Positions 1 through 64,000 are shown, counted from the stretch's first letter. The stretch: 64,000 nt of DNA from Bacteroidales bacterium (GCA_035389045.1 DAOORA010000018.1:1-64000); one strand, 5' to 3'. A program made the numbers and translations. Notes: a model not told the origin generated them from the sequence alone.

Positions 1-44
1 GCATGACACTTTTCAACTGTCGCTATTCCCTGACTAAATTTTGA

Positions 45-284
45 GGAAACTCCAGGGGTGATAGGAAACGGTATTTCAGAATCCGGAAATCGGACAAGTT
101 TGCCATTATTGATGAACATCAGGTCAAACTGAAAATGTCCCGGGATTTGTTTCAATCGATCTTAGAACTGAAAACGGATAAGGAAACTGCCAATTCGGTA
201 TTCATAAAAGATGTGATTGACCTTTTAACCGTTTTTCTTGACAAATTCGAGGAAATAAAATCAGAATATCTGAATAAAAAGTAG
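45..284 (+). pseudogene. 3' remnant of a GbsR/MarR-family transcriptional regulator; 5' part missing
   Basis: Frame 3 reads ...GDRKRYFRI...SEYLNKK* (stop 282-284). GDRKRYF is the wing motif of GbsR-type regulators. There is an in-frame TGA at 42-44 and no HTH upstream. Confidence 0.6.
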
Positions 285-341
285 TTTCTTAAAGCATATA
301 AATAAAATAACCATAAACAACATAATACGAATAAGCATACT

Positions 342-1721
342 ATGAAAGTCTTGAAAATCTTATTGATGTGTACTGTTTTATTATCCTATTCAACGGCATA
401 TGGTCAGGAAAAATCATATACACTCACCTTACAGCAGGCGCGCGAATATGCCTTAAAAAATAATAAAATGTTAATAAATGCGCGGGCAGGTGTGGCATCG
501 TCGCAGCAAAAAGTAAAAGAAACTATCGCACAGGGACTGCCCCAGGTGGAGGGAAGCCTGAGTTATCTGACCTATTTTAATTATGAAATGGATCTTGGTT
601 TTGGCAGTTCAAATGAGACACCCGATATTAATTATGCTTTATTGGATCTGGGAGATCTTGAGGTGTTGAACGCGCTGGGCCAGATGTTTGGCTCCTCTGA
701 ACCGATCGTTATGAAAGATCAGGTTTCAGGGAAATTACAGCTGTCCCAGTTGATTTTCAGCGGTCAGTACCTTGCCGGGATCAAAACGGCAAAAATTGCA
801 CGCAAACTGGCCGATCAGAGTGTGGCAGCCAGCGAACAGGATATTAAAGAAAATGTTACCAATACCTATTGCCAGATACTGATCAGTGAGCGAACCTTAA
901 AGGTTATTGATGAAAACATTAAAAATCTGAACGAGATACTTCAGCATACGACCAATATGTACCATGCCGGGTTGGCGGAGGAAACAGATGTGGATCAGCT
1001 GAAGATCACCGTTAATCAGATCAAAAACTCACAAAAAGCGCTGGAACGGATGAATCAGCTCAACCGGAACATGTTGAAATTTCAACTGGGCGTGCCACCT
1101 GAAACGACGATCACACTCGCCGACAGCCTGCCTCAGATTCTGAATGCGGTAAGCCCGCAGTCTGCATTGGCAAACGAATTCAATATCAACGATAATATTA
1201 ACTATCAGATGATGGAGTCGCAGGTACAGCTCAGCAAAAAGCAGGTGGATCTGCGAAAATGGGCGTATGCACCTACCATTGCCGGGTACTATAATTACAC
1301 CGGCAAGATACTGAAAACGGATTTCGACCTGAACCCTTCTCACCTGGCAGGCGTGACCATGAATGTGCCCATATGGTCGAGTGGTGTGCGTAAAGCCCAG
1401 CTTGCGCAGTCAAAGATCAGCTGCGACATGGCACAGCGCAATCTTGAGATTGTCAGGGATCAGCTTGAACTGCAAAAGACACAGCTGGTGTTTGTGTATC
1501 AGAACGCCCTTGAAAACTACGAAACACAAAAAGAAAATGTATCCGTAGCCGGCAGGGTATACAAAAGTATTCAGAATAAGTATGAACATGGCGCTGCTTC
1601 CAGCCTTGACCTTACCCAGGCCAACAGCAACTATCTTACGGCCGAGAGCAATTATTATTCGGCGGTTATGACACTTATTCAGGCACAAACTTCACTCGAC
1701 AAATTATTCAATAAATTATAA
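342..1721 (+). CDS. TolC-family outer membrane efflux protein
   Basis: Signal peptide, LTLQQAREYALKNN start, two OEP halves; first gene of a TolC-MFP-RND operon. Confidence 0.92.
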   Translation: MKVLKILLMCTVLLSYSTAYGQEKSYTLTLQQAREYALKNNKMLINARAGVASSQQKVKETIAQGLPQVEGSLSYLTYFNYEMDLGFGSSNETPDINYALLDLGDLEVLNALGQMFGSSEPIVMKDQVSGKLQLSQLIFSGQYLAGIKTAKIARKLADQSVAASEQDIKENVTNTYCQILISERTLKVIDENIKNLNEILQHTTNMYHAGLAEETDVDQLKITVNQIKNSQKALERMNQLNRNMLKFQLGVPPETTITLADSLPQILNAVSPQSALANEFNINDNINYQMMESQVQLSKKQVDLRKWAYAPTIAGYYNYTGKILKTDFDLNPSHLAGVTMNVPIWSSGVRKAQLAQSKISCDMAQRNLEIVRDQLELQKTQLVFVYQNALENYETQKENVSVAGRVYKSIQNKYEHGAASSLDLTQANSNYLTAESNYYSAVMTLIQAQTSLDKLFNKL

Positions 1722-1746
1722 ACAGAAAAATCAAATAATTACTACT

Positions 1747-2796
1747 ATGAAACGCTATTTCCTTCTTTTGACCTTGTTATCAGTCATTTTAGTTTCCTGC
1801 AAAAACAATGGGAACAAAACCGATTCCGAAACGCTTGCCGACGATACAACGATATATCGTGTGAAAACACTTTTACTTGAAAAACAGAACATTGCTCAAA
1901 AAATTGAATACACAGCAAGTCTTTTACCCTATGAGGAAATTCATTATGCACCTGCTTCACCAGGAAGGATAGAAGAAATAAACGTGGAAGTAGGCAGCAG
2001 GGTGGCAAAGGGTTCCGTGATAGCCCGCATGGACAGAACAAACTACAATAATGCCAATGAACAGTTGCAAAGCGCCCGGTCGAATTACCTACGTATGGAC
2101 ACGCTGCACAAACTGAACAGTATCTCTGAAGCACAATGGGAAGCTGCAAAAACACAATATGAGGTGGCAAAGACCAATGTTGATTTTCTTGCCAAAAACA
2201 CCATGCTTGTATCTCCGATAAATGGGATAGTCACCGGAAAGTACTTTGAGAGTGGTGAACTTTATTCCGGAGTGCCTAACACGGCTGCGGGAAAAGCAGC
2301 TATTGTCACGCTCATGCAGATCAATCCGCTTAAAGCAAAGATCAATATCTCTGAACGCTATTATCCCTTGTTGAAGCAGGGAATGAAGGCCAGCGTGGCT
2401 GTTGATATATTTCCTGATAAAAGTGTTGAGGGGCAGATCTTCAGGATTTATCCGACGGTAAGTTCCGATACCAGGACATTTCCGGTGGAACTGACCATTC
2501 CCAACGGTGATGAAAAGTTGCGTCCCGGAATGTTTGCCAGAGTGTCGCTCGACCTGGGTGAAACCTCCGCGATGGTTGTCCCTTCAACGGCGGTGATAAA
2601 ACAGCAGGGCACCAATAATCATTTTGTGTTTATCGCAGGCGCCGGAACTATTGCACATAAAAAGGAAGTGGAAATAGGAGCGCGTTTCGACGACAAACTG
2701 GAGATTATTTCAACTTCCCTTAAAGAAGGAGACCAGATCATCATAGCCGGGCAGAATAAACTTTTAGACGGTTCCAAAATAACGATCATTAAATAA
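1747..2796 (+). CDS. RND efflux periplasmic adaptor (MFP), lipoprotein
   Basis: Lipobox ILVSC; lipoyl half motifs GRIEEINVEVGSRVAKG and SPINGIV; LRPGMFARV. Confidence 0.93.
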   Translation: MKRYFLLLTLLSVILVSCKNNGNKTDSETLADDTTIYRVKTLLLEKQNIAQKIEYTASLLPYEEIHYAPASPGRIEEINVEVGSRVAKGSVIARMDRTNYNNANEQLQSARSNYLRMDTLHKLNSISEAQWEAAKTQYEVAKTNVDFLAKNTMLVSPINGIVTGKYFESGELYSGVPNTAAGKAAIVTLMQINPLKAKINISERYYPLLKQGMKASVAVDIFPDKSVEGQIFRIYPTVSSDTRTFPVELTIPNGDEKLRPGMFARVSLDLGETSAMVVPSTAVIKQQGTNNHFVFIAGAGTIAHKKEVEIGARFDDKLEIISTSLKEGDQIIIAGQNKLLDGSKITIIK

Positions 2797-2848
2797 TGGG
2801 GTGATCATCAAGCATTTTACCAACTGTTAAAACTAAAGATTTAAAACT

Positions 2849-5800
2849 ATGAGCATATATGCGAGTGCAGTCAAAAAGCCGGTGACAACCCTGATGATCT
2901 TTATTGCTGTTATTGTTATCGGAATCTACTCTTTTTCCAGGCTACCCATCGATCTGTATCCCGAAATTGAAATTCCTGCCATCATGGTGTACACCGGGTA
3001 TTCAGGCGCCAATGCCCCTGACATTGAGACCAATATTTCCAAACCGGTTGAAAACACACTTAACACCGTCAGCAACCTGAAAGAGATCTATTCCACCTCC
3101 AGAGATAATGCATCTATTGTAACCCTTGAATTTGAATATGGTACCGATCTTGACGGAGCGGCCAACGATGTCAGAGATGCATTAGGGATGGTAACCCAGT
3201 ACCTGCCCGAAGGAGCAGATAATCCGATTATTTTTAAATTCACTACCAATATGATGCCCATCATGTTCTTTGCAGTTACCGCGGATGAAAGTTATGAAGG
3301 CATTGAAGAGGAACTGAACGAAAAACTGGTTAACCCGCTTAACCGCATCGATGGTATTGGCTCAATAAGCCTGTATGGCACGCCAATACGTGAAGTGAGC
3401 GTTAATATTGACCCGAGAAGGATGGAAGCCTATAACCTCACCATAGAACAGATCGGGAATATCCTCAGGGCCGAAAACCTGAACATGCCTGCCGGAACGG
3501 TGGATATGGGGCAGATGACTTACCCCCTGCGTGTTCAGGGCGAATTTGAACAGAGTGACCAGATAAAGAATATTGTCCTTACCAATTTCCAGGGGAAAAC
3601 CATCTATCTGAAGGATGTGGCCGACGTGAACGATTCCATCCGGAAAATGAGCCGTGTGGAAACGATCGATGGAAGAAAAGGCATCCGTATGCTCATCATG
3701 AAACAGTCGGGCGCCAATACCGTGCGTATTGCCAAAGAAGTGAACAAGCAAATGGCGGAACTGAAGAAAAATCTTCCTGCCGACGTAAAAATTGAAACGA
3801 TAATGGATACCAGTGAGTTTATTACAAACTCCATCAACAACCTCACCGAAACCCTGCTTTTTGCCTTTCTGTTTGTCATGATTGTCGTGCTGTTTTTCCT
3901 GGGAAGGTGGAGAGCCACTTTTATTATTATCCTCACCATCCCGCTTTCGCTCATCGTTGCCTTTATATACCTTTTTATTTCAGGCAGCACCATAAATATT
4001 ATCTCGCTTTCGGCCTTGTCCATTGGTATCGGGATGGTTGTGGATGACGCTATCGTTGTCCTGGAGAATATCACCCGGCACATCGAAAGAGGGAGTTCGC
4101 CCCGTGAAGCTGCTATATATGCCACTAACGAAGTATGGCTGGCCGTCATTGCTTCTACACTGACCATTGTGGCTGTGTTTTTCCCGCTCACATTGGTATC
4201 GGGAATGACCGGCATCATGTTCAAGCAACTCGGATGGATTGTTACCATTACTATTATGACCTCTGTTGTTGCGGCCATAACCATAACACCCATGCTGAGT
4301 TCAAAGTTCCTGGGACTGAAACCCATCAGAAAGAACCCGGGATGGTTTAGCCATGAACGGCTGGTGGTGCCGGTACTCGACAGTTTGGATAATTTTTATG
4401 TCAGATTGTTGAAATGGAGTTTACACCATAAAAAGGCTATTGTACTAGGGGCGGTTGTGATTTTGTGTATCGCCGGAATATTTGCTACACAATTAAAAAC
4501 AGAATTCATTCCGGAAACGGACGAGGGACATTTATCTGCAGAAATTGAACTTCAGGCGGGTGTGAGGGTGGAAGAAACCGTGAAAATCACAAACAAGATT
4601 GAGGATTTTATAAATAAGAATATACCTGAGAAAAAGCTTTTGTCCACCTCTTCAGGGGCAAACGATCAGGCAGGATTTGCAGCTTTGTTTATGAATTCGG
4701 GTTCAAATATTATAAATGTCAACATGCGGCTGGTCACTTCTTCTGAAAGAGAACGCAGTACGGCTGATGTTGCCGATCAGTTGAGGAAGTATATTGAGAC
4801 CATCCCGGAGATTGTAAAATACAACGTTACGGCTGGTGGCGGATTTATGATGGGCGGAGGCAATACGGTAAATCTTGAGATTTTTGGTTACGACATAGAG
4901 CAGACCAATGCATTAGCTGCCGATCTTGCGGAGAAAATCAAAAAAATTGACGGCGCCCGGGATGTGATCATAAGCAGGGAGAAGTCTAAACCGGAATTAC
5001 GTGTCACGCTGGATAAGGAAAAAATGATGCAGCACGGGCTCAACACGGCTACGGTGTCGACCATTTTACGCAACCGCATACTTGGACTTACCGCTACGCA
5101 GTTCCGCGAGTCAGGCAATGAATACGATGTGCTTGTGAGGTTTAAAGAGGAATACAGAAATTCTGTCGTAGATATTGAAAGCATCAGTATTCCCACGGCA
5201 ACAGGATTAATTCGCCTCGTCGATATTGCCAAAGTCGAGGAATTCTGGTCGCCTCCGAGTATTGAACGAAAACGCCGGGAAAGAATAGTAACGATTTCGG
5301 TGACACCCTACAAGGTGTCATTGGGCGAAATGGCAAATAAAATCAAGGCGGAAATCAAAAAAGCAGATGTTCCTGCAGGCATCATGCTTAATGTTGGTGG
5401 GGCTTACGAAGATCTTGAAGATTCGTTTAAAGACCTTGCATTATTGTTGCTGCTGAGTCTTTTGCTTGTATATATTGTAATGGCTTCCCAGTTTGAATCG
5501 TTAAAAATGCCGCTGATTATTATGGTTTCCGTGCCATTTTCATTCACGGGAGTTGTTTTTGTACTGCTGTTAACCAAAACCACACTGAGCATTATTGCTG
5601 CACTGGGCGCTATATTGCTGGTCGGAATTGTGGTTAAAAATGCCATCGTACTCATCGATTTCACCAACCTGATGCGCGACAGGGGAAACAGTCTCGATGA
5701 TGCCCTTATAAAAGCCGGACGGTCACGTTTGCGCCCGGTGCTAATGACCACACTGACCACCATTCTCGGTATGCTTCCGCTGGCCCTCAGCACCGGCGAA

Positions 5801-5968
5801 GGTTCGGAAATCTGGAAACCTATGGGCATCACTGTAATTGGCGGGTTGGTCTTTTCAACGATCATCACCATGATCATTGTACCTGTTGTTTACCGCATTG
5901 TGGTGAGGCGAACCGAACGAAAAGCCAAAAAGGATGCTATAGCTATTATGAAATCCATTGACATATAA
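2849..5968 (+). CDS. RND efflux permease (AcrB/AcrD/AcrF family)
   Basis: 1039 aa; LPIDLYPEI, GMVVDDAIVVLENI, RLRPVLMTT. Confidence 0.95.
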   Translation: MSIYASAVKKPVTTLMIFIAVIVIGIYSFSRLPIDLYPEIEIPAIMVYTGYSGANAPDIETNISKPVENTLNTVSNLKEIYSTSRDNASIVTLEFEYGTDLDGAANDVRDALGMVTQYLPEGADNPIIFKFTTNMMPIMFFAVTADESYEGIEEELNEKLVNPLNRIDGIGSISLYGTPIREVSVNIDPRRMEAYNLTIEQIGNILRAENLNMPAGTVDMGQMTYPLRVQGEFEQSDQIKNIVLTNFQGKTIYLKDVADVNDSIRKMSRVETIDGRKGIRMLIMKQSGANTVRIAKEVNKQMAELKKNLPADVKIETIMDTSEFITNSINNLTETLLFAFLFVMIVVLFFLGRWRATFIIILTIPLSLIVAFIYLFISGSTINIISLSALSIGIGMVVDDAIVVLENITRHIERGSSPREAAIYATNEVWLAVIASTLTIVAVFFPLTLVSGMTGIMFKQLGWIVTITIMTSVVAAITITPMLSSKFLGLKPIRKNPGWFSHERLVVPVLDSLDNFYVRLLKWSLHHKKAIVLGAVVILCIAGIFATQLKTEFIPETDEGHLSAEIELQAGVRVEETVKITNKIEDFINKNIPEKKLLSTSSGANDQAGFAALFMNSGSNIINVNMRLVTSSERERSTADVADQLRKYIETIPEIVKYNVTAGGGFMMGGGNTVNLEIFGYDIEQTNALAADLAEKIKKIDGARDVIISREKSKPELRVTLDKEKMMQHGLNTATVSTILRNRILGLTATQFRESGNEYDVLVRFKEEYRNSVVDIESISIPTATGLIRLVDIAKVEEFWSPPSIERKRRERIVTISVTPYKVSLGEMANKIKAEIKKADVPAGIMLNVGGAYEDLEDSFKDLALLLLLSLLLVYIVMASQFESLKMPLIIMVSVPFSFTGVVFVLLLTKTTLSIIAALGAILLVGIVVKNAIVLIDFTNLMRDRGNSLDDALIKAGRSRLRPVLMTTLTTILGMLPLALSTGEGSEIWKPMGITVIGGLVFSTIITMIIVPVVYRIVVRRTERKAKKDAIAIMKSIDI

Positions 5969-5980
5969 AACAGCTAAGAT

Positions 5981-6274
5981 ATGAAAGCAATTATGATAAT
6001 ATATAATCAGGCGATGACAGAGAAAATAGAGTGTCTCCTTGAAAAGCTTAACATCCGTGGCTTTACACAATGGCCTTCCGTATTTGGTACAGGCACCAAC
6101 GATGGTGAGCCACGGATGGGGACACATACCTGGCCAGAAATTAATTCAGCCATGCTCACCATCGTAAATGATGATTTGGTGGATACGGTTCTCGACAAAA
6201 TAAAAAAACTGGATTCCATTAACAAAGAAATTGGTGTACGGGCATTTGTTTGGAATGTGGAAAAAATAGTATAG
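5981..6274 (+). CDS. PG0541-family PII-like transporter-associated protein
   Basis: 97 aa; RGFTQW...GTG...GEPRMGTHTWP; directly follows the RND permease. Confidence 0.8.
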   Translation: MKAIMIIYNQAMTEKIECLLEKLNIRGFTQWPSVFGTGTNDGEPRMGTHTWPEINSAMLTIVNDDLVDTVLDKIKKLDSINKEIGVRAFVWNVEKIV

Positions 6275-6337
6275 TTGCGTGTTTCCTAAACTTCTGCCGG
6301 CGGCTGATTTATCCTGAGCCGGTATGTTTTTTATTGA

Positions 6338-6345
6338 TAATTTTG
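6338..6345 (+). promoter_or_regulatory. Bacteroidota primary-sigma -7 box (TAATTTTG) upstream of the MFS gene
   Basis: Matches TAnnTTTG, 24 nt before the ATG at 6370. Confidence 0.5.
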
Positions 6346-6369
6346 CCGCATATTAAATTATTAGGTGCC

Positions 6370-7551
6370 ATGCATGAGAGGATATGGAACAGGAATTTTA
6401 TTTTCCTTATTTCATCCAACTTTTTGATGTATATCACATATTATGCAATACTTTCAGCCCTTCCTCTTTACCTGGTCAATGATCTTCATGCCTCGGAGGT
6501 GCAGGTAGGATTTGTGGTAGGCGCATATACCATTGCTTCGGTCATGGCACGGCCTTTCTCCGGATTTATGCTCGACAGGTTTGGCCGCCGGACGATCTTT
6601 TTATTGGCACTGATAATCTATTCGCTTTTGTTTGCAGGATATTTCGTTGCCTTAACCATCACAGGAATTCTTTTGCTCAGGTTTGCCCAGGGACTGACAT
6701 GGGGATTTACCACGGTTTCCGGATCAACCATCGCGGTGGATATAATCCCGGTATCGAAAAGGGGAGAAGGTATCGGTTATTTTGCCTTGTCAACAACGCT
6801 GGGGATGTCTGCAGGCCCTGTTATCGGACTATATGTGGGCCATCAGTGGGGATATCCTGCTATGTTTGTTTCCGGATGTGTCATCAGCGTTGCAAGCCTG
6901 GCATGTGCCCGGGCAATTCGTATGCGCAAAAGGTTTTTAGTAGGTAAACGTATCAGACTGGAACGGAACAATTTATTCGATAAAAACTCTATCCGGCCTT
7001 CGGTGAACGTTTTTATAACCATGATCGCTTATGGCAGCCTGCTTGCGTTTATTGCCCTTTACGGTCAGGAAATAGGTATCCGTAATTCCTCCCTGTATTT
7101 TCTTATTTTTTCTGTGGGGATTGCAGTTGCCAGACTTACTTCAGGAAAAGAGTTTGATAAACATGGTCCCCGAAGGATCATTACGATCTGTATTATTTTG
7201 CTCATCACAGGATTTCCTTTGCTTGCCCTGGCGAAAAATGCAATACTGTTTTATCTGTCAGCCATAATAATAGGATTTGGCAATGGCGTGATATTTCCGA
7301 CCTTTCAGTCAATGGTAAATAATGTAGCCGATCCGGCGCATCGCGGAGCCGCTAATTCAACGCTTTACACCGCCGTAGATCTCGGAATGGGCATGGGGAT
7401 GATCATGGCCGGACTGATAGCACAGCAGATATCCTTGTCTGCTATCTTCTGGACCTGTGCGATGGTTTGTGCAGCAGGATTGTTGTTTTTCAGGCTTTTT
7501 GTGCTCGGTTTATATGAAACAAGGAACAGAAATGTAATCAATTCACAATAA
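6370..7551 (+). CDS. MFS transporter
   Basis: About 12 hydrophobic segments; motif A GFMLDRFGRR. Start moved to ATG 6370 (MHERIWNRNF). Confidence 0.9.
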   Translation: MHERIWNRNFIFLISSNFLMYITYYAILSALPLYLVNDLHASEVQVGFVVGAYTIASVMARPFSGFMLDRFGRRTIFLLALIIYSLLFAGYFVALTITGILLLRFAQGLTWGFTTVSGSTIAVDIIPVSKRGEGIGYFALSTTLGMSAGPVIGLYVGHQWGYPAMFVSGCVISVASLACARAIRMRKRFLVGKRIRLERNNLFDKNSIRPSVNVFITMIAYGSLLAFIALYGQEIGIRNSSLYFLIFSVGIAVARLTSGKEFDKHGPRRIITICIILLITGFPLLALAKNAILFYLSAIIIGFGNGVIFPTFQSMVNNVADPAHRGAANSTLYTAVDLGMGMGMIMAGLIAQQISLSAIFWTCAMVCAAGLLFFRLFVLGLYETRNRNVINSQ

Positions 7552-7722
7552 ACAGCTGGTGGATTAGCCTGATTTTTATCCGTGAGACTCCTTTTTTAAA
7601 ACCATCACCGGCTGTAGCGTACAGCTACAACAAGGCCTGTGATCGTTTAATACCACCATGAACCATAATGCCAAATGAATTTACCTGAAATCGGGCGTAT
7701 TACTAATTTCTGCTTTTCTTTC

Positions 7723-8724
7723 TTAATGCAGAATTTTATAGATCATTTCTTTCATCAGCTCGCCGCTGTTGGTGGAAACATTGCCAACGCCTTTGGAACG
7801 GAGGTCGTAATCACGGAATAATGAAAAAATTTCTTTGAGCTTTTGTTTGTTATAATTCCGGGCGGCAGTGGCGTAATCGTCGATGAACATGCGATTGACC
7901 GAAAGCACCGAAGCCACATTGTTGGGCGTTTTATCCTTCAGATGATGGAAAAGAAAAACCTTTGAAAAGTACAGGAATAATATGGGGATCACTTTAATAA
8001 TAGGATTTTCTTTTTCGTTTTCTGCAAAATAGTTGATGATCTGGTTCGCTTTATACATGTTTTTTGTCCCCAGCGCCTTTTGCAGTTCAAAAACATTAAA
8101 ATCCTTGCTGATGCCGATGTTCAGCTCAACCTGCTCAGGAGTGATTTCGGAACCTATCGGATAACTGATAATGATTTTACTCACTTCGTTAACGATCTTG
8201 CTCAGGTCGGCGCCCAGATATTCAGCCATCATCATGGCTGCTTTCTGCTGTATGGAGTATCCCAGACTTTTCACATAAGTCATTATCCAGGCAGGGACCT
8301 GATTGTCGTAAACCTTTGCCGACTCGAATAAGACAGATTTTTTCTCGATCAGTTTTGCAAAAGCTTTGCGTTTATCCAGTTTATGATATTTGTAACAAAC
8401 CACCAGAATTGTCGAAGACAAAGGATTTTCGATGTATTTTTCAAGTGTTTCAATATCCTTTACATCCTGTGCCTCTTTTACAATAACAAGCTGGTAGTTC
8501 GACATCATGGGAAACCGCTTGCAGGCGTCTATGATATACTGCCCATCAACGTCCCTTCCGTACAATATGCTGAGGTTGAATTCTTTTTCTTCAGGCTGCA
8601 AGAGGTTTTCTTCGATAAAATCACTGATCATATCGATATAATAAGGCTCTTCACCCGAAAGGAAATATACCGGATAATAAATCTTACGCTGAAGGTCTTT
8701 TATAATTTCCTCGTAACTTTTCAT
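7723..8724 (-). CDS. holA: DNA polymerase III delta subunit
   Basis: PVYFLSGEEPYYID, FPMMSNYQLVIVKEAQ, GISKDFNVFELQKA. Confidence 0.93.
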   Translation of the reverse strand: MKSYEEIIKDLQRKIYYPVYFLSGEEPYYIDMISDFIEENLLQPEEKEFNLSILYGRDVDGQYIIDACKRFPMMSNYQLVIVKEAQDVKDIETLEKYIENPLSSTILVVCYKYHKLDKRKAFAKLIEKKSVLFESAKVYDNQVPAWIMTYVKSLGYSIQQKAAMMMAEYLGADLSKIVNEVSKIIISYPIGSEITPEQVELNIGISKDFNVFELQKALGTKNMYKANQIINYFAENEKENPIIKVIPILFLYFSKVFLFHHLKDKTPNNVASVLSVNRMFIDDYATAARNYNKQKLKEIFSLFRDYDLRSKGVGNVSTNSGELMKEMIYKILH

Positions 8725-8730
8725 GGAGCA

Positions 8731-9510
8731 TTATTTATAGTCGAAATACAGATGTTTTACGGTAAGGCCGTTGTTGATAAGCTGATTCAGTGATTCGATA
8801 CCGATTTTCAGGTGTAAGGCAGAAAACTTTTCTGTGACTTTTCTGTCGCTTTTTTGTGTTTTCACCCCGCCGGAGATCATGGGCTGATCGGATACAAGCA
8901 ATAAAGCTCCCATGGAAATTTCATTGGCAAACCCCACCGAAAACAAGGTGGCTGTTTCCATATCTATTGCCATAGCGCGTATTTTACGGAGGTACTTTTT
9001 AAACTCCCCGTCATGTTCCCAAACACGGCGGTTTGTGGTATATACGGTACCTGTCCAGTAGTCCTGGCCTAAGTCGCGGATAGTGGTGGATACCGCTTTT
9101 TGCAGGTTAAACGCCGGCAATGCGGGTACTTCGGGTGGAAAATAATCATCCGATGTTCCTTCTCCGCGGATGGCCGCAATGGGTAATATCAAATCCCCCA
9201 GTTTGTTTTTGCGTTTAAGCCCGCCGCATTTCCCAAGAAATAAGGCTGCTTTAGGTTTGACGGCGCCAAGAAGATCCATAATTGTGGCGGCATTGGCGCT
9301 GCCCATGCCAAAATTTACTAAAGTTATATTTTTTGCAGTAGCGCTGGGCATGGCTTTATTTTCTCCTCGAATATCTACTCCATTCCAGCTTGAAAAAAGT
9401 TCAAGATAATGATTAAAATTGGTAAGTAAAATATATTCCCCGAATTCGGCAAGTTCTGTTCCGGTATACCTTGGAAGCCAGTCTTCGACTATTTCGCGCT
9501 TTGTTTTCAT
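8731..9510 (-). CDS. amn: AMP nucleosidase (PNP/UDP family)
   Basis: WLPRYTG, NFGMGSANAATIMDLL, TTNRRVWEHD, AIDMETAT. Confidence 0.9.
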   Translation of the reverse strand: MKTKREIVEDWLPRYTGTELAEFGEYILLTNFNHYLELFSSWNGVDIRGENKAMPSATAKNITLVNFGMGSANAATIMDLLGAVKPKAALFLGKCGGLKRKNKLGDLILPIAAIRGEGTSDDYFPPEVPALPAFNLQKAVSTTIRDLGQDYWTGTVYTTNRRVWEHDGEFKKYLRKIRAMAIDMETATLFSVGFANEISMGALLLVSDQPMISGGVKTQKSDRKVTEKFSALHLKIGIESLNQLINNGLTVKHLYFDYK

Positions 9511-9560
9511 CAGATTATGATTATATGAGTAACTTTAAGGCAAAAATACAAAAAAATTTT

Positions 9561-10007
9561 ATGCTTCCCCTTAATCTTCCGCCATACGAATTTTCTGTCA
9601 GGCAGGGCGCTCCGCCTAAGATATTTGATACTATCCGGAAAAAATATGTGGCGCTGACACCGGAGGAATGGGTAAGACAAAATTTCCTGCGATATCTTGT
9701 CGTGGAAAAAAAATACCCGGCTTCGCTTATCCGCATAGAACATCCCCTGAAGGTTTATAAGCTTCAGAAACGCTGTGATGCCGTGGTTTGCGATAATAAA
9801 GGACATCCTTTGGTGATTGTTGAGTTTAAGTCGCCGGATGTTGCATTAAACCAGGCTGTGTTTGACCAGATTTCCCGCTATAATATTGCGCTGAAGGTCA
9901 AATATCTCATCGTTTCGAATGGTATGGAACATTATTGCTGTATCGTTGATACAAAAAGCCGGTCCTGCCATTTTTTGGACAATATTCCAGAATATTCTGC
10001 ATTATAA
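9561..10007 (+). CDS. HsdR N-terminal domain-containing protein (stand-alone PD-(D/E)xK-like)
   Basis: IFDTIRKKYVALTPEEWVRQ, RCD...IVEFK, Q..RYN. Start placed at ATG 9561. Confidence 0.85.
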   Translation: MLPLNLPPYEFSVRQGAPPKIFDTIRKKYVALTPEEWVRQNFLRYLVVEKKYPASLIRIEHPLKVYKLQKRCDAVVCDNKGHPLVIVEFKSPDVALNQAVFDQISRYNIALKVKYLIVSNGMEHYCCIVDTKSRSCHFLDNIPEYSAL

Positions 10008-10066
10008 ATTTGCCTGCATTAAAATATTACCGTAATTTTATACAGCCAATTCATTAACATAAACTT

Positions 10067-12901
10067 ATGCCAGTAAATTATACCAGAATAGTCTTTTTTC
10101 TGTTTTTTTCGCTTTTATATATACACAATTTCGGACAAACCGGACGGCATTTCAAAATGCCAGCAGGAGTCTCAGATAAAGATTTTGTTAAGAACACGAT
10201 CATATTAAAAGTAAAACCGGAACATGCTTCTGTGTGCAAAGAGGATGAGATCAGCCTTTCTGAGTTCATCTCATTGTTTCAGCAAATGGATGTTATACGG
10301 GTTCAAAAAAAATTTCCCAAGATCGGCCCGCCAGAAAAAAGATATAATGCTCAGGGGCAAAAATTTGCTGATCTGTCTTTGATATATGAAATTGAATACC
10401 AGTCTGGAAATAATATTGAATCTTCAATTAATCAAATACTTTCCACAGGATTGGTTGAATATGCCCAGCCCCATTATATTCCGAAGCCGCTGGATTACGT
10501 GCCCAACGATCCGCTGATCACCAACCAATATCATCTGAACAAGATAAAAGCGTTCTCTGCCTGGGAAACGGTAAAAGGAGATACGAACATTGTTATCGGA
10601 ATCAGCGACTGGGGAACGGATATCTCTCATCCCGACTTATCGGGTAATATTAAATATAACCGTTCCGATCCGGTGGACGGTATTGATAATGATAATGACG
10701 GCTATACCGATAATTACCTGGGCTGGGATATGGGTGAAAACGACAATAATCCAACAGGGAATATCGCACACGGTACTTTTGTCGCAGGCTTGTCATCTGC
10801 CACCACAGATAATAATCTGGGTATTGCGGGCACAGGGTTTAATTGTAAGTTTTTGCCCGTTAAAGTATCCAACGCGAATGATGAAGGAACTATGTGTTAC
10901 GAAAGCATTGTTTATGCCGTGGAGCACGGATGCCGCATCGTGAATTGTTCGTGGGGCACCTCATTTTATGCGGGACAATATGGACAGGATGTGATCGATT
11001 ATGCAACAATTAACAAAGATGCCCTGGTGATCGCTGCCTGCGGAAACGACAACAACGACGCGCCATTTTTTCCCGCATCCTATAATTATGTGCTGAGTGT
11101 GTCGGCAACCACCAGCGCTGATACTAAAGCAAGTTTCTCAAGCTATGGCATTTATGTTGACATTGCTGCTCCGGGAAACAATGTCTGGTCAACGGTTAGC
11201 GGAGGCACTTACAGCAGTTCCGGAGGGACGTCTTTTTCTTCCCCCATTACGGCAGGATGCGCGGCATTGATCAAAACGCTGTATCCTTCGCTTACCGCAT
11301 TACAAATCGGAGAAAAACTTAAAGTATCCGCAGATATTATTGATACCATACCCGCCAATGCTCCTTACAGGGATCTTCTGGGCTCCGGCAGGCTCAATAT
11401 GTATAACGCTATTTTCGATTCAGTGCATCCCTCCCTGGAAATGTATAATATCACTTATGAAAATAATGAACACGAACTATCCGCAAATCCTGACGACACT
11501 TTATTTCTCAGTGGGGATTTCATCAACTATCTGGCTCCCACCACACCTGATGCAAAAGTCACGATATCCTGTGTTTCCTCACATCTAAATATTATTGATT
11601 CTGTTTTTAATGTCGGTATGATTTCCACTTTGGGAACCACGTCCAATAGTTCCGATCCGTTCCGCTTCGTTGTTTTGCCCGGTGTACCGCTGAATGAAAA
11701 CCTGATTTTCAAAATTACCTTTTCGGACAGCAATTATCATGCTATACAACACTTTTGTATTCTTGCCAATAAGGATTATATTGATATTGACACGAATAGA
11801 ATTGCTACTTCCCTCACCAGCGACGGGGTTTTGGGGTATGTGAACGGAAACAGCCTTCAGGGGCTGGGCTTTCGCTATGACAACGGGGAAACAATGATTT
11901 ATTCCGGTGGCTTTATCATTGGAAAATCCTCTTCACAGGTTTCTGATGTAATTTATGGTGATGCCGGTGGCTACGATCATGATTTTGCAGTGGTATCTTC
12001 CCTGAAAAGGGTTTTCCCGCCGCTTGTGTCCGATTTCGATGTTCAGGGAATATTCAATGATTCAAATGCGATGGCGTCCAGGATCAATGTTAATATTATT
12101 CAGCGGGCATATGCATGGAAAGAAGCCCCATACGATAAATTCGTCATCCTCGAATATACCATTATCAATAAAAATGTCTATCCCCTCACAGGAATTTATG
12201 CAGGCCTGTTTGCCGATTGGGATATTGAATACTCCAAATCAAACCGTATCGACTATGATGCGGCTTCCAAAACCGGCTATTGTTTTTCTTCCGGGGGCAG
12301 TGATTATGCCGGAATTACATTAATATCTGAAGGGGTGCCTTATCTTTATGCTTTTGATAACGATGGAGCCAACGGAAGTATAAAGCTCACCGATGGGTTC
12401 ACCGGCAGCGAGAAATACACCGCATTGAAAACTACCCGAAACACAGCCGGACTGTCGGGTAATGGCAATGATGTTTCGGAAATGCTCAGTTCCGGACCTT
12501 ATACCCTAGCTGCCGGGGATTCGGTCAGGGTTGTCTTTGCACTCCTGGCCGGAGATCATTTGGGTGACCTGCAGAGCAGCGCTGCAGCCGCAAAACAGGT
12601 ATATTACCCTACCGGGATCGGAACAGCAGAAGCCGAAAATAACGACGTTGTGTTATTCCAGAATCAACCGAATCCTTTTTATGAGCAGACACGGATTTCC
12701 TTTTATTTAAATAAAAAGTCGCATGTTAAATTATCATATTACAATATTTCAGGGAATGGCATGGAAATCGTTGCTGAAAAGGTGTTTGACAAAGGCTTAC
12801 ATTGTCTTACCCTGTCAAAGGATCTGAATCCCGGAATTTATATATACTCCTTAGCCGGCGATGGATTTTGTCTGAAAAAGAAAATGTGTGTAATAAAATA
12901 A
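10067..12901 (+). CDS. S8 (subtilisin-like) serine peptidase with T9SS type A CTD
   Basis: Catalytic triad ISDWG / HGTFVAG / GTSFSSP; oxyanion AACGN; C-terminal QNQPNPF...PGIYIY. Confidence 0.9.
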   Translation: MPVNYTRIVFFLFFSLLYIHNFGQTGRHFKMPAGVSDKDFVKNTIILKVKPEHASVCKEDEISLSEFISLFQQMDVIRVQKKFPKIGPPEKRYNAQGQKFADLSLIYEIEYQSGNNIESSINQILSTGLVEYAQPHYIPKPLDYVPNDPLITNQYHLNKIKAFSAWETVKGDTNIVIGISDWGTDISHPDLSGNIKYNRSDPVDGIDNDNDGYTDNYLGWDMGENDNNPTGNIAHGTFVAGLSSATTDNNLGIAGTGFNCKFLPVKVSNANDEGTMCYESIVYAVEHGCRIVNCSWGTSFYAGQYGQDVIDYATINKDALVIAACGNDNNDAPFFPASYNYVLSVSATTSADTKASFSSYGIYVDIAAPGNNVWSTVSGGTYSSSGGTSFSSPITAGCAALIKTLYPSLTALQIGEKLKVSADIIDTIPANAPYRDLLGSGRLNMYNAIFDSVHPSLEMYNITYENNEHELSANPDDTLFLSGDFINYLAPTTPDAKVTISCVSSHLNIIDSVFNVGMISTLGTTSNSSDPFRFVVLPGVPLNENLIFKITFSDSNYHAIQHFCILANKDYIDIDTNRIATSLTSDGVLGYVNGNSLQGLGFRYDNGETMIYSGGFIIGKSSSQVSDVIYGDAGGYDHDFAVVSSLKRVFPPLVSDFDVQGIFNDSNAMASRINVNIIQRAYAWKEAPYDKFVILEYTIINKNVYPLTGIYAGLFADWDIEYSKSNRIDYDAASKTGYCFSSGGSDYAGITLISEGVPYLYAFDNDGANGSIKLTDGFTGSEKYTALKTTRNTAGLSGNGNDVSEMLSSGPYTLAAGDSVRVVFALLAGDHLGDLQSSAAAAKQVYYPTGIGTAEAENNDVVLFQNQPNPFYEQTRISFYLNKKSHVKLSYYNISGNGMEIVAEKVFDKGLHCLTLSKDLNPGIYIYSLAGDGFCLKKKMCVIK

Positions 12902-12936
12902 TTTTTATTTTTGTGAGTTAAATAATCACAGACCTT

Positions 12937-13068
12937 ATGAAAATCAAAATCATTATAGTATCCCTTATGTTACTGATGGTGACCGTATTGTGTTTTTCGT
13001 GCCAATCGAGCAGATGCAACGGTATGCAATACCACAACAGCGATGTAAAACGGGGCCTTGCCCATTAA
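12937..13068 (+). CDS. 43-aa small lipoprotein (not in ORF track)
   Basis: MKIKIIIVSLMLLMVTVLCFSCQSSRCNGMQYHNSDVKRGLAH*; lipoprotein-type signal ending FSC; followed immediately by a terminator. Confidence 0.65.
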   Translation: MKIKIIIVSLMLLMVTVLCFSCQSSRCNGMQYHNSDVKRGLAH

Positions 13069-13071
13069 ATG

Positions 13072-13106
13072 AAAAAAAAAGACTGCTTACCGGCAGTCTT
13101 TTTTTG
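13072..13106. terminator. Bidirectional intrinsic terminator
   Basis: A-tract-GACTGC-ttaccg-GCAGTC-T-tract between converging genes. Confidence 0.85.
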
Positions 13107-13116
13107 GTATGTTATT

Positions 13117-14586
13117 TTACGCAAGATCTTTTTTTGGTGCGTTTTTCAATGTTTCTGTTAAAAAAGCCCAGAATTTACCGACTGACGCAATATTAACCTT
13201 TTCGGCGGGGGAATGTGGAAAATTGATGGTTGGCCCGAAAGAGATCATATCCCAGTTTTTGTAAACACCGCCCAGCAATCCGCATTCGAGACCTGCGTGA
13301 ATGGCTCCGATATGTGGTTTGTTGCCGAATTGTTTTTCATAAGCGGCAAGCATTTCCTTCAGGATCGGGGAATCCAGGTTGGGTTTCCAGCCGGGGTATT
13401 TACCATCAAACACATATTCGGCACAGGCAAGGGAATAAACACCGGCGAACATATTTTCAAGATCGTCCTTGGCGCTGTCAACAGAACTTCTAAGCAGGCA
13501 CATGACATCGATGATGCCGTCGTGCGACCTGACAATAGCAAGGTTGGTCGAAGTTTCAACCAGCCCCTTCATGTCCTGGCTCATGCGTATAACACCATTC
13601 GGAGTGGCATAGATGGCATTCAGCAAATTATTGGTGGTTACATTGTCAATGATGGTTTTGGGTAAATCAACCGGCTCCGCAATGATTGTAATTCCATCTT
13701 CAACATTTTTATATTCGTTGATGACCGTGGCTGCAAAATCTTTGATGAACTGCTGGAATGTTGCAACATTGGCCTTGGGTAATGTTATAACAGCAAACGA
13801 TTCACGCGGTATGGCATTGCGAAGACTGCCGCCGTCGATAGCCGACAAACGCAAGCCAAGATTATTGTAGGCATACCATAAAATACGGTTGAGCAGTTTG
13901 TTTGAATTTGCTCTTTCCAGGTGAATATCTACCCCCGAATGTCCGCCCTTCAATCCTTTAACAGAGATCTTCAGCGCCTGAACGTCGCCTGCCACCGGCT
14001 TTTCGGTATATTGAAATTTTATATTTGCATTGGTGCCTCCGGCACATCCCACGCACAGGTCGCCTTCTTCTTCAGTGTCCAGGTTCATAAGTATATCTCC
14101 TTTCAACAAACCGTGTTTCAGCCCGAAAGCTCCGGTCATGCCGGTTTCTTCATCAACGGTAAGAAGCAGCTCCAGTGGCCCGTGTACAAGGTCGGTGGCT
14201 TCGAAAACTGCCATACCTGCAGCCATCCCGATCCCGTTGTCGGCGCCCAGCGTGGTTCCTGTGGCAGTGACCCATTCGCCATCTATACGGGGCTTTATGG
14301 GATCGGTCAGAAAATCGTGTTTAACATCCGAATTGGCTTGAGGAACCATGTCCAGATGTGCCTGGAGGATGATGCCCTTACGGTCTTCCATGCCCGGTGT
14401 GGCAGGTTTGCGCAAAATAACATTGCCCACTTCATCAACATAGCTTTCAATTGCATGTTCTTTAGCCCATGCAAGAACATGTTCCCTGATTTTTTCTTCA
14501 TGCTTCGAAGGATGAGGTATACTGCATATATCCTCGAAATGTTTCCATAGTGAATGTGGTTCTAAATTAATTAATACATTTCCCAT
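13117..14586 (-). CDS. pepD: Aminoacyl-histidine dipeptidase (M20C)
   Basis: LQAHLDMV, TTLGADNGIG, TVDEETGM, GGHSG, IHAGLECG. Confidence 0.95.
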   Translation of the reverse strand: MGNVLINLEPHSLWKHFEDICSIPHPSKHEEKIREHVLAWAKEHAIESYVDEVGNVILRKPATPGMEDRKGIILQAHLDMVPQANSDVKHDFLTDPIKPRIDGEWVTATGTTLGADNGIGMAAGMAVFEATDLVHGPLELLLTVDEETGMTGAFGLKHGLLKGDILMNLDTEEEGDLCVGCAGGTNANIKFQYTEKPVAGDVQALKISVKGLKGGHSGVDIHLERANSNKLLNRILWYAYNNLGLRLSAIDGGSLRNAIPRESFAVITLPKANVATFQQFIKDFAATVINEYKNVEDGITIIAEPVDLPKTIIDNVTTNNLLNAIYATPNGVIRMSQDMKGLVETSTNLAIVRSHDGIIDVMCLLRSSVDSAKDDLENMFAGVYSLACAEYVFDGKYPGWKPNLDSPILKEMLAAYEKQFGNKPHIGAIHAGLECGLLGGVYKNWDMISFGPTINFPHSPAEKVNIASVGKFWAFLTETLKNAPKKDLA

Positions 14587-14632
14587 TTTCTTATACGTTT
14601 TAAGTTAATAATAAATCAGCTTACTGCAGCAA

Positions 14633-14640
14633 CAAATATA
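14633..14640 (-). promoter_or_regulatory. -7 box (TATATTTG) upstream of pepD
   Basis: Reverse complement of caaatata matches TAnnTTTG. Confidence 0.5.
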
Positions 14641-14692
14641 AGAATTATAAAATGATCCAATGAACTATTTTTATAAAAAAAACATGGCACAT

Positions 14693-14720
14693 ACAACCTT
14701 TTTAATATTTTTATTGTCTA
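14693..14720 (+). promoter_or_regulatory. Candidate ECF-type autoregulatory promoter (CAACC-N17-GTCT)
   Basis: AAC-containing -35 and GTC-containing -10, just upstream of the ECF sigma ATG at 14735. Confidence 0.5.
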
Positions 14721-14734
14721 AAAAAACATCATAG

Positions 14735-15286
14735 ATGAGCCTTGATAAAAATATTATAGAGGGCTGTATTGCCGGAAACAGAAAGGCGCAAAAGTTCCTC
14801 TTTGAGAAATACAAGTCATCTATGTTAGGCGTATGTTTGAGGTATTGTAAAAGCAAAGATGAGGCAGAAGATGTACTGATGGAGGCATTTATGACGATCC
14901 TTTCCCAGATACACTCGTACCGGGGTGATGGGTCGATTGACCAATGGATAAGGAGGGTTGTCGTAAATACATCTATCAATAATTACCGGAAAAATCTGAA
15001 GCATTATTTTCATGCCGACATCGATAATGTGAATGAAACAGATATTGACGAGGACATAAGTTTTGAAATTGACGATAAACAATCTGTGGAAGCGATCATG
15101 AATGCAATACAGCAAATGCCTGATGGATACAGAATAGTACTGAATATGTATGTCGTGGAAGGATATAAACATAAGGAAATCGCGGAAATGCTGAACATAT
15201 CGATAGGCACCTCCAAATCGCAATTATCAAAAGCTCGGAAAATCATACAGGAGAAGTTGTCAAAAAACAGCAAAAGAGTCAAATGA
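14735..15286 (+). CDS. ECF RNA polymerase sigma factor
   Basis: EAEDVLMEAF, WIRRVVVN, region 4 YKHKEIAEMLNISIGTSKSQLSKAR. Confidence 0.93.
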   Translation: MSLDKNIIEGCIAGNRKAQKFLFEKYKSSMLGVCLRYCKSKDEAEDVLMEAFMTILSQIHSYRGDGSIDQWIRRVVVNTSINNYRKNLKHYFHADIDNVNETDIDEDISFEIDDKQSVEAIMNAIQQMPDGYRIVLNMYVVEGYKHKEIAEMLNISIGTSKSQLSKARKIIQEKLSKNSKRVK

Positions 15287-16233
15287 ACAAAATATCAAAC
15301 AACGGTCAGGGGAATTTTGATGATTATCTTAGAAATATGCTGGATAATTATCAGCCGGATGTTTCTTCAAACCTATGGGATGCGCTTAAACTGAAATTAT
15401 TTAAAAAGGATGTTCTTGATTTTGTCTCTTTTAAAAAATTAAAACGCTCGTTCAGTTCACAGAAGTCAATAGGTGCAGCACAGATAAAGGTACTGGTAGG
15501 TTATGCAGTCGCCGCATGCTTTACCGTTGCTATGGTCTTTGGCGCCAATTACATATATAAAAATGTTATTTCAGACAAACCGGATAAAAAAGTTAACCAT
15601 GGACGGACTGTGGCGCCCCTTATAAAACCGGATCTACCTGTTTTCAATGATACGCAGGTAAGTGTTGCCCCTCAAAATATCCCTGTTGTTTCCGAGCCGC
15701 TGAGGCCAAAAGAAATAACATCCGTATCTGCAGTCAATCGTGATGACCAAAAATCTATGATCAAAAAGGAAAATGCTGTTGAACCAGAAGGTATGGAAAA
15801 AACAGATAAGGCCGGTACCCACGCCCAACTCATTGACTACATCGACAGGGTAAATTCCAAAGACAAAACCGTAAATGAGGAGGCTGATGTAGTGGAATAT
15901 CCTGAAATTGTTGAATTAGATATCGATGAAAATACAGAGCTAAAACCTGAAGATAACGATACGTATGCATATAATCTGGAAATCCCCAATGTCTTTACAC
16001 CCAATGGCGACGGGTTCAATGATTATTTCGTGATCAGGAATCTTGACAAATACCCGGTGAATTCCCTGACCATCGCCGACCGTAACGGCAAAGTAGTTTA
16101 TGAAGTGACAAACTACCAAAACAAATGGGATGCCCGTGATCTGAATGCCGGAACTTATTATTACATATTAAGTTATAAAGACAGCCGGAAAAATCAGGGA
16201 ATGATCAAAGGGATCATTTCGGTCGTGAGATGA
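15283..16233 (+). CDS. Membrane-anchored putative anti-sigma with gliding-motility (T9SS type B) C-terminal domain
   Basis: Overlaps the sigma stop (ATGA). N-terminal FDDYLRNML..QP....LWDALK, one TM segment, C-terminal IPNVFTPNGDGFNDYF...GTYYYIL. Confidence 0.7.
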   Translation: MNKISNNGQGNFDDYLRNMLDNYQPDVSSNLWDALKLKLFKKDVLDFVSFKKLKRSFSSQKSIGAAQIKVLVGYAVAACFTVAMVFGANYIYKNVISDKPDKKVNHGRTVAPLIKPDLPVFNDTQVSVAPQNIPVVSEPLRPKEITSVSAVNRDDQKSMIKKENAVEPEGMEKTDKAGTHAQLIDYIDRVNSKDKTVNEEADVVEYPEIVELDIDENTELKPEDNDTYAYNLEIPNVFTPNGDGFNDYFVIRNLDKYPVNSLTIADRNGKVVYEVTNYQNKWDARDLNAGTYYYILSYKDSRKNQGMIKGIISVVR

Positions 16234-16234
16234 T

Positions 16235-16621
16235 TTATTCTTTGTTTCCAAACTTCTCAATTTCTGCAAAGGTGATATATCTTCCTTCGTACAGCATGGT
16301 CAGGAATTTGGTAACCCTCTGTTCCACGGGCATGATCTTGTTCCCATGCATCTCAAAAACTTTTTGGCAGATATCGGCTACTTTTCTTTGTCCGTCAATA
16401 TTGAGCCATACAGCAGTGCCCAGTTCGTCCAGTGCAATCTTAAAAAAACGTTTCCGCGCTCCCAGCAAAAAATTATTGAGTTTTTCATTTTTAAATTTAG
16501 GAACTACCAGGGTTACAAGTCCGTTCACCGCTGTTTCAAAATCGCACGACCTTATCGGTGTTGCTTCCATATAATTCAGCTTTTTAAGAATGCTGCGCCT
16601 TTGAAAAAAATTTAATGCCAC
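16235..16621 (-). CDS. PqqD-family (RRE-like) protein
   Basis: IALDELGTAVWLNIDGQRKVADIC...RVTKFLTMLYEGRYI. Confidence 0.75.
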   Translation of the reverse strand: MALNFFQRRSILKKLNYMEATPIRSCDFETAVNGLVTLVVPKFKNEKLNNFLLGARKRFFKIALDELGTAVWLNIDGQRKVADICQKVFEMHGNKIMPVEQRVTKFLTMLYEGRYITFAEIEKFGNKE

Positions 16622-16648
16622 CTTATATATTATTAATTTATAATAAAA

Positions 16649-17536
16649 TTATTGTATTACCATACGTGCTTTGGCCTTTATGTAGGCAGCTTTTCCTGCT
16701 TCTATCAACTCTTTTGCTTTATAAAATTCAAAAGTAGACGCGGCATCCCTTGATATTTCTACGCCGATATCCGGAGGTTGTTGTTTGACAGTGAGGTTGC
16801 ATATTCTGTCTATCATAATGTCGATAGATTTATCCATGACAGAAAGATAACCGGGCATACCTTCGGGTTTTTTCTCACCTGAAAATAAGTTAAAATGTTT
16901 TTTAGCATAGTTCCAGGCTTTGCGTTTAAACGAAAACTCCCTGTCCGGCCGAGGTACATATATATAATCCGGTTTTTCATACGGAATATTGGCATTGACG
17001 TCTACCACAACCATAATATCATTATCAGAGCGTTTTACGCAGTTTGCGGGGACAGGATTAATAACTCCGCCATCCACCAGAATCATGTCTTTGTATAATA
17101 CTGGTGTTATTACGGTGGGAATAGCAACAGATGACCGGATCGCTAAAATCAGGTTGCCCTGGTCAAAAACAATTTCCTGTTTTTTACTTATATCGGTGGC
17201 AACCACCGACAATGGTATCGGTAGTTCCCCGAATGTTTTAACACCGATGAAATCTTCAATTATCTTAAACAGTTTTTCGGCTTTGATAAAGCCTTGCCCT
17301 GTAAGCGTGAAATCTATAAGGTCGTAAACATCGACCTCGTCCAGCGAACACACCCATTCTTTAAAAGGGATCAGGTTGCCGGAGGCATAGATTCCGCCGA
17401 TCAGCGATCCAATAGATGCTCCGGAAATTGATCCTATCTCGTATCCGTCATTCAGCAACTCTTCGATCACACCGATATGCGCCAGCCCCCGGCATCCGCC
17501 GCTCGACAATACCAATGCCACTTTTTTATTCATCAT
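16649..17536 (-). CDS. Patatin-like phospholipase (RssA-like)
   Basis: SGGCRGLAHIG, GASIG nucleophile, LVDGG. Start likely 17536 or 17533. Confidence 0.9.
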   Translation of the reverse strand: MMNKKVALVLSSGGCRGLAHIGVIEELLNDGYEIGSISGASIGSLIGGIYASGNLIPFKEWVCSLDEVDVYDLIDFTLTGQGFIKAEKLFKIIEDFIGVKTFGELPIPLSVVATDISKKQEIVFDQGNLILAIRSSVAIPTVITPVLYKDMILVDGGVINPVPANCVKRSDNDIMVVVDVNANIPYEKPDYIYVPRPDREFSFKRKAWNYAKKHFNLFSGEKKPEGMPGYLSVMDKSIDIMIDRICNLTVKQQPPDIGVEISRDAASTFEFYKAKELIEAGKAAYIKAKARMVIQ

Positions 17537-17549
17537 GTAAAGATAAAAA

Positions 17550-17717
17550 AAAGAGGCTGTCTCAGAATCACTTTGTGCAACTTTGTGCAACCCTTTGAGT
17601 TAATTGTGGTAAATATAAGTAATTGAATCACAAAGGATCACCAAGTACACACTCAATCCGCAGTGGCGGACACTAAGGCAAAATACAAATAAATTTTGCC
17701 ATAGTGACAGCCTCTTT
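17550..17717. repeat. 168-bp element bounded by a 12-bp inverted repeat (AAAGAGGCTGTC / GACAGCCTCTTT); MITE/REP-like
   Basis: Perfect terminal inverted repeat; internal tandem CTTTGTGCAA x2 and palindrome TCCGC-agtg-GCGGA. Confidence 0.55.
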
Positions 17718-17722
17718 ATTTT

Positions 17723-19795
17723 TTAGAAATTTCCGCTTGGTGGTGGCGGTTCATCGGCAGTGCCTTTGCTACGGATAGGAAGCCATATCATAACCACGCC
17801 GATCAGAGCAAGAACGATCAGGCTTACGGCGAAAGAAGGATTTGCAAAGATTGCAGGCGTTGAAATTCCAACGAAATAAAGTAAGGCGAATATTAGTCCC
17901 ATCAATGCTTCACCGGCGATAAATCCCGAAGCAAGCAGTACACCTGTATTTTCGGTGCGCACCGATTGTCCCAAAGAAAAGTTTTTGCGTTTTTGGATCA
18001 TTTCAACAATACCTTTTACAAGCCCTCCAAGAAAAATAGCAAAAGTGGTTTCTAATGGAAGATACATACCGACACTGACCAGCATCGGACTTTTTACCTG
18101 CATCAGAATAAAGGCGAGTCCCATAAGCATTCCGACAATGATGAGAGGCCATGCCATCTGACCACCTACGATACCCTTTGAAAGCATTGCCATTAGACTG
18201 GCCTGAGGAGCCGGAAGGTTTTTTGTGCCAAACCCACCGTCGTAGCCTTCTTTTACCCCTTTGGCAATATCACCTTCGTTCAGAATAACAAGCACGCCAA
18301 ACATAACAGCACCGGCAAGAATTACCCCGATAATATCACCAATCTGCATGCGCCAGGGCGTACCGCCGAGTATATGTCCGGCTTTCAGATCCTGAAGCAT
18401 CTCCCCTGCTACAGCAGCGGATACGCAAACGATAGCTGCAACGCCTAACACGGTAGCAACACCTTCGTCTTTTTCAACACCAAGGGCAAAGAGAATTAAT
18501 GCCGTTACAACCAGGGCTGTCAGAGTAAGACCGCTTATAGGATTGTTGCTTGAACCCATGATGCCGACCAAATAGCCTGATACTGCGGCAAATAAAAAGG
18601 CAAGTATTAATAACAAGGTTGCTGAAACTATTGAAACCAGCAGAGATGCATTAAAAATAAAAAAAGTGATACAAAATGTAAGTGCTGCAACAAAAAGAAT
18701 ACCTATGATTACCCAGGCAATAGAAATATCTTTGTCAATGCGGGCTGTAGCGGACTGTCCACCGGCAGCCTTACTCAAATCGCCGATAGCTCTCCTGATT
18801 CCTTCTATTAGGCTTTTACGCATTTTGAAAAGTGTAAAGCAGGCGCCCATGAGCATTCCACCAATAGCAATCGGCCTCACAATAAAGCGCCATACCTGTC
18901 CGATCTGAAATGTCGGATCGCTTACCCTGCTTATTGCGTCTTGTGTTGATAATGTCGGATCTTTTGCCCGCAGAATCTCTGCCCAGCTGGTCAGAAAACC
19001 CATATCTATGGAAGGGGCAATAAAATAATAAATGATTGGTGCAAGTAATCCCCAGGCAATCAAACCCCCGCTGAAGTTTAGCGCTCCCAGTTTCGGACCA
19101 ATGATATAACCAACGCCCATGTATGCGGGGCTTATTCCCGGAGAACTGAGCAACATCCCGCCCTGGCCATTAAAAGCAGTACCTGTAATTGTTGATTTAC
19201 CAAATGTGATGAACTTTTCCCATGTGGCAGCAAAAAATTTCATTTCACCTAATGCTTTTATCAATGCACCTCCAGCCATGGCGCCAAATAAAAACTTGGA
19301 ACCTCCGCCACCACGGCGTCCTGCTTTGTGGATTTCTGCTGCCGCTATCGATTCGGGGAATTTCAATTCCACATCATTAACCATCACACGTCGTAATAAT
19401 GCAACAAACATAATTCCCAGGATTCCTCCGGCAATTAAAATAAGTGTGGAAGTAACATAATGTCCAGGTGTAAAGAATGGATCCCATGTTCCTGCAATAA
19501 AGAATGCCGGCAAGGTAAAAATAGCGCCTGCAGCCACAGATTCTCCAATGGATCCTACGGTACGTGCAAAATTTTCTTCAAGTATTGAGCCTTTAACCAT
19601 TTTTAGTATGGCCATTCCGATGACAGCAGCTGGATAGGTTGCAGCAATGGTCATCCCGGCCTTTAAACCCAGGTAAGCATTTGCTGCCCCCAAAACCACC
19701 GCCATCACAAGGCCGATAACGAGCGCCCGTAGCGTGAACTCAGCCATATTGGTCTCAGACGACACAAAAGGCACAAATTTTTTCTGTTCAGACAT
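17723..19795 (-). CDS. OPT-family oligopeptide transporter
   Basis: EFTLRALVIG, ANAYLGLKAG, LQDLKAGH; many TM segments. Confidence 0.93.
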   Translation of the reverse strand: MSEQKKFVPFVSSETNMAEFTLRALVIGLVMAVVLGAANAYLGLKAGMTIAATYPAAVIGMAILKMVKGSILEENFARTVGSIGESVAAGAIFTLPAFFIAGTWDPFFTPGHYVTSTLILIAGGILGIMFVALLRRVMVNDVELKFPESIAAAEIHKAGRRGGGGSKFLFGAMAGGALIKALGEMKFFAATWEKFITFGKSTITGTAFNGQGGMLLSSPGISPAYMGVGYIIGPKLGALNFSGGLIAWGLLAPIIYYFIAPSIDMGFLTSWAEILRAKDPTLSTQDAISRVSDPTFQIGQVWRFIVRPIAIGGMLMGACFTLFKMRKSLIEGIRRAIGDLSKAAGGQSATARIDKDISIAWVIIGILFVAALTFCITFFIFNASLLVSIVSATLLLILAFLFAAVSGYLVGIMGSSNNPISGLTLTALVVTALILFALGVEKDEGVATVLGVAAIVCVSAAVAGEMLQDLKAGHILGGTPWRMQIGDIIGVILAGAVMFGVLVILNEGDIAKGVKEGYDGGFGTKNLPAPQASLMAMLSKGIVGGQMAWPLIIVGMLMGLAFILMQVKSPMLVSVGMYLPLETTFAIFLGGLVKGIVEMIQKRKNFSLGQSVRTENTGVLLASGFIAGEALMGLIFALLYFVGISTPAIFANPSFAVSLIVLALIGVVMIWLPIRSKGTADEPPPPSGNF

Positions 19796-19905
19796 AAAAA
19801 TTATAGTTTTAGTTATTAAATATTTTTTCAGAAATCTCCGCTAAAAATACAAATTATCTGAAAATTGCAAGTAAAATAAATATTAATTATCACCGGGAAG
19901 CCGAT

Positions 19906-22509
19906 TTACCGGATAAGGTGTACCAATCCCGTGAGCGTCCTTTTTTGAATTCCTCCGAGCCGTTGTTCAAAAACATCACAGACATAATAATAAACGCCCA
20001 CGCTGCAATCTCTTTTTGAGGTGATATCCTTACCGTTCCAGTTTATGTCCGGGTCTTCGGTTCTAAATACAAGCGTTCCCCAGCGGTTAAAGATCACCAG
20101 ATTGATTTTTTCGACAAAATCGTAAGGAAACGGTTTGAATTCATCATTGGATCCGTCACCATTCGGGGTAAAAACATTAGGCAAACGGTACAAATCACAC
20201 TGGTCAATATCGAAACAAACCAGGTTGCCGGGTGGACTTTCATTGTTAAATGAATCAACCACAGTAAGATAATAACATCCGACAATAGAACCCATTCCCG
20301 AATGGACAAAGCTGGTATCCTGAAGGTCTGATGTGGTATGAACTAAGGAATAATCGGCTCCTTCGCCCGGTGAATAATAAAGATTGAGGGTGATCACGTC
20401 ATCGGCACACAACAGATCAAGGCTGCTCCAGTGCAAAATGTTCCTGATGTTCTGACAATCTGTTTCTCCAGATAATACAGGAGGACAAGGCGGTTCATTG
20501 TCCACAGGGATACCGCATGTTTTCTGGGAGAGATTGATCAGCGGAAACGCAAATCCATTGGCCGTATACCGTCCCACAGATTTAACAAAATAACAATAAA
20601 CATCCCCGTTTATTAACCCGGTATCTGTAAAAGGAGGTGCGGTAACGAAGGCGATGGAGTCGTAAAGCAACGTAATCGAATTCTTTTTATATATAACATA
20701 GTAATCATTAATCCATGGCACATCCATCTGCCAGGTCAGGGTCAGTTTGTTATCCGAAGGGGTAAGTGTAAGGTAAACGGAAGAAGCATGAGTTGTGGAG
20801 CCGACAAAAAACCGGTTTCCGGTTTCATCGTTATAAAAATCAATACGGTAATGAAACGGCATATCCTGTGTGTTGAGCAAGGTATCGTTGTATGACGTAT
20901 CATTTATTGATGCGAGTGAGTCTATAAGGCTGAAATTAGCGCCATTGAATCCTGCGCCTCTATATATGAGGTATTTATATGGTCCGGGGATCTGTACCGT
21001 ATCGAAATCTGTGGGTTTTGACCAAGCTATCCACATGGAGCCGTCGACGGGGCCGGTGTTTTTCACGCTTACATTGGTGATCACGGGAACATCTTTGGCC
21101 AGTTCGGCACAGGCTTCAAGAGAGGCATAGCTTTCGGCGTCATCAGGATAAAATGCAATCACCATATAACAATAGTCGATGCCGCGTATCAACCCCGCGC
21201 CGTTGTTATTGTCGGTATAAGTGGTGTCGTTCAGCGAGTCGATTTGTGCAATCATAGCGTATCCGGTATAGGCCGGAACACCGGTTTCGCAGTGGTCCGG
21301 GAAGAATCCGTAATATCCGTTTCTCCGGTAAATACGATATCCCACGGCGTTTTCGCAAATACTCTTTTCCCATTTCAGGTCTATCTCGTTACCATTGGGA
21401 GTGGCTGTCAGATTCTCTGGGGCAGGCCCCACCACAGTAATATTAACGGATTCAAAATCAACCAACTGGACGGGGTAGCCATTATCTTTTGCTGAAAAAT
21501 TCATCTGATACGGGCTTTTCTTCACATGCGAACATTCGGTTTGCCACCTGAAAAGCGAACTCACATGCCCGCTACCCTGTACCGGCTGTGGAAAGACAGC
21601 GGGACCGGACGGAACCAGCAAGGGGGCTCCGTTTCCGGTTAGTGTAACCACTCCTGAATCGGGATCGTAAGCTTCTACCAGAAATGATAAATACGTCCCG
21701 GCAAGCACACAGGTATCCTGCAGGGGTTTTATCTGAGGGGGATGATTATCACAGGCGATGACGGTAATCTGCATATCCCTCCTCACCGAGCCGATACATA
21801 TGCCATGACGATATTCATCAACAATGATACAAATGTTATATTCTCCGTTTAGCTGGGGACTATCCCATAAGAGTTCACCGGTATAAGGATCAATGGTTAA
21901 TATAGTATTGGCCGGCGGAAAGAAAAAACCGGGAATATAAACGCCTCCCTGGCCTTTGCAGCTGTCGATATGGTACGATAAACTGTCGCCGTCGGCATCG
22001 TATGCCCAGGGATTATGTACAAAAGGTTGATAAATACAGGCATTGTCTATAGGGGGCTTCAAAAGTACAGGAGAATTATTATTACCAAGAAAAGGATTAA
22101 TGACAAGTTTTGTTTCAAGAAAGAAAGGGATATTAACTGAGTTAGGGATGTTGATAATACCTGCATTCCGGTTAGGATCTTCCATGGTCATCATATAAGT
22201 ACCGGGGGCAGGGTAGGTGTGAATGCCTCCGGTGCCGGTGCCGTTATACGTATACTTGTTATAATTGATTTCGCTGTTGACAGGAGTTTTTTCGACACGC
22301 TGGATGATATCCGAGGTGCCGTCACCCCAGAACAACTCAAGTTCAGGACGGTCGGCAGGGCTTGAAGAGTAAGTATACGTGATTATGGTCGCCTGGTAAG
22401 TAAGCCCGTAGAGCCATTTGTATATAATTTCTCCTGCCCGCTGGTGCGTGGCAGAAGCCGAAAAAGCCGTCACAAAAAACAAAAGAAAAGCAAAACACCG
22501 CTTTTTCAT
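19906..22509 (-). CDS. Secreted protein with Fn3-like repeats and T9SS type B (gliding motility) CTD
   Basis: Signal peptide plus ATHQRAGEI; C-terminal LPNVFTPNGDGSND...GVYYY. Confidence 0.88.
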   Translation of the reverse strand: MKKRCFAFLLFFVTAFSASATHQRAGEIIYKWLYGLTYQATIITYTYSSSPADRPELELFWGDGTSDIIQRVEKTPVNSEINYNKYTYNGTGTGGIHTYPAPGTYMMTMEDPNRNAGIINIPNSVNIPFFLETKLVINPFLGNNNSPVLLKPPIDNACIYQPFVHNPWAYDADGDSLSYHIDSCKGQGGVYIPGFFFPPANTILTIDPYTGELLWDSPQLNGEYNICIIVDEYRHGICIGSVRRDMQITVIACDNHPPQIKPLQDTCVLAGTYLSFLVEAYDPDSGVVTLTGNGAPLLVPSGPAVFPQPVQGSGHVSSLFRWQTECSHVKKSPYQMNFSAKDNGYPVQLVDFESVNITVVGPAPENLTATPNGNEIDLKWEKSICENAVGYRIYRRNGYYGFFPDHCETGVPAYTGYAMIAQIDSLNDTTYTDNNNGAGLIRGIDYCYMVIAFYPDDAESYASLEACAELAKDVPVITNVSVKNTGPVDGSMWIAWSKPTDFDTVQIPGPYKYLIYRGAGFNGANFSLIDSLASINDTSYNDTLLNTQDMPFHYRIDFYNDETGNRFFVGSTTHASSVYLTLTPSDNKLTLTWQMDVPWINDYYVIYKKNSITLLYDSIAFVTAPPFTDTGLINGDVYCYFVKSVGRYTANGFAFPLINLSQKTCGIPVDNEPPCPPVLSGETDCQNIRNILHWSSLDLLCADDVITLNLYYSPGEGADYSLVHTTSDLQDTSFVHSGMGSIVGCYYLTVVDSFNNESPPGNLVCFDIDQCDLYRLPNVFTPNGDGSNDEFKPFPYDFVEKINLVIFNRWGTLVFRTEDPDINWNGKDITSKRDCSVGVYYYVCDVFEQRLGGIQKRTLTGLVHLIR

Positions 22510-22614
22510 AATTATACAATCAGACTATAAAGTTAGCAAATTTTGCATTAAGTTTAAAATATTTCTGCGGAGCCTGCGGGCGGCATGTTTCAAAAAACTG
22601 AAAATTACTATAAA

Positions 22615-23283
22615 TTATTGCAAAGATTGTGATATTTTTTTAAGCATAGCTTTAATAAGGTTTTCAGCGCCTTCCGCAATATGCGAAATGCGGGCATCCA
22701 GCATGTAACACGGGGTTGAGAATAGCATGTTTTTTTCATCAACCACCACGTCACCGTGACCGGACCTGATGTTTTTGGCGCCCAGCGCCTGTATGTTTTT
22801 TTCGGTAGCTTCATCTTTACCGATAGTCAGTGTGACATTGCCAAAAACTTTTGCCAGGATGACCGGAGCAATGCACAAAGCCCCTATGGGTTTTTTCTGG
22901 GATTTTACAGCTTTTAAGGCGGCTTCCACTTCAGGATTCACTTTCATACCTTCGCCGTCAAAGGCATAGGTACACAGGTTTTTTGCCACCCCAAAGCCGC
23001 CCGGTAAAACCAGTGCGTCAAAATCAGAGGCATTGAATTTTGATAAGGGCAGGATATTCCCGCGGGCAATACGCGCTGCTTCCACAAGAATATTCCGTGT
23101 TTCGTCCATCGGACGTTTGTTATAATGGTTTATCACATGATACTGATTGATATCGGGAGCAAATACAGTATAAGAAGCTCCCAGTTTATCAATGGCAAGT
23201 AAAGTCATCACGGCCTCATGGATCTCAGCCCCGTCGAGCGAACCACAACCTGCAAGGATTACGGCAAATTTTTTCATATTCAT
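22615..23283 (-). CDS. elbB: Glyoxalase ElbB (DJ-1/PfpI family)
   Basis: LAGCGSLDGAEIHE, EAARIARG, PGGFGVAKNL, STPCYM. Confidence 0.92.
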   Translation of the reverse strand: MNMKKFAVILAGCGSLDGAEIHEAVMTLLAIDKLGASYTVFAPDINQYHVINHYNKRPMDETRNILVEAARIARGNILPLSKFNASDFDALVLPGGFGVAKNLCTYAFDGEGMKVNPEVEAALKAVKSQKKPIGALCIAPVILAKVFGNVTLTIGKDEATEKNIQALGAKNIRSGHGDVVVDEKNMLFSTPCYMLDARISHIAEGAENLIKAMLKKISQSLQ

Positions 23284-23334
23284 TAATATTTTATAGTTTT
23301 AAATATTACAATAGTATCGCTCTTATTTCCTTTG

Positions 23335-24420
23335 TCAAAAATACTCAAATTTCTGATTTCGGAGACGCGGTATAAAGCCTGCTTTTTTTATAGCATCTGT
23401 CATTTCAATGCTATCGAGCCGGAAAGTTACGCCGGCTTCAGAAACCACATGCTCTTCAATCATTACCGAGCCAAAATCATTAGCTCCGGCATGAAGGCAA
23501 AGCTGTGCCAGAGGCACACCTACCGTAAGCCACGAAGGTTGAATATTCGGGATATTATTCAATACGATTCTGCTGAGGGCTATGATCCGGAGGTAATCAT
23601 TATCGGAAACCGCATTGGCCACATGAAATTTTTTATGAAGTTTGGTGCCGATATGCTGGAATGGCCAGGGAATAAAGGAGAGAAAACCATAGGAGCCCTC
23701 CGGTTTTTCGTCCTGCACTTTACGGATTTGAACCAGGTGGCCGATACGTTCCTCAGGGGTTTCAATATGGCCGAACATCATGGTTGCAGAAGTGGGAAGG
23801 TTCAATTTATGTGCCTCATGCATTACGTCCAACCATTCTTTTGACTTGCATTTGACCGGAGAAATAATAGTTCTGACTCTGTCGGACAAAATTTCTGCTC
23901 CTGCTCCGGGTAGGCTGTCGAGCCCGGATGCCATTAATTTTTCCAGAACATCACGGTACGTTATTTTTTCTTTTCCTGCTATAAACACTATTTCAGGCGG
24001 CCCCAAAGCATGTAATTTTAATGATGGATACAGTGATTTCAGGGTTCTAAATAAATCCTCATAAAAATCAAGTCCAAGATCGGGATGCATACCTCCCTGC
24101 AACAACAATTGGTTACCACCAAGAGAAATCAGTTCGTCAATTTTTTGTTGGTATTGATCAGGAGAAGTAATATAGGCATCAGGAACAGACTTCTTGCGGC
24201 AAAAATTACAAAACAGGCATTGTGACACGCATACATTGGTAATATTGACATTGCGGTCGATGATCCATCCTACGATATGATCAGGGTGCAGGATTTTTCT
24301 TATCTCGTTGGCGATAAAGATCAAATCCGGCAAAGCAGCATTGATATAGAGATTAAGCGCCTCTTCTTCTGAAACAGCTTCCAAACGGATTGCTTTATCC
24401 AGTATTTTGTGAATGTTCAT
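23335..24420 (-). CDS. mqnC: CofH/MqnC-family radical SAM enzyme (dehypoxanthine futalosine cyclase-like)
   Basis: IDRNVNITNVCVSQCLFC (CxxxCxxC), LQGGMHP, SLPGAGAEIL, GANDFGSVMIEEHVV. Start placed at ATG 24420. Confidence 0.8.
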   Translation of the reverse strand: MNIHKILDKAIRLEAVSEEEALNLYINAALPDLIFIANEIRKILHPDHIVGWIIDRNVNITNVCVSQCLFCNFCRKKSVPDAYITSPDQYQQKIDELISLGGNQLLLQGGMHPDLGLDFYEDLFRTLKSLYPSLKLHALGPPEIVFIAGKEKITYRDVLEKLMASGLDSLPGAGAEILSDRVRTIISPVKCKSKEWLDVMHEAHKLNLPTSATMMFGHIETPEERIGHLVQIRKVQDEKPEGSYGFLSFIPWPFQHIGTKLHKKFHVANAVSDNDYLRIIALSRIVLNNIPNIQPSWLTVGVPLAQLCLHAGANDFGSVMIEEHVVSEAGVTFRLDSIEMTDAIKKAGFIPRLRNQKFEYF

Positions 24421-24452
24421 ATGAGCAAAATTACTCATTACAAAGGATAAAC

Positions 24453-24460
24453 TATATTTG
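24453..24460 (+). promoter_or_regulatory. -7 box (TATATTTG) upstream of the leucyl aminopeptidase
   Basis: Matches TAnnTTTG in the short divergent intergenic region. Confidence 0.5.
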
Positions 24461-24479
24461 TACAATAATAATTGCAAAA

Positions 24480-25928
24480 ATGCAACTTCAGATACAACTC
24501 GTCAAAGCTCTTTCAAAGAGTGATTCTCTGATCGTAATAAGCGATAATGCCGGTCAGGCGCTAAAAACAGCAAAGTCTTTGCTTAACAGGGAAGAATTTG
24601 ATTACTTAAAAAAATGGTATGAAAACAACGGTAAAGGTTTTGCCAGGATTGACCGGCTCGGGCAGCATCTGTTTTTTTATGTGATCAACCAGGGTAAAAA
24701 ACCGGAACATCTTATTCATGAAGAACTCCGTAAAGCCGGGCACAATTTGCTGTTGCTTTCCGGCGAAAGTAAAATTGATACCATTTCAATATATTCCAAA
24801 AGCCCTGACCCAAAGATATGTTTAGCTTTTGCGGAAGGCATAGCACTTTCTTCTTATCAGTTCTCAAAATACAAATCAAAAGCATCCGAAACGGAACATC
24901 GCCTGAAAACTGTGAAAATCGTTACCGGATCAGTCATTGAAAAACAGTTGGTACGGTTACATTCCCTGTCAGAGTCTGTTCATATATGCCGCGATCTTGT
25001 CAATGAACCGGTTTGCAATATGAATTCATTGGCATTTTCTGAATATGTTGAGGTGCTGTTTAAAAAAACAGGAGCAAAGACCGAGATTTTAAACAAGTCC
25101 AGGATCGAAGCGCTGAAAATGAATGGACTGCTGGCTGTGAACAAAGGCAGCGTCGATCCTCCCGCATTTATCATTATCGAATGGAAACCGCAGCAGCATC
25201 AAAATGAAAAACCTTTTGTCTTTGTGGGCAAAGGATTAATGTATGATACCGGTGGGATAAATTTAAAAACTGCAGGGGGCATGGAAGATATGAAAGGCGA
25301 TATGGCGGGTGGCGCTGCGGTGGTCACAACGCTTTATGCCATAGTGAAAGCAAATCTTCCGGTATATGTTGTCGGTCTGGTGCCTGTAACGGATAACCGC
25401 CCGTCAGGAAACGCGCTGGTGCCGGGGGATATCATCACCTATGCCGACGGTACCACTGTAGAGGTGCTGAACAGCGACGCCGAAGGCCGCCTGATACTTG
25501 CCGACGGGCTGCTGTATGCGAAGAAATATAAACCGCAACTGGTGATTACTGTCGCCACATTGACCGGTGCGGCACATGCAGCAATCGGAAAATATGGCAT
25601 AGTGGGCATGCATCAGCAAGCGCATAAGCATTTTAAAGGTATTCAATCGGCTGGAAATGATGTTTTTGAGCGTGTGGTGGAGTTTCCTTTCTGGGACGAT
25701 TATGATGAGCTGATAAAATCTGACGTTGCTGATATTAAAAACACAGGCGGGCGCTTTGCCGGAGCCATCACGGCAGGGAAGTTTCTGGCGCATTTTGCCA
25801 GCTACCCGTTTATCCACCTCGATATTGCCGGCCCGGCCTTTAATGACAAAAAAGACAGTTATCGCGGCACCGGTGGCAGTGGTGTGGGCGTGAGATTACT
25901 GTATCGTTTTATCGAAAGAAAGTTATAA
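24480..25928 (+). CDS. pepA: Leucyl aminopeptidase (M17)
   Basis: VGKGLMYDTGG, MKGDMAG, NSDAEGRLILAD, HLDIAG. Start at ATG 24480. Confidence 0.93.
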   Translation: MQLQIQLVKALSKSDSLIVISDNAGQALKTAKSLLNREEFDYLKKWYENNGKGFARIDRLGQHLFFYVINQGKKPEHLIHEELRKAGHNLLLLSGESKIDTISIYSKSPDPKICLAFAEGIALSSYQFSKYKSKASETEHRLKTVKIVTGSVIEKQLVRLHSLSESVHICRDLVNEPVCNMNSLAFSEYVEVLFKKTGAKTEILNKSRIEALKMNGLLAVNKGSVDPPAFIIIEWKPQQHQNEKPFVFVGKGLMYDTGGINLKTAGGMEDMKGDMAGGAAVVTTLYAIVKANLPVYVVGLVPVTDNRPSGNALVPGDIITYADGTTVEVLNSDAEGRLILADGLLYAKKYKPQLVITVATLTGAAHAAIGKYGIVGMHQQAHKHFKGIQSAGNDVFERVVEFPFWDDYDELIKSDVADIKNTGGRFAGAITAGKFLAHFASYPFIHLDIAGPAFNDKKDSYRGTGGSGVGVRLLYRFIERKL

Positions 25929-26123
25929 GGCAATGTTGGCCGCAGATGTCATGGCATTATAGGGTGGTTCAACTTTTGTGGCAAATTCAGGATTAGCAGG
26001 AAAACCTGTACGTTCTTGTAAGCAATATTTATCTTTCTGCCTGTGCAACTTTGTAAACATGCATCTTCTGCAGCCGCATACTTGTATCGATTGTATGTAG
26101 AATTGTTAAATATAAAACCTTTT

Positions 26124-27644
26124 CTATCCCTTAAGTTTCTGATTCAGTACCAGCAATATATTATCGCAGGGGATACGCTCCTGTAACATGGTGTCGCGGC
26201 TACGTATAGTAACAGTATCTTTTTGGAGTGTTTCATGATCTATAGTAATGCAATAAGGTGTGCCAATAGAATCCTGCCGGCGGTATCGTCTGCCGATAGC
26301 ATCTTTTTCATCATACTGGCACATATAATTGGGCTTTAGCACTTCAAAAAGCTGCCGAGCCTTTTCGGGCAATCCGTCTTTTTTTACCAGTGGCAATACA
26401 GAAACCTTGATTGGCGCCAGCACAGGCGGGATATTCAGCACTTCTCTGACCGATCCGTCCTCTAAAGTTTCTTCTTTGTATGAGCTACTTAGTACCGCCA
26501 AAAACATACGGTCCAATCCGATAGAGGTTTCCACCACGTAGGGAATATAACTTTCATTGGTTTCCGGGTCAAAAAACTGCAGTTTTTTTCCTGAAAACTT
26601 CTGATGGGCATTCAGGTCAAAGTCGGTTCGTGAGTGTATCCCTTCAAGTTCTTTGAATCCTATTGGAAATTCAAATTCTATGTCGCTTGCGGCATTGGCA
26701 TAATGCGCCAGTTTTTCATGCACATGAAAACGGTATTTTGATGCTGGAATACCCAGCGAAAGATGCCATCTCATGCGTTCTTCCTTCCAGTATTCATACC
26801 ATTTGAGTTCTTCGCCCGGACGTACAAAAAACTGCATCTCCATCTGTTCAAATTCCCGCATACGGAAAATAAACTGGCGGGCAACAATTTCGTTGCGGAA
26901 GGCCTTGCCGGTTTGTGCTATCCCGAAAGGAACTTTCATCCGCCCGCTTTTCATCACGTTCAGAAAATTAACAAAGATCCCCTGGGCCGTTTCGGGGCGC
27001 AGGTACAGAGCTGTCGCCTCTTCATTCACCGAGCCCATCTGGGTAGAAAACATCAGGTTGAACTGCCGGACATCTGTCCAGTTTTTTGTCCCTGAAACCG
27101 GGCATACGATACCTGATTCTTCTATCAGCGATTTTATCCCAGCAAAATCATTATTTCCAAGCATCAGATAAAAACGGGATTTTATTTCATCGATTTTTTT
27201 CTGATATTCCGTAACACGGGGGTTGGTCTCCCTGTATAAGGCCTCATTGAAACTTTCCCCGAAACGCTGTGCGGCTTTAGCCACTTCTTTTTCAATTTTT
27301 TCCTCTATTTTGGCAATGTGATCTTCGATGAGGACATCGGCACGGTATCGTTTTTTTGAATCTTTGTTATCGATCATGGGATCATTGAACGCATCAACAT
27401 GGCCGGAAGCTTTCCATACCGTAGGATGCATAAATATTGCCGAATCAATGCCTACAATATTTTCATTGTACTGCACCATCCATTTCCACCAGTACGAGCG
27501 TATGTTATTTTTCAATTCGGTACCATACTGACCGTAATCATATACAGCGCTGAGGCCGTCGTATATTTCGCTGGAAGGGAAAACAAAACCGTATTCCTTT
27601 GCGTGCGAAATGATCTTTCTGAATAATTCTTCGTTGTTTGCCAT
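26124..27644 (-). CDS. glyQS: Glycine--tRNA ligase (homodimeric type)
   Basis: LRPETAQGIF, FRMREFEQME, IGRRYRRQD. Start at ATG 27644. Confidence 0.96.
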   Translation of the reverse strand: MANNEELFRKIISHAKEYGFVFPSSEIYDGLSAVYDYGQYGTELKNNIRSYWWKWMVQYNENIVGIDSAIFMHPTVWKASGHVDAFNDPMIDNKDSKKRYRADVLIEDHIAKIEEKIEKEVAKAAQRFGESFNEALYRETNPRVTEYQKKIDEIKSRFYLMLGNNDFAGIKSLIEESGIVCPVSGTKNWTDVRQFNLMFSTQMGSVNEEATALYLRPETAQGIFVNFLNVMKSGRMKVPFGIAQTGKAFRNEIVARQFIFRMREFEQMEMQFFVRPGEELKWYEYWKEERMRWHLSLGIPASKYRFHVHEKLAHYANAASDIEFEFPIGFKELEGIHSRTDFDLNAHQKFSGKKLQFFDPETNESYIPYVVETSIGLDRMFLAVLSSSYKEETLEDGSVREVLNIPPVLAPIKVSVLPLVKKDGLPEKARQLFEVLKPNYMCQYDEKDAIGRRYRRQDSIGTPYCITIDHETLQKDTVTIRSRDTMLQERIPCDNILLVLNQKLKG

Positions 27645-27648
27645 GTTG

Positions 27649-27726
27649 CAAAAGTAATACAATTTTCATTTTTTATTTTTACGGGTAGATTTTTTATGGT
27701 ACGTTCACATGAAAATACTAATTTTG
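27649..27726. promoter_or_regulatory. Divergent -7 boxes: TACTTTTG (minus, 27649-27656) and TAATTTTG (plus, 27719-27726)
   Basis: Both match TAnnTTTG and point to glyQS and the GH3 gene respectively. Confidence 0.5.
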
Positions 27727-27747
27727 AACTATTAAGAAAGATCTTTT

Positions 27748-29262
27748 ATGGCCTTATTAAATTCTGTAATATCGTGGATTATGAAGCAACGCATTCATCA
27801 GATCGAGTTGTTCATAAAATATCCGCATGAAGTGCAAAATGATTGTTTGCAATGGCTGTTGTCTTCAGCAAAAAATACCGAATGGGGAGAAAGATATGAC
27901 TATAAATCCATATCCACCGCTGAACAATTTAAAAACACAGTTCCGGTGAGCACCTACGATGACCTGAAACCATATATTGACCGCTTGCGCAAAGGGGAGA
28001 AAAATATTTTATGGCCGCAGGATATAAAATGGTTCGCCAAATCATCCGGCACCACATCCGATAAAAGTAAATTTATCCCGATGAGCGAAGACGCTATTGA
28101 GGATTGTCATTTTAAAGGAGGAAAGGATGTGCTTACCCTGTATTGCCACAACAATCCGGATACCGAGATGTTCTCGGGAAAAGGGCTTGCTTTGGGCGGC
28201 AGCCATATCGTGAGTGAATTTGACAATGATGCCGTATATGGGGATCTTTCGGCCATATTAATCCAGAATTTACCGTTCTGGGCACAGTTTATCCGGACTC
28301 CGGACATAACGGTTGCGCTGATGAATGAGTGGGAAGAGAAACTCGACAAGATGGCAAAGATCACTTTAAAAGAAAATGTCACCAGCATTTCGGGCGTCCC
28401 CTCCTGGACAATGGTCTTATTAAAACGCATCCTTGATATTACCGGAAAAAACAATATCAATGAGGTTTGGGAACATCTCGAGGTTTTTATTCACGGGGGG
28501 ATCAGTTTTGTGCCTTATAAAGAACAGTATAAAAGAATCATTCCTTCCGAAACGATGAATTACATGGAAACCTATAATGCTTCTGAAGGCTTTTTCGGAA
28601 TACAGGATCGCAAAAATGCCGATGATATGCTGCTGATGCTCGATTATGGTATTTATTATGAGTTTTTGCCTGCGGAAGACTTCGGGAAGGAAAATCCTCA
28701 AACTAAAGCGCTGGACGAAGTAGAACCCGGTAAAAACTATGCGCTTATCATTTCAACAAATGCCGGATTATGGCGTTACATTATCGGTGACACCATTGTC
28801 TTTACATCCGTCGACCCCTACCGAATAAGGATAACAGGCCGTACAAAAAACTTCATTAATGCGTTTGGAGAAGAACTAATGGTAGATAATGCAGACAAAG
28901 CCCTGGAGGTTGCCTGTAAAAAAACAGGCGCAGTAATCGCCGATTATACCGCTGCTCCGGTATATTTTGATGAGAAAAACAACGGCGCCCACGAATGGGT
29001 CATCGAATTTGAAACACTACCCGACAATATGGGATACTTTGGTGAAGTTTTTGATAATGCTTTGAAATCTGTTAATTCCGATTATGAAGCCAAAAGATAT
29101 AAAAATATGGTATTAAATGCACCTTTGATAAATGTTGTCCCAAGCGGGACTTTTTATAAATGGCTTAAGAAAAAAGGAAAACTGGGAGGGCAGTATAAAG
29201 TTCCGAGACTGGCCAATGAAAGAACTTACGTCGATGAAATCATGGAGCTGCACAATACATGA
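27748..29262 (+). CDS. GH3 auxin-responsive promoter family (acyl-adenylate) protein
   Basis: FAKSSGTT, YNASEGFF, GLWRYIIGDT, GGQYKVPRL. Confidence 0.92.
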   Translation: MALLNSVISWIMKQRIHQIELFIKYPHEVQNDCLQWLLSSAKNTEWGERYDYKSISTAEQFKNTVPVSTYDDLKPYIDRLRKGEKNILWPQDIKWFAKSSGTTSDKSKFIPMSEDAIEDCHFKGGKDVLTLYCHNNPDTEMFSGKGLALGGSHIVSEFDNDAVYGDLSAILIQNLPFWAQFIRTPDITVALMNEWEEKLDKMAKITLKENVTSISGVPSWTMVLLKRILDITGKNNINEVWEHLEVFIHGGISFVPYKEQYKRIIPSETMNYMETYNASEGFFGIQDRKNADDMLLMLDYGIYYEFLPAEDFGKENPQTKALDEVEPGKNYALIISTNAGLWRYIIGDTIVFTSVDPYRIRITGRTKNFINAFGEELMVDNADKALEVACKKTGAVIADYTAAPVYFDEKNNGAHEWVIEFETLPDNMGYFGEVFDNALKSVNSDYEAKRYKNMVLNAPLINVVPSGTFYKWLKKKGKLGGQYKVPRLANERTYVDEIMELHNT

Positions 29263-30068
29263 AAAAAGTTATTATTTCAATTATATTTCTGTTCGTTTTC
29301 ATACCTGTGAAAATTTCTGCTCAGCAGACCCTGCTTACCCGGATGGCCAGCGTGGAAGTAAACGGCAGCCTGCTCAGTGCTGATAACCTCGGAAATATTT
29401 ATATTGCCAGCGAAAGTACCCTGAAAAAATTCGATGCCGACGGTAAATTGCTTTATACTTACACCGGCTTAAGCGACGGCAAAATCAACAGCGTTGACGT
29501 GGGTGACCCCCTGAAAATTCTGATCTTTAATGCTGACTTTGGAAAAATCAAGTATCTGGATAATACATTAAGCCTGAAAAAAGATTTTATACTGCTTTCC
29601 GACCTCGGTTATGCCAATGCAACACTGGTTGCCGCTTCTTACGAAAACGGGTTCTGGCTGTTCGATCTGTTCTCCAACCAGGTCGTCAGGTTCGACAAAA
29701 ACCTGAAACAAACACACAGCAGCGGTAATTGTTCCGACATTACGGGCTTTGAAATTTCCCCTGTATTTATGACGGAAAATGATAATATGCTTTATCTGTA
29801 TGATCCGGGTAACGGGATACTCATTTTTGATCGGTATGCCACCTACATGCGTCTTTTGCCATTCAAAAACCTGCGGTCATTTCAAGTGATCGGGCAAAAA
29901 ATTATTTTCTCAGAAGGCAACAAATTAAAAATGTTTGACCTGAAAACATTTGAAGAGGCTGTATTGATAATCCCTGAAAATGAAGATATTATAAATGCTC
30001 TTTGGAATAATGACCATGTTTATGTATTGAAGAATAAGTCCCTGGACGTATATGGCGTTTCAAAATAA
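29259..30068 (+). CDS. Exported hypothetical protein, probable beta-propeller
   Basis: Signal peptide ending ISA-Q; repeated beta-rich blades (DNLGNIYI, LKKFDADG). Confidence 0.6.
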   Translation: MKKVIISIIFLFVFIPVKISAQQTLLTRMASVEVNGSLLSADNLGNIYIASESTLKKFDADGKLLYTYTGLSDGKINSVDVGDPLKILIFNADFGKIKYLDNTLSLKKDFILLSDLGYANATLVAASYENGFWLFDLFSNQVVRFDKNLKQTHSSGNCSDITGFEISPVFMTENDNMLYLYDPGNGILIFDRYATYMRLLPFKNLRSFQVIGQKIIFSEGNKLKMFDLKTFEEAVLIIPENEDIINALWNNDHVYVLKNKSLDVYGVSK

Positions 30069-30231
30069 CTCTTGGTGTCCAAAGTATATTTTGCAGAAAG
30101 CCCAACCCGCCGTCTGCCTGAGGACTTAATCAATACAACACACAAGTCGTATCAAGTTACCATGTAAAGCATCCGAATAAATATGTATGGATAATAGTTG
30201 TATTTGTGATTTTGGCCGGAAAAAATACTGA

Positions 30232-30561
30232 TCAGTCAAGTTCCATCAACAACTCATTTTTTGTCACCATTTGACCCGGCTTAACATAAATGGCTTTCAC
30301 ATTTCCGTCAATAACGGAAACAATTTCATTGTCCATTTTCATCGCTTCAAGGGAGAGCATTTTATCTCCGGCTTTAATACCATCGCCAGGAATTACAAAA
30401 ACTTCTTTGATCGTTCCCGGAATAAAGGAATAAATTTTTTTATGGTCAACAGGAGTATAGGGTTTGCGGTTTTTGTACTTCTTGGTAGGCAGGGTGGTAT
30501 AATCCTCCCCTAAAATAGTCAGGGAAAACAGCTCGTTATTCTCTTTTCGTTGATTTTTCAT
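30232..30561 (-). CDS. Biotin carboxyl carrier protein
   Basis: LEAMKMDNEI biotinylation motif. Confidence 0.9.
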   Translation of the reverse strand: MKNQRKENNELFSLTILGEDYTTLPTKKYKNRKPYTPVDHKKIYSFIPGTIKEVFVIPGDGIKAGDKMLSLEAMKMDNEIVSVIDGNVKAIYVKPGQMVTKNELLMELD

Positions 30562-30569
30562 CGCTGCGA

Positions 30570-32117
30570 TTAAAATGGGGGGATACCGTGTTTTTTCAGA
30601 GGCCGGTCTTCTTTTTTCTGAGCGGATATCTCAATGGCATGAAGAATAAATTCCCTTGTTTTCAGGGGTTCGATCACCGCATCAACATATCCGTATGCTG
30701 CTGCGACGTATGGATTGGCAAATTTTTCCTTGTATTCCTCAATTTTTTTCTTCCGTGCTTCTTCGGGATTAGGCGAATTCTGGATTTCATTACGGAAAAT
30801 GATATTTGCAGCGCCTTCAGGACCCATGACAGCTATTTCTGCCGTTGGCCATGCCAGGACAAAGTCGGCTCTCAGGTGATTGGAACACATGGCGATATAT
30901 CCGCCCCCGTAAGCTTTCCGGAGTATTACGGTGATCTTGGGAACGGTGGCTTCGGAATAGGCATAAAGCACTTTGGCGCCATGACGTATCACCCCGGCAT
31001 GTTCCTGGTCAATACCTGGCAGGTATCCCGGCAGGTCGACCAGCGTGATCAGCGGAATATTGAATGCATCGCAGAAACGTATAAAACGTGCAGCCTTATC
31101 CGAAGAATCTACATCGAGAACGCCGGCAAGCACCTTGGGCTGGTTGGCAACAAATCCCACAGACTGTCCGTTCATCCGGGCAAACCCGATAATGATGTTG
31201 GCTGCAAAAAGCTCCTGTACTTCAAAAAAATCAGAATCATCACAAATAGCTTTGATGATATGCCGGACATCGTAAGGTTTTTTGGAATCGGTAGGGAAGA
31301 TATCCGAAATCTTATAAACTTTGTTTTTAGGATTTTTTATCGGGAACGGCTCAGCCTTCTTAGTGTTGTTCCAAGGGATGAAAGACATCAGCTTTTTGAT
31401 CTGTTCAAAACATTCGTGTTCACTTTCGGCAAAGAAATGAGCATTACCTGTTATTTCAGAATGTACCAGCGCCCCGCCGAGATCTTCCATAGAGATGTCT
31501 TCACCCAGCACCGTTTTAATGACTTCCGGACCGGTGATAAACATCTTGGATATTTTATCCACCACAAAGACAAAATCGGTGAGGGCCGGCGAATACACGG
31601 CACCTCCGGCACACGGCCCGAGGATCACGGATATTTGGGGAATGACACCGGAAGCAAGTGTGTTGCGGAAAAAAATTTCACCATAACCCGCCAGAGAATT
31701 AACGCCTTCCTGAATACGTGCACCGCCACTGTCATTAATGCCTATCAGGGGCACTTTCAGTTTCATGGCATGATCCATGATCTTGGTGATTTTTTTGGCA
31801 TGCATGAACCCCAGGGAGCCGCCGGCAACCGTAAAATCCTGGGCATAAATACAAACCGGATACCCGTTAATAGTTCCTGTTCCCGTAACCACACCATCGC
31901 CGGGCAGGTATTTTTTGTCCATGTCGAAATCTTTTCCGGCATGTTCTACAAAGAGATCGTATTCATGAAAAGAACCCGAATCGATTACTGCCAGAATTCG
32001 TTCCCGGGCAGTCATTTTTCCGGTCGCCTTCTGCTTTTCAATAGCTTTTTCCCCTCCCCCCTGCAAAGCGCCCTGCATTTTACGTTTCAGTTCAAGAGTC
32101 TTTTGCCGCAGTGTCAT
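30570..32117 (-). CDS. Acyl-CoA carboxylase beta / methylmalonyl-CoA carboxyltransferase subunit
   Basis: DSGGARIQEG, GPCAGGAVYSPALTD, LRKAYGGGY, KKHGIPPF. Confidence 0.93.
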   Translation of the reverse strand: MTLRQKTLELKRKMQGALQGGGEKAIEKQKATGKMTARERILAVIDSGSFHEYDLFVEHAGKDFDMDKKYLPGDGVVTGTGTINGYPVCIYAQDFTVAGGSLGFMHAKKITKIMDHAMKLKVPLIGINDSGGARIQEGVNSLAGYGEIFFRNTLASGVIPQISVILGPCAGGAVYSPALTDFVFVVDKISKMFITGPEVIKTVLGEDISMEDLGGALVHSEITGNAHFFAESEHECFEQIKKLMSFIPWNNTKKAEPFPIKNPKNKVYKISDIFPTDSKKPYDVRHIIKAICDDSDFFEVQELFAANIIIGFARMNGQSVGFVANQPKVLAGVLDVDSSDKAARFIRFCDAFNIPLITLVDLPGYLPGIDQEHAGVIRHGAKVLYAYSEATVPKITVILRKAYGGGYIAMCSNHLRADFVLAWPTAEIAVMGPEGAANIIFRNEIQNSPNPEEARKKKIEEYKEKFANPYVAAAYGYVDAVIEPLKTREFILHAIEISAQKKEDRPLKKHGIPPF

Positions 32118-32463
32118 GTCTGGTGTTTGTATAATATTAAAAAAATCTTTTAAAACTTACAAAGGTATTATTTTTTATCGCGGAAAAATTTACTTTTTTG
32201 TTAAGCAATGTTAAACACCCCATATAAAAATTTTACTATTGCTTGTTTGCTTGCTTTGTCAAAAAATATTGCGGTTATTGCTATCCTGAACAATTCAAGA
32301 AAATAAGATAAAACTTCTCCGTGACGCTCTTTGAAAGATCCGGCGTTTCTTTGCGTTCTTTTTATTACACAGCGGTGCTGAGAAAACGTAAATTTGTGAA
32401 TTGATCAAACTATGCTGATTTTCACTGTAAAAGTCTTATATTTTGTTTAAAATTATATGATTA

Positions 32464-35400
32464 TCAATGAATTAATTTCAGAATCAGGCATTTTGATTTA
32501 TTCAAACCGGTAAATTCAAGTTTAAAAGTATACATACCCGCAGGTTGGTCCTTTTGTGAGAACATTACAGAATGCTTTCCGCTTGTCTGGGCTTCATTTA
32601 TAACTTCAGACACAAGTTCGCCAATGGCATTATATACTTTCAGTTTTACGGTTCCGTTTTCAGGTATCTTGTATGTCAAAGTAGCATCATCACTGAACGG
32701 GTTGGGATAGCCTGCAAACTCGAATTCCGGATCATTGTTATCGCCCTGAACAAAAATTTTTGGCATTAACAGAAAAGCATCATCGTTTTCTTCGCCATAC
32801 ATGTCGCCAATAACACCAGATCCGCTCAACGTAAATTCAACCTCTCCCTGTACCAGATCATTGACAGACCGGAAACCAAGTGTAACCAATTCGTCATTGG
32901 CAGCCACATTAAAATGATTTGTGGTGGCAAATACGACTCTGATCACTCCATCTTCATCAGTAACCAGCAGGTCATTATCGTCAGCTATGATTTCTTCCAT
33001 TGAGGGGTTGATCTTGACCTGACCATTTTTGCTGCTCGTTTTAGGCATGAAAACGTTTACAAGCATGAAATCTTTGTCAGGATAATTCAGTTCAAGACCT
33101 AATGCAGAGAAATCTTTCATCTTAGCGCTTATACGCAAGGGTACTTCAAAATATTCATTACCTGTTGTCATTATCGACTCGTCAGACTGCACGATGATAT
33201 TTTCAGGTAATGATTTTGCAGAATTCCATGTTGCTGATGAATCGCGGTATTTGCTACTGGAGGCATTATAATCACCGTAGCAAATTGTTTTCAGATTTAT
33301 AATTATGTCTGAACCAGCAATAGTGACCAGCGTATCTATGGCGACCCAATTACCTTTAGGAAAGTTTTTGACCGGATTTGTAGGTGAACCTACCTTGGCT
33401 TTTATTCTGGAAATATCAATAGAGTTGATAGACAGGAAGTTGTCTACATTAGCTGCTTTCTTATATTTTGCGGAAAAATTTCTTGAAGGATCAGTGATCG
33501 TATCAGCGCCAATGTAATATTTCACCAGTGTTACATCAATTGCATTGATATCATTGCATATCTGCATTGTATCAGCAGTGTACTTATCGTAAGACAGTAC
33601 ATAGTTGCCGTCCATGACATTAGCGAAATGATAATTTCCTGTAGCATCGCTCGTATCTCTTGCCTGTTCTGTTCCTTCAGGATAATGCTTTAGAATGACG
33701 ATCACGTGATCGATATTGTATATTACTGAATTATATGTAGGGTGATTTGGCGCCGGATTCCCTGCGACGGCCCTGGCAAGATAATGAGTTTTTCCGGTGA
33801 TGGTATGTCCGAGTCCACCAAAAGTAATTGTAACTGTATCGGTAGCGATACAGCCATTGTTGTTGACTGATAAGGTATAGGTTGTAGTAGTTGCTGGTGA
33901 TGCTAAGGGTTGGGCAATAGTAGTATCGCTTAATCCTGCTGCTGGCGACCAGCTTATAGTTCCCGGGCCGTTGTTAGGATTACCTATAAGTATAGGGGTG
34001 CCGGTATATATTGCTGTTGCACCCGCTTCTGCTGTTGGTAGCGGGTTAACTACTATATGGATCATATTTGACCATGCTGGATTATTTATCACACAGGCTT
34101 CGTTAGAAGTAACCCTGCATTTTATAGAATCTCCATTATTCAGAGAACTGTTAGAATAAGTAATGTCGGTGCCTACGAGAGTGTCATTCAGATACCATTG
34201 ATATGCAGGTGCAGCGCCGCCATTAACAGGTGTTGCCGTATAAGTGACACTTGTTCCCGCGCATATCGGGCCTGATGGATTTGAGGATATGCTCACGCCG
34301 ACAGGTATAGAGGAGGAAATATATAGAAGAGCATGCTCACTGGAAGTATATCCGGCACTATCTGAAACAAAACAGGTATAACTCCCGGTATCGGCCAGAG
34401 TTGCATTATTTATAACAAGGGTATCATTTGTTGCGCCAATAATATTAGAACCATCTTTTTTCCATTGATATTTAATTGGCAATGAAATACAATCTGATGT
34501 TTTTACATTAAACATTACGTTACCTCCAATACAACTTGTCTGACTATCTGGTTGATAAGTAATTATTGGACCATCACCAATATATCTGGCTACAGCAAAA
34601 TCATGATCTAACCCATTATGAGATACCCCTGCTACAACAATTTTTCCGTCATTTTGAACAGAAACTGCTTTGGCGTCGTCAATATGACTTCCGATAGCAG
34701 TTGTAAGTATTCCATCATCAGAAAAAGTACTGTCAAGTGCGCCATTTGTACTATAACGTACTAATGCAAAACCACCATATGAGCTACCGGCCACAATGAT
34801 TTTTCCATCTGCCTGCATTGCAACTGAATACCCCCAATCATAAGTACTACCAATATCAGTAGTAACTTTCCCATCATTAGAAAAAGTATTATCAAGTGTG
34901 CCATTAGTATTATAACGTACTAATGCAAAATCATTATTTGAACCATTATTTGAACTACCGGCCACAATAATTTTTCCATCAGCTTGCACTACTACCGAAT
35001 AACCAAAGTCATCACTACTTCCAATGCTAGTAGTAACTTTCCCATCACCAGAAAAAGTATTGTCAAGTGTTCCATTTGCATTATAACGGACAACAGCAAA
35101 ATCATAATTTGACCCATTATCTGAAATCCCTGCAACAATAATTTTCCCATCTGCCTGCAATGCTGCTGAATATGCATAATCATAACTTCCAATAGAAGTA
35201 GTTACTTTCCCATCCCCTGAAAAAGTATTGTCAAGTGTGCCATTTGCATTATAACGGACAACAGCAAAATCATAAGAAAAATTATAATAATACCCTGCTA
35301 CAACAATTTTACCATCTGTTTGCATTACTACCGACATTCCTAAGTCAGCATCACTTCCAATGGCAGTTGTAGCTATTCCATCATCAGAGAAGGTACTGTC

Positions 35401-38400
35401 AGGTGTTCCATCTGTATTATAACGAATTACAACAAAATCTTCATTCGTACCATTATTGTAATATCCTGCTAAAATGATTTTTCCATCGGATTGTAATGCT
35501 ATAGATTTTCCTTCATCATAATTACCAAAATCCGTAGTAACAATTCCATCTGTAGAAAATGTATTATCAAGTACACCATCTGTATTATATCGGACTAAAG
35601 TAAATTTTCCAAAAGAACTATTTCCAGCAACAACAATTTTTCCATCTTCCTGTACTGCCACCGCACGCCCCCAATCATAATCACCAATAGGTGTTGTAAC
35701 TATCCCAGTTCCATTAAAGCTTAAGTCAAGAGAACCGGGCGAATTATTAGTAATTACTATATCATTTGATATACCAGCAACACAGGAAATATTTGATGTT
35801 AAAACGCATGTAATAACATCTCCATTAATTAATGTTGAAGTAGTAAAGGATGAATCATTGGTTCCTGTATTAACCCCATTAACTTTCCATTGATATAAAG
35901 GTAAAATAACATCATTGGAAGTATTGGCAATAAAAGTTAAATTAGTACCTGTACATATTGTTGACGTTGGAATTACAGAAATATTCAAACCAATATCAGG
36001 TACTGCCACCTCGATACTCTGTGGTGGTCCACTGCCGCATTTATTAAAAGGAGTTACCGTAATATTGCCACTTCCGTATCCAGTTGTTACTGTAATAATA
36101 TTAGTTGAATCCCCATTTGTTATTTGCCAACCAGCAGGTAACGTCCAGTTGTACAATACGCCATCTATATATGGAACACTATATGTCTGTGTGCTATTTA
36201 CACAGGGGGATAAAGAACCTGTTATTGAGGTGGGTTGCACAGGTTGCTCACACTTATCAACTTGAACACTATCGACAAACCAAACATCACCACTATATTG
36301 AACAATAACAAAAGCCAAAAATACCGATTGCCCCAAGAAAGTATCAAGATCAATTATTCTTTTTGTATATTCTGTTCCAAAAGATGTCTCATTATATGAT
36401 ACGATATCAGTAAAACTACCCAGGTCCGTTTGTGATGTTGTTGAGACTTTTATTTTATAAGTAGCACCAAAATCAGTTAAATCCCATTGTTTTTCATAAA
36501 AAATCAATTTATTACCGCTTGAATCAAGTCTGATACGCGGAGTAACAAGCCAGTGCTCTTTAAATACAGAAGGATTAGGATCAGGCATTGCATAAGCACA
36601 GCCCGTGCCTTCATATGTTTGACCAGTAATTCTTACCCAATTGTCTTCTGTACCCGTAATTCCGTTAGTTACGTTATAAGAAATCCAGCAAGACGGTGGA
36701 AAAATATCATTATTAAAAAGTTCAATAAAAGGCAAATCAGAAGGAGGTATTGTCGTATGCAGAATCGAATTTGATGTTACAACCGGGCTTCCTGATATGC
36801 AGGAAGCATTTGATGTCAATACACATATAACTGTATCTCCACTAGCCAATGTTGAACTTGAAAATGAAGAACTATTTGCTCCAACATCTGAACCATTGAC
36901 ATTCCATTGATAAATAGGCGAAATCCCTTCATTATTAGGACTTGCCGTATAAGTATAACTGGCACCCTCCTGGCATATTGTGTTCGCAGATATAATTATG
37001 CTGACAGGCAAGTTGGGAAATATAGTTATTTCATTTGAAATAGCAGGATTTCCAGATGCACAAATAGAATTGGATATCAGTTCACAACTTATAATATCTC
37101 CGTCCACTAATGTTGAACTTGTAAAAGAAGAACTATTTGTCCCGACATCTGAACCATTCACCTTCCATTGATAAATAGGTGCATCTCCTCCATTTGTCGG
37201 GGTTGCCGTGAAGGTAACATTTTCACCAGCGCATATCATTCCAGATGGATTTGATGATATGCTCACGTTGACAGGTGCAGAGTTATTAACAGTTACTGCT
37301 AAATTTTGTGTAGCACCATTGCCGCAAATATTGCTTGGTGTTACAGTGATATTGCCGCTTTGTGAACCAACAATAACAAATTCAGAACTTGTTTGTTGTG
37401 AAATCCAATTTGTTCCGCCATTGCTCGTTTTAAGAATTGTTGCATAACTACCAGTAACATAGCCTGTAGTTGCATCGGTGAAATAAACTGAAGATAAATA
37501 GTTCGTTGTCCCGCTTATTTGTGTTATCCAGGTTGCGCCACCATTGATTGTTTTAAGAATTATTCCATTTTCTCCAACAGCGTAACCCGTATCGGCATCA
37601 ATAAAAAATACGCAATTTAATTGATTATATGTTCCACTTATTTGAGTTGACCAGTTTGTTCCTCCATTGATTGTTTTAAGAATTGTTCCTGTTCCATTCA
37701 TATAATTATACCCGACAGCATATCCAGTATTGGCATCAGTGAAATATACAGAACTCAATCTTTCGGTTCCACTTCTTAACAAAGTCCAATTACTTCCCCC
37801 ATCAATAGTTTTTATAATATTACCATTAAATCCCACTACATACCCGGTATTGATATTAGTAAAATTAGCAGAACATAAATAACTGGTGGCATTGGTTGCA
37901 AGAACCGCCCAATTATTTCCACCATCCGTGGTTTTAATAATTCTTGCCTCAAAATCTACTGCATATCCATTATTTGAATCAGTGAAGTATACAGAAAATA
38001 AATCATAAGAATTACTAATAGATAGATCAGTCCAAACAAGACCTCCATTGCTTGTTTTTAGAATTGTTCCATTAAAGCCAACAGCATAACCGGTATTGGC
38101 ATCGGTAAAATAAACAGAAATCAGAGTGTTAATAGTTCCACTTGTTTGTGCTGTCCAGTCATTACCAGCATTTGTGGTTTTTAAAATCGTCCCACTAACG
38201 CCTACTGCATAACCTGTGTTGACATCGGTGAAGAAAATACAATAAATACTGTTTAGACCAGATTGGCTCCATCCTGATGGGAATGTCCAATTGTATGTTA
38301 CTCCAGCTATATTTGATAAACTATATATTTGTGTACTGCCTTGGCAAACTTCTGTGGGTCCCGATATAGTGCCCATCATTGGATATTGATTTACAATAAC

Positions 38401-39156
38401 ACTAACAGCAAGAGTTGTAGCATTACCATTGCACCCATTGGGAGAATTAACAGTGCAGGAATAATTGCCGGAATCAGTTACAATAATTGATTGGGATGTA
38501 GCTCCTGTACTCCATAAATAACCGCTTCCGGGAGTAGCGGTTAAAACCACACTGTCGCCCTGGCAAAATGTAGTAGGTCCATTTGCAGTAATAAGTGCAG
38601 AGGGGGTGGAGCTTATTATAACCAACATAGAATCCGTTTTACCACATCCATTGGTATCTGTTATGATACAATGATATTGGCCAGAAATAGCAACCGTAGC
38701 ATTTGTAATAGAGGGATTTTGAGATGTTGAAGTAAAACTATTAGGCCCAGTCCAACTATAAGAAGCGCCCGAAACATTATTCGCCACCAAATTTAAAGTC
38801 AGCCCTTCACATAAAGGACTGTTTGCTGAAAGGGATAATGGTGGGATGGGGTTTACATTTATTGTCAAAACATTTGAGCCCAAATATGATTCATCCGGGA
38901 ATACAAATAATCCTTGCACATAAATAGTCTGACTAGGATAAAATGTAGTATTATTAAGTGTTTGCCAATTTGAACCGTTATAAGAATAATACCAATGATT
39001 TATACAATTACCCGATACAGTAACAGGATCATTTTCGCAAACATTTAAACTTGAAGCCCAAATAGTAACAGGCCAACATTGAGAGAATCCTTTAAAAGGA
39101 ATGAATAAGATAACTATGAATAGAGGTTTAAAAAAAAAGTTTTTGATTTTTTTCAT
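32464..39156 (-). CDS. 2230-aa modular T9SS type A substrate (Ig/PKD repeats, YCF48-like propeller, cleaved-adhesin-like domain, delta-60 repeats, dockerin-like and cohesin-like regions, CTD)
   Basis: Signal peptide GFS-Q; repeats FTDANTGYAVG..GTILKT..GG.NW; EHWLVTPRI; repeats Q.DGKIIVAG...DFAVVRYN.NGTLDNTFS.DG; C-terminal YPNPFS...AGMYTF. Confidence 0.85.
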   Translation of the reverse strand: MKKIKNFFFKPLFIVILFIPFKGFSQCWPVTIWASSLNVCENDPVTVSGNCINHWYYSYNGSNWQTLNNTTFYPSQTIYVQGLFVFPDESYLGSNVLTINVNPIPPLSLSANSPLCEGLTLNLVANNVSGASYSWTGPNSFTSTSQNPSITNATVAISGQYHCIITDTNGCGKTDSMLVIISSTPSALITANGPTTFCQGDSVVLTATPGSGYLWSTGATSQSIIVTDSGNYSCTVNSPNGCNGNATTLAVSVIVNQYPMMGTISGPTEVCQGSTQIYSLSNIAGVTYNWTFPSGWSQSGLNSIYCIFFTDVNTGYAVGVSGTILKTTNAGNDWTAQTSGTINTLISVYFTDANTGYAVGFNGTILKTSNGGLVWTDLSISNSYDLFSVYFTDSNNGYAVDFEARIIKTTDGGNNWAVLATNATSYLCSANFTNINTGYVVGFNGNIIKTIDGGSNWTLLRSGTERLSSVYFTDANTGYAVGYNYMNGTGTILKTINGGTNWSTQISGTYNQLNCVFFIDADTGYAVGENGIILKTINGGATWITQISGTTNYLSSVYFTDATTGYVTGSYATILKTSNGGTNWISQQTSSEFVIVGSQSGNITVTPSNICGNGATQNLAVTVNNSAPVNVSISSNPSGMICAGENVTFTATPTNGGDAPIYQWKVNGSDVGTNSSSFTSSTLVDGDIISCELISNSICASGNPAISNEITIFPNLPVSIIISANTICQEGASYTYTASPNNEGISPIYQWNVNGSDVGANSSSFSSSTLASGDTVICVLTSNASCISGSPVVTSNSILHTTIPPSDLPFIELFNNDIFPPSCWISYNVTNGITGTEDNWVRITGQTYEGTGCAYAMPDPNPSVFKEHWLVTPRIRLDSSGNKLIFYEKQWDLTDFGATYKIKVSTTSQTDLGSFTDIVSYNETSFGTEYTKRIIDLDTFLGQSVFLAFVIVQYSGDVWFVDSVQVDKCEQPVQPTSITGSLSPCVNSTQTYSVPYIDGVLYNWTLPAGWQITNGDSTNIITVTTGYGSGNITVTPFNKCGSGPPQSIEVAVPDIGLNISVIPTSTICTGTNLTFIANTSNDVILPLYQWKVNGVNTGTNDSSFTTSTLINGDVITCVLTSNISCVAGISNDIVITNNSPGSLDLSFNGTGIVTTPIGDYDWGRAVAVQEDGKIVVAGNSSFGKFTLVRYNTDGVLDNTFSTDGIVTTDFGNYDEGKSIALQSDGKIILAGYYNNGTNEDFVVIRYNTDGTPDSTFSDDGIATTAIGSDADLGMSVVMQTDGKIVVAGYYYNFSYDFAVVRYNANGTLDNTFSGDGKVTTSIGSYDYAYSAALQADGKIIVAGISDNGSNYDFAVVRYNANGTLDNTFSGDGKVTTSIGSSDDFGYSVVVQADGKIIVAGSSNNGSNNDFALVRYNTNGTLDNTFSNDGKVTTDIGSTYDWGYSVAMQADGKIIVAGSSYGGFALVRYSTNGALDSTFSDDGILTTAIGSHIDDAKAVSVQNDGKIVVAGVSHNGLDHDFAVARYIGDGPIITYQPDSQTSCIGGNVMFNVKTSDCISLPIKYQWKKDGSNIIGATNDTLVINNATLADTGSYTCFVSDSAGYTSSEHALLYISSSIPVGVSISSNPSGPICAGTSVTYTATPVNGGAAPAYQWYLNDTLVGTDITYSNSSLNNGDSIKCRVTSNEACVINNPAWSNMIHIVVNPLPTAEAGATAIYTGTPILIGNPNNGPGTISWSPAAGLSDTTIAQPLASPATTTTYTLSVNNNGCIATDTVTITFGGLGHTITGKTHYLARAVAGNPAPNHPTYNSVIYNIDHVIVILKHYPEGTEQARDTSDATGNYHFANVMDGNYVLSYDKYTADTMQICNDINAIDVTLVKYYIGADTITDPSRNFSAKYKKAANVDNFLSINSIDISRIKAKVGSPTNPVKNFPKGNWVAIDTLVTIAGSDIIINLKTICYGDYNASSSKYRDSSATWNSAKSLPENIIVQSDESIMTTGNEYFEVPLRISAKMKDFSALGLELNYPDKDFMLVNVFMPKTSSKNGQVKINPSMEEIIADDNDLLVTDEDGVIRVVFATTNHFNVAANDELVTLGFRSVNDLVQGEVEFTLSGSGVIGDMYGEENDDAFLLMPKIFVQGDNNDPEFEFAGYPNPFSDDATLTYKIPENGTVKLKVYNAIGELVSEVINEAQTSGKHSVMFSQKDQPAGMYTFKLEFTGLNKSKCLILKLIH
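34580..35730 (-). repeat. About seven delta-60-type repeats (~55 aa), some nearly identical in DNA
   Basis: e.g. GAAAAAGTATTGTCAAGTGT.CCATTTGCATTATAACGGACAACAGCAAAATCATAA occurs at ~35051 and ~35219. Confidence 0.85.
37395..38265 (-). repeat. Seven ~41-aa YCF48/BNR-like propeller repeats
   Basis: Repeated (S/C)VYFTD.NTGYAVG..G.ILKT.NGG..W. Confidence 0.85.
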
Positions 39157-39292
39157 AGCAATATTATTGGGGGATGATGATTTTTTTTAAATTCTTGCGT
39201 CAATTTTAAATTCTTTATACCATATTTTTTATAAAACAATATTAATAAAAATTTGTTAACCAAAATTTATTTTATAAATGAATTATTGTAAT

Positions 39293-40147
39293 TTAAAAGT
39301 AATTCGTCATATTTTCCTTTGTTGGAGTAATTGTTATGTCCATAATTATCCATACAATGCAAGTCTCTTTAAAAGAACCATTTTTAGGGATTATTTTGAA
39401 TTGACAATAATTTTTACCATCCTTTGTTTTTTCTTTATATTGTACCTCTTGTACTATATTTAAACCTTGCTTAATCTTAACCTTGTAATTATCCATTTTA
39501 ATACCTTCAGGCAAATTTTCAACAATCACAACGCTATCTTTAATTTCATCTTTACGACAGACAATTTCTGTCCTTAGTAAAATCTTTTTATGAAAGGACA
39601 AACCATAACCATTGCCTGTCGAATCACATTTCTCATCAATGACGAATTTCTTTTCATGAACCGGACGCAATGAAATTAAAAGTAATGCAGACGAGGCGCC
39701 GCCAGCGTTAACTAATGCAATAACAACCGCATCAAGTGCTAACACAGATATGTCATAGATTAAGTTGCCAACATTAAATTTGTAAAAATATTTGTCTGTC
39801 AAAACAAAGGAATATTTTTTATTTGATTTTCCATTTTTGATTTTTTGTTTACGCTCCATTAAATATGTCTTTTCTTTGTCACTTCTGTCTTTTTTGATCT
39901 TTTTAATTTTTGCCCGATCAAGTTCTGCTGTATCGTTTTTTAATGAAAATGTTATGTCATTATATGGCACAATAACAGTATTGCTATCTTTTTTATAATA
40001 AGCAAATGTTTCATTTTTCGTTATCAAGCTGTCCGGCACATTGCTCTTTTTATGTATTCCTCCGGTTTTAAGATATGCCACAGGAACTGTTTTGCATGAT
40101 GTGGCGACTATTAACAAAATACTTACTAAAAGAATTATTTTTTTCAT
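39293..40147 (-). CDS. Hypothetical lipoprotein with an internal hydrophobic segment
   Basis: Lipobox VATSC; SD AAGAGGA upstream; hydrophobic stretch ISVLALDAVVIALVNAGGASSALLLISL. Confidence 0.7.
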   Translation of the reverse strand: MKKIILLVSILLIVATSCKTVPVAYLKTGGIHKKSNVPDSLITKNETFAYYKKDSNTVIVPYNDITFSLKNDTAELDRAKIKKIKKDRSDKEKTYLMERKQKIKNGKSNKKYSFVLTDKYFYKFNVGNLIYDISVLALDAVVIALVNAGGASSALLLISLRPVHEKKFVIDEKCDSTGNGYGLSFHKKILLRTEIVCRKDEIKDSVVIVENLPEGIKMDNYKVKIKQGLNIVQEVQYKEKTKDGKNYCQFKIIPKNGSFKETCIVWIIMDITITPTKENMTNYF

Positions 40148-40327
40148 GATTTATTTCCTCTTGGTTTAAAATTTATTGTATTTAAAACGGATTTATATAT
40201 GGAGCATTTAGAAACTAATTTTCAGATGTTTTTTCACCCCGTCGCTAAAAAGTGAAAGATCTGAAAATCAGCAACCCTTTAGGTTTCTGGTTAACACTGA
40301 TTTTCAGTATTTTGAGGTGCCCTGCAA

Positions 40328-40723
40328 TTAATTGGTACAATATCCTTTGCCACTCTCCAGAATGTGTGACCCATTATCATCAGTCCAAATTAATTTTATC
40401 CAATAATAATTCATGAGTATATATCCCGCAGGCGCTTGATAAACAGTCGATTTGGTTTGATAGGAATTCGAATTGAATGCAAATTGTTCAGATTTTTGCA
40501 TTGTTTGGTCGCCATGATACGAATTCTCCCACCACCATTCAACGGTGACGGTAAATGTTTTTTGGGGTTTCCTTGAGAGTATCTTTCCTTCAAAGCTTGC
40601 AGAAAGAGCATCCACCTGCGAACCGCCAACGGGGCTTTGTTTGATTGATAAGGAAAGTTCTTCTTCCTTTTTGCAGCCAGCTAAAAAGATTATAGCGCTG
40701 ATAATAATAATTACTTTTTTCAT
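40328..40723 (-). CDS. Hypothetical lipoprotein, probably surface exposed
   Basis: Lipobox LAGC followed by KKEEE (export-signal-like); SD AAAGGAGGAA. Confidence 0.75.
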   Translation of the reverse strand: MKKVIIIISAIIFLAGCKKEEELSLSIKQSPVGGSQVDALSASFEGKILSRKPQKTFTVTVEWWWENSYHGDQTMQKSEQFAFNSNSYQTKSTVYQAPAGYILMNYYWIKLIWTDDNGSHILESGKGYCTN

Positions 40724-40752
40724 TTTTTGGTTCCTCCTTTTTTATTTTATGA

Positions 40753-41493
40753 TTAATTTTTAGTTCCGCTTATTGAGCAATTGAACCCCATAGAAGTACT
40801 ATTGTCCAAACTTGTGTATTTAACATAATAGTTGATGGTCAGAATATTTGATTTAGATAGGATCCCGGTTCCTTTAATAGCTATCATGGTTCCCGATCCT
40901 CTGCCTAAAGCATCATTCCATACCTGATTTGGGATAATGAAAATATTTGCAGAAGTCATGGTTGCTATGATATTTACATCCGACGATCCGACAAAATTTG
41001 ATATGAGCAATTTATTTGTGGCAGCACCCTTATAAATATTAATATGTTTGGGGGAATTTTCGGTCGTATTAATTGTGCATGAGCTATTCATATCCCAAGT
41101 CCCGACAAATTTGTCCCTGGGATCAATCGGGGCAATAAAACTTATAACAACATCATCAGAAGATGAGCCGCAATTATTTGAAATGGTCCATCTTAATGTA
41201 TAAGTAGTTCCAACGGATCCTGTAAAAGTTGTTGTGGGGTCTTTAATATCCTGAATTACCCCGTTATTCCCTTCAACAATACTCCAGAAACCCGTTCCTT
41301 CGGTTGGGTTATTGGCTGTCAGAGTTGCGGCGGTTCCCTGTACTGATAATTGATCTTGTCCTGCCGCTGCATTTGTCAGTAATGTTTTGCGGTTGCCACC
41401 AGGGTTGTTTTCTGGATTGATTTCTTCTTTTTTGCAATTTGAAAATAGAACTGCAATAAAGGTAATTGCCAAAATTAAAATCAACTTTTTCAT
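40753..41493 (-). CDS. Lipoprotein with PKD/Ig-like domain
   Basis: FSNC-KKEE; ANAG-like AAAGQDQ...GTGFWSIV...YTLRWTI; DPRDKFVGTW; SD AGGAGGA. Confidence 0.75.
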   Translation of the reverse strand: MKKLILILAITFIAVLFSNCKKEEINPENNPGGNRKTLLTNAAAGQDQLSVQGTAATLTANNPTEGTGFWSIVEGNNGVIQDIKDPTTTFTGSVGTTYTLRWTISNNCGSSSDDVVISFIAPIDPRDKFVGTWDMNSSCTINTTENSPKHINIYKGAATNKLLISNFVGSSDVNIIATMTSANIFIIPNQVWNDALGRGSGTMIAIKGTGILSKSNILTINYYVKYTSLDNSTSMGFNCSISGTKN

Positions 41494-41527
41494 AATATAT
41501 TCCTCCTGATCATTATTTATTATTAAG

Positions 41528-41848
41528 TTATTTTCTATGATTTGTATCTATTAAATATAAAGGGTATTTCACCGGCTTTGGCAGTGGAGGATCGGGAGGC
41601 AAAATGTTTACAGGCTGTTTTGATTCCGGGATAATATTTTTAACTGAAATATCTTTTAATAGTTCAACTTTGGGCGTAATTTTTATTGTATTTAATTTAG
41701 GTAAAGACGGCTTATAGACATTTGTGTGTATGGGAACCGATTTATTACCCTTAAAAAATCCTTTTTGGGCAGAAACACAATGTATGCTTCCCGAAAAAAA
41801 GAATAACAATAATGTTATTAGTACGATTTTTATGCTTAGTTTTTTCAT
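41528..41848 (-). CDS. Small exported Pro/Lys-rich hypothetical protein
   Basis: Signal peptide ending VSA-Q; SD AGGAGA. Confidence 0.55.
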   Translation of the reverse strand: MKKLSIKIVLITLLLFFFSGSIHCVSAQKGFFKGNKSVPIHTNVYKPSLPKLNTIKITPKVELLKDISVKNIIPESKQPVNILPPDPPLPKPVKYPLYLIDTNHRK

Positions 41849-41889
41849 TTTTTTATCTCCTGTTTTTATGTGTTATTTTTAATATTTAA

Positions 41890-41917
41890 TTCGGTGCAGG
41901 TAAAAACCCGCACCGAA
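41890..41917 (-). terminator. Stem-loop after the first gene of the five-gene operon (partial terminator or mRNA stabiliser)
   Basis: Minus strand TTCGGTGCGGG-loop-CCTGCACCGAA; the G-U pair is only possible on the minus strand; no clear U-tract. Confidence 0.5.
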
Positions 41918-41929
41918 AAACGTTATATT

Positions 41930-42385
41930 TTAATGTAAATCAACAACAGAATTATCCCTGTAAAAAACAATAATTTTAAAATCATAACTATAGGTGGCGG
42001 AAATGCTGTTGTAATTTTTAAGAGTAATTTTCATGTCTCTGGAAGTAAAAGGTGTATATTCTATCATTTCTATATTATCCTCACTGGCACTTTCTGCTAA
42101 TTTATAACCATCATTATCATATAAGTATAAATCCATATCGATTACTCCTTTTTCCAAGGGAAAGGCTACTATGGCGTAATTGTATCCGCTATAAAAAGTT
42201 TTTAAAAAATGTACAGAATTCCCTTTATTAATGTTGAAATCCTGTATTGTGGCCACATCATAATCATACTTGTCTTTCATTAAAACACAAAATTCATGTG
42301 TGGCAACTTCAGACTCATTGTTCTGTGCATAAGTTGCGATAAAGCAACTGAACATTAAAGCTAAAATAATTAGTGACTTTTTCAT
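41930..42385 (-). CDS. Exported protein, PPC-like beta-sandwich
   Basis: Signal peptide ATYA-Q; DMDLYLYDNDGYKLAES; SD GGAGGA. Confidence 0.65.
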   Translation of the reverse strand: MKKSLIILALMFSCFIATYAQNNESEVATHEFCVLMKDKYDYDVATIQDFNINKGNSVHFLKTFYSGYNYAIVAFPLEKGVIDMDLYLYDNDGYKLAESASEDNIEMIEYTPFTSRDMKITLKNYNSISATYSYDFKIIVFYRDNSVVDLH

Positions 42386-42476
42386 TTTTTGGTTCCTCCA
42401 TTTTTTAAATTAATAATTTGTTATATTTGTTTTTTTTAATTTTGTTTTTTTTATTTTATCGGTAATTTTGAATATG

Positions 42477-42507
42477 AATGTTCCGACAATAAGCCCGTGT
42501 TACAAAA
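42477..42507 (-). promoter_or_regulatory. Candidate ECF promoter TTTTGTAACAC-N16-CATT upstream of the five-gene operon
   Basis: Same motif and spacing as 51500-51530. Confidence 0.6.
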
Positions 42508-42592
42508 AAGTGAAAATATTTTTTAATGTTTTGCTAAGTCAATGTTAATCAAATACTTAATTGTTAAGATGTTTTGAATAAATTTTATTACC

Positions 42593-45500
42593 ATGAAAAA
42601 AAATCAAATTGTAATTATGCTTCTTGTGGGTTATTGCGGTTTTTTTAATTCATCACTTTATGCACAATCAATGAAAACGCTTGACAGTCTCATTATTTAT
42701 TATTTTGATAAAGCAGATTATGACAGTGCTCTTTTAATTGCTGAAAAGGCTAAAGTTCAGGCTGAATCTGAGTTTGGAAAAAATGACACTAACTATGCGA
42801 ATGTTTTGAATAATTTTGGTGCGATCTATTATTCATTAGGAGACTATTCCAAAGCGGAATCATATTTTAATGATGCTTTATCCATTAAAAAAAATATACT
42901 TGGAGAAAGACACCCTAATTATGCCCAATCATTACGAAATTTGGGCGAATTATACAAAAATCTTGGTGATTATACAAAAGCAGAAACATTATTTATTAAA
43001 GTTAATGAGATATACAAGGAATATTTCGGTGAAAATAATTTAGAATATTCAAAATCCTTAAGGTCATTAGGCGGTCTTTACTCAAAAACTGGTGATTACA
43101 CTAAAGCAGAACCATTGCTTTTAAAGGAACTTGAAATCCTTAAGAATTTATTAGGTGATAAGAATACAGAATATGCCAGTTCCGTAAATGGGTTAGCATT
43201 ACTTTATAATCGTATGGGTAATAATACTCAAGCTGAAGCATATTATATTCAAGCTATAAATTTGCGAAAAGAAATTTTAGGAGAAAAACATCCCGATTAT
43301 GCCACATCTATAGGGAATTTAGGTCTTTTATATAAAGAAACAGATAGATTTTCTGAAGCAGAACCATTATTAATTCAATCAAAGGATATAATAAAAGAAT
43401 CGTTAGGCATTAATCACCCCGATTATTTAATTACCCTAACTAATTTGGGGACATTGTATCTGGAAATGGGTAATTATGAAAAGGCAGAGCCTTTATTGCT
43501 CGAAGCAAAAAATGGCGGAAAAGAAATACTTGGCGAAAAAAACCCTACCTATGCAACATATATAAACAATATTGAATGCTTATATTCTGAACTAGGTGCT
43601 TATTCTAAATCAGAACCTTTATGCCTTGAAGCCTTAAAGATAAGAAAAGAAGCTTTGGGTGAAAAAAGTATGGACTATACTTATTCATTAAATAATGCCG
43701 GGGCATTATATTATAAAATGGGATATTATGCCAAGGCCTTATTCTTTTTCCTGAAAGTGAAAGATAATCTCAAGAAAATCCTTGGAGATAAACATAATAC
43801 TTATGCAAGTATCTTATCAAACCTTGGCACGTTATACGAAACAATGGGGAATAATGATGAAGCGGAGCAATGCTTGCTTCAGGCATTGTCTATTAAAAAT
43901 ACAACTTCGGGAGACCAAAGCATAGATTATTCTACGTCTTTAAACAATTTAGCTACATTTTATTTTACTATTGGAGATTATACAAAGGCAGAACTGTATT
44001 TTATTCAGGCATTAAATATTCGCAAAAATAAACTTGGTGAAAAAAATCTAAAATATGCCACTTCATTGCATAATCTTGGAGTTTTGTACTCAGAAATGGG
44101 ACAAATGGATAAAGCCGAGAAAATGTTCACAGAAGCCGCAGGTATCAGGAAAGAGATTTCTGGTGTATTAAATGATGACTATGCTACTACTTTGAATAGT
44201 ATAGCGAAGATCTATCAAGCAAGAGGAAAATCATCATTGACAAAAGATATGCAATTAGAAGATTTCTCTAAAGCGGAAAAAATGTTTCTTGAGTCGTTAA
44301 ACATTCGCAAAGAAAAACTGGGTGTGAAAAATACCGGTTATGCCTTATCCTTAAATAATTTAGCAGCATTATACGTAAATATAGGTAATTCAGTATCAAT
44401 TAAAGACAGTTCCCTGCCTAACTACATAAAAGCAGAATCATTATATGTTGAGGCAAAAAACATTTACAGAGATGTTCTTGGAGAAAAAAACTCAAATTAT
44501 GCTATTGTATTAAATAATTTAGCGCTATTATATCAGTCAATGTGCAGATATAAGGATGCATTCCTTTCCTTTTCCGAATTTTTAAAAATACAATATTATA
44601 ATATTCAGAATAATTTCAGCTTCATGAGCGGAATTGAAAAAGAAAAATACTTAGAAACACTTAAAAAGGATTTCAATAATTATAATGCATTTGTCTCTAA
44701 AGCATATAAAGAAACACCTGAAATCACAAAAGAGGATTATAATTATTACCTTGTCATAAAAGGCATACTTTTAAACAGCAGCATTCAGATGCAGGATAAT
44801 ATTACAGGAAGTGGCGATACCCTTCTAATCCGAATGTATAAAGACTGGATGGATCAGAAACTTTGGATTGCAAACTTACAGCAAATGAGTAGTTCGAAAA
44901 TTCGGAAAATGGGCTATAACATTGATTCTTTAGAGAATGTGACAAATACTATTGAAAAAGAATTATCCAAAAAATCAAGTTTTTTTGCTAAAGAAAGGGA
45001 ATCACAGCAACTCTTCTGGGAGGATATACAAAAAAATTTGAAAATTACTGATGCTGCAATTGAGATTGCAAATTACAAGACTGCACCAATTAATAAATTC
45101 GATGAGAATGGCAATCATATAAAAGGAGAAGATACTTCCATGTATTATGCTCTTATAATTAGGCCTGGATATTCACAACCTGAGATGAAATTTTTGTTTG
45201 AACAAAAGCAATTAGACTCAGTCCTTAATCTTGCAGCAGGTGACGATAAACAGATAACAAATCAACTTTATGCAGGCAATGAAATAAATGTAAACAATTC
45301 AGAAAAGGGGAAATATCTTGCATCTAAACTATATGAGCTGATATGGAAACCTATAGAACCATTAATGAATGGTGTCAGCACTATTTATTATTCTCCATCA
45401 GGGCTACTGCATAAAATTTCTTTTGCGGCATTATACACTCCCGACAATATGTATTTATCAGACAAATACAATCTGGTTCAATTGAGCAGCACTAGAGAAA

Positions 45501-46321
45501 TCATTAAGATAAAAACACAGAAGGATTATATCACTCAGGCCGATTCGGCTTTGGTATTTGGGGGAATTAATTACAACCAGATGTATGCAAAAGAAGATAC
45601 AGCGGAGAATAAAAACATGCTCGCATTCAGCCGCGGGATTCAAATTCCGGACGATAGCTCACGGACTGCAATTTGGGGATATCTGAAAGGATCAATGAAG
45701 GAAGCACAATATATCGACAGCCTTTTCAGGAAGAACAAAGTAGTTACCGCTTTTTACAGCGACAGCAATGCAACTGAGGGTTTGTTTAAAAACATTTCAG
45801 GGAAAGCGCCTCGGATCATTCATATTTCCACTCATGGTTTCTTTTTCCCTGATCCGGTGAAGAAAGATATGGTAGCGGAAATAGGCCAGCAAACATTTGT
45901 TTTTTCAGAGAATCCACTATTAAGAACAGGATTGATACTTGCCGGCGGTAATAATGTTTGGGCGGGAGAAGAACCGGTTATGGGAAAAGACGACGGCATA
46001 CTCACCGCTTATGAAGTTTCAAATATGGACCTGTCCAATACAAAACTTCTTGTTCTTTCAGCTTGCCAGACTGGCCTTGGAGATATTAAAGGAAACGAAG
46101 GCGTTTTCGGGTTGCAGAGGGCATTTAAAATGGCAGGGGTAGATTATATCATAATGAGTTTATGGTCGGTTCCTGATAAAGAAACTACGGAATTTATGCA
46201 ACTATTCTATACAAACTGCACAAAAAAACAGACTATCCGTGAAGCCTTTACCAATGCCCAGGCAAAGATGCGGAAGAAATATGATCCTTATTACTGGGCG
46301 GCGTTTGCACTGATGGAATAA
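42593..46321 (+). CDS. Exported TPR-CHAT caspase-like protease 1
   Basis: Signal peptide SLYA-Q; many 42-aa TPRs (LGEKHPDYATS..NL); CHAT dyad IHISTHGFF / VLSACQTG; end PYYWAAF. Confidence 0.93.
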   Translation: MKKNQIVIMLLVGYCGFFNSSLYAQSMKTLDSLIIYYFDKADYDSALLIAEKAKVQAESEFGKNDTNYANVLNNFGAIYYSLGDYSKAESYFNDALSIKKNILGERHPNYAQSLRNLGELYKNLGDYTKAETLFIKVNEIYKEYFGENNLEYSKSLRSLGGLYSKTGDYTKAEPLLLKELEILKNLLGDKNTEYASSVNGLALLYNRMGNNTQAEAYYIQAINLRKEILGEKHPDYATSIGNLGLLYKETDRFSEAEPLLIQSKDIIKESLGINHPDYLITLTNLGTLYLEMGNYEKAEPLLLEAKNGGKEILGEKNPTYATYINNIECLYSELGAYSKSEPLCLEALKIRKEALGEKSMDYTYSLNNAGALYYKMGYYAKALFFFLKVKDNLKKILGDKHNTYASILSNLGTLYETMGNNDEAEQCLLQALSIKNTTSGDQSIDYSTSLNNLATFYFTIGDYTKAELYFIQALNIRKNKLGEKNLKYATSLHNLGVLYSEMGQMDKAEKMFTEAAGIRKEISGVLNDDYATTLNSIAKIYQARGKSSLTKDMQLEDFSKAEKMFLESLNIRKEKLGVKNTGYALSLNNLAALYVNIGNSVSIKDSSLPNYIKAESLYVEAKNIYRDVLGEKNSNYAIVLNNLALLYQSMCRYKDAFLSFSEFLKIQYYNIQNNFSFMSGIEKEKYLETLKKDFNNYNAFVSKAYKETPEITKEDYNYYLVIKGILLNSSIQMQDNITGSGDTLLIRMYKDWMDQKLWIANLQQMSSSKIRKMGYNIDSLENVTNTIEKELSKKSSFFAKERESQQLFWEDIQKNLKITDAAIEIANYKTAPINKFDENGNHIKGEDTSMYYALIIRPGYSQPEMKFLFEQKQLDSVLNLAAGDDKQITNQLYAGNEINVNNSEKGKYLASKLYELIWKPIEPLMNGVSTIYYSPSGLLHKISFAALYTPDNMYLSDKYNLVQLSSTREIIKIKTQKDYITQADSALVFGGINYNQMYAKEDTAENKNMLAFSRGIQIPDDSSRTAIWGYLKGSMKEAQYIDSLFRKNKVVTAFYSDSNATEGLFKNISGKAPRIIHISTHGFFFPDPVKKDMVAEIGQQTFVFSENPLLRTGLILAGGNNVWAGEEPVMGKDDGILTAYEVSNMDLSNTKLLVLSACQTGLGDIKGNEGVFGLQRAFKMAGVDYIIMSLWSVPDKETTEFMQLFYTNCTKKQTIREAFTNAQAKMRKKYDPYYWAAFALME
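45716..46293 (+). repeat. 578-bp direct repeat, copy 1 (CHAT catalytic core)
   Basis: No mismatch seen by eye against 49154-49731 (offset 3438). Confidence 0.9.
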
Positions 46322-46393
46322 GCGGTAATTTCAAAAATAACATTACAAACAATAATTCAATAACTGTAGGTTATAAACTTAAATCCAAGGGGC

Positions 46394-49300
46394 ATGAAAA
46401 AAGTATTTTGTCTTCTAATCTTCGTTTACTCATTCTTTATTAATAATTCATCGTTTTGCCAAACTTGGCAACAGTTCGATTCCCTCCGAGCAGTATACAT
46501 GGAAAAGCAAAGTTACGACACAGCATTAGTAAATGCTGAGAAAGCACTACAGGCTGTAAAAGAAAAAGTTGGGGAAAACGATACTTTGTATGCAAATATT
46601 CTCTCATATTTATTAGAAATAAACTATTATATGGGAAACTATTCAAAGGCAATTGAATACGGCGAAAAGGAAAAGAAAATAAGAAAAAAAATTCAAGGCG
46701 AGAAACATCCTGCTTATGCCACAGCTATAAATAATCTTGCCATTGTTTATACAGGAATGGGCAATTACGACGCGGCAGAGTCCTTATACATTGAATCAAA
46801 GAACATTTGTAAAGAAGTTCTGGGAGAAAAACATCCCGATTATGCAATATCTTTAAACAATCTTGCCAATTTATACTATGCGATGGGCAAGTACGCAGCA
46901 ACTGAGACTTTGTATCTCGAATCAAATAAAATATTGAAAGAAGCTTTCGGTGAGAAACACATTAAATATGCTGGGTCATTAAACAATATGGCTATGTTTT
47001 ACTATAACACTGGTAATTACACTGCGGCCAAGCCTTTGTTAATTGAAGCTAAAAACATCTTTAAAGAAGTTTTGGGCACAAAACATCCTGATTATGCAAC
47101 CTCATTAAATAATGTAGCTTCATTATATGTTGATATGGGAAATTTCGTGGAAGCTGAGCCTATGGAGATTGAAGCAAAGAATATCCGCAAAGAGATTCTG
47201 GGAGAAAGACACCCTGATTATGCGATATCTTTAAACAATCTTGCCTATTTATACCAATCTATGGGCAATTATTTAGCTGCTGAACCATTGTTGGCTGAAG
47301 CAATGAACATTCGTAAAGAAGTGCAGGGCGAAAAAAGTGCTGATTATGCAAGTTCATTAAATAATCTCGCCTCAATATATGATTGTTTGGGTAATTTCTC
47401 TGCAACTGAGATTTTGTATATTGAGGCGAGAAACATCAGAAAAGAATTATTTGGTGAAAAAAACATTAAGTATGCAGGTTCTCTAAATAATCTCGCATAT
47501 TTATATACCAAGATGGGTAATTACTTTGCAGCTGAGCCTTTGTTTATTGAAGCAATGAATATACGCAAAGAAGTTTTGGGTGAGAAACACCCTGATTATG
47601 CTACTTCCTTAAACAATCTCGCCTCATTATATGACAACATGGGCAATTATCCTGTAGCTGAGACTTTATTTATCGAAGCAATGAACATACGCAAAGAAGT
47701 GTTGGGTGAGAAACACCCTGATTATGCTGCTTCCTTAAACAATCTTGCCGTATTATATCATAAGATGGGCAATTATGTTGCTGCCGAGCCTTTGTATGTC
47801 GAGGCGATGAATATTTGTAAAGAAATACTGGGCGAAAAACACCCTGATTATGCACGATCTTTAAACAATCTTGCCGAATTTTACAGAGCTATTGGAAAAT
47901 ATGATGCGGCTGAACCCTTGTATCTTGAGGCAAAGAACATATTTAAAGAAGTGCTGGGTGAAAAGCATCCTTATTATGCTATATCCTTAAACAATCTTGC
48001 AGGATTATATTTTGAAAATAGCAATTACCCTTTGGCCGAGCCTTTGTATCTTGAAACTATTCATATCACATTATATAATATTGAACAACAATTTAGTTTT
48101 TTATCTGAATTCGAAAAAGAAAAATATCTAGCAACTGTAAAGAAAAACTTCCATACATGCCAAAGTTTCATTATACAGCGCAAAAATAAAAACCCAGGCA
48201 TCACAACTGAAGCTTATAATATTGAATTAGCAACAAAAGGTCTATTACTTGGCTCAGGTAAGCAAATGCGCCAAAGTATAATGAGGGGAGGAGATACAGT
48301 TTCTATTAAAATATACAATCATTGGATGTCATCAAAAGGGACATTATCCAACCAATATTCCTTGCAAATATCCAAGCGTACACTTGATACAAGAGTCCTT
48401 GAAGAAGAAACAAATAAATTAGAAAAGGAACTGGTCCGCATTTCACAAGTTTATTCACAAGGGCAATTGCTTCTCAAAACACATTGGGAAGATATCTTTA
48501 AATGTTTAGAAAACGAAGAAGCTACCATTGAATTTGCTTCCTTTAACTATTACAATAAAGGTCAAAAAACAGACAGCATATTATATTGTGCGCTTATTGT
48601 CCGCTCTGAATATACGCAACCTGAAATGGTTTATCTGTTTGAGCAAAAACAGTTGGATAGTCTCATGTCCATACCCGGAAAAGATAAAGAAATTGCCGGC
48701 AATTTATATTCAAACACCGGGTCTCAAATAAATAAAGGTACAAATGACAATAGCTGTTCCGGAAACTTATATAAATTAATTTGGGAACCAATAGACAGCC
48801 TGCTTCAGGGAGTTAAAACCATTTATTATTCGCCCTCAGGTTCATTGCATAAAATTTCCTTTGCCGCATTAAACACTCCCGATAATATGTATTTATCAGA
48901 CAAATACAATCTGGTTCAATTGGGCAGCACAAGAGAAATAATAAAGTTAAAAACACAGAAGGATTATATCGTTCAGACCGATTCTGCCCTGGTGTTTGGT
49001 GGTATTAATTACAACCAGATGTATGCAAAAGTAGACACTGCGGGGAATAAAAACATGCTCGCATTCAGCTGCGGGACTCAAATCCCGAACGATAGCTCAC
49101 GAAGTGCAATTTGGGGATATCTGAAAGGATCAATGAAAGAAGCAAAATATGTTGACAGCCTTTTCAGGAAGAACAAAGTAGTTACCGCTTTTTACAGCGA
49201 CAGCAATGCAACTGAGGGTTTGTTTAAAAACATTTCAGGGAAAGCGCCTCGGATCATTCATATTTCCACTCATGGTTTCTTTTTCCCTGATCCGGTGAAG

Positions 49301-49759
49301 AAAGATATGGTAGCGGAAATAGGCCAGCAAACATTTGTTTTTTCAGAGAATCCACTATTAAGAACAGGATTGATACTTGCCGGCGGTAATAATGTTTGGG
49401 CGGGAGAAGAACCGGTTATGGGAAAAGACGACGGCATACTCACCGCTTATGAAGTTTCAAATATGGACCTGTCCAATACAAAACTTCTTGTTCTTTCAGC
49501 TTGCCAGACTGGCCTTGGAGATATTAAAGGAAACGAAGGCGTTTTCGGGTTGCAGAGGGCATTTAAAATGGCAGGGGTAGATTATATCATAATGAGTTTA
49601 TGGTCGGTTCCTGATAAAGAAACTACGGAATTTATGCAACTATTCTATACAAACTGCACAAAAAAACAGACTATCCGTGAAGCCTTTACCAATGCCCAGG
49701 CAAAGATGCGGAAGAAATATGATCCTTATTATTGGGCGGCGTTTGTACTTATGGAATAG
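46394..49759 (+). CDS. Exported TPR-CHAT caspase-like protease 2
   Basis: Signal peptide SFC-Q; regular 42-aa TPRs; same His/Cys dyad. Confidence 0.93.
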   Translation: MKKVFCLLIFVYSFFINNSSFCQTWQQFDSLRAVYMEKQSYDTALVNAEKALQAVKEKVGENDTLYANILSYLLEINYYMGNYSKAIEYGEKEKKIRKKIQGEKHPAYATAINNLAIVYTGMGNYDAAESLYIESKNICKEVLGEKHPDYAISLNNLANLYYAMGKYAATETLYLESNKILKEAFGEKHIKYAGSLNNMAMFYYNTGNYTAAKPLLIEAKNIFKEVLGTKHPDYATSLNNVASLYVDMGNFVEAEPMEIEAKNIRKEILGERHPDYAISLNNLAYLYQSMGNYLAAEPLLAEAMNIRKEVQGEKSADYASSLNNLASIYDCLGNFSATEILYIEARNIRKELFGEKNIKYAGSLNNLAYLYTKMGNYFAAEPLFIEAMNIRKEVLGEKHPDYATSLNNLASLYDNMGNYPVAETLFIEAMNIRKEVLGEKHPDYAASLNNLAVLYHKMGNYVAAEPLYVEAMNICKEILGEKHPDYARSLNNLAEFYRAIGKYDAAEPLYLEAKNIFKEVLGEKHPYYAISLNNLAGLYFENSNYPLAEPLYLETIHITLYNIEQQFSFLSEFEKEKYLATVKKNFHTCQSFIIQRKNKNPGITTEAYNIELATKGLLLGSGKQMRQSIMRGGDTVSIKIYNHWMSSKGTLSNQYSLQISKRTLDTRVLEEETNKLEKELVRISQVYSQGQLLLKTHWEDIFKCLENEEATIEFASFNYYNKGQKTDSILYCALIVRSEYTQPEMVYLFEQKQLDSLMSIPGKDKEIAGNLYSNTGSQINKGTNDNSCSGNLYKLIWEPIDSLLQGVKTIYYSPSGSLHKISFAALNTPDNMYLSDKYNLVQLGSTREIIKLKTQKDYIVQTDSALVFGGINYNQMYAKVDTAGNKNMLAFSCGTQIPNDSSRSAIWGYLKGSMKEAKYVDSLFRKNKVVTAFYSDSNATEGLFKNISGKAPRIIHISTHGFFFPDPVKKDMVAEIGQQTFVFSENPLLRTGLILAGGNNVWAGEEPVMGKDDGILTAYEVSNMDLSNTKLLVLSACQTGLGDIKGNEGVFGLQRAFKMAGVDYIIMSLWSVPDKETTEFMQLFYTNCTKKQTIREAFTNAQAKMRKKYDPYYWAAFVLME
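49154..49731 (+). repeat. 578-bp direct repeat, copy 2
   Basis: Matches 45716-46293. Confidence 0.9.
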
Positions 49760-49782
49760 AAACCCCGCCCCAGAGAATGGAT

Positions 49783-50616
49783 TTATTTCGTTATTTTAAA
49801 CTTTCCGGTATGCGGGTACTCAATATCTTCTGATGGAATTACGCGCCAGTAATAAAGGCCGGGAATTAAGGTAGGGGATTGAAAATAAAATTCCGCTGTC
49901 CATTTAATGCCTTTTATATTATCCTCTTCATGAATTTTATTCCCTTTATTATCATAGACCACTATTTTGTACAATAAATCCTTGTAATTACTCCGCCATT
50001 TGAAACATATTTTTTCTCCTGATTTGAACTTTGCATCATTAGCAGGAAGAGGGTCAATTAATAAGAATTTTTGTTGTGCTCCTCCACGTATTTCCGCAAA
50101 AGCAAGTTCATCATTAATAGAACTATCTAAAACAGGGTTACTTGCATAACTGGGTTCAGCAGCCTGTTGTTGCTGTTTTATTATTTCCGGGTTATTGGCG
50201 AAATTTTTCGGTTCTTTAATTTCTTTATTTTGTTTACGAACCGGATTTTTGATTTTTTTTCTTTCAATTTTACTTAGGTCTCTGAGAGATTTATTTTCTG
50301 ATTCTCTCTGGTAATATTTCGGTACAAAAATAATTGCCAGTGTCGCTAAAGCTGCAGCAACTGCAATTGCAGTATATAAATAATAAACCCTATTTCTTTT
50401 TTTGCTTTTTATGACTGGTTTGTTAATATTGTAAATGATTTCTTTCTCAGCGTTTGTCTGTATCGTCTCAATAATTGTCCGTATTTGATCTAACTCTTCC
50501 ATACATGATTCACAGAAAAATAAATGCTCTTCAAAAGCATCAGCTTCGGCAGAATTAAGTTTTCCCAGAAGGTATTTCTCAACAATTACTTTTTCGGTTA
50601 TTTCTTTGTGATCCAT
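49783..50616 (-). CDS. Zinc-binding (ZAS/zf-HC2) membrane anti-sigma factor with periplasmic Ig-like domain
   Basis: EKYLLGKL...FEEHLFFCESC (HxxxCxxC); TM YLYTAIAVAAALATLAIIFV; C-terminal FKW...YKIVVYD...PGLYYWRV; 13 nt downstream of the sigma gene. Confidence 0.8.
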   Translation of the reverse strand: MDHKEITEKVIVEKYLLGKLNSAEADAFEEHLFFCESCMEELDQIRTIIETIQTNAEKEIIYNINKPVIKSKKRNRVYYLYTAIAVAAALATLAIIFVPKYYQRESENKSLRDLSKIERKKIKNPVRKQNKEIKEPKNFANNPEIIKQQQQAAEPSYASNPVLDSSINDELAFAEIRGGAQQKFLLIDPLPANDAKFKSGEKICFKWRSNYKDLLYKIVVYDNKGNKIHEEDNIKGIKWTAEFYFQSPTLIPGLYYWRVIPSEDIEYPHTGKFKITK

Positions 50617-50629
50617 CTTTCTGGTTACA

Positions 50630-51514
50630 TTAGATGTTCGAATTATTCATATATTTCTTAAGCTTTTCCAAAGCACGAAATTTAATTTGCCTGATATTTT
50701 CCGGTGTTTTTTCCAGATCATCAGCAATTTCTTTCAATTCAAATCCATGATAATAAAAACGAACCAAAATCTCATATTCAATTTTATCTAAGATACTCAA
50801 AAAAGAAGAAACAAAATCCGTATTATCTTTATTGATTACATAATTATCTGTTGACAAAAAATCATATCCGTCATAAGATTCGGTACGTTCAAATCTATTT
50901 TGTCGTCTCGATATTTCAGTAAAATATTCTTTGATTTTTAAGTCAGCAATACAATACACATAGGATTTGAGGGCTTTTGAGTTTTCAAATTCAAGGTTAT
51001 TATCTTGCATTTTATCTGAAAAAGTTGTCAGTGTACTTGTGCAAATTTCATTTGAATCTTCAGCAGGCATCTTTTGTTTCATATAAATCTTAATGATCAG
51101 TAACCTGCTCATTCTTTCATGAAAAATAAACCAAACTGAATTAATCTTTCTTTTTAAGGCAACAAAAAAAGATTTAAATCCATTATTCATGTTCTCAATA
51201 AAAATTTCATGAATAAAAATTTTTAATGCAGATATATTATCAAATGATGGTCTTTTTTCCAGATATACGGACTTAATATTATTAATTATCAGTATATAAA
51301 TGTTCTCAACTGATGAGTACGGTTTATCATTTTCTGCTGTCCACATAACCTCAATATTTTCCTCATTACACCAACGCTTGAAATACAATTTAGCATTCAA
51401 ATGCAACCACCTCCATGCAGATATATCATCATGAATAAGCTTTAGATTAAACTCCTCCATGTTTAATGGAGCATTTGCTAATTCGTCTTTCTGCATAATA
51501 ATGACATAAACCAA
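50630..51514 (-). CDS. Atypical, long ECF-like sigma-70 factor (true start may be ATG 51496 or 51460)
   Basis: C-terminal region 4 LDKIEYEILVRFYYHGFELKEIADDLEKTPENIRQIKFRALEKLK; sigma2-like ALKSYVYCIA; adjacent to a ZAS anti-sigma. Confidence 0.75.
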   Translation of the reverse strand: MVYVIIMQKDELANAPLNMEEFNLKLIHDDISAWRWLHLNAKLYFKRWCNEENIEVMWTAENDKPYSSVENIYILIINNIKSVYLEKRPSFDNISALKIFIHEIFIENMNNGFKSFFVALKRKINSVWFIFHERMSRLLIIKIYMKQKMPAEDSNEICTSTLTTFSDKMQDNNLEFENSKALKSYVYCIADLKIKEYFTEISRRQNRFERTESYDGYDFLSTDNYVINKDNTDFVSSFLSILDKIEYEILVRFYYHGFELKEIADDLEKTPENIRQIKFRALEKLKKYMNNSNI

Positions 51515-51530
51515 TAGATGTGTTACAAAA
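51500..51530 (-). promoter_or_regulatory. Candidate autoregulatory ECF promoter TTTTGTAACAC-N16-CATT
   Basis: Same motif and spacing as 42477-42507; directly upstream of the sigma gene. Confidence 0.6.
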
Positions 51531-51577
51531 TAACAAAAAAAAAATAACTTTGTATGTAATTTTTTATTTTATATAAA

Positions 51578-51931
51578 ATGAATATTGAAGAACTCAGGGA
51601 ATATTGTTTGTCTAAAAAAGGCGTTACGGAAAGTTTCCCTTTTGATAAAACCACATTGGTTTTTAAAGTGCTTGGAAAAATATTTTTGCTGACAGATATT
51701 GAGACAGATTTCAGTATGAATGTCAAATGTGATCCGGGACTTGCCGTGGAACTTCGTGAAAGATATCCCTGCGTGGAACCCGGTTATCACATGAATAAAA
51801 CCTGCTGGAACACCGTGTATATTGACGGCAGTATTTCCGACAGGCAACTGTTTGAGTGGGTGGATCATTCTTATGATGAAGTGGTAAAGAAAATGCCGAA
51901 AAAACAAAAAGAATCATTGGATCAGATGTAA
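51578..51931 (+). CDS. MmcQ/YjbR-family DNA-binding protein
   Basis: ESFPFD..LVFKV.GKIF, NVKCDP, PGYHMNK..WN; -7 box TAACTTTG at 51545-51552. Confidence 0.92.
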   Translation: MNIEELREYCLSKKGVTESFPFDKTTLVFKVLGKIFLLTDIETDFSMNVKCDPGLAVELRERYPCVEPGYHMNKTCWNTVYIDGSISDRQLFEWVDHSYDEVVKKMPKKQKESLDQM

Positions 51932-51934
51932 TGC

Positions 51935-52432
51935 ATGAAAAAATTATTTTTGACCGGATTATGCTTGTTTTGCCTGAGCCTTGTTTTTGCACAGAAAGTG
52001 CTGATACTTGAAAATTTAAGCATTGGAAAGTCGTTTAAATTTTTTACCGGCGATGACATTGGCATCAGAGTAAATGACACTACACCCAAAGTGTCGGGAA
52101 AGATCACGGAAATTCTTGATTCTTCAATAATTATCGCAAACCGGGATGCTTTTGATCTGAAAGAGATCGCTGTTGTTTATAAACAAAGACGCGGGATTCA
52201 AATTGTTTCTTCTTCGTTAATGGCTTTCGGAACACTGTATTTGGGTGTGGATGCCGTGAACAATGTAATCCACGGCGGCCATCCTGTAATCAATGCGGAT
52301 GTGGCTGTAATATCAGCAGCCATAGTAGCAGCCGGAGGCGTTTTGCAACTTTTTTCAAAACGAAAATGCAAAATCAGTAAGGAGAAATGGCATTTAAAAA
52401 TTATCGACCAGGTTCGCGTTAAATCACCGTGA
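51935..52432 (+). CDS. Exported/membrane hypothetical protein
   Basis: Signal peptide VFA-Q; two C-terminal hydrophobic segments. Confidence 0.65.
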   Translation: MKKLFLTGLCLFCLSLVFAQKVLILENLSIGKSFKFFTGDDIGIRVNDTTPKVSGKITEILDSSIIIANRDAFDLKEIAVVYKQRRGIQIVSSSLMAFGTLYLGVDAVNNVIHGGHPVINADVAVISAAIVAAGGVLQLFSKRKCKISKEKWHLKIIDQVRVKSP

Positions 52433-53231
52433 TCAGCCCTTTGATGATGGTTGTCATTTTAGGTTCAGCGTTATTGGCGGCCTGTATCACTTCTTCATGC
52501 GAAACTTCTACTATTTTACCTTCCACACCGAGATCGGTGATGATGGAAACTGCAAACACCGGCAACCCCATGTGGTGTGCTACGATGACTTCCGGCACTG
52601 TAGACATTCCCACGCAATCGGCGCCTACCGTCCTGACATATTTGTATTCCGAAGGCGTTTCAAAACAGGGTCCGGTCACCGCTGCATACACACCCCGGAC
52701 ACAGCGAATGCCGTTGTTTTCCGCAATCATCAGCGCTTTTTTTATCAGTTCTTTATCATAGGCGTCGTGCATGTCCGGAAAACGGGGGCCTATCTCATCA
52801 TCATTTTTCCCTATCAGCGGATTGGTTCCCATAAGGTTGATATGATCGGTGATAATCATGATGTCGCCAACTTCAAACGAAGGATTAACTCCGCCGCTGG
52901 CATTGGAGAGTATCAGGGTTTTTATACCGAGGTATTTTAACACACGCACCGGAAAAGCAACCTCCTGCATCGTATAACCTTCATAATAATGAAAACGTCC
53001 CTGCATGGCAACGACATTTACATCATTAAGGGTCCCGAATACAAGCTGCCCTTTATGCCCTACCACGGTGGAAACAGGGAAATTAGGTATTTCAGAATAG
53101 GGAATGGTGGTATGCACCTTGATTTCATTGGCCAGATTTCCGAGACCTGTCCCGAGAATAATACCTGTCTGTGGTTCGAAGGATGTTTTGCTTCTGATAA
53201 AAGCAACGGTTTCTTTAATTTTTGTCAACAT
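52419..53231 (-). CDS. punA: Purine-nucleoside phosphorylase (trimeric type)
   Basis: GIILGTGLG, MQGRFHYYEG, GPCFETPSE, VGMSTVPEV. Confidence 0.93.
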   Translation of the reverse strand: MLTKIKETVAFIRSKTSFEPQTGIILGTGLGNLANEIKVHTTIPYSEIPNFPVSTVVGHKGQLVFGTLNDVNVVAMQGRFHYYEGYTMQEVAFPVRVLKYLGIKTLILSNASGGVNPSFEVGDIMIITDHINLMGTNPLIGKNDDEIGPRFPDMHDAYDKELIKKALMIAENNGIRCVRGVYAAVTGPCFETPSEYKYVRTVGADCVGMSTVPEVIVAHHMGLPVFAVSIITDLGVEGKIVEVSHEEVIQAANNAEPKMTTIIKGLITVI

Positions 53232-54279
53232 AGTTTATAATTTTTTGTTCGAAAATTCTTTTGTCTGGTTCTGAGAATACCATTTCAACCGGAATATAAT
53301 ACAACGGGAAACCGGACAACTCATTTAAAATATTTTTGTTTACTAATCTTGAGAAATCTTTTTCGGTTGTTACTATCACTTTTTTTGCAGAGGCAATATT
53401 ACGAAATTTTTGAGAAATATTTTCAATATCTTTTTGAGAATAGGTATGATGGTCGCCGAAATGCATGGTGTGCGTTTTTTTACATTTTCCGGACAAATAT
53501 GTTATAAGTGGCTTGGGGTTAGCAATGCCTGTAAATAATAACAGTTCGTATTCGCAGCATGAGGAAAAATCCCATGAAGGTGAATGTTCAAAGAAGGGTA
53601 CTGGTTCTTTATATTGAACCGTTGAAAATAAAACACATTGGTGTGATTTTGGATGTATCGCACTGATGATGTCCTTTTTTTCGGAAACGGAAATAGTTTC
53701 AGGAGATTTTGTAATAATGATGATGTCGGCGCGCCTGGCGCCGCATTTGAATTCGCGTAAACGGCCTGATGGTAAAATACAGTCCTGCAAATATAAATTA
53801 TTGTAATCCGTAAGCAAAATGCTAAGCCCGGGTTTTACCCGCCTGTGCTGAAATGCATCATCAAGCAGCACCACTTCGGGCACCGGTTTTTCCTCAAGTA
53901 ATGTTTTTATTCCTTTAACCCTGTCTTCACAGACAGAGACTGTAATGTTATTAAACTTTTGAAAAAACTGCAGCGGCTCGTCGCCGATAACTGATGCGTT
54001 TGAGTTGTTGTCGGCAATTATGAAGCCTTTTGTTTTACGGCCATAACCGCGGCTTAATGTCGAAATCCTTAAGTTTTGCCTTTGCAACAAACGGATAAGA
54101 TACTCAATGGCCGGCGATTTTCCTGTGCCTCCCGTGTTCAGGTTGCCAACGCTGATAATCGGAATGTCAAAGGATACAGAACGGAATACGCCCCAGTCAT
54201 AACATTTATTTCTTACAAATGTGATCAAGCCGTATAACACAGAAAAAGGCAGAAGCAATATTTTAAAAAACTGTTTCAT
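53215..54279 (-). CDS. lpxK: Tetraacyldisaccharide 4'-kinase
   Basis: SVGNLNTGGTGKSP, LSRGYGR, LDDAFQH, PSGRLRE, TTEKD. Confidence 0.95.
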   Translation of the reverse strand: MKQFFKILLLPFSVLYGLITFVRNKCYDWGVFRSVSFDIPIISVGNLNTGGTGKSPAIEYLIRLLQRQNLRISTLSRGYGRKTKGFIIADNNSNASVIGDEPLQFFQKFNNITVSVCEDRVKGIKTLLEEKPVPEVVLLDDAFQHRRVKPGLSILLTDYNNLYLQDCILPSGRLREFKCGARRADIIIITKSPETISVSEKKDIISAIHPKSHQCVLFSTVQYKEPVPFFEHSPSWDFSSCCEYELLLFTGIANPKPLITYLSGKCKKTHTMHFGDHHTYSQKDIENISQKFRNIASAKKVIVTTEKDFSRLVNKNILNELSGFPLYYIPVEMVFSEPDKRIFEQKIINYVDKN

Positions 54280-54532
54280 TGCGTTTGGGCTTCCCCGTTT
54301 TTGTCATGTCTTCATTTCTGTTGCATCGATATTTAACAGAGTATTGTATTGGCCGGGTTCCGGCTTTCTCAATGAATATGCTTCTGCTAATTCCACAAAC
54401 AACAGGTTTCTCCAATCGGACATGATGCTGATAACTTTGCAAAAATACTAAAACATACTGAAAAACTGATGAATGTGGTTAGAAGCTCCTGTGGAGCGCC
54501 CATAGCGAGTGGTTTTGATTGTCCTGACAGTA

Positions 54533-54766
54533 CCCGCTGTGGCGGAATTCAGCTTAGTTATTGACTTTCTTTTCTTTTCCTCCTGTCCTAAAGCCTGCCG
54601 GCCGTCAGGCAGGGATGGAAAAGAAAGTCAAAATCATTTCTTCCAATAATGAAAAAAGGATGTAAACCACGCAAATCAATGATTTCCTTTAGTACCAGGG
54701 AAAAGACGAAAGATCCTGTTTTACATCCATTTTTAGCGGTGTCTTCGACTTCGCTCAGACACCGCT
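54533..54766. repeat. Cluster of REP-like palindromes in the lpxK-mraZ intergenic region
   Basis: CCGC-tgtg-GCGG; 14-bp IR TTGACTTTCTTTTC (54561-54574) / GAAAAGAAAGTCAA (54618-54631); 10-bp stem AGCGGTGTCT-tcgacttcgctc-AGACACCGCT (54735-54766). Confidence 0.6.
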
Positions 54767-54914
54767 TTTGTTTAAATACCACAAAAATTGCCCAAAATCC
54801 ATGTAAAAAAGCAGGCATGCAAAAAAAGTTTTCAACAATTTATTTTTTTAAAGTGCTGATTATCAATATCTAAAATATTTACAAAACCACTATATGTAAT
54901 GTTTTTAACATTCC

Positions 54915-54950
54915 AGTGTTGAAAAGTGTCAATAAGTGGATATTTGTGTT
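54915..54950 (+). promoter_or_regulatory. Putative MraZ operator: four GTG(T/G) boxes with 10-bp period
   Basis: GTG at 54916, 54926, 54936 and 54946, directly upstream of mraZ. Confidence 0.7.
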
Positions 54951-54979
54951 TATCTTTACCAAAAATTTTTTGGAAAAAA

Positions 54980-55453
54980 ATGAAAGGATATATTGGCGAA
55001 TATTATTGCAAACTGGACAGTAAAAACAGGTTCCTGTTTCCTATGGGCCTGAAGAAACAGCTGCCTGCTGCAGAAGAATATCGCTTCGTAATTAACAGAG
55101 GGTTTGAACAGTGTATCTCTTTGTCTTTATACGAATCCTGGCAAAAAACCATCAACGACTTTGAGGCTTTAAGTACCTATGACGAAGACGAAAGGCTTTT
55201 TTTAAGGTATTTTCACCGTGGCGCCACCGAAGTGACGCTTGACGGGACCAACAGGCTGCTTATTCCGAAAAGCCTGCTGACTTATGCTGAAATTGATAAA
55301 GATATAGTGATATCTGCTTATTTTGACAAGATAGAGATATGGAATAAGGATAAATACGAATCGGTTCTTGATAATATGCCGAAATCATACTCTGCACTGG
55401 CACAGCTGGCAATGGGTAAAAAAGACCGGAAGAATCAGGATGATTTATCATAG
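54980..55453 (+). CDS. mraZ: Division/cell-wall cluster repressor MraZ
   Basis: GEYYCKLDSKNRFLFP, LDGTNRLLIP, KIEIW. Start at ATG 54980. Confidence 0.93.
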   Translation: MKGYIGEYYCKLDSKNRFLFPMGLKKQLPAAEEYRFVINRGFEQCISLSLYESWQKTINDFEALSTYDEDERLFLRYFHRGATEVTLDGTNRLLIPKSLLTYAEIDKDIVISAYFDKIEIWNKDKYESVLDNMPKSYSALAQLAMGKKDRKNQDDLS

Positions 55454-56339
55454 ACCGGCATTATTGAAAGAATCTGTGGATGGGTTGAATATCAGGCCGG
55501 ATGGAATTTATGTGGATGCAACCTACGGCGGTGGCGGACATTCGGAAGAAATTCTGAAAAGATTGAAAGGCGGGCGCCTGATTGCTTTTGATCAGGATGA
55601 AGATGTAAGGGCGAACATAACGGACGATAAACGTCTCTTGCTTTTGAACAACAATTTTCGTTATTTGAAAAATTTTTTGAAATATCATCAGGCGCTGCCT
55701 GTTGACGGCATCATTGCCGACCTGGGCGTGTCATCACACCAGTTTGATGTCGCGGAAAGAGGTTTTTCAACGCGTTATGATGCGGCCCTGGACATGAGAA
55801 TGAACAGAAACCAGAAACCGACGGCTGCACAAATTCTGAATGACTACTCCCGGCAACAGCTTTCTGATGTTTTCAGGCAGTACGGAGAACTGTCCAACAG
55901 TAGTTTACTGGCAGACAAAATTATTGGGTACCGGAAGTCGAAGAAAATTATCTCAGGCAGCGACCTGAAAGAGGCCATAGCGGGGCTGATCGACAGGAGA
56001 AACGAAGATAAGTTCCTTGCTAAAGTATTTCAGGCGCTCAGGATAGAAACCAATGATGAACTGGGTGCATTGAAAGATTTCCTGGTACAAAGCCTGATGG
56101 TATTGAAAAAATCAGGACGGCTGGTCGTGATTTCTTATCATTCACTGGAAGACAGGATGGTGAAAAATTTTATGCGGGCAGGAAACTTTGAAGGCATTCC
56201 GGAAAAAGATTTTTTCGGAAACACAAATGTCCCGTTTGAACTTATAACCCGCAAGCCGGTTACTCCTGATGATAAAGAAATTAGTGAAAACAGCAGGGTT
56301 CGGAGCGCCAAAATGAGAATTGCAGAAAAAAAACAGTAA
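55440..56339 (+). CDS. rsmH: 16S rRNA m4C1402 methyltransferase
   Basis: YVDATYGGGGHS, DLGVSSHQFD, ISYHSLEDR, RSAKMR. Start at ATG 55440. Confidence 0.96.
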   Translation: MIYHRPALLKESVDGLNIRPDGIYVDATYGGGGHSEEILKRLKGGRLIAFDQDEDVRANITDDKRLLLLNNNFRYLKNFLKYHQALPVDGIIADLGVSSHQFDVAERGFSTRYDAALDMRMNRNQKPTAAQILNDYSRQQLSDVFRQYGELSNSSLLADKIIGYRKSKKIISGSDLKEAIAGLIDRRNEDKFLAKVFQALRIETNDELGALKDFLVQSLMVLKKSGRLVVISYHSLEDRMVKNFMRAGNFEGIPEKDFFGNTNVPFELITRKPVTPDDKEISENSRVRSAKMRIAEKKQ

Positions 56340-56773
56340 TGGCAACCAACGAATTCAAAAAGGAAGAAATACAGGAACAAGAACCTGTTAAGAAGAAAAA
56401 GAAAGTAAGCAAGGGGACAAAGTCCGGCCCTGGTGCTATTTTAAGAAGTATTCTTAACGGAGAAATTTTTACACACAAAGCCGTGGTCAAACTTTTGCCT
56501 TTTGGCTTGTTCCTCTGCTTTCTGGCCACATTGTATATAGCAAACTCGTATAACTATGAGAAAAACATAAGGAAAACAGAAGAAATACGCAATCAGCTGA
56601 TTGAACTTGAATATGAATTTATAACGGTAAAGTCGGATCTTATGCACATAAGCCAGCAGACCGAAATCGCTCACCGGCTCGACAGCATGGGGACAGGAAT
56701 AAAAGAACCGGTTGTCCCTCCGTTTAAAATTGTTGATCAGAATAATTTAAAAAAGGAAACAAAAAATGAATGA
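56339..56773 (+). CDS. ftsL: FtsL-like cell division protein
   Basis: Between rsmH and ftsI; one TM segment, then YIANS and a coiled coil. Confidence 0.8.
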   Translation: MATNEFKKEEIQEQEPVKKKKKVSKGTKSGPGAILRSILNGEIFTHKAVVKLLPFGLFLCFLATLYIANSYNYEKNIRKTEEIRNQLIELEYEFITVKSDLMHISQQTEIAHRLDSMGTGIKEPVVPPFKIVDQNNLKKETKNE

Positions 56774-59123
56774 CAACAGAAAATCCATATTGATCCGGGC
56801 ATATGCCATTTATTTTCTGGTTTGGGTTTTCGCTATTGTGTTAATAGTACGGATCTTTTCGTTACAGTTTGTACAGGATGATAAATGGAAAAAACAGGCA
56901 TCTGCCATATTAACAAGAGAACTGGTAATAGAACCGGTCCGCGGCAAAATATATGCAGATGGAGGACAACTGTTGTCCACATCCATACCGATTTTTCAGG
57001 TTAATCTGAATCTTGACACCAACGCAATACACGATAGCACCTTTGAAAGGCATGTGGATTCCCTGGGTATTTGCCTGAGCTTGTTCTTTGATAAAACACC
57101 CAATAATAAATATAAGTACATCAGTGCACTGAAGACAGCCCGCAGCAAGAACAACAAAAACTTCCTGCTGGTGAAAAAAGCAACCTATACCGAGCTTAAG
57201 GAAATAAAGAAGTTCCCGATTTTGAGGAAGGGAAAATACGGTGGGCTGGTCGTCACAAAAAAAGAAAGAAGGGTCAGGCCGGTGAGAAATATGGCTTCCA
57301 TGACCATAGGTTATGAGCGGCTTGCAGAGTATAAAGTGACGATTCATCTTAAGGCCGGAAAATTTTCAGAGCAGAAATTTTACCAGAATCTCGATACGCT
57401 GAGCGAATGTTTTTATATCACATTCGGTGATTACAATAAAGAATTTTACAAGAAAAAGATTGAAAATGCATACAACGCTACCGGTTCCGATGCCCGGCTC
57501 ATTAAACAAATGAATGTTCTGCAATTAGCGGAACTTAAAAGATTTCCTTTAATAGCCGAAGATACAAACCGTATTTTAAAAATTGACACACTTTCCAAAT
57601 CATATTTTGTCGGACTTGAAGGACATTACCGCCAGATACTCCGCGGCGTTAAGGGGGTTATTAAACTCAAAAGAGTGGGTAGCAACAGTTGGAAACAGAT
57701 AAGCGAAGGGGATGTGGTAAAACCCATAAACGGACTCGATATCCATACGGCCATTGACGTTAACTTACAGGACGTGGCACAGAATGCACTGAAAAAGAGC
57801 CTTGATACCACGCATGCCGACTGGGGGTGTGTAATTCTGATGGAAGTGCAGACCGGATATATCAAAGCCATTGCCAACTTAACAAAGGACAAAGACGGCA
57901 GTTACAAGGAAATGCGCAACTACGCCGTCGAAGAACGTTATGAACCCGGTTCAACGATAAAACTTGCTTCCGTGATCGCCGTTCTGGAAGATGGTAGTTT
58001 TGATACCAGTCAAATTGTAAATTCCGGATCTTACAAATACAAGGATTACGGAAGGCCCGTGGTTGACAGTCATAAGGAGGGTTATGGAATGATATCGGTT
58101 GCCAAGGCTTTCGAAAAATCATCCAATGTGGGTATAACTCAAATCACCAGAATGGCTTTTCTGAGCAAGGAAAAAATCAGGATTTATGAAAAGTTTATCC
58201 GGCAAATGGGGTTGAAACAACTTACAAAAGTTGATCTCGATAATGAACCGGAGCCTTATTTCCCGATAAAACTGGAAGACCTGACCGCTGCTGCCTTCGG
58301 ATATTCAATAAAACTGACGCCATTGCAGGTGCTGGGATTATACAATGCCGTGGCCAATAACGGTAAATATATGCAGCCCAAACTGGTTAAGGAAATAAGT
58401 AAAGACGGAATTGTGGTATATCAAAACAGCCCGGAAGTACTAATCAGCAGGATTTGTTCTGAAACGACACTGAAAAAAGTACAAAACCTGCTCGAAGGAG
58501 TGGTCACCAGGGGAACGGCAACAAACCTCAGCAAGGCTCCTTATAAAGTAGCAGGAAAAACAGGTACGGCACGAATATGGGATGAGGCAACCCGCGGATA
58601 TATCGACAGATATATTGCTTCATTCTGCGGTTATTTTCCTGCCGATGATCCTAAGTATTCCTGTATTGTGGTTGAGTATAAGATGCAGGGCAGCGAAGTA
58701 TACGGAAGCCAGGTGGCCGCGCCTGTTTTTAAAGAAATAGCCGATAAGGTCTATGCCACAAGGGTGGATATAAAAACCAAAGAGCTCAATATGCCGGATA
58801 CACTGTCGGCGCCCCTTGTCCTGATGGGTTACCGCCAGGATGTCGAACAGATATATTCCGGGCTGAACATGAGCTTGTTATATAAGGGAAGCGGCGGAGA
58901 TTGGATAAATACGGAACGATCGGATGACTATAAACGAATATATGCTAACGACAAGGTTATTGCCTCAGCCAAAATACCCGATGTAAAAGGTATGACGGCT
59001 AAAGATGCGGTTTTTTTACTTGAAAAAGCAGGACTGAACGTTTTGGTAGAAGGAACCGGAAGAGTTGTCCGGCAAACATTGTCGCCCGGAAAGAATACCG
59101 TGGAATTAAAACTATCACTATAA
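56766..59123 (+). CDS. ftsI: Class B penicillin-binding protein with PASTA domain
   Basis: YEPGSTIK (SxxK), SSN, KTG; C-terminal IPDVKGMTAKDAVFLLE. Confidence 0.92.
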   Translation: MNDNRKSILIRAYAIYFLVWVFAIVLIVRIFSLQFVQDDKWKKQASAILTRELVIEPVRGKIYADGGQLLSTSIPIFQVNLNLDTNAIHDSTFERHVDSLGICLSLFFDKTPNNKYKYISALKTARSKNNKNFLLVKKATYTELKEIKKFPILRKGKYGGLVVTKKERRVRPVRNMASMTIGYERLAEYKVTIHLKAGKFSEQKFYQNLDTLSECFYITFGDYNKEFYKKKIENAYNATGSDARLIKQMNVLQLAELKRFPLIAEDTNRILKIDTLSKSYFVGLEGHYRQILRGVKGVIKLKRVGSNSWKQISEGDVVKPINGLDIHTAIDVNLQDVAQNALKKSLDTTHADWGCVILMEVQTGYIKAIANLTKDKDGSYKEMRNYAVEERYEPGSTIKLASVIAVLEDGSFDTSQIVNSGSYKYKDYGRPVVDSHKEGYGMISVAKAFEKSSNVGITQITRMAFLSKEKIRIYEKFIRQMGLKQLTKVDLDNEPEPYFPIKLEDLTAAAFGYSIKLTPLQVLGLYNAVANNGKYMQPKLVKEISKDGIVVYQNSPEVLISRICSETTLKKVQNLLEGVVTRGTATNLSKAPYKVAGKTGTARIWDEATRGYIDRYIASFCGYFPADDPKYSCIVVEYKMQGSEVYGSQVAAPVFKEIADKVYATRVDIKTKELNMPDTLSAPLVLMGYRQDVEQIYSGLNMSLLYKGSGGDWINTERSDDYKRIYANDKVIASAKIPDVKGMTAKDAVFLLEKAGLNVLVEGTGRVVRQTLSPGKNTVELKLSL

Positions 59124-59130
59124 TGTTATT

Positions 59131-60588
59131 ATGCAGCAACCCTTAAACAAAATATTGGTCAACACCGGATATACTGCGATCTTCGGAGATACGGACAAAG
59201 ATATTTCTTCGGTGAGTTTCAGCTCGAAGCAATGTGAAAAAAACGGTTTGTTTGTCGCCGTGAAAGGCGTTAATGCCGACGGACACCGGTTTATCGATGA
59301 TGCGTTAACAAACGGTGCGGCCACAGTAGTTTGCGAAAACCTGCCTGAAAAGAGAAGTGCTGATATAACTTATGTTAAAGTACCTGACAGCAGTTCCGCC
59401 CTCGCGATAATTTGCGACAATTTTTTTGATCATCCTTCGTCGAAATTAAAATTGGTGGGAGTTACCGGTACCAACGGAAAAACTACCATTGCCACATTGC
59501 TTTACCGGACCTTCATGCAGCTCGGATACAAAACAGGGCTTCTCTCTACCATTTGTTACCGGGTGCACGACAAAGAATTTCCGGCAACCCATACCACTCC
59601 TGATCCTTTTGCTATAAACAAACTTTTGGCTGAAATGGTCGCATCGGGTTGTGAATATTGTTTTATGGAAGTAAGTTCTCACGCTGTGGTGCAGCAAAGA
59701 ATAGCAGGGCTGAGCTTTACCGGCGGCATATTTACAAATATTACCCACGACCATCTGGATTATCATAAAACTTTTGAAAATTACATAGAAGCCAAAAAGT
59801 CTTTTTTCGATCAGCTGCCCGTAAGTGCATTTGCGCTCACCAACATGGATGACCGTAATGGCCTGGTGATGACACAGAATACAAAAGCAAAAGGATATAC
59901 CTATGGACTGAAACAACTGGCGGATTTCAAAACACGGGTGATCGAAAACCGCATCGACGGAATGCAGCTGAACATGGACGGAACGGAGCTTTGGTGCAAG
60001 CTGGTAGGGGTGTTCAATGCATACAATATAACAGCCATTTATGCTGCCGCTATGTTGCTCGGACAGGACAAAACCCAGGTGATGGCCATCCTCAGCGGGC
60101 TTGATGCCGCTGAAGGCCGGTTTGAAAGTATTAAAGATAATGATAATATTGTGGCTATCATTGATTATGCGCATACACCCGACGCTTTAAAAAATGTGTT
60201 GGCCACCATCAATAACATCCGTCAGGGCAGCGGAAAAATCATTACCGTGGTGGGCGCAGGCGGCGACCGCGACAGGACCAAACGTCCCGAAATGGGCAAA
60301 ATTGCGGCATCGTTAAGCCAGAAGCTTATACTTACATCCGACAATCCCCGCTCGGAAGATCCGCAGGCCATCATCGATGAAATCATGGCAGGAGTCGATA
60401 TTATTGACAAGAAAAAAACACTGGTGATCACTGACAGGCGTGAAGCAATAAAGGCAGCGTACGCCTTTGCTCAACCCGGCGATATCATACTCATTGCCGG
60501 AAAAGGCCATGAAAAATACCAGGAGATAAAAGGAATAAAACATCCTTTTGATGATAAAAAAATTATTAAAGATATAATGGGTATATAA
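59131..60588 (+). CDS. murE: UDP-MurNAc-dipeptide:mDAP ligase
   Basis: [34 protein letters not shown]. Confidence 0.96.
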
Positions 60589-60589
60589 C

Positions 60590-61849
60590 ATGTTTTATTA
60601 TTTATTTGATTATCTTGATAAGCAATTTAACTTCCCCGGCGCCGGAGTGTTTCAATACATCTCTTTCAGGGCAGCCATGTCGGTGATCACCTCACTGTTC
60701 ATCTCGCTGATCATTGGCAAAAAGATCATTAAATACCTGCAGAAAAAACAGGTCGGCGAAACCGTCCGGGATCTCGGCCTGCAGGGACAGATCGAAAAAC
60801 AGGGCACGCCGACCATGGGGGGCGTGATTATTCTTTGCGCTATTCTGATCCCCACCCTTTTGTTTGCAAAGCTTCATAATGTTTACATCATATTGATGCT
60901 GATCACGACCCTCTGGTTGGGCGCCATTGGTTTTATTGATGATTATATCAAGGTATTCAAAAAAAATAAAAAAGGTCTCGCCGGAAAATTCAAAATCCTC
61001 GGGCAGATAGGCCTCGGACTGATTGTCGGGCTAACCATGTATTTTAATGATTCCGTGGTCATCAGGGAAAAAGTAGGAACGCCGCAAAAAAATATTGTAA
61101 CCACCGACAGCCTTTTCAAGGTCGAGAATTTCAGCGGTTCCGCCAGGGCTTTTTCCGAAGATCCGGTCAAATCTACCAAGACCACCATTCCCTTTGTGAA
61201 AAATAATGAATTCGATTACTCCATCCTGCTGGCCTGGCTGGGTGACGGTTATAAGAATTGGGCATTTCTGATATTTATTCCGATCATCATATTTATTATC
61301 GTAGCCGTGTCGAACGGGGCAAACCTTACCGATGGACTCGATGGTCTGGCCACCGGCACTTCTGCAATTATCGGAGTGACCCTGGCCGTACTTGCTTATG
61401 TGTCGGGCAGCACGGTATTTGCCAACTACCTGAATATTATGTATATACCCTATACCGGTGAATTGGTAATATTTATAAGTGCGTTTGTGGGAGCGTGTAT
61501 AGCATTTTTGTGGTACAACTCTTATCCGGCTCAGATATTTATGGGAGATACCGGCAGCCTGGCTTTAGGGGGTATTATAGCCGTCTTTGCTGTCATTATC
61601 AGGAAAGAACTGCTGATACCCTTGTTTTGCGGGATATTTCTTATACAGAGTATTTCGGTAATAGTACAGGTGGGCTATTTTAAATACACCAAAAGAAGAT
61701 TTGGTGCAGGCAGAAGGATTTTCCTGATGTCGCCGTTGCATCACCATTATCAGAAAGCCGGTTATCACGAGGCGAAAATAGTTATGAGGTTTTTTATTGT
61801 CGGAATAATGCTGGCTATTCTGACCATAGTTACATTGAAAATCCGATAG
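60590..61849 (+). CDS. mraY: Phospho-MurNAc-pentapeptide transferase
   Basis: [29 protein letters not shown]. Confidence 0.97.
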
Positions 61850-61864
61850 AAATGAAAAAATAAT

Positions 61865-63205
61865 ATGAAACCCCGGATCGTCATACTTGGTGGTGCCGAA
61901 AGCGGCATAGGAGCTGCGATACTGGCAAAAAAACACAATTATGATGTTTTTGTTTCAGATTCGGGAAACATAAAAAAAGAGTATAAAGACGTTCTTTTAC
62001 ATAATGACATACCTTTTGAAGAAGGAAAACACAGCGAAACATTCTTTATCCGTGCCGGTGAGATCATCAAAAGTCCGGGAATTTCCGACCATGCGCCGGT
62101 TATGGAAAAGATCAGAGCGCATCAGATTCCGGTGATCTCCGAAACAGAATTTGCCGCCAGATATACGGATGCAAAAAAAATATGTATCACAGGCAGCAAC
62201 GGAAAGACGACCACCAGCATGCTTACTTACCACATCCTGAAAAAAGCGGGATTTAATGTAGGACTTGCAGGAAATATCGGAAAAAGCTTTGCCCGGCAGG
62301 TAGCTGAAAATCACTTTGATTACTATGTGCTTGAGATCAGCAGCTTTCAGCTCGACTATATGTTTCGCTTTAAAGCCGATATTGCCGTGATCACCAATAT
62401 TACGCAGGATCATCTCGACAGATACGATCATAAATTTCAGAACTATATTGATTCGAAATTCAGGATAGCGCAAAATCAGTCGGCTGATGATTTTTTTATT
62501 TATTGTGCAGATGACCTTGTGACCAGGGCTGAACTGCGAAAACGCGATATTCCTGCTTCAAAGATTCCTTTTTCCCTTTTGGAACTTCCGGAGGGCAACG
62601 GAGCTTATGTCAAAAACAATGAAATGATTATTAATGTGTTATCAAAAACAATCAATATGGGATTAGAGAATTTTGCTTTACCAGGACGGCATAACCTGTA
62701 CAATTCTATGGCTGCAGGGATTGTCAGCCGTGTTTATGGTATTCGAAAAGATATCATCAAAGAAAGCATGTCTGAATTTCAGGGCGTGGAACACCGGCTG
62801 GAATTTGTGACTAAAGTGCATGGCATCGAATTTATCAATGATTCCAAGGCGACCAATGTGAATTCCACCTGGTTTGCTCTTGAAAGTATGAAACGGCCTG
62901 TGATATGGATTGTCGGGGGGTTAGACAAGGGAAACGATTATTCTGCCCTGAAACCGCTTGTTAAGGAAAAAGTAAAAGCCATTGTCTGCCTGGGCACCGA
63001 AAACACCAAGATCATAGAAGAATTCGAATCGCTTGTTCCTGTTATCAGGCAAACCACTTCGGCTGAAGAAGCGGTGAAAATATCGTACGACCTGGGCATA
63101 CAGGGTGACGTAGTCCTGCTTTCGCCGGCTTGTGCCAGTTTTGACCTGTTTAATAATTATGAAGACCGGGGAATGCAATTTAAAAGAGCAGTGTACGACT
63201 TATAA
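61865..63205 (+). CDS. murD: UDP-MurNAc-Ala:D-Glu ligase
   Basis: ITGSNGKTT, LEISSFQL, NDSKATN, LLSPACASFD. Confidence 0.97.
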   Translation: MKPRIVILGGAESGIGAAILAKKHNYDVFVSDSGNIKKEYKDVLLHNDIPFEEGKHSETFFIRAGEIIKSPGISDHAPVMEKIRAHQIPVISETEFAARYTDAKKICITGSNGKTTTSMLTYHILKKAGFNVGLAGNIGKSFARQVAENHFDYYVLEISSFQLDYMFRFKADIAVITNITQDHLDRYDHKFQNYIDSKFRIAQNQSADDFFIYCADDLVTRAELRKRDIPASKIPFSLLELPEGNGAYVKNNEMIINVLSKTINMGLENFALPGRHNLYNSMAAGIVSRVYGIRKDIIKESMSEFQGVEHRLEFVTKVHGIEFINDSKATNVNSTWFALESMKRPVIWIVGGLDKGNDYSALKPLVKEKVKAIVCLGTENTKIIEEFESLVPVIRQTTSAEEAVKISYDLGIQGDVVLLSPACASFDLFNNYEDRGMQFKRAVYDL

Positions 63206-63215
63206 AATATTACCA

Positions 63216-64000
63216 ATGAAAAAGTTTTTTGCAAATTTCAAGGGAGACAAAGTGATCTGGGCGGTAGTCCTGATTTTACTTATTTTTTCCATACTTGCGG
63301 TATACAGCTCCACAGGAACCCTTGCATACCGGAGTAAGAAGATCGCAGGCAACACGGAATTTTTCCTTATGAAACATCTTTTTATCTTAGTAATGGGCGT
63401 CGCCCTGATGTTTGTCTTCCACACAATAAACTATCACCGTTTTTCAAAACTCTCGCAGCTGGCCATTTTCGCTGCCATTGTACTGTTGCCCATAACATTG
63501 TTTACCGGCAGCTCGGTCAATGAAGCTTCGCGCTGGCTGACACTTCCGTTGATAGATCTCAGGTTTCAGACATCGGATCTGGCAAAACTGGCGCTGATAA
63601 TGTATCTGGCCAGGCAAATTTCCAAAAGACAGGAAAATATCAAAGATTTTAAAAAAGGCTTCCTTCCTGTTATAATACCCATAATCCTGGTTTGTGTGTT
63701 CATCCTTCCTGCAAATTTATCCACAGCGGCCATCTTGTTTATGACCTGTGTGGTAATTATGATTGTCGGCAGGGTGCCGGCCAAATATATCCTGAGCCTT
63801 TTCGTAATTATGCTGCTTGCTGGTGGACTTTTAGTTCTGATATTGAAAAATTCACCCTGGGAAAGCCGTTGGGATACATGGAAAAACAGAATTGAAACGT
63901 ATTTTGGCGATGACTCCAAACAAGATCCTGCTGATGTATACCAGGTAACTCAATCGAAAATTGCTGTGGCCTCCGGAGGCCTTTTCGGAAAATTTCCGGG
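63216..64000 (+). CDS. ftsW: FtsW/RodA SEDS protein, truncated by the window end
   Basis: MKKFFANFKGDKVIWAVV..., RWL, FQTSDLAKL, YQVTQSKIAVASGGLFGK; follows murD. Confidence 0.92.
   Translation, partial: MKKFFANFKGDKVIWAVVLILLIFSILAVYSSTGTLAYRSKKIAGNTEFFLMKHLFILVMGVALMFVFHTINYHRFSKLSQLAIFAAIVLLPITLFTGSSVNEASRWLTLPLIDLRFQTSDLAKLALIMYLARQISKRQENIKDFKKGFLPVIIPIILVCVFILPANLSTAAILFMTCVVIMIVGRVPAKYILSLFVIMLLAGGLLVLILKNSPWESRWDTWKNRIETYFGDDSKQDPADVYQVTQSKIAVASGGLFGKFP

Follow-up and report, generated by a model that had tools for sequence, protein, structure and literature searches.

The locus at positions 39293 to 51530 raises the question of whether two adjacent TPR-CHAT proteins serve as the proteases that release a sigma factor from its membrane-bound anti-sigma factor. 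ORF calls combined with Pfam and NCBIfam scans resolved this part of the 64-kb window (the whole stretch of DNA analysed) into a sigma/ZAS anti-sigma operon, two TPR-CHAT genes, and a five-gene operon encoding exported proteins and lipoproteins (Table 1). The initial annotation had described the same three elements, with the CHAT pair converging on the sigma/zinc-finger anti-sigma operon and a divergent five-gene operon, and this arrangement was confirmed. The end of CHAT2 and the stop codon of the anti-sigma gene lie tail to tail, 23 bp apart, and the five minus-strand operon genes (42385 to 39293) all start with MKK and a hydrophobic segment, with a lipobox-like Cys in three of them. We propose that the locus encodes a three-component module spanning the inner membrane, in which the CHATs would act as site-1 proteases on the anti-sigma factor in a split form of the DdvA/DdvS system; we give this reading an even chance of being correct.

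Table 1. Predicted genes and sequence elements of the locus (positions in the window)
Feature	Coordinates	Strand	Description
CHAT1	42593..46321	+	1242 aa; predicted exported TPR-CHAT caspase-like protease, clade I (Pfam, signal-peptide-like N-terminus, tree, HMM)
CHAT2	46394..49759	+	1121 aa; tandem paralogue of CHAT1, TPR part diverged, CHAT domain nearly identical
Gene-conversion tract	45380..46320, shared with 48818-49758	+	95.5% identity, 941 nt (blastn, sliding identity)
ZAS anti-sigma, type A	49783..50616	-	277 aa; single-pass, zf-HC2, one TM helix
ECF-like sigma with N-terminal extension	50630..51514	-	TIGR02937, Sigma70_r4, AF2, Foldseek
Putative autoregulatory promoter	51501..51530	-	TTTTGTAACAC-N14-GTCAT (GTAAC-N16-GTC); ends 4 nt before ATG 51496
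Second motif copy	42478..42507	-	TTTTGTAACAC-N14-AACAT; ~90 nt ahead of the five-gene operon, pointing away from CHAT1
Operon gene 1, exported protein	41930..42385	-	151 aa; N-terminal signal sequence; no Pfam/NCBIfam family match
Operon gene 2, exported protein	41528..41848	-	106 aa; MKK and hydrophobic segment at the N-terminus
Operon gene 3, probable lipoprotein	40753..41493	-	246 aa; ...FSNC/KKEE
Operon gene 4, lipoprotein	40328..40723	-	131 aa; ...LAGC/KKEE; Pfam LPAM_1
Operon gene 5, probable lipoprotein	39293..40147	-	284 aa; ...ATSC
Possible sixth operon gene (uncertain), T9SS cargo	32464..39156	-	2230 aa; delta-60 repeats, Por_Secre_tail (NCBIfam)

Pfam detected TPR_12 and CHAT in both CHAT1 (E 8e-109 and 1.6e-62, the CHAT domain at residues 909-1241) and CHAT2 (E 3e-128 and 2.2e-62, residues 789-1120), and the TPR part of CHAT2 comprises ten repeat units of 126 bp. 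As read from the translations, each N-terminus consists of MKK and a hydrophobic stretch of approximately 13 residues followed by ...YA/Q or ...FC/Q, in agreement with the earlier assignment of two tandem genes with signal peptides. The CHAT domain reaches the last residues of both proteins and thus leaves no room for the T9SS tail that had been noted as missing. Both proteins contain HISTHG and LSACQTG, and an alignment of nine sequences shows no variation at H956, H960, and C1037 (numbered as in CHAT2), so the His/Cys dyad previously described as intact is indeed preserved. CHAT1 and CHAT2 have the caspase-like CHAT fold of clan CD with the catalytic His and Cys, and by fold and dyad they are CHAT-family proteases of predicted activity. 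The overall identity of the two proteins is 56%, and within the gene-conversion tract the nucleotide sequences are 100% identical between 45722 and 46221 (five windows of 100 nt).

The anti-sigma protein scores 24.6 bits with zf-HC2, above the cut-off of 22.2, and seven of eight family members contain this domain; its N-terminal helical domain carries the H31-x3-C35-x2-C38 motif characteristic of ZAS proteins, with H31, C35, and C38 invariant in all eight sequences. The AF2 model is laid out as zinc-finger helices, the TM helix, a disordered linker, a helix ending at R177, and an Ig-like beta-sandwich at residues 187-276; R177, at the junction of helix and domain in this model, is invariant in the alignment. 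Foldseek matches of the ectodomain are generic Ig-like proteins, and the anti-sigma profile weakly matches the N-termini of RsiW, RslA, and DdvA.

The partner protein belongs to the ECF (group 4) sigma-70 factors by its score with the TIGR02937 (sigma70-ECF) profile, which at 47.8 bits over residues 140-289 exceeds the cut-off of 42.9. Pfam detected Sigma70_r4 in it (E 2.5e-10) and no sigma-70 region 2. The AF2 model has a pLDDT of 88.7, and its best Foldseek matches, with E ~1e-3 marginally over the tool's threshold of 0.001, are the ECF sigmas sigmaE, SigL, and SigH. The protein was originally called atypical, and this was substantiated: at 288-294 aa, it is longer than a compact ECF sigma (~170-200 aa, no extra domains) and carries an extension of some 90-140 residues at the N-terminus; translation probably begins at the ATG at 51496 or further downstream. 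The extension is kept in a family of ~275-290-aa sigmas (33 aligned; a search of 1.84 billion representatives gave 45 matches at E<=1e-10), and shorter relatives of 186-195 aa occur in the same module type. The anti-sigma gene begins 13 bp past the sigma stop codon, and an RNA-library contig extends across their junction (50477-50723), which is not in itself proof that the two genes share one transcript.

The initial annotation had staked its interpretation on the co-occurrence of these genes in other genomes, and the outcome was favourable. When 401 genomes of the order were searched with the sigma profile, the type A anti-sigma gene was next to a CHAT gene in 5/5 loci; a search of 401 phylum genomes with the anti-sigma profile gave 18/19. 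With G014 counted, this makes 23 of 25 other loci; the exceptions are L095, which has no CHAT, and the locus of the closest relative, G014. An unbiased family survey found an adjacent ECF sigma and single-pass partner at 7 of 15 CHAT loci. The three components also co-vary, with Mantel r of 0.65 for sigma versus CHAT, 0.83 for sigma versus anti-sigma, and 0.71 for anti-sigma versus CHAT (none of 5000 permutations reached these values), and in genomes holding two modules the sequences sort by module type, not by genome. The tail-to-tail layout recurs in L050, L052, and L053, with gaps of 45-98 bp. CHAT1 and CHAT2 fall into clade I (tree support 100/100; HMM scores of 456-462 versus 153-156 bits, with 456 versus 156 for CHAT1), whereas the CHAT partners of the type A anti-sigma elsewhere all belong to clade II (23/23). 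This different deep clade rules out that CHAT1 and CHAT2 are orthologues of the usual partners, and the link at this locus thus relies on position and promoter motif rather than orthology. From the clade assignments, the clade I pair seems to have displaced the usual CHAT partner of the anti-sigma at the same position.

A putative sigma-type promoter motif precedes both the sigma gene and the exported-protein operon. The 11-mer TTTTGTAACAC is present on the minus strand at 42497-42507 and 51520-51530, two copies in the window against 0.07 expected, a number reached by 0 of 100 shuffles, and the shared upstream motif reported earlier therefore stands. Among six other type A loci (the order sample plus G014), TGTAAC lies upstream of sigma in five, clearly in G014, L050, L052, and L053 and more loosely in L054; the sixth relative, L051, has the variant TGTTAACA there. 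In L050 and L053, a divergent second copy is located in front of exported or T9SS genes, and in G014 the motif precedes an operon that diverges from the clade I CHAT gene, the same layout as in this window. The motif is not a feature of the 25 other clade I loci, which contain four matches in 358 kb, the two that were placed (L008, L084) lying inside the CHAT gene. Because it is oriented away from CHAT1, the motif does not put CHAT expression under sigma control. The exact geometry of the sigma promoter is uncertain, as the -10-like GTCAT precedes the ATG by 4 nt and one RNA-library contig extends 9 nt past the ATG at 51496.

No Pfam or NCBIfam family matched the five operon proteins, except for the lipoprotein attachment-site model LPAM_1 on the 131-aa protein. 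The product of operon gene 3 contains a ~90-aa domain with paralogues on contig C5, and an RNA-library contig covers 39661-39846 in operon gene 5 at 100% identity. The T9SS cargo gene starts 136 bp downstream of operon gene 5, with no convincing terminator in this gap, and T9SS cargo genes follow a sigma-type promoter in relatives. Taken across the locus and its relatives, such promoters are followed by genes for exported proteins and lipoproteins as well as for OMP-like proteins and T9SS cargo.

In the resting state, the cytoplasmic ECF-like sigma would be held by the zinc-finger domain of the anti-sigma, whose periplasmic part would consist of the long disordered linker, the short helix, and the Ig-like domain. 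CHAT1 and CHAT2, which may have replaced the usual CHAT partner as a pair from another clade, would reside in the periplasm, where their diverged TPR arrays could bind two different cues and their nearly identical CHAT domains could make the same site-1 cut in the periplasmic part of the anti-sigma. The RseP-like site-2 protease, of which the genome encodes a single homologue, would then clear the membrane stub, and the freed sigma would use GTAAC-N16-GTC promoters to express both its own operon and that of five, perhaps six, genes. The mechanism as a whole is plausible. The analysis shows which genes are present, their topology signals, how their linkage is conserved, the co-variation, and the promoter motifs; we infer the binding, the cut and its site, the release of sigma, and the nature of the signal. 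The parts suit this role, from the signal peptides, intact dyad, ZAS motif, and TM helix to the invariant Arg and the RseP homologue, and the convergent position and the DdvA precedent further argue for it.

Linkage and co-variation indicate a shared function, not who cuts whom, and the CHATs could belong to the pathway without cutting the anti-sigma. An exported ligand or the sigma-controlled surface proteins might instead be matured or degraded by them, or their TPR arrays might simply dock on the ectodomain of the anti-sigma as co-sensors, with the site-1 cut left to a different envelope protease. The ectodomain of the anti-sigma varies by module type, being Ig-like in type A and TPR in type B, while CHAT stays constant, and the exported proteins, lipoproteins, and T9SS cargo from sigma-linked operons could all be CHAT substrates. 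However, the proteins of the regulon lack conservation across loci, a poor fit with a dedicated substrate, and the locus gaps contain no small-peptide gene, only four tiny ATG ORFs, none of them peptide-like. The DdvA precedent, as described in PMC11506125, points to the anti-sigma linker as the CHAT target. We regard a role of the CHATs other than site-1 cleavage as unlikely.

The adjacency could alternatively be historical, with a sigma/anti-sigma pair that lost its clade II CHAT and is controlled by another protease or signal, and a clade I pair and operon that function independently, as is the case for most clade I genes. Clade I is indeed seldom sigma-linked (0/6 in the family survey; in the order sample, among 20 loci, 1 adjacent, 1 within 5 kb, and 1 ambiguous), and the type A locus L095 lacks a CHAT. 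In G014, whose sigma and anti-sigma are 54% and 65% identical to those described here, the sigma/anti-sigma genes and the CHAT are on different contigs, the latter beside an IS1595 transposase. Yet this 4.46-Mb genome has only three CHAT genes, two of which lie exactly at the convergent position where 23 of 25 related loci carry a CHAT, and it retains no clade II CHAT that could serve the anti-sigma. The sigma-type promoter accompanies the clade I CHAT both here (G000) and in G014, which is not the case at other clade I loci, and L084, the one adjacent case in the order sample, likewise joins a clade I CHAT to a sigma/anti-sigma pair. Taken together, these observations make a purely historical adjacency quite improbable.

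Returning to the CHATs as site-1 proteases, we can only tentatively extend this assignment to a general class, for which we rate the chances as somewhat short of even. Periplasmic CHATs would act as module-encoded anti-sigma site-1 proteases across Bacteroidota and occupy an interchangeable slot, in which a clade I tandem pair would have displaced the ancestral clade II protein; gene conversion would keep the catalytic domains identical to fit the same substrate, cut perhaps at the invariant Arg177, while the TPR sensors diverge for two periplasmic cues, and the output would be remodelling of the surface by way of lipoproteins, OMP-like proteins, and T9SS cargo.

A role as an anti-phage sensor like DdvA/DdvS, with a defence response in place of surface remodelling as its output, would suit the patchy distribution of the module (a sigma orthologue in 1/22 other family genomes) and the fact that the sole characterised TPR-CHAT anti-sigma, as reported in PMC11506125, controls a CBASS/CRISPR island, but it is highly improbable given that, among the 11 locus proteins, PADLOC matched no model beyond a generic TPR on CHAT1, that no CRISPR-like array occurs in the 64-kb window, and that sigma-type promoters front genes for exported, lipoprotein, OMP-like, and T9SS cargo proteins. 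The same searches uphold the earlier statement that no CRISPR and no gasdermin or other death effector can be seen, and an Rfam scan gave no match.

In the classical RseA/DegS/RseP and RsiW/PrsW/RasP systems, a single-pass anti-sigma is cleaved first at site 1, outside the membrane, and next at site 2, where an M50 protease acts. The locus resembles them in its single-pass anti-sigma, the presence of an RseP-like gene, and the weak RsiW profile match. In contrast to the serine protease or metalloprotease at site 1 of those systems, the candidate here is a module-encoded clan CD CHAT with a large TPR sensor.

The ECF54 sigmas of Actinobacteria have a conserved CHAT/TPR neighbour, and proteolysis was proposed as the way in which these sigmas are regulated (PMC8999054, PMC7826278), and they share with our locus an ECF sigma with a CHAT/TPR protein in the gene neighbourhood. 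ECF54 is described there as confined to Actinobacteria and as lacking an anti-sigma, with carboxypeptidase-regulatory-like and subtilase neighbours, whereas this locus encodes a ZAS anti-sigma and has no adjacent subtilase, and thus its context is not of the ECF54 type.

The initial annotation had read the locus as a CRISPR-independent counterpart of Csx29/Csx30. In Craspase of type III-E CRISPR, the TPR-CHAT protein Csx29 cuts Csx30, the holder of RpoE (PMC10028731), and control of a sigma by a TPR-CHAT protease that cuts its holder is what we propose here as well. According to the same source, Craspase is cytoplasmic and RNA-activated through Cas7-11, whereas the CHATs of our locus have signal peptides; with no array in the window and, among the 11 locus proteins, no PADLOC match to Cas or any other defence model beyond generic TPR, the locus does not belong to this system. 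Three sigma-position ORFs of related loci gave only sub-threshold matches to the III-E sigma model. Linkage and promoter motif lend that earlier reading partial support, but its nearest precedent proved to be DdvA/DdvS rather than Craspase.

DdvA of Myxococcus xanthus is a periplasmic TPR-CHAT fused to a ZAS anti-sigma; its TPR-CHAT part was proposed to be its own site-1 protease, cutting in trans within a dimer before RseP acts, and its sigma, DdvS, controls CBASS/CRISPR genes (PMC11506125). Both systems combine an ECF-type sigma, a single-pass anti-sigma with an N-terminal ZAS, and a periplasmic TPR-CHAT with a His/Cys dyad. As described in that report, the TPR-CHAT of DdvA forms the C-terminal part of the anti-sigma, about 900 aa, and such fused proteins were found only in Myxococcota and one Comamonas. 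Our locus instead has two separate signal-peptide genes and an anti-sigma of only 277 aa with a small Ig-like ectodomain, and its motif-bearing operons encode surface proteins rather than a CBASS/CRISPR output, so that neither the single polypeptide of ZAS, TM, and TPR-CHAT nor the control of a defence island applies. It is plausible that the locus would work like DdvA without being a member of the DdvA type. Literature searches found no paper on a split sigma/anti-sigma/CHAT module, and the locus looks like a split, two-protein form of a mechanism that has so far been put forward for just one Myxococcus protein. DdvA/DdvS is thus the closest known system, nearer than Csx29/Csx30.

CHAT1 and CHAT2, the two exported TPR-CHAT proteins, consist of TPR_12/TPR_10 arrays followed by a CHAT domain that covers residues 909-1241 of 1242 in CHAT1 (Pfam, E = 1.6e-62) and residues 789-1120 of 1121 in CHAT2 (E = 2.2e-62); because this domain reaches the C-terminus in both proteins, there is no space for a T9SS tail. 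Both N-termini begin with MKK, about 13 hydrophobic residues, a small residue, and then Q. Signal peptides of Bacteroidota are often cleaved before Q, and the junction between the small residue and Q was read as a putative signal-peptidase-I site. The motifs HISTHG and LSACQTG are found in both proteins, and H956, H960, and C1037 are invariant in an alignment of nine CHAT proteins. The Pfam matches, the N-termini, and this alignment corroborate the initial annotation of tandem TPR-CHAT genes with signal peptides, intact His and Cys residues, and no T9SS C-terminal domain. The gene calls likewise agree with its placement of the pair as convergent on the sigma/ZAS operon, across a gap of 23 bp compared to 45-98 bp in three related loci of other genomes (L050, L052, and L053).

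The anti-sigma protein matched zf-HC2 with 24.6 bits (cut-off 22.2) and contains H31-x3-C35-x2-C38, and the sigma protein matched Sigma70_r4 (E = 2.5e-10) and, over residues 140-289 only, the TIGR02937 sigma70-ECF model (47.8 bits, cut-off 42.9). All five products of the divergent operon have a signal sequence and three have a lipobox-like Cys; only the 131-aa protein matched any Pfam or NCBIfam model, namely LPAM_1 for lipoprotein attachment sites, and none of the five had relatives at E<=1e-3 in the other loci, one weak match excepted. Scans of the window found no Rfam family and no CRISPR-like array, and the defence models of PADLOC gave generic TPR matches only among the 11 proteins of the locus, in agreement with the previously reported absence of CRISPR. 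The intergenic gaps at the locus hold four tiny ATG ORFs only, none of them peptide-like, and the terminator and sigma-70 promoter scan was uninformative, with counts close to the shuffle expectation. The neighbouring T9SS cargo gene encodes seven delta-60 repeats, a BNR/Ycf48-like region, and a choice-of-anchor J domain, and contains a tandem repeat. The coordinates of these features are listed in the table.

Features of the locus at 39293-51530 and of other parts of the window
Feature	Position	Strand	Size
Five small genes (divergent operon)	left part of 39293-51530 (42385 to 39293)	-	284, 131, 246, 106, and 151 aa, left to right
Giant TPR-CHAT gene, CHAT1	middle of 39293-51530 (42593-46321)	+	1242 aa
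Giant TPR-CHAT gene, CHAT2	middle of 39293-51530 (46394-49759)	+	1121 aa
Anti-sigma gene	right part of 39293-51530 (49783-50616)	-	277 aa
Sigma gene	right part of 39293-51530 (50630-51514)	-	294 aa
Anti-sigma ectodomain	49786-50079	-	
Promoter-like motif, two copies	51520-51530 and 42497-42507	-	
Near-identical CHAT gene ends	45380-46320 and 48818-49758		941 nt
T9SS cargo gene	32464-39156	-	2230 aa
Tandem repeat within T9SS cargo gene	34687-35487		171-bp repeat
Canonical ECF sigma and membrane protein pair	14735-16233	+	183 and 316 aa

Orthologues of the sigma factor are rare. One was found in 1 of the 22 other family genomes (G014, the closest relative, 54% identity) and nowhere beyond it in one genome per species, where the related-locus search returned the G014 contig only. 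The same search of metagenome contigs with a 4-sequence alignment returned only the window's own contig, and in the word-based homologue search the sigma found itself alone and the anti-sigma four proteins, itself included.

The co-occurrence of sigma, anti-sigma, and CHAT in other genomes, whose absence the initial annotation listed among the refuting outcomes, was found by three surveys. PF12770 matched in 8 of 23 family genomes; in the CHAT-based family survey (15 non-window loci, 109 neighbouring ORFs scanned), an ECF-type sigma with a single-pass partner adjoins the CHAT gene in 7 loci. The sigma-based survey used a 33-sequence profile on 401 order genomes, and among the 20 best other loci a CHAT gene, recognised by a local CHAT profile, adjoins the sigma in nine, including the seven best-scoring; five of these nine (L050-L054) share the ZAS anti-sigma type of the window, here termed type A, which ends in GLYYWQL…TGK. 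For the anti-sigma-based survey, a profile was run on 401 phylum genomes and the 19 loci with the C-terminal domain covered were fetched. A CHAT gene is convergent with the anti-sigma in 18 of them. Local profiles flagged the sigma-position ORF at 10 of these 19 loci, and in the other eight CHAT-linked loci it gave sub-threshold TIGR02937 matches (E 8e-4 to 1e-8). Taken over all non-window loci, G014 counted, a CHAT gene neighbours the type A anti-sigma in 23 cases out of 25; the genomes are related, so that the counts are not independent trials. Distances across 17 modules were correlated (Mantel r of 0.65 for sigma/CHAT, 0.83 for sigma/anti-sigma, and 0.71 for anti-sigma/CHAT, reached by none of 5000 permutations), and in genomes with two modules the sorting follows module type, not genome.

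Among the type A anti-sigmas of the phylum-level loci, one alone lacks a neighbouring CHAT gene (L095, G513:C1, 9080-13547, minus strand); directly upstream of it, on the same strand, is the gene of a T9SS cargo of 1195 aa that contains SBBP repeats and a choice-of-anchor D domain. The sigma on contig C5, a candidate relative by profile, was set aside, since it belongs to an ordinary ECF/ZAS pair without CHAT. At three type A loci (L107, L108, and L109), the sigma-position ORFs gave sub-threshold matches to the NCBIfam type III-E CRISPR-associated RpoE-like sigma (E 3e-4 to 4e-3), a faint hint of kinship between CHAT-linked sigmas.

The proteases of the window differ from those usual in the module. 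A maximum-likelihood tree of 26 CHAT domains contained two deep clades, each with 100/100 support. Clade II comprised all 17 sigma-linked partner CHATs (16 loci) and one without a sigma (L017), and clade I comprised CHAT1, CHAT2, the G014 CHAT, the genome's third CHAT, and four sigma-less genes. With clade-specific profiles built without window sequences, CHAT1 scored 456 bits for clade I versus 156 for clade II and CHAT2 scored 462 versus 153; the 18 phylum-level partner CHATs all scored as clade II. Clade I matches at E<=1e-40 occur in 66 of the 401 order genomes, and of the 20 best clade I loci, one (L084) has an adjacent sigma, a second has a sigma within 5 kb, and a third is ambiguous. 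The window thus carries the usual sigma/anti-sigma pair with an unusual protease.

Three further clade I loci were inspected. The third CHAT of the genome (L001, G000:C2:12000-31999; CHAT at 10317-13277) is a 986-aa protein without a signal peptide. Its gene neighbours those of TPR proteins, a DUF1598 protein, and an Hsp70-like ATPase, which suggests a distinct Hsp70-CHAT system that is probably cytoplasmic. In the L084 operon (G227:C87, 6061-13027, minus strand), a clade I CHAT with ankyrin-like repeats at its N-terminus is encoded together with a sigma, a TPR anti-sigma, and a Peptidase_C14-like caspase recognised by sequence motifs only; this operon is a second, independent joining of a clade I CHAT to a sigma switch. 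After its sigma/anti-sigma pair, G014 (L004, G014:C103; L011, G014:C28) has two T9SS cargo genes; paralogues of one such cargo, and of an OMP-like gene of the sigma-pair contig, are found in the operon next to its clade I CHAT, and this CHAT is flanked by an IS1595 transposase.

CHAT1 and CHAT2 are 56% identical overall, with diverged TPR arrays; the final 941 nt of their genes are 95.5% identical, and five 100-nt windows (45722-46221) are identical. These 3' ends point to recent gene conversion, or possibly to repeat collapse in the assembly. L054 likewise has two CHATs with near-identical ends. Gene conversion would hold the pair to one catalytic specificity and leave the two TPR sensors to differ.

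The upstream motif previously proposed to be common to the sigma gene and the divergent five-gene exported/lipoprotein operon was recovered: TTTTGTAACAC matched twice, compared to 0.07 matches expected, and none of 100 shuffles reached two. Genome-wide, TTGTAACAC has 39 copies, and the motif with the -10-like part has 7. In other genomes, TGTAAC(A/G)-N14/15-(G/A)(T/A)CAT precedes the sigma gene in G014, L050, L052, and L053, with a looser copy in L054 and the variant TGTTAACA in L051. L050 has a second, divergent copy before a small-exported-protein operon, and L053 has one before a T9SS cargo gene. G014 has its sigma pair and its CHAT on separate contigs, and TGTAACG-N15-GTCAT nevertheless lies before the exported-protein operon divergent from the clade I CHAT, as it does in the window. 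Across 25 other clade I loci the motif occurs only at background level (4 matches in 358 kb), and two matches that were placed (L008 and L084) fall inside the CHAT gene. Judged from the sequence, the promoter-like motif ties this clade I neighbourhood to the sigma factor. Conservation of the order-level motif throughout the phylum was rejected, with only 2 matches in 331 kb of phylum-level loci.

Transcript data were limited to one activated-sludge metatranscriptome run, in which 10% of the sampled words were present. Eight RNA-library contigs matched the window with 100% identity. They fall on the sigma gene (in part), the junction of sigma and anti-sigma (50477-50723), the 284-aa gene, the T9SS gene, and the two genes beyond the sigma; neither the ends of transcripts nor single transcripts can be read from such contigs, which may reflect DNA carry-over. 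The CHAT genes and operon genes 1-4 lie outside this coverage, which is uninformative on the expression of either. One of the contigs reaches 51505, where it stops 9 nt before the ATG (51496); this fits poorly with a -10 element at 51501-51505, and the exact promoter geometry is therefore tentative.

A profile of the sigma and one close relative, searched against 1.84 billion representatives, matched 365 proteins at E<=1e-3, of which 45 had E<=1e-10; the top matches are mostly 275-290 aa and align end to end, and the N-terminal extension is a family trait in an alignment of 33 relatives. The AF2 model of the sigma is confident (pLDDT 88.7), and its top Foldseek matches are the ECF sigmas sigmaE, SigL, and SigH, only at E ~1e-3. 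In the anti-sigma model, ZAS helices (8-64) are followed by a TM helix from residue 75, a disordered segment (118-152), a helix (161-177), and a beta-sandwich (187-276) that resembles generic Ig-like domains only (Foldseek). Like the zinc ligands, R177, the last residue of the periplasmic helix, does not vary among eight family members. The genome has one RseP-like M50 protease. For CHAT2 (residues 310-1121) and the anti-sigma (residues 100-277), a co-fold with own alignments and without controls had a score of 0.00, the mark being 0.32, which speaks neither for nor against the pairing.

The anti-sigma ectodomain and its relatives gave sub-threshold matches to CHU_C in 4 of 8 members and to Por_Secre_tail in 1 of 8, and hhalign against three CHU_C domains gave a probability of 44% over 39 columns; the C-terminal GLYYW…TGKF.IK is similar to T9SS tail motifs. 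Elsewhere in the window, a canonical ECF sigma gene overlaps by 4 nt the gene of a single-pass membrane protein that ends, on the periplasmic side, in a genuine T9SS sorting domain of CHU_C type B (E = 1.7e-23). The 316-aa protein is anti-sigma-like with a secretion tail, which hints that T9SS may feed into sigma control.

Several observations argue that the CHAT pair and the sigma/anti-sigma pair work together. CHAT1 and CHAT2 are two of the three CHAT genes of the genome and occupy exactly the convergent position that a CHAT takes in 23 of the 25 related loci; all three are of clade I, so that no clade II CHAT is left in the genome; the motif is shared; and L084 provides the independent joining. 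On the simplest reading, the clade I pair displaced a clade II partner before the split of G000, the window's genome, and G014, which would argue that the slot needs a CHAT protease. We consider the chances about even that CHAT cuts the anti-sigma at this locus. The locus-specific twist is a displaced and duplicated protease, and the locus is a natural experiment, with the other CHAT clade in the slot, a tandem pair, homogenised catalytic domains, and divergent sensors.

No paper describing a split module of sigma, anti-sigma, and exported CHAT in Bacteroidota was found in the literature, with subscription journals largely uncovered. In the accessible portions of the sources, CHAT is mentioned only with the actinobacterial ECF54, which is without an anti-sigma (PMC8999054; PMC7826278 supplement), and the word is absent from the main text of PMC7826278. 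Only for DdvA has CHAT been suggested to serve as the site-1 protease that cuts an anti-sigma in response to a signal; DdvA is a ZAS–TM–TPR-CHAT anti-sigma for which the accessible part of PMC11506125 proposes CHAT self-cleavage in trans, then RseP; fused DdvA-like proteins are placed there in Myxococcota and one Comamonas only. Since sensor, protease, and substrate are one protein in DdvA and the signal is unknown, the idea could not be put to the test there; a split module parts protease from substrate and so makes trans cleavage testable with wild-type versus Cys mutant. Members of the phylum, across which the module is conserved, predominate in gut, soil, and wastewater communities, and the module may thus provide a common yet unstudied path by which the envelope acts on gene expression. 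We conclude that the locus observation is real and that the locus belongs to a conserved and apparently unpublished kind of module, a putative split version of DdvA/DdvS.
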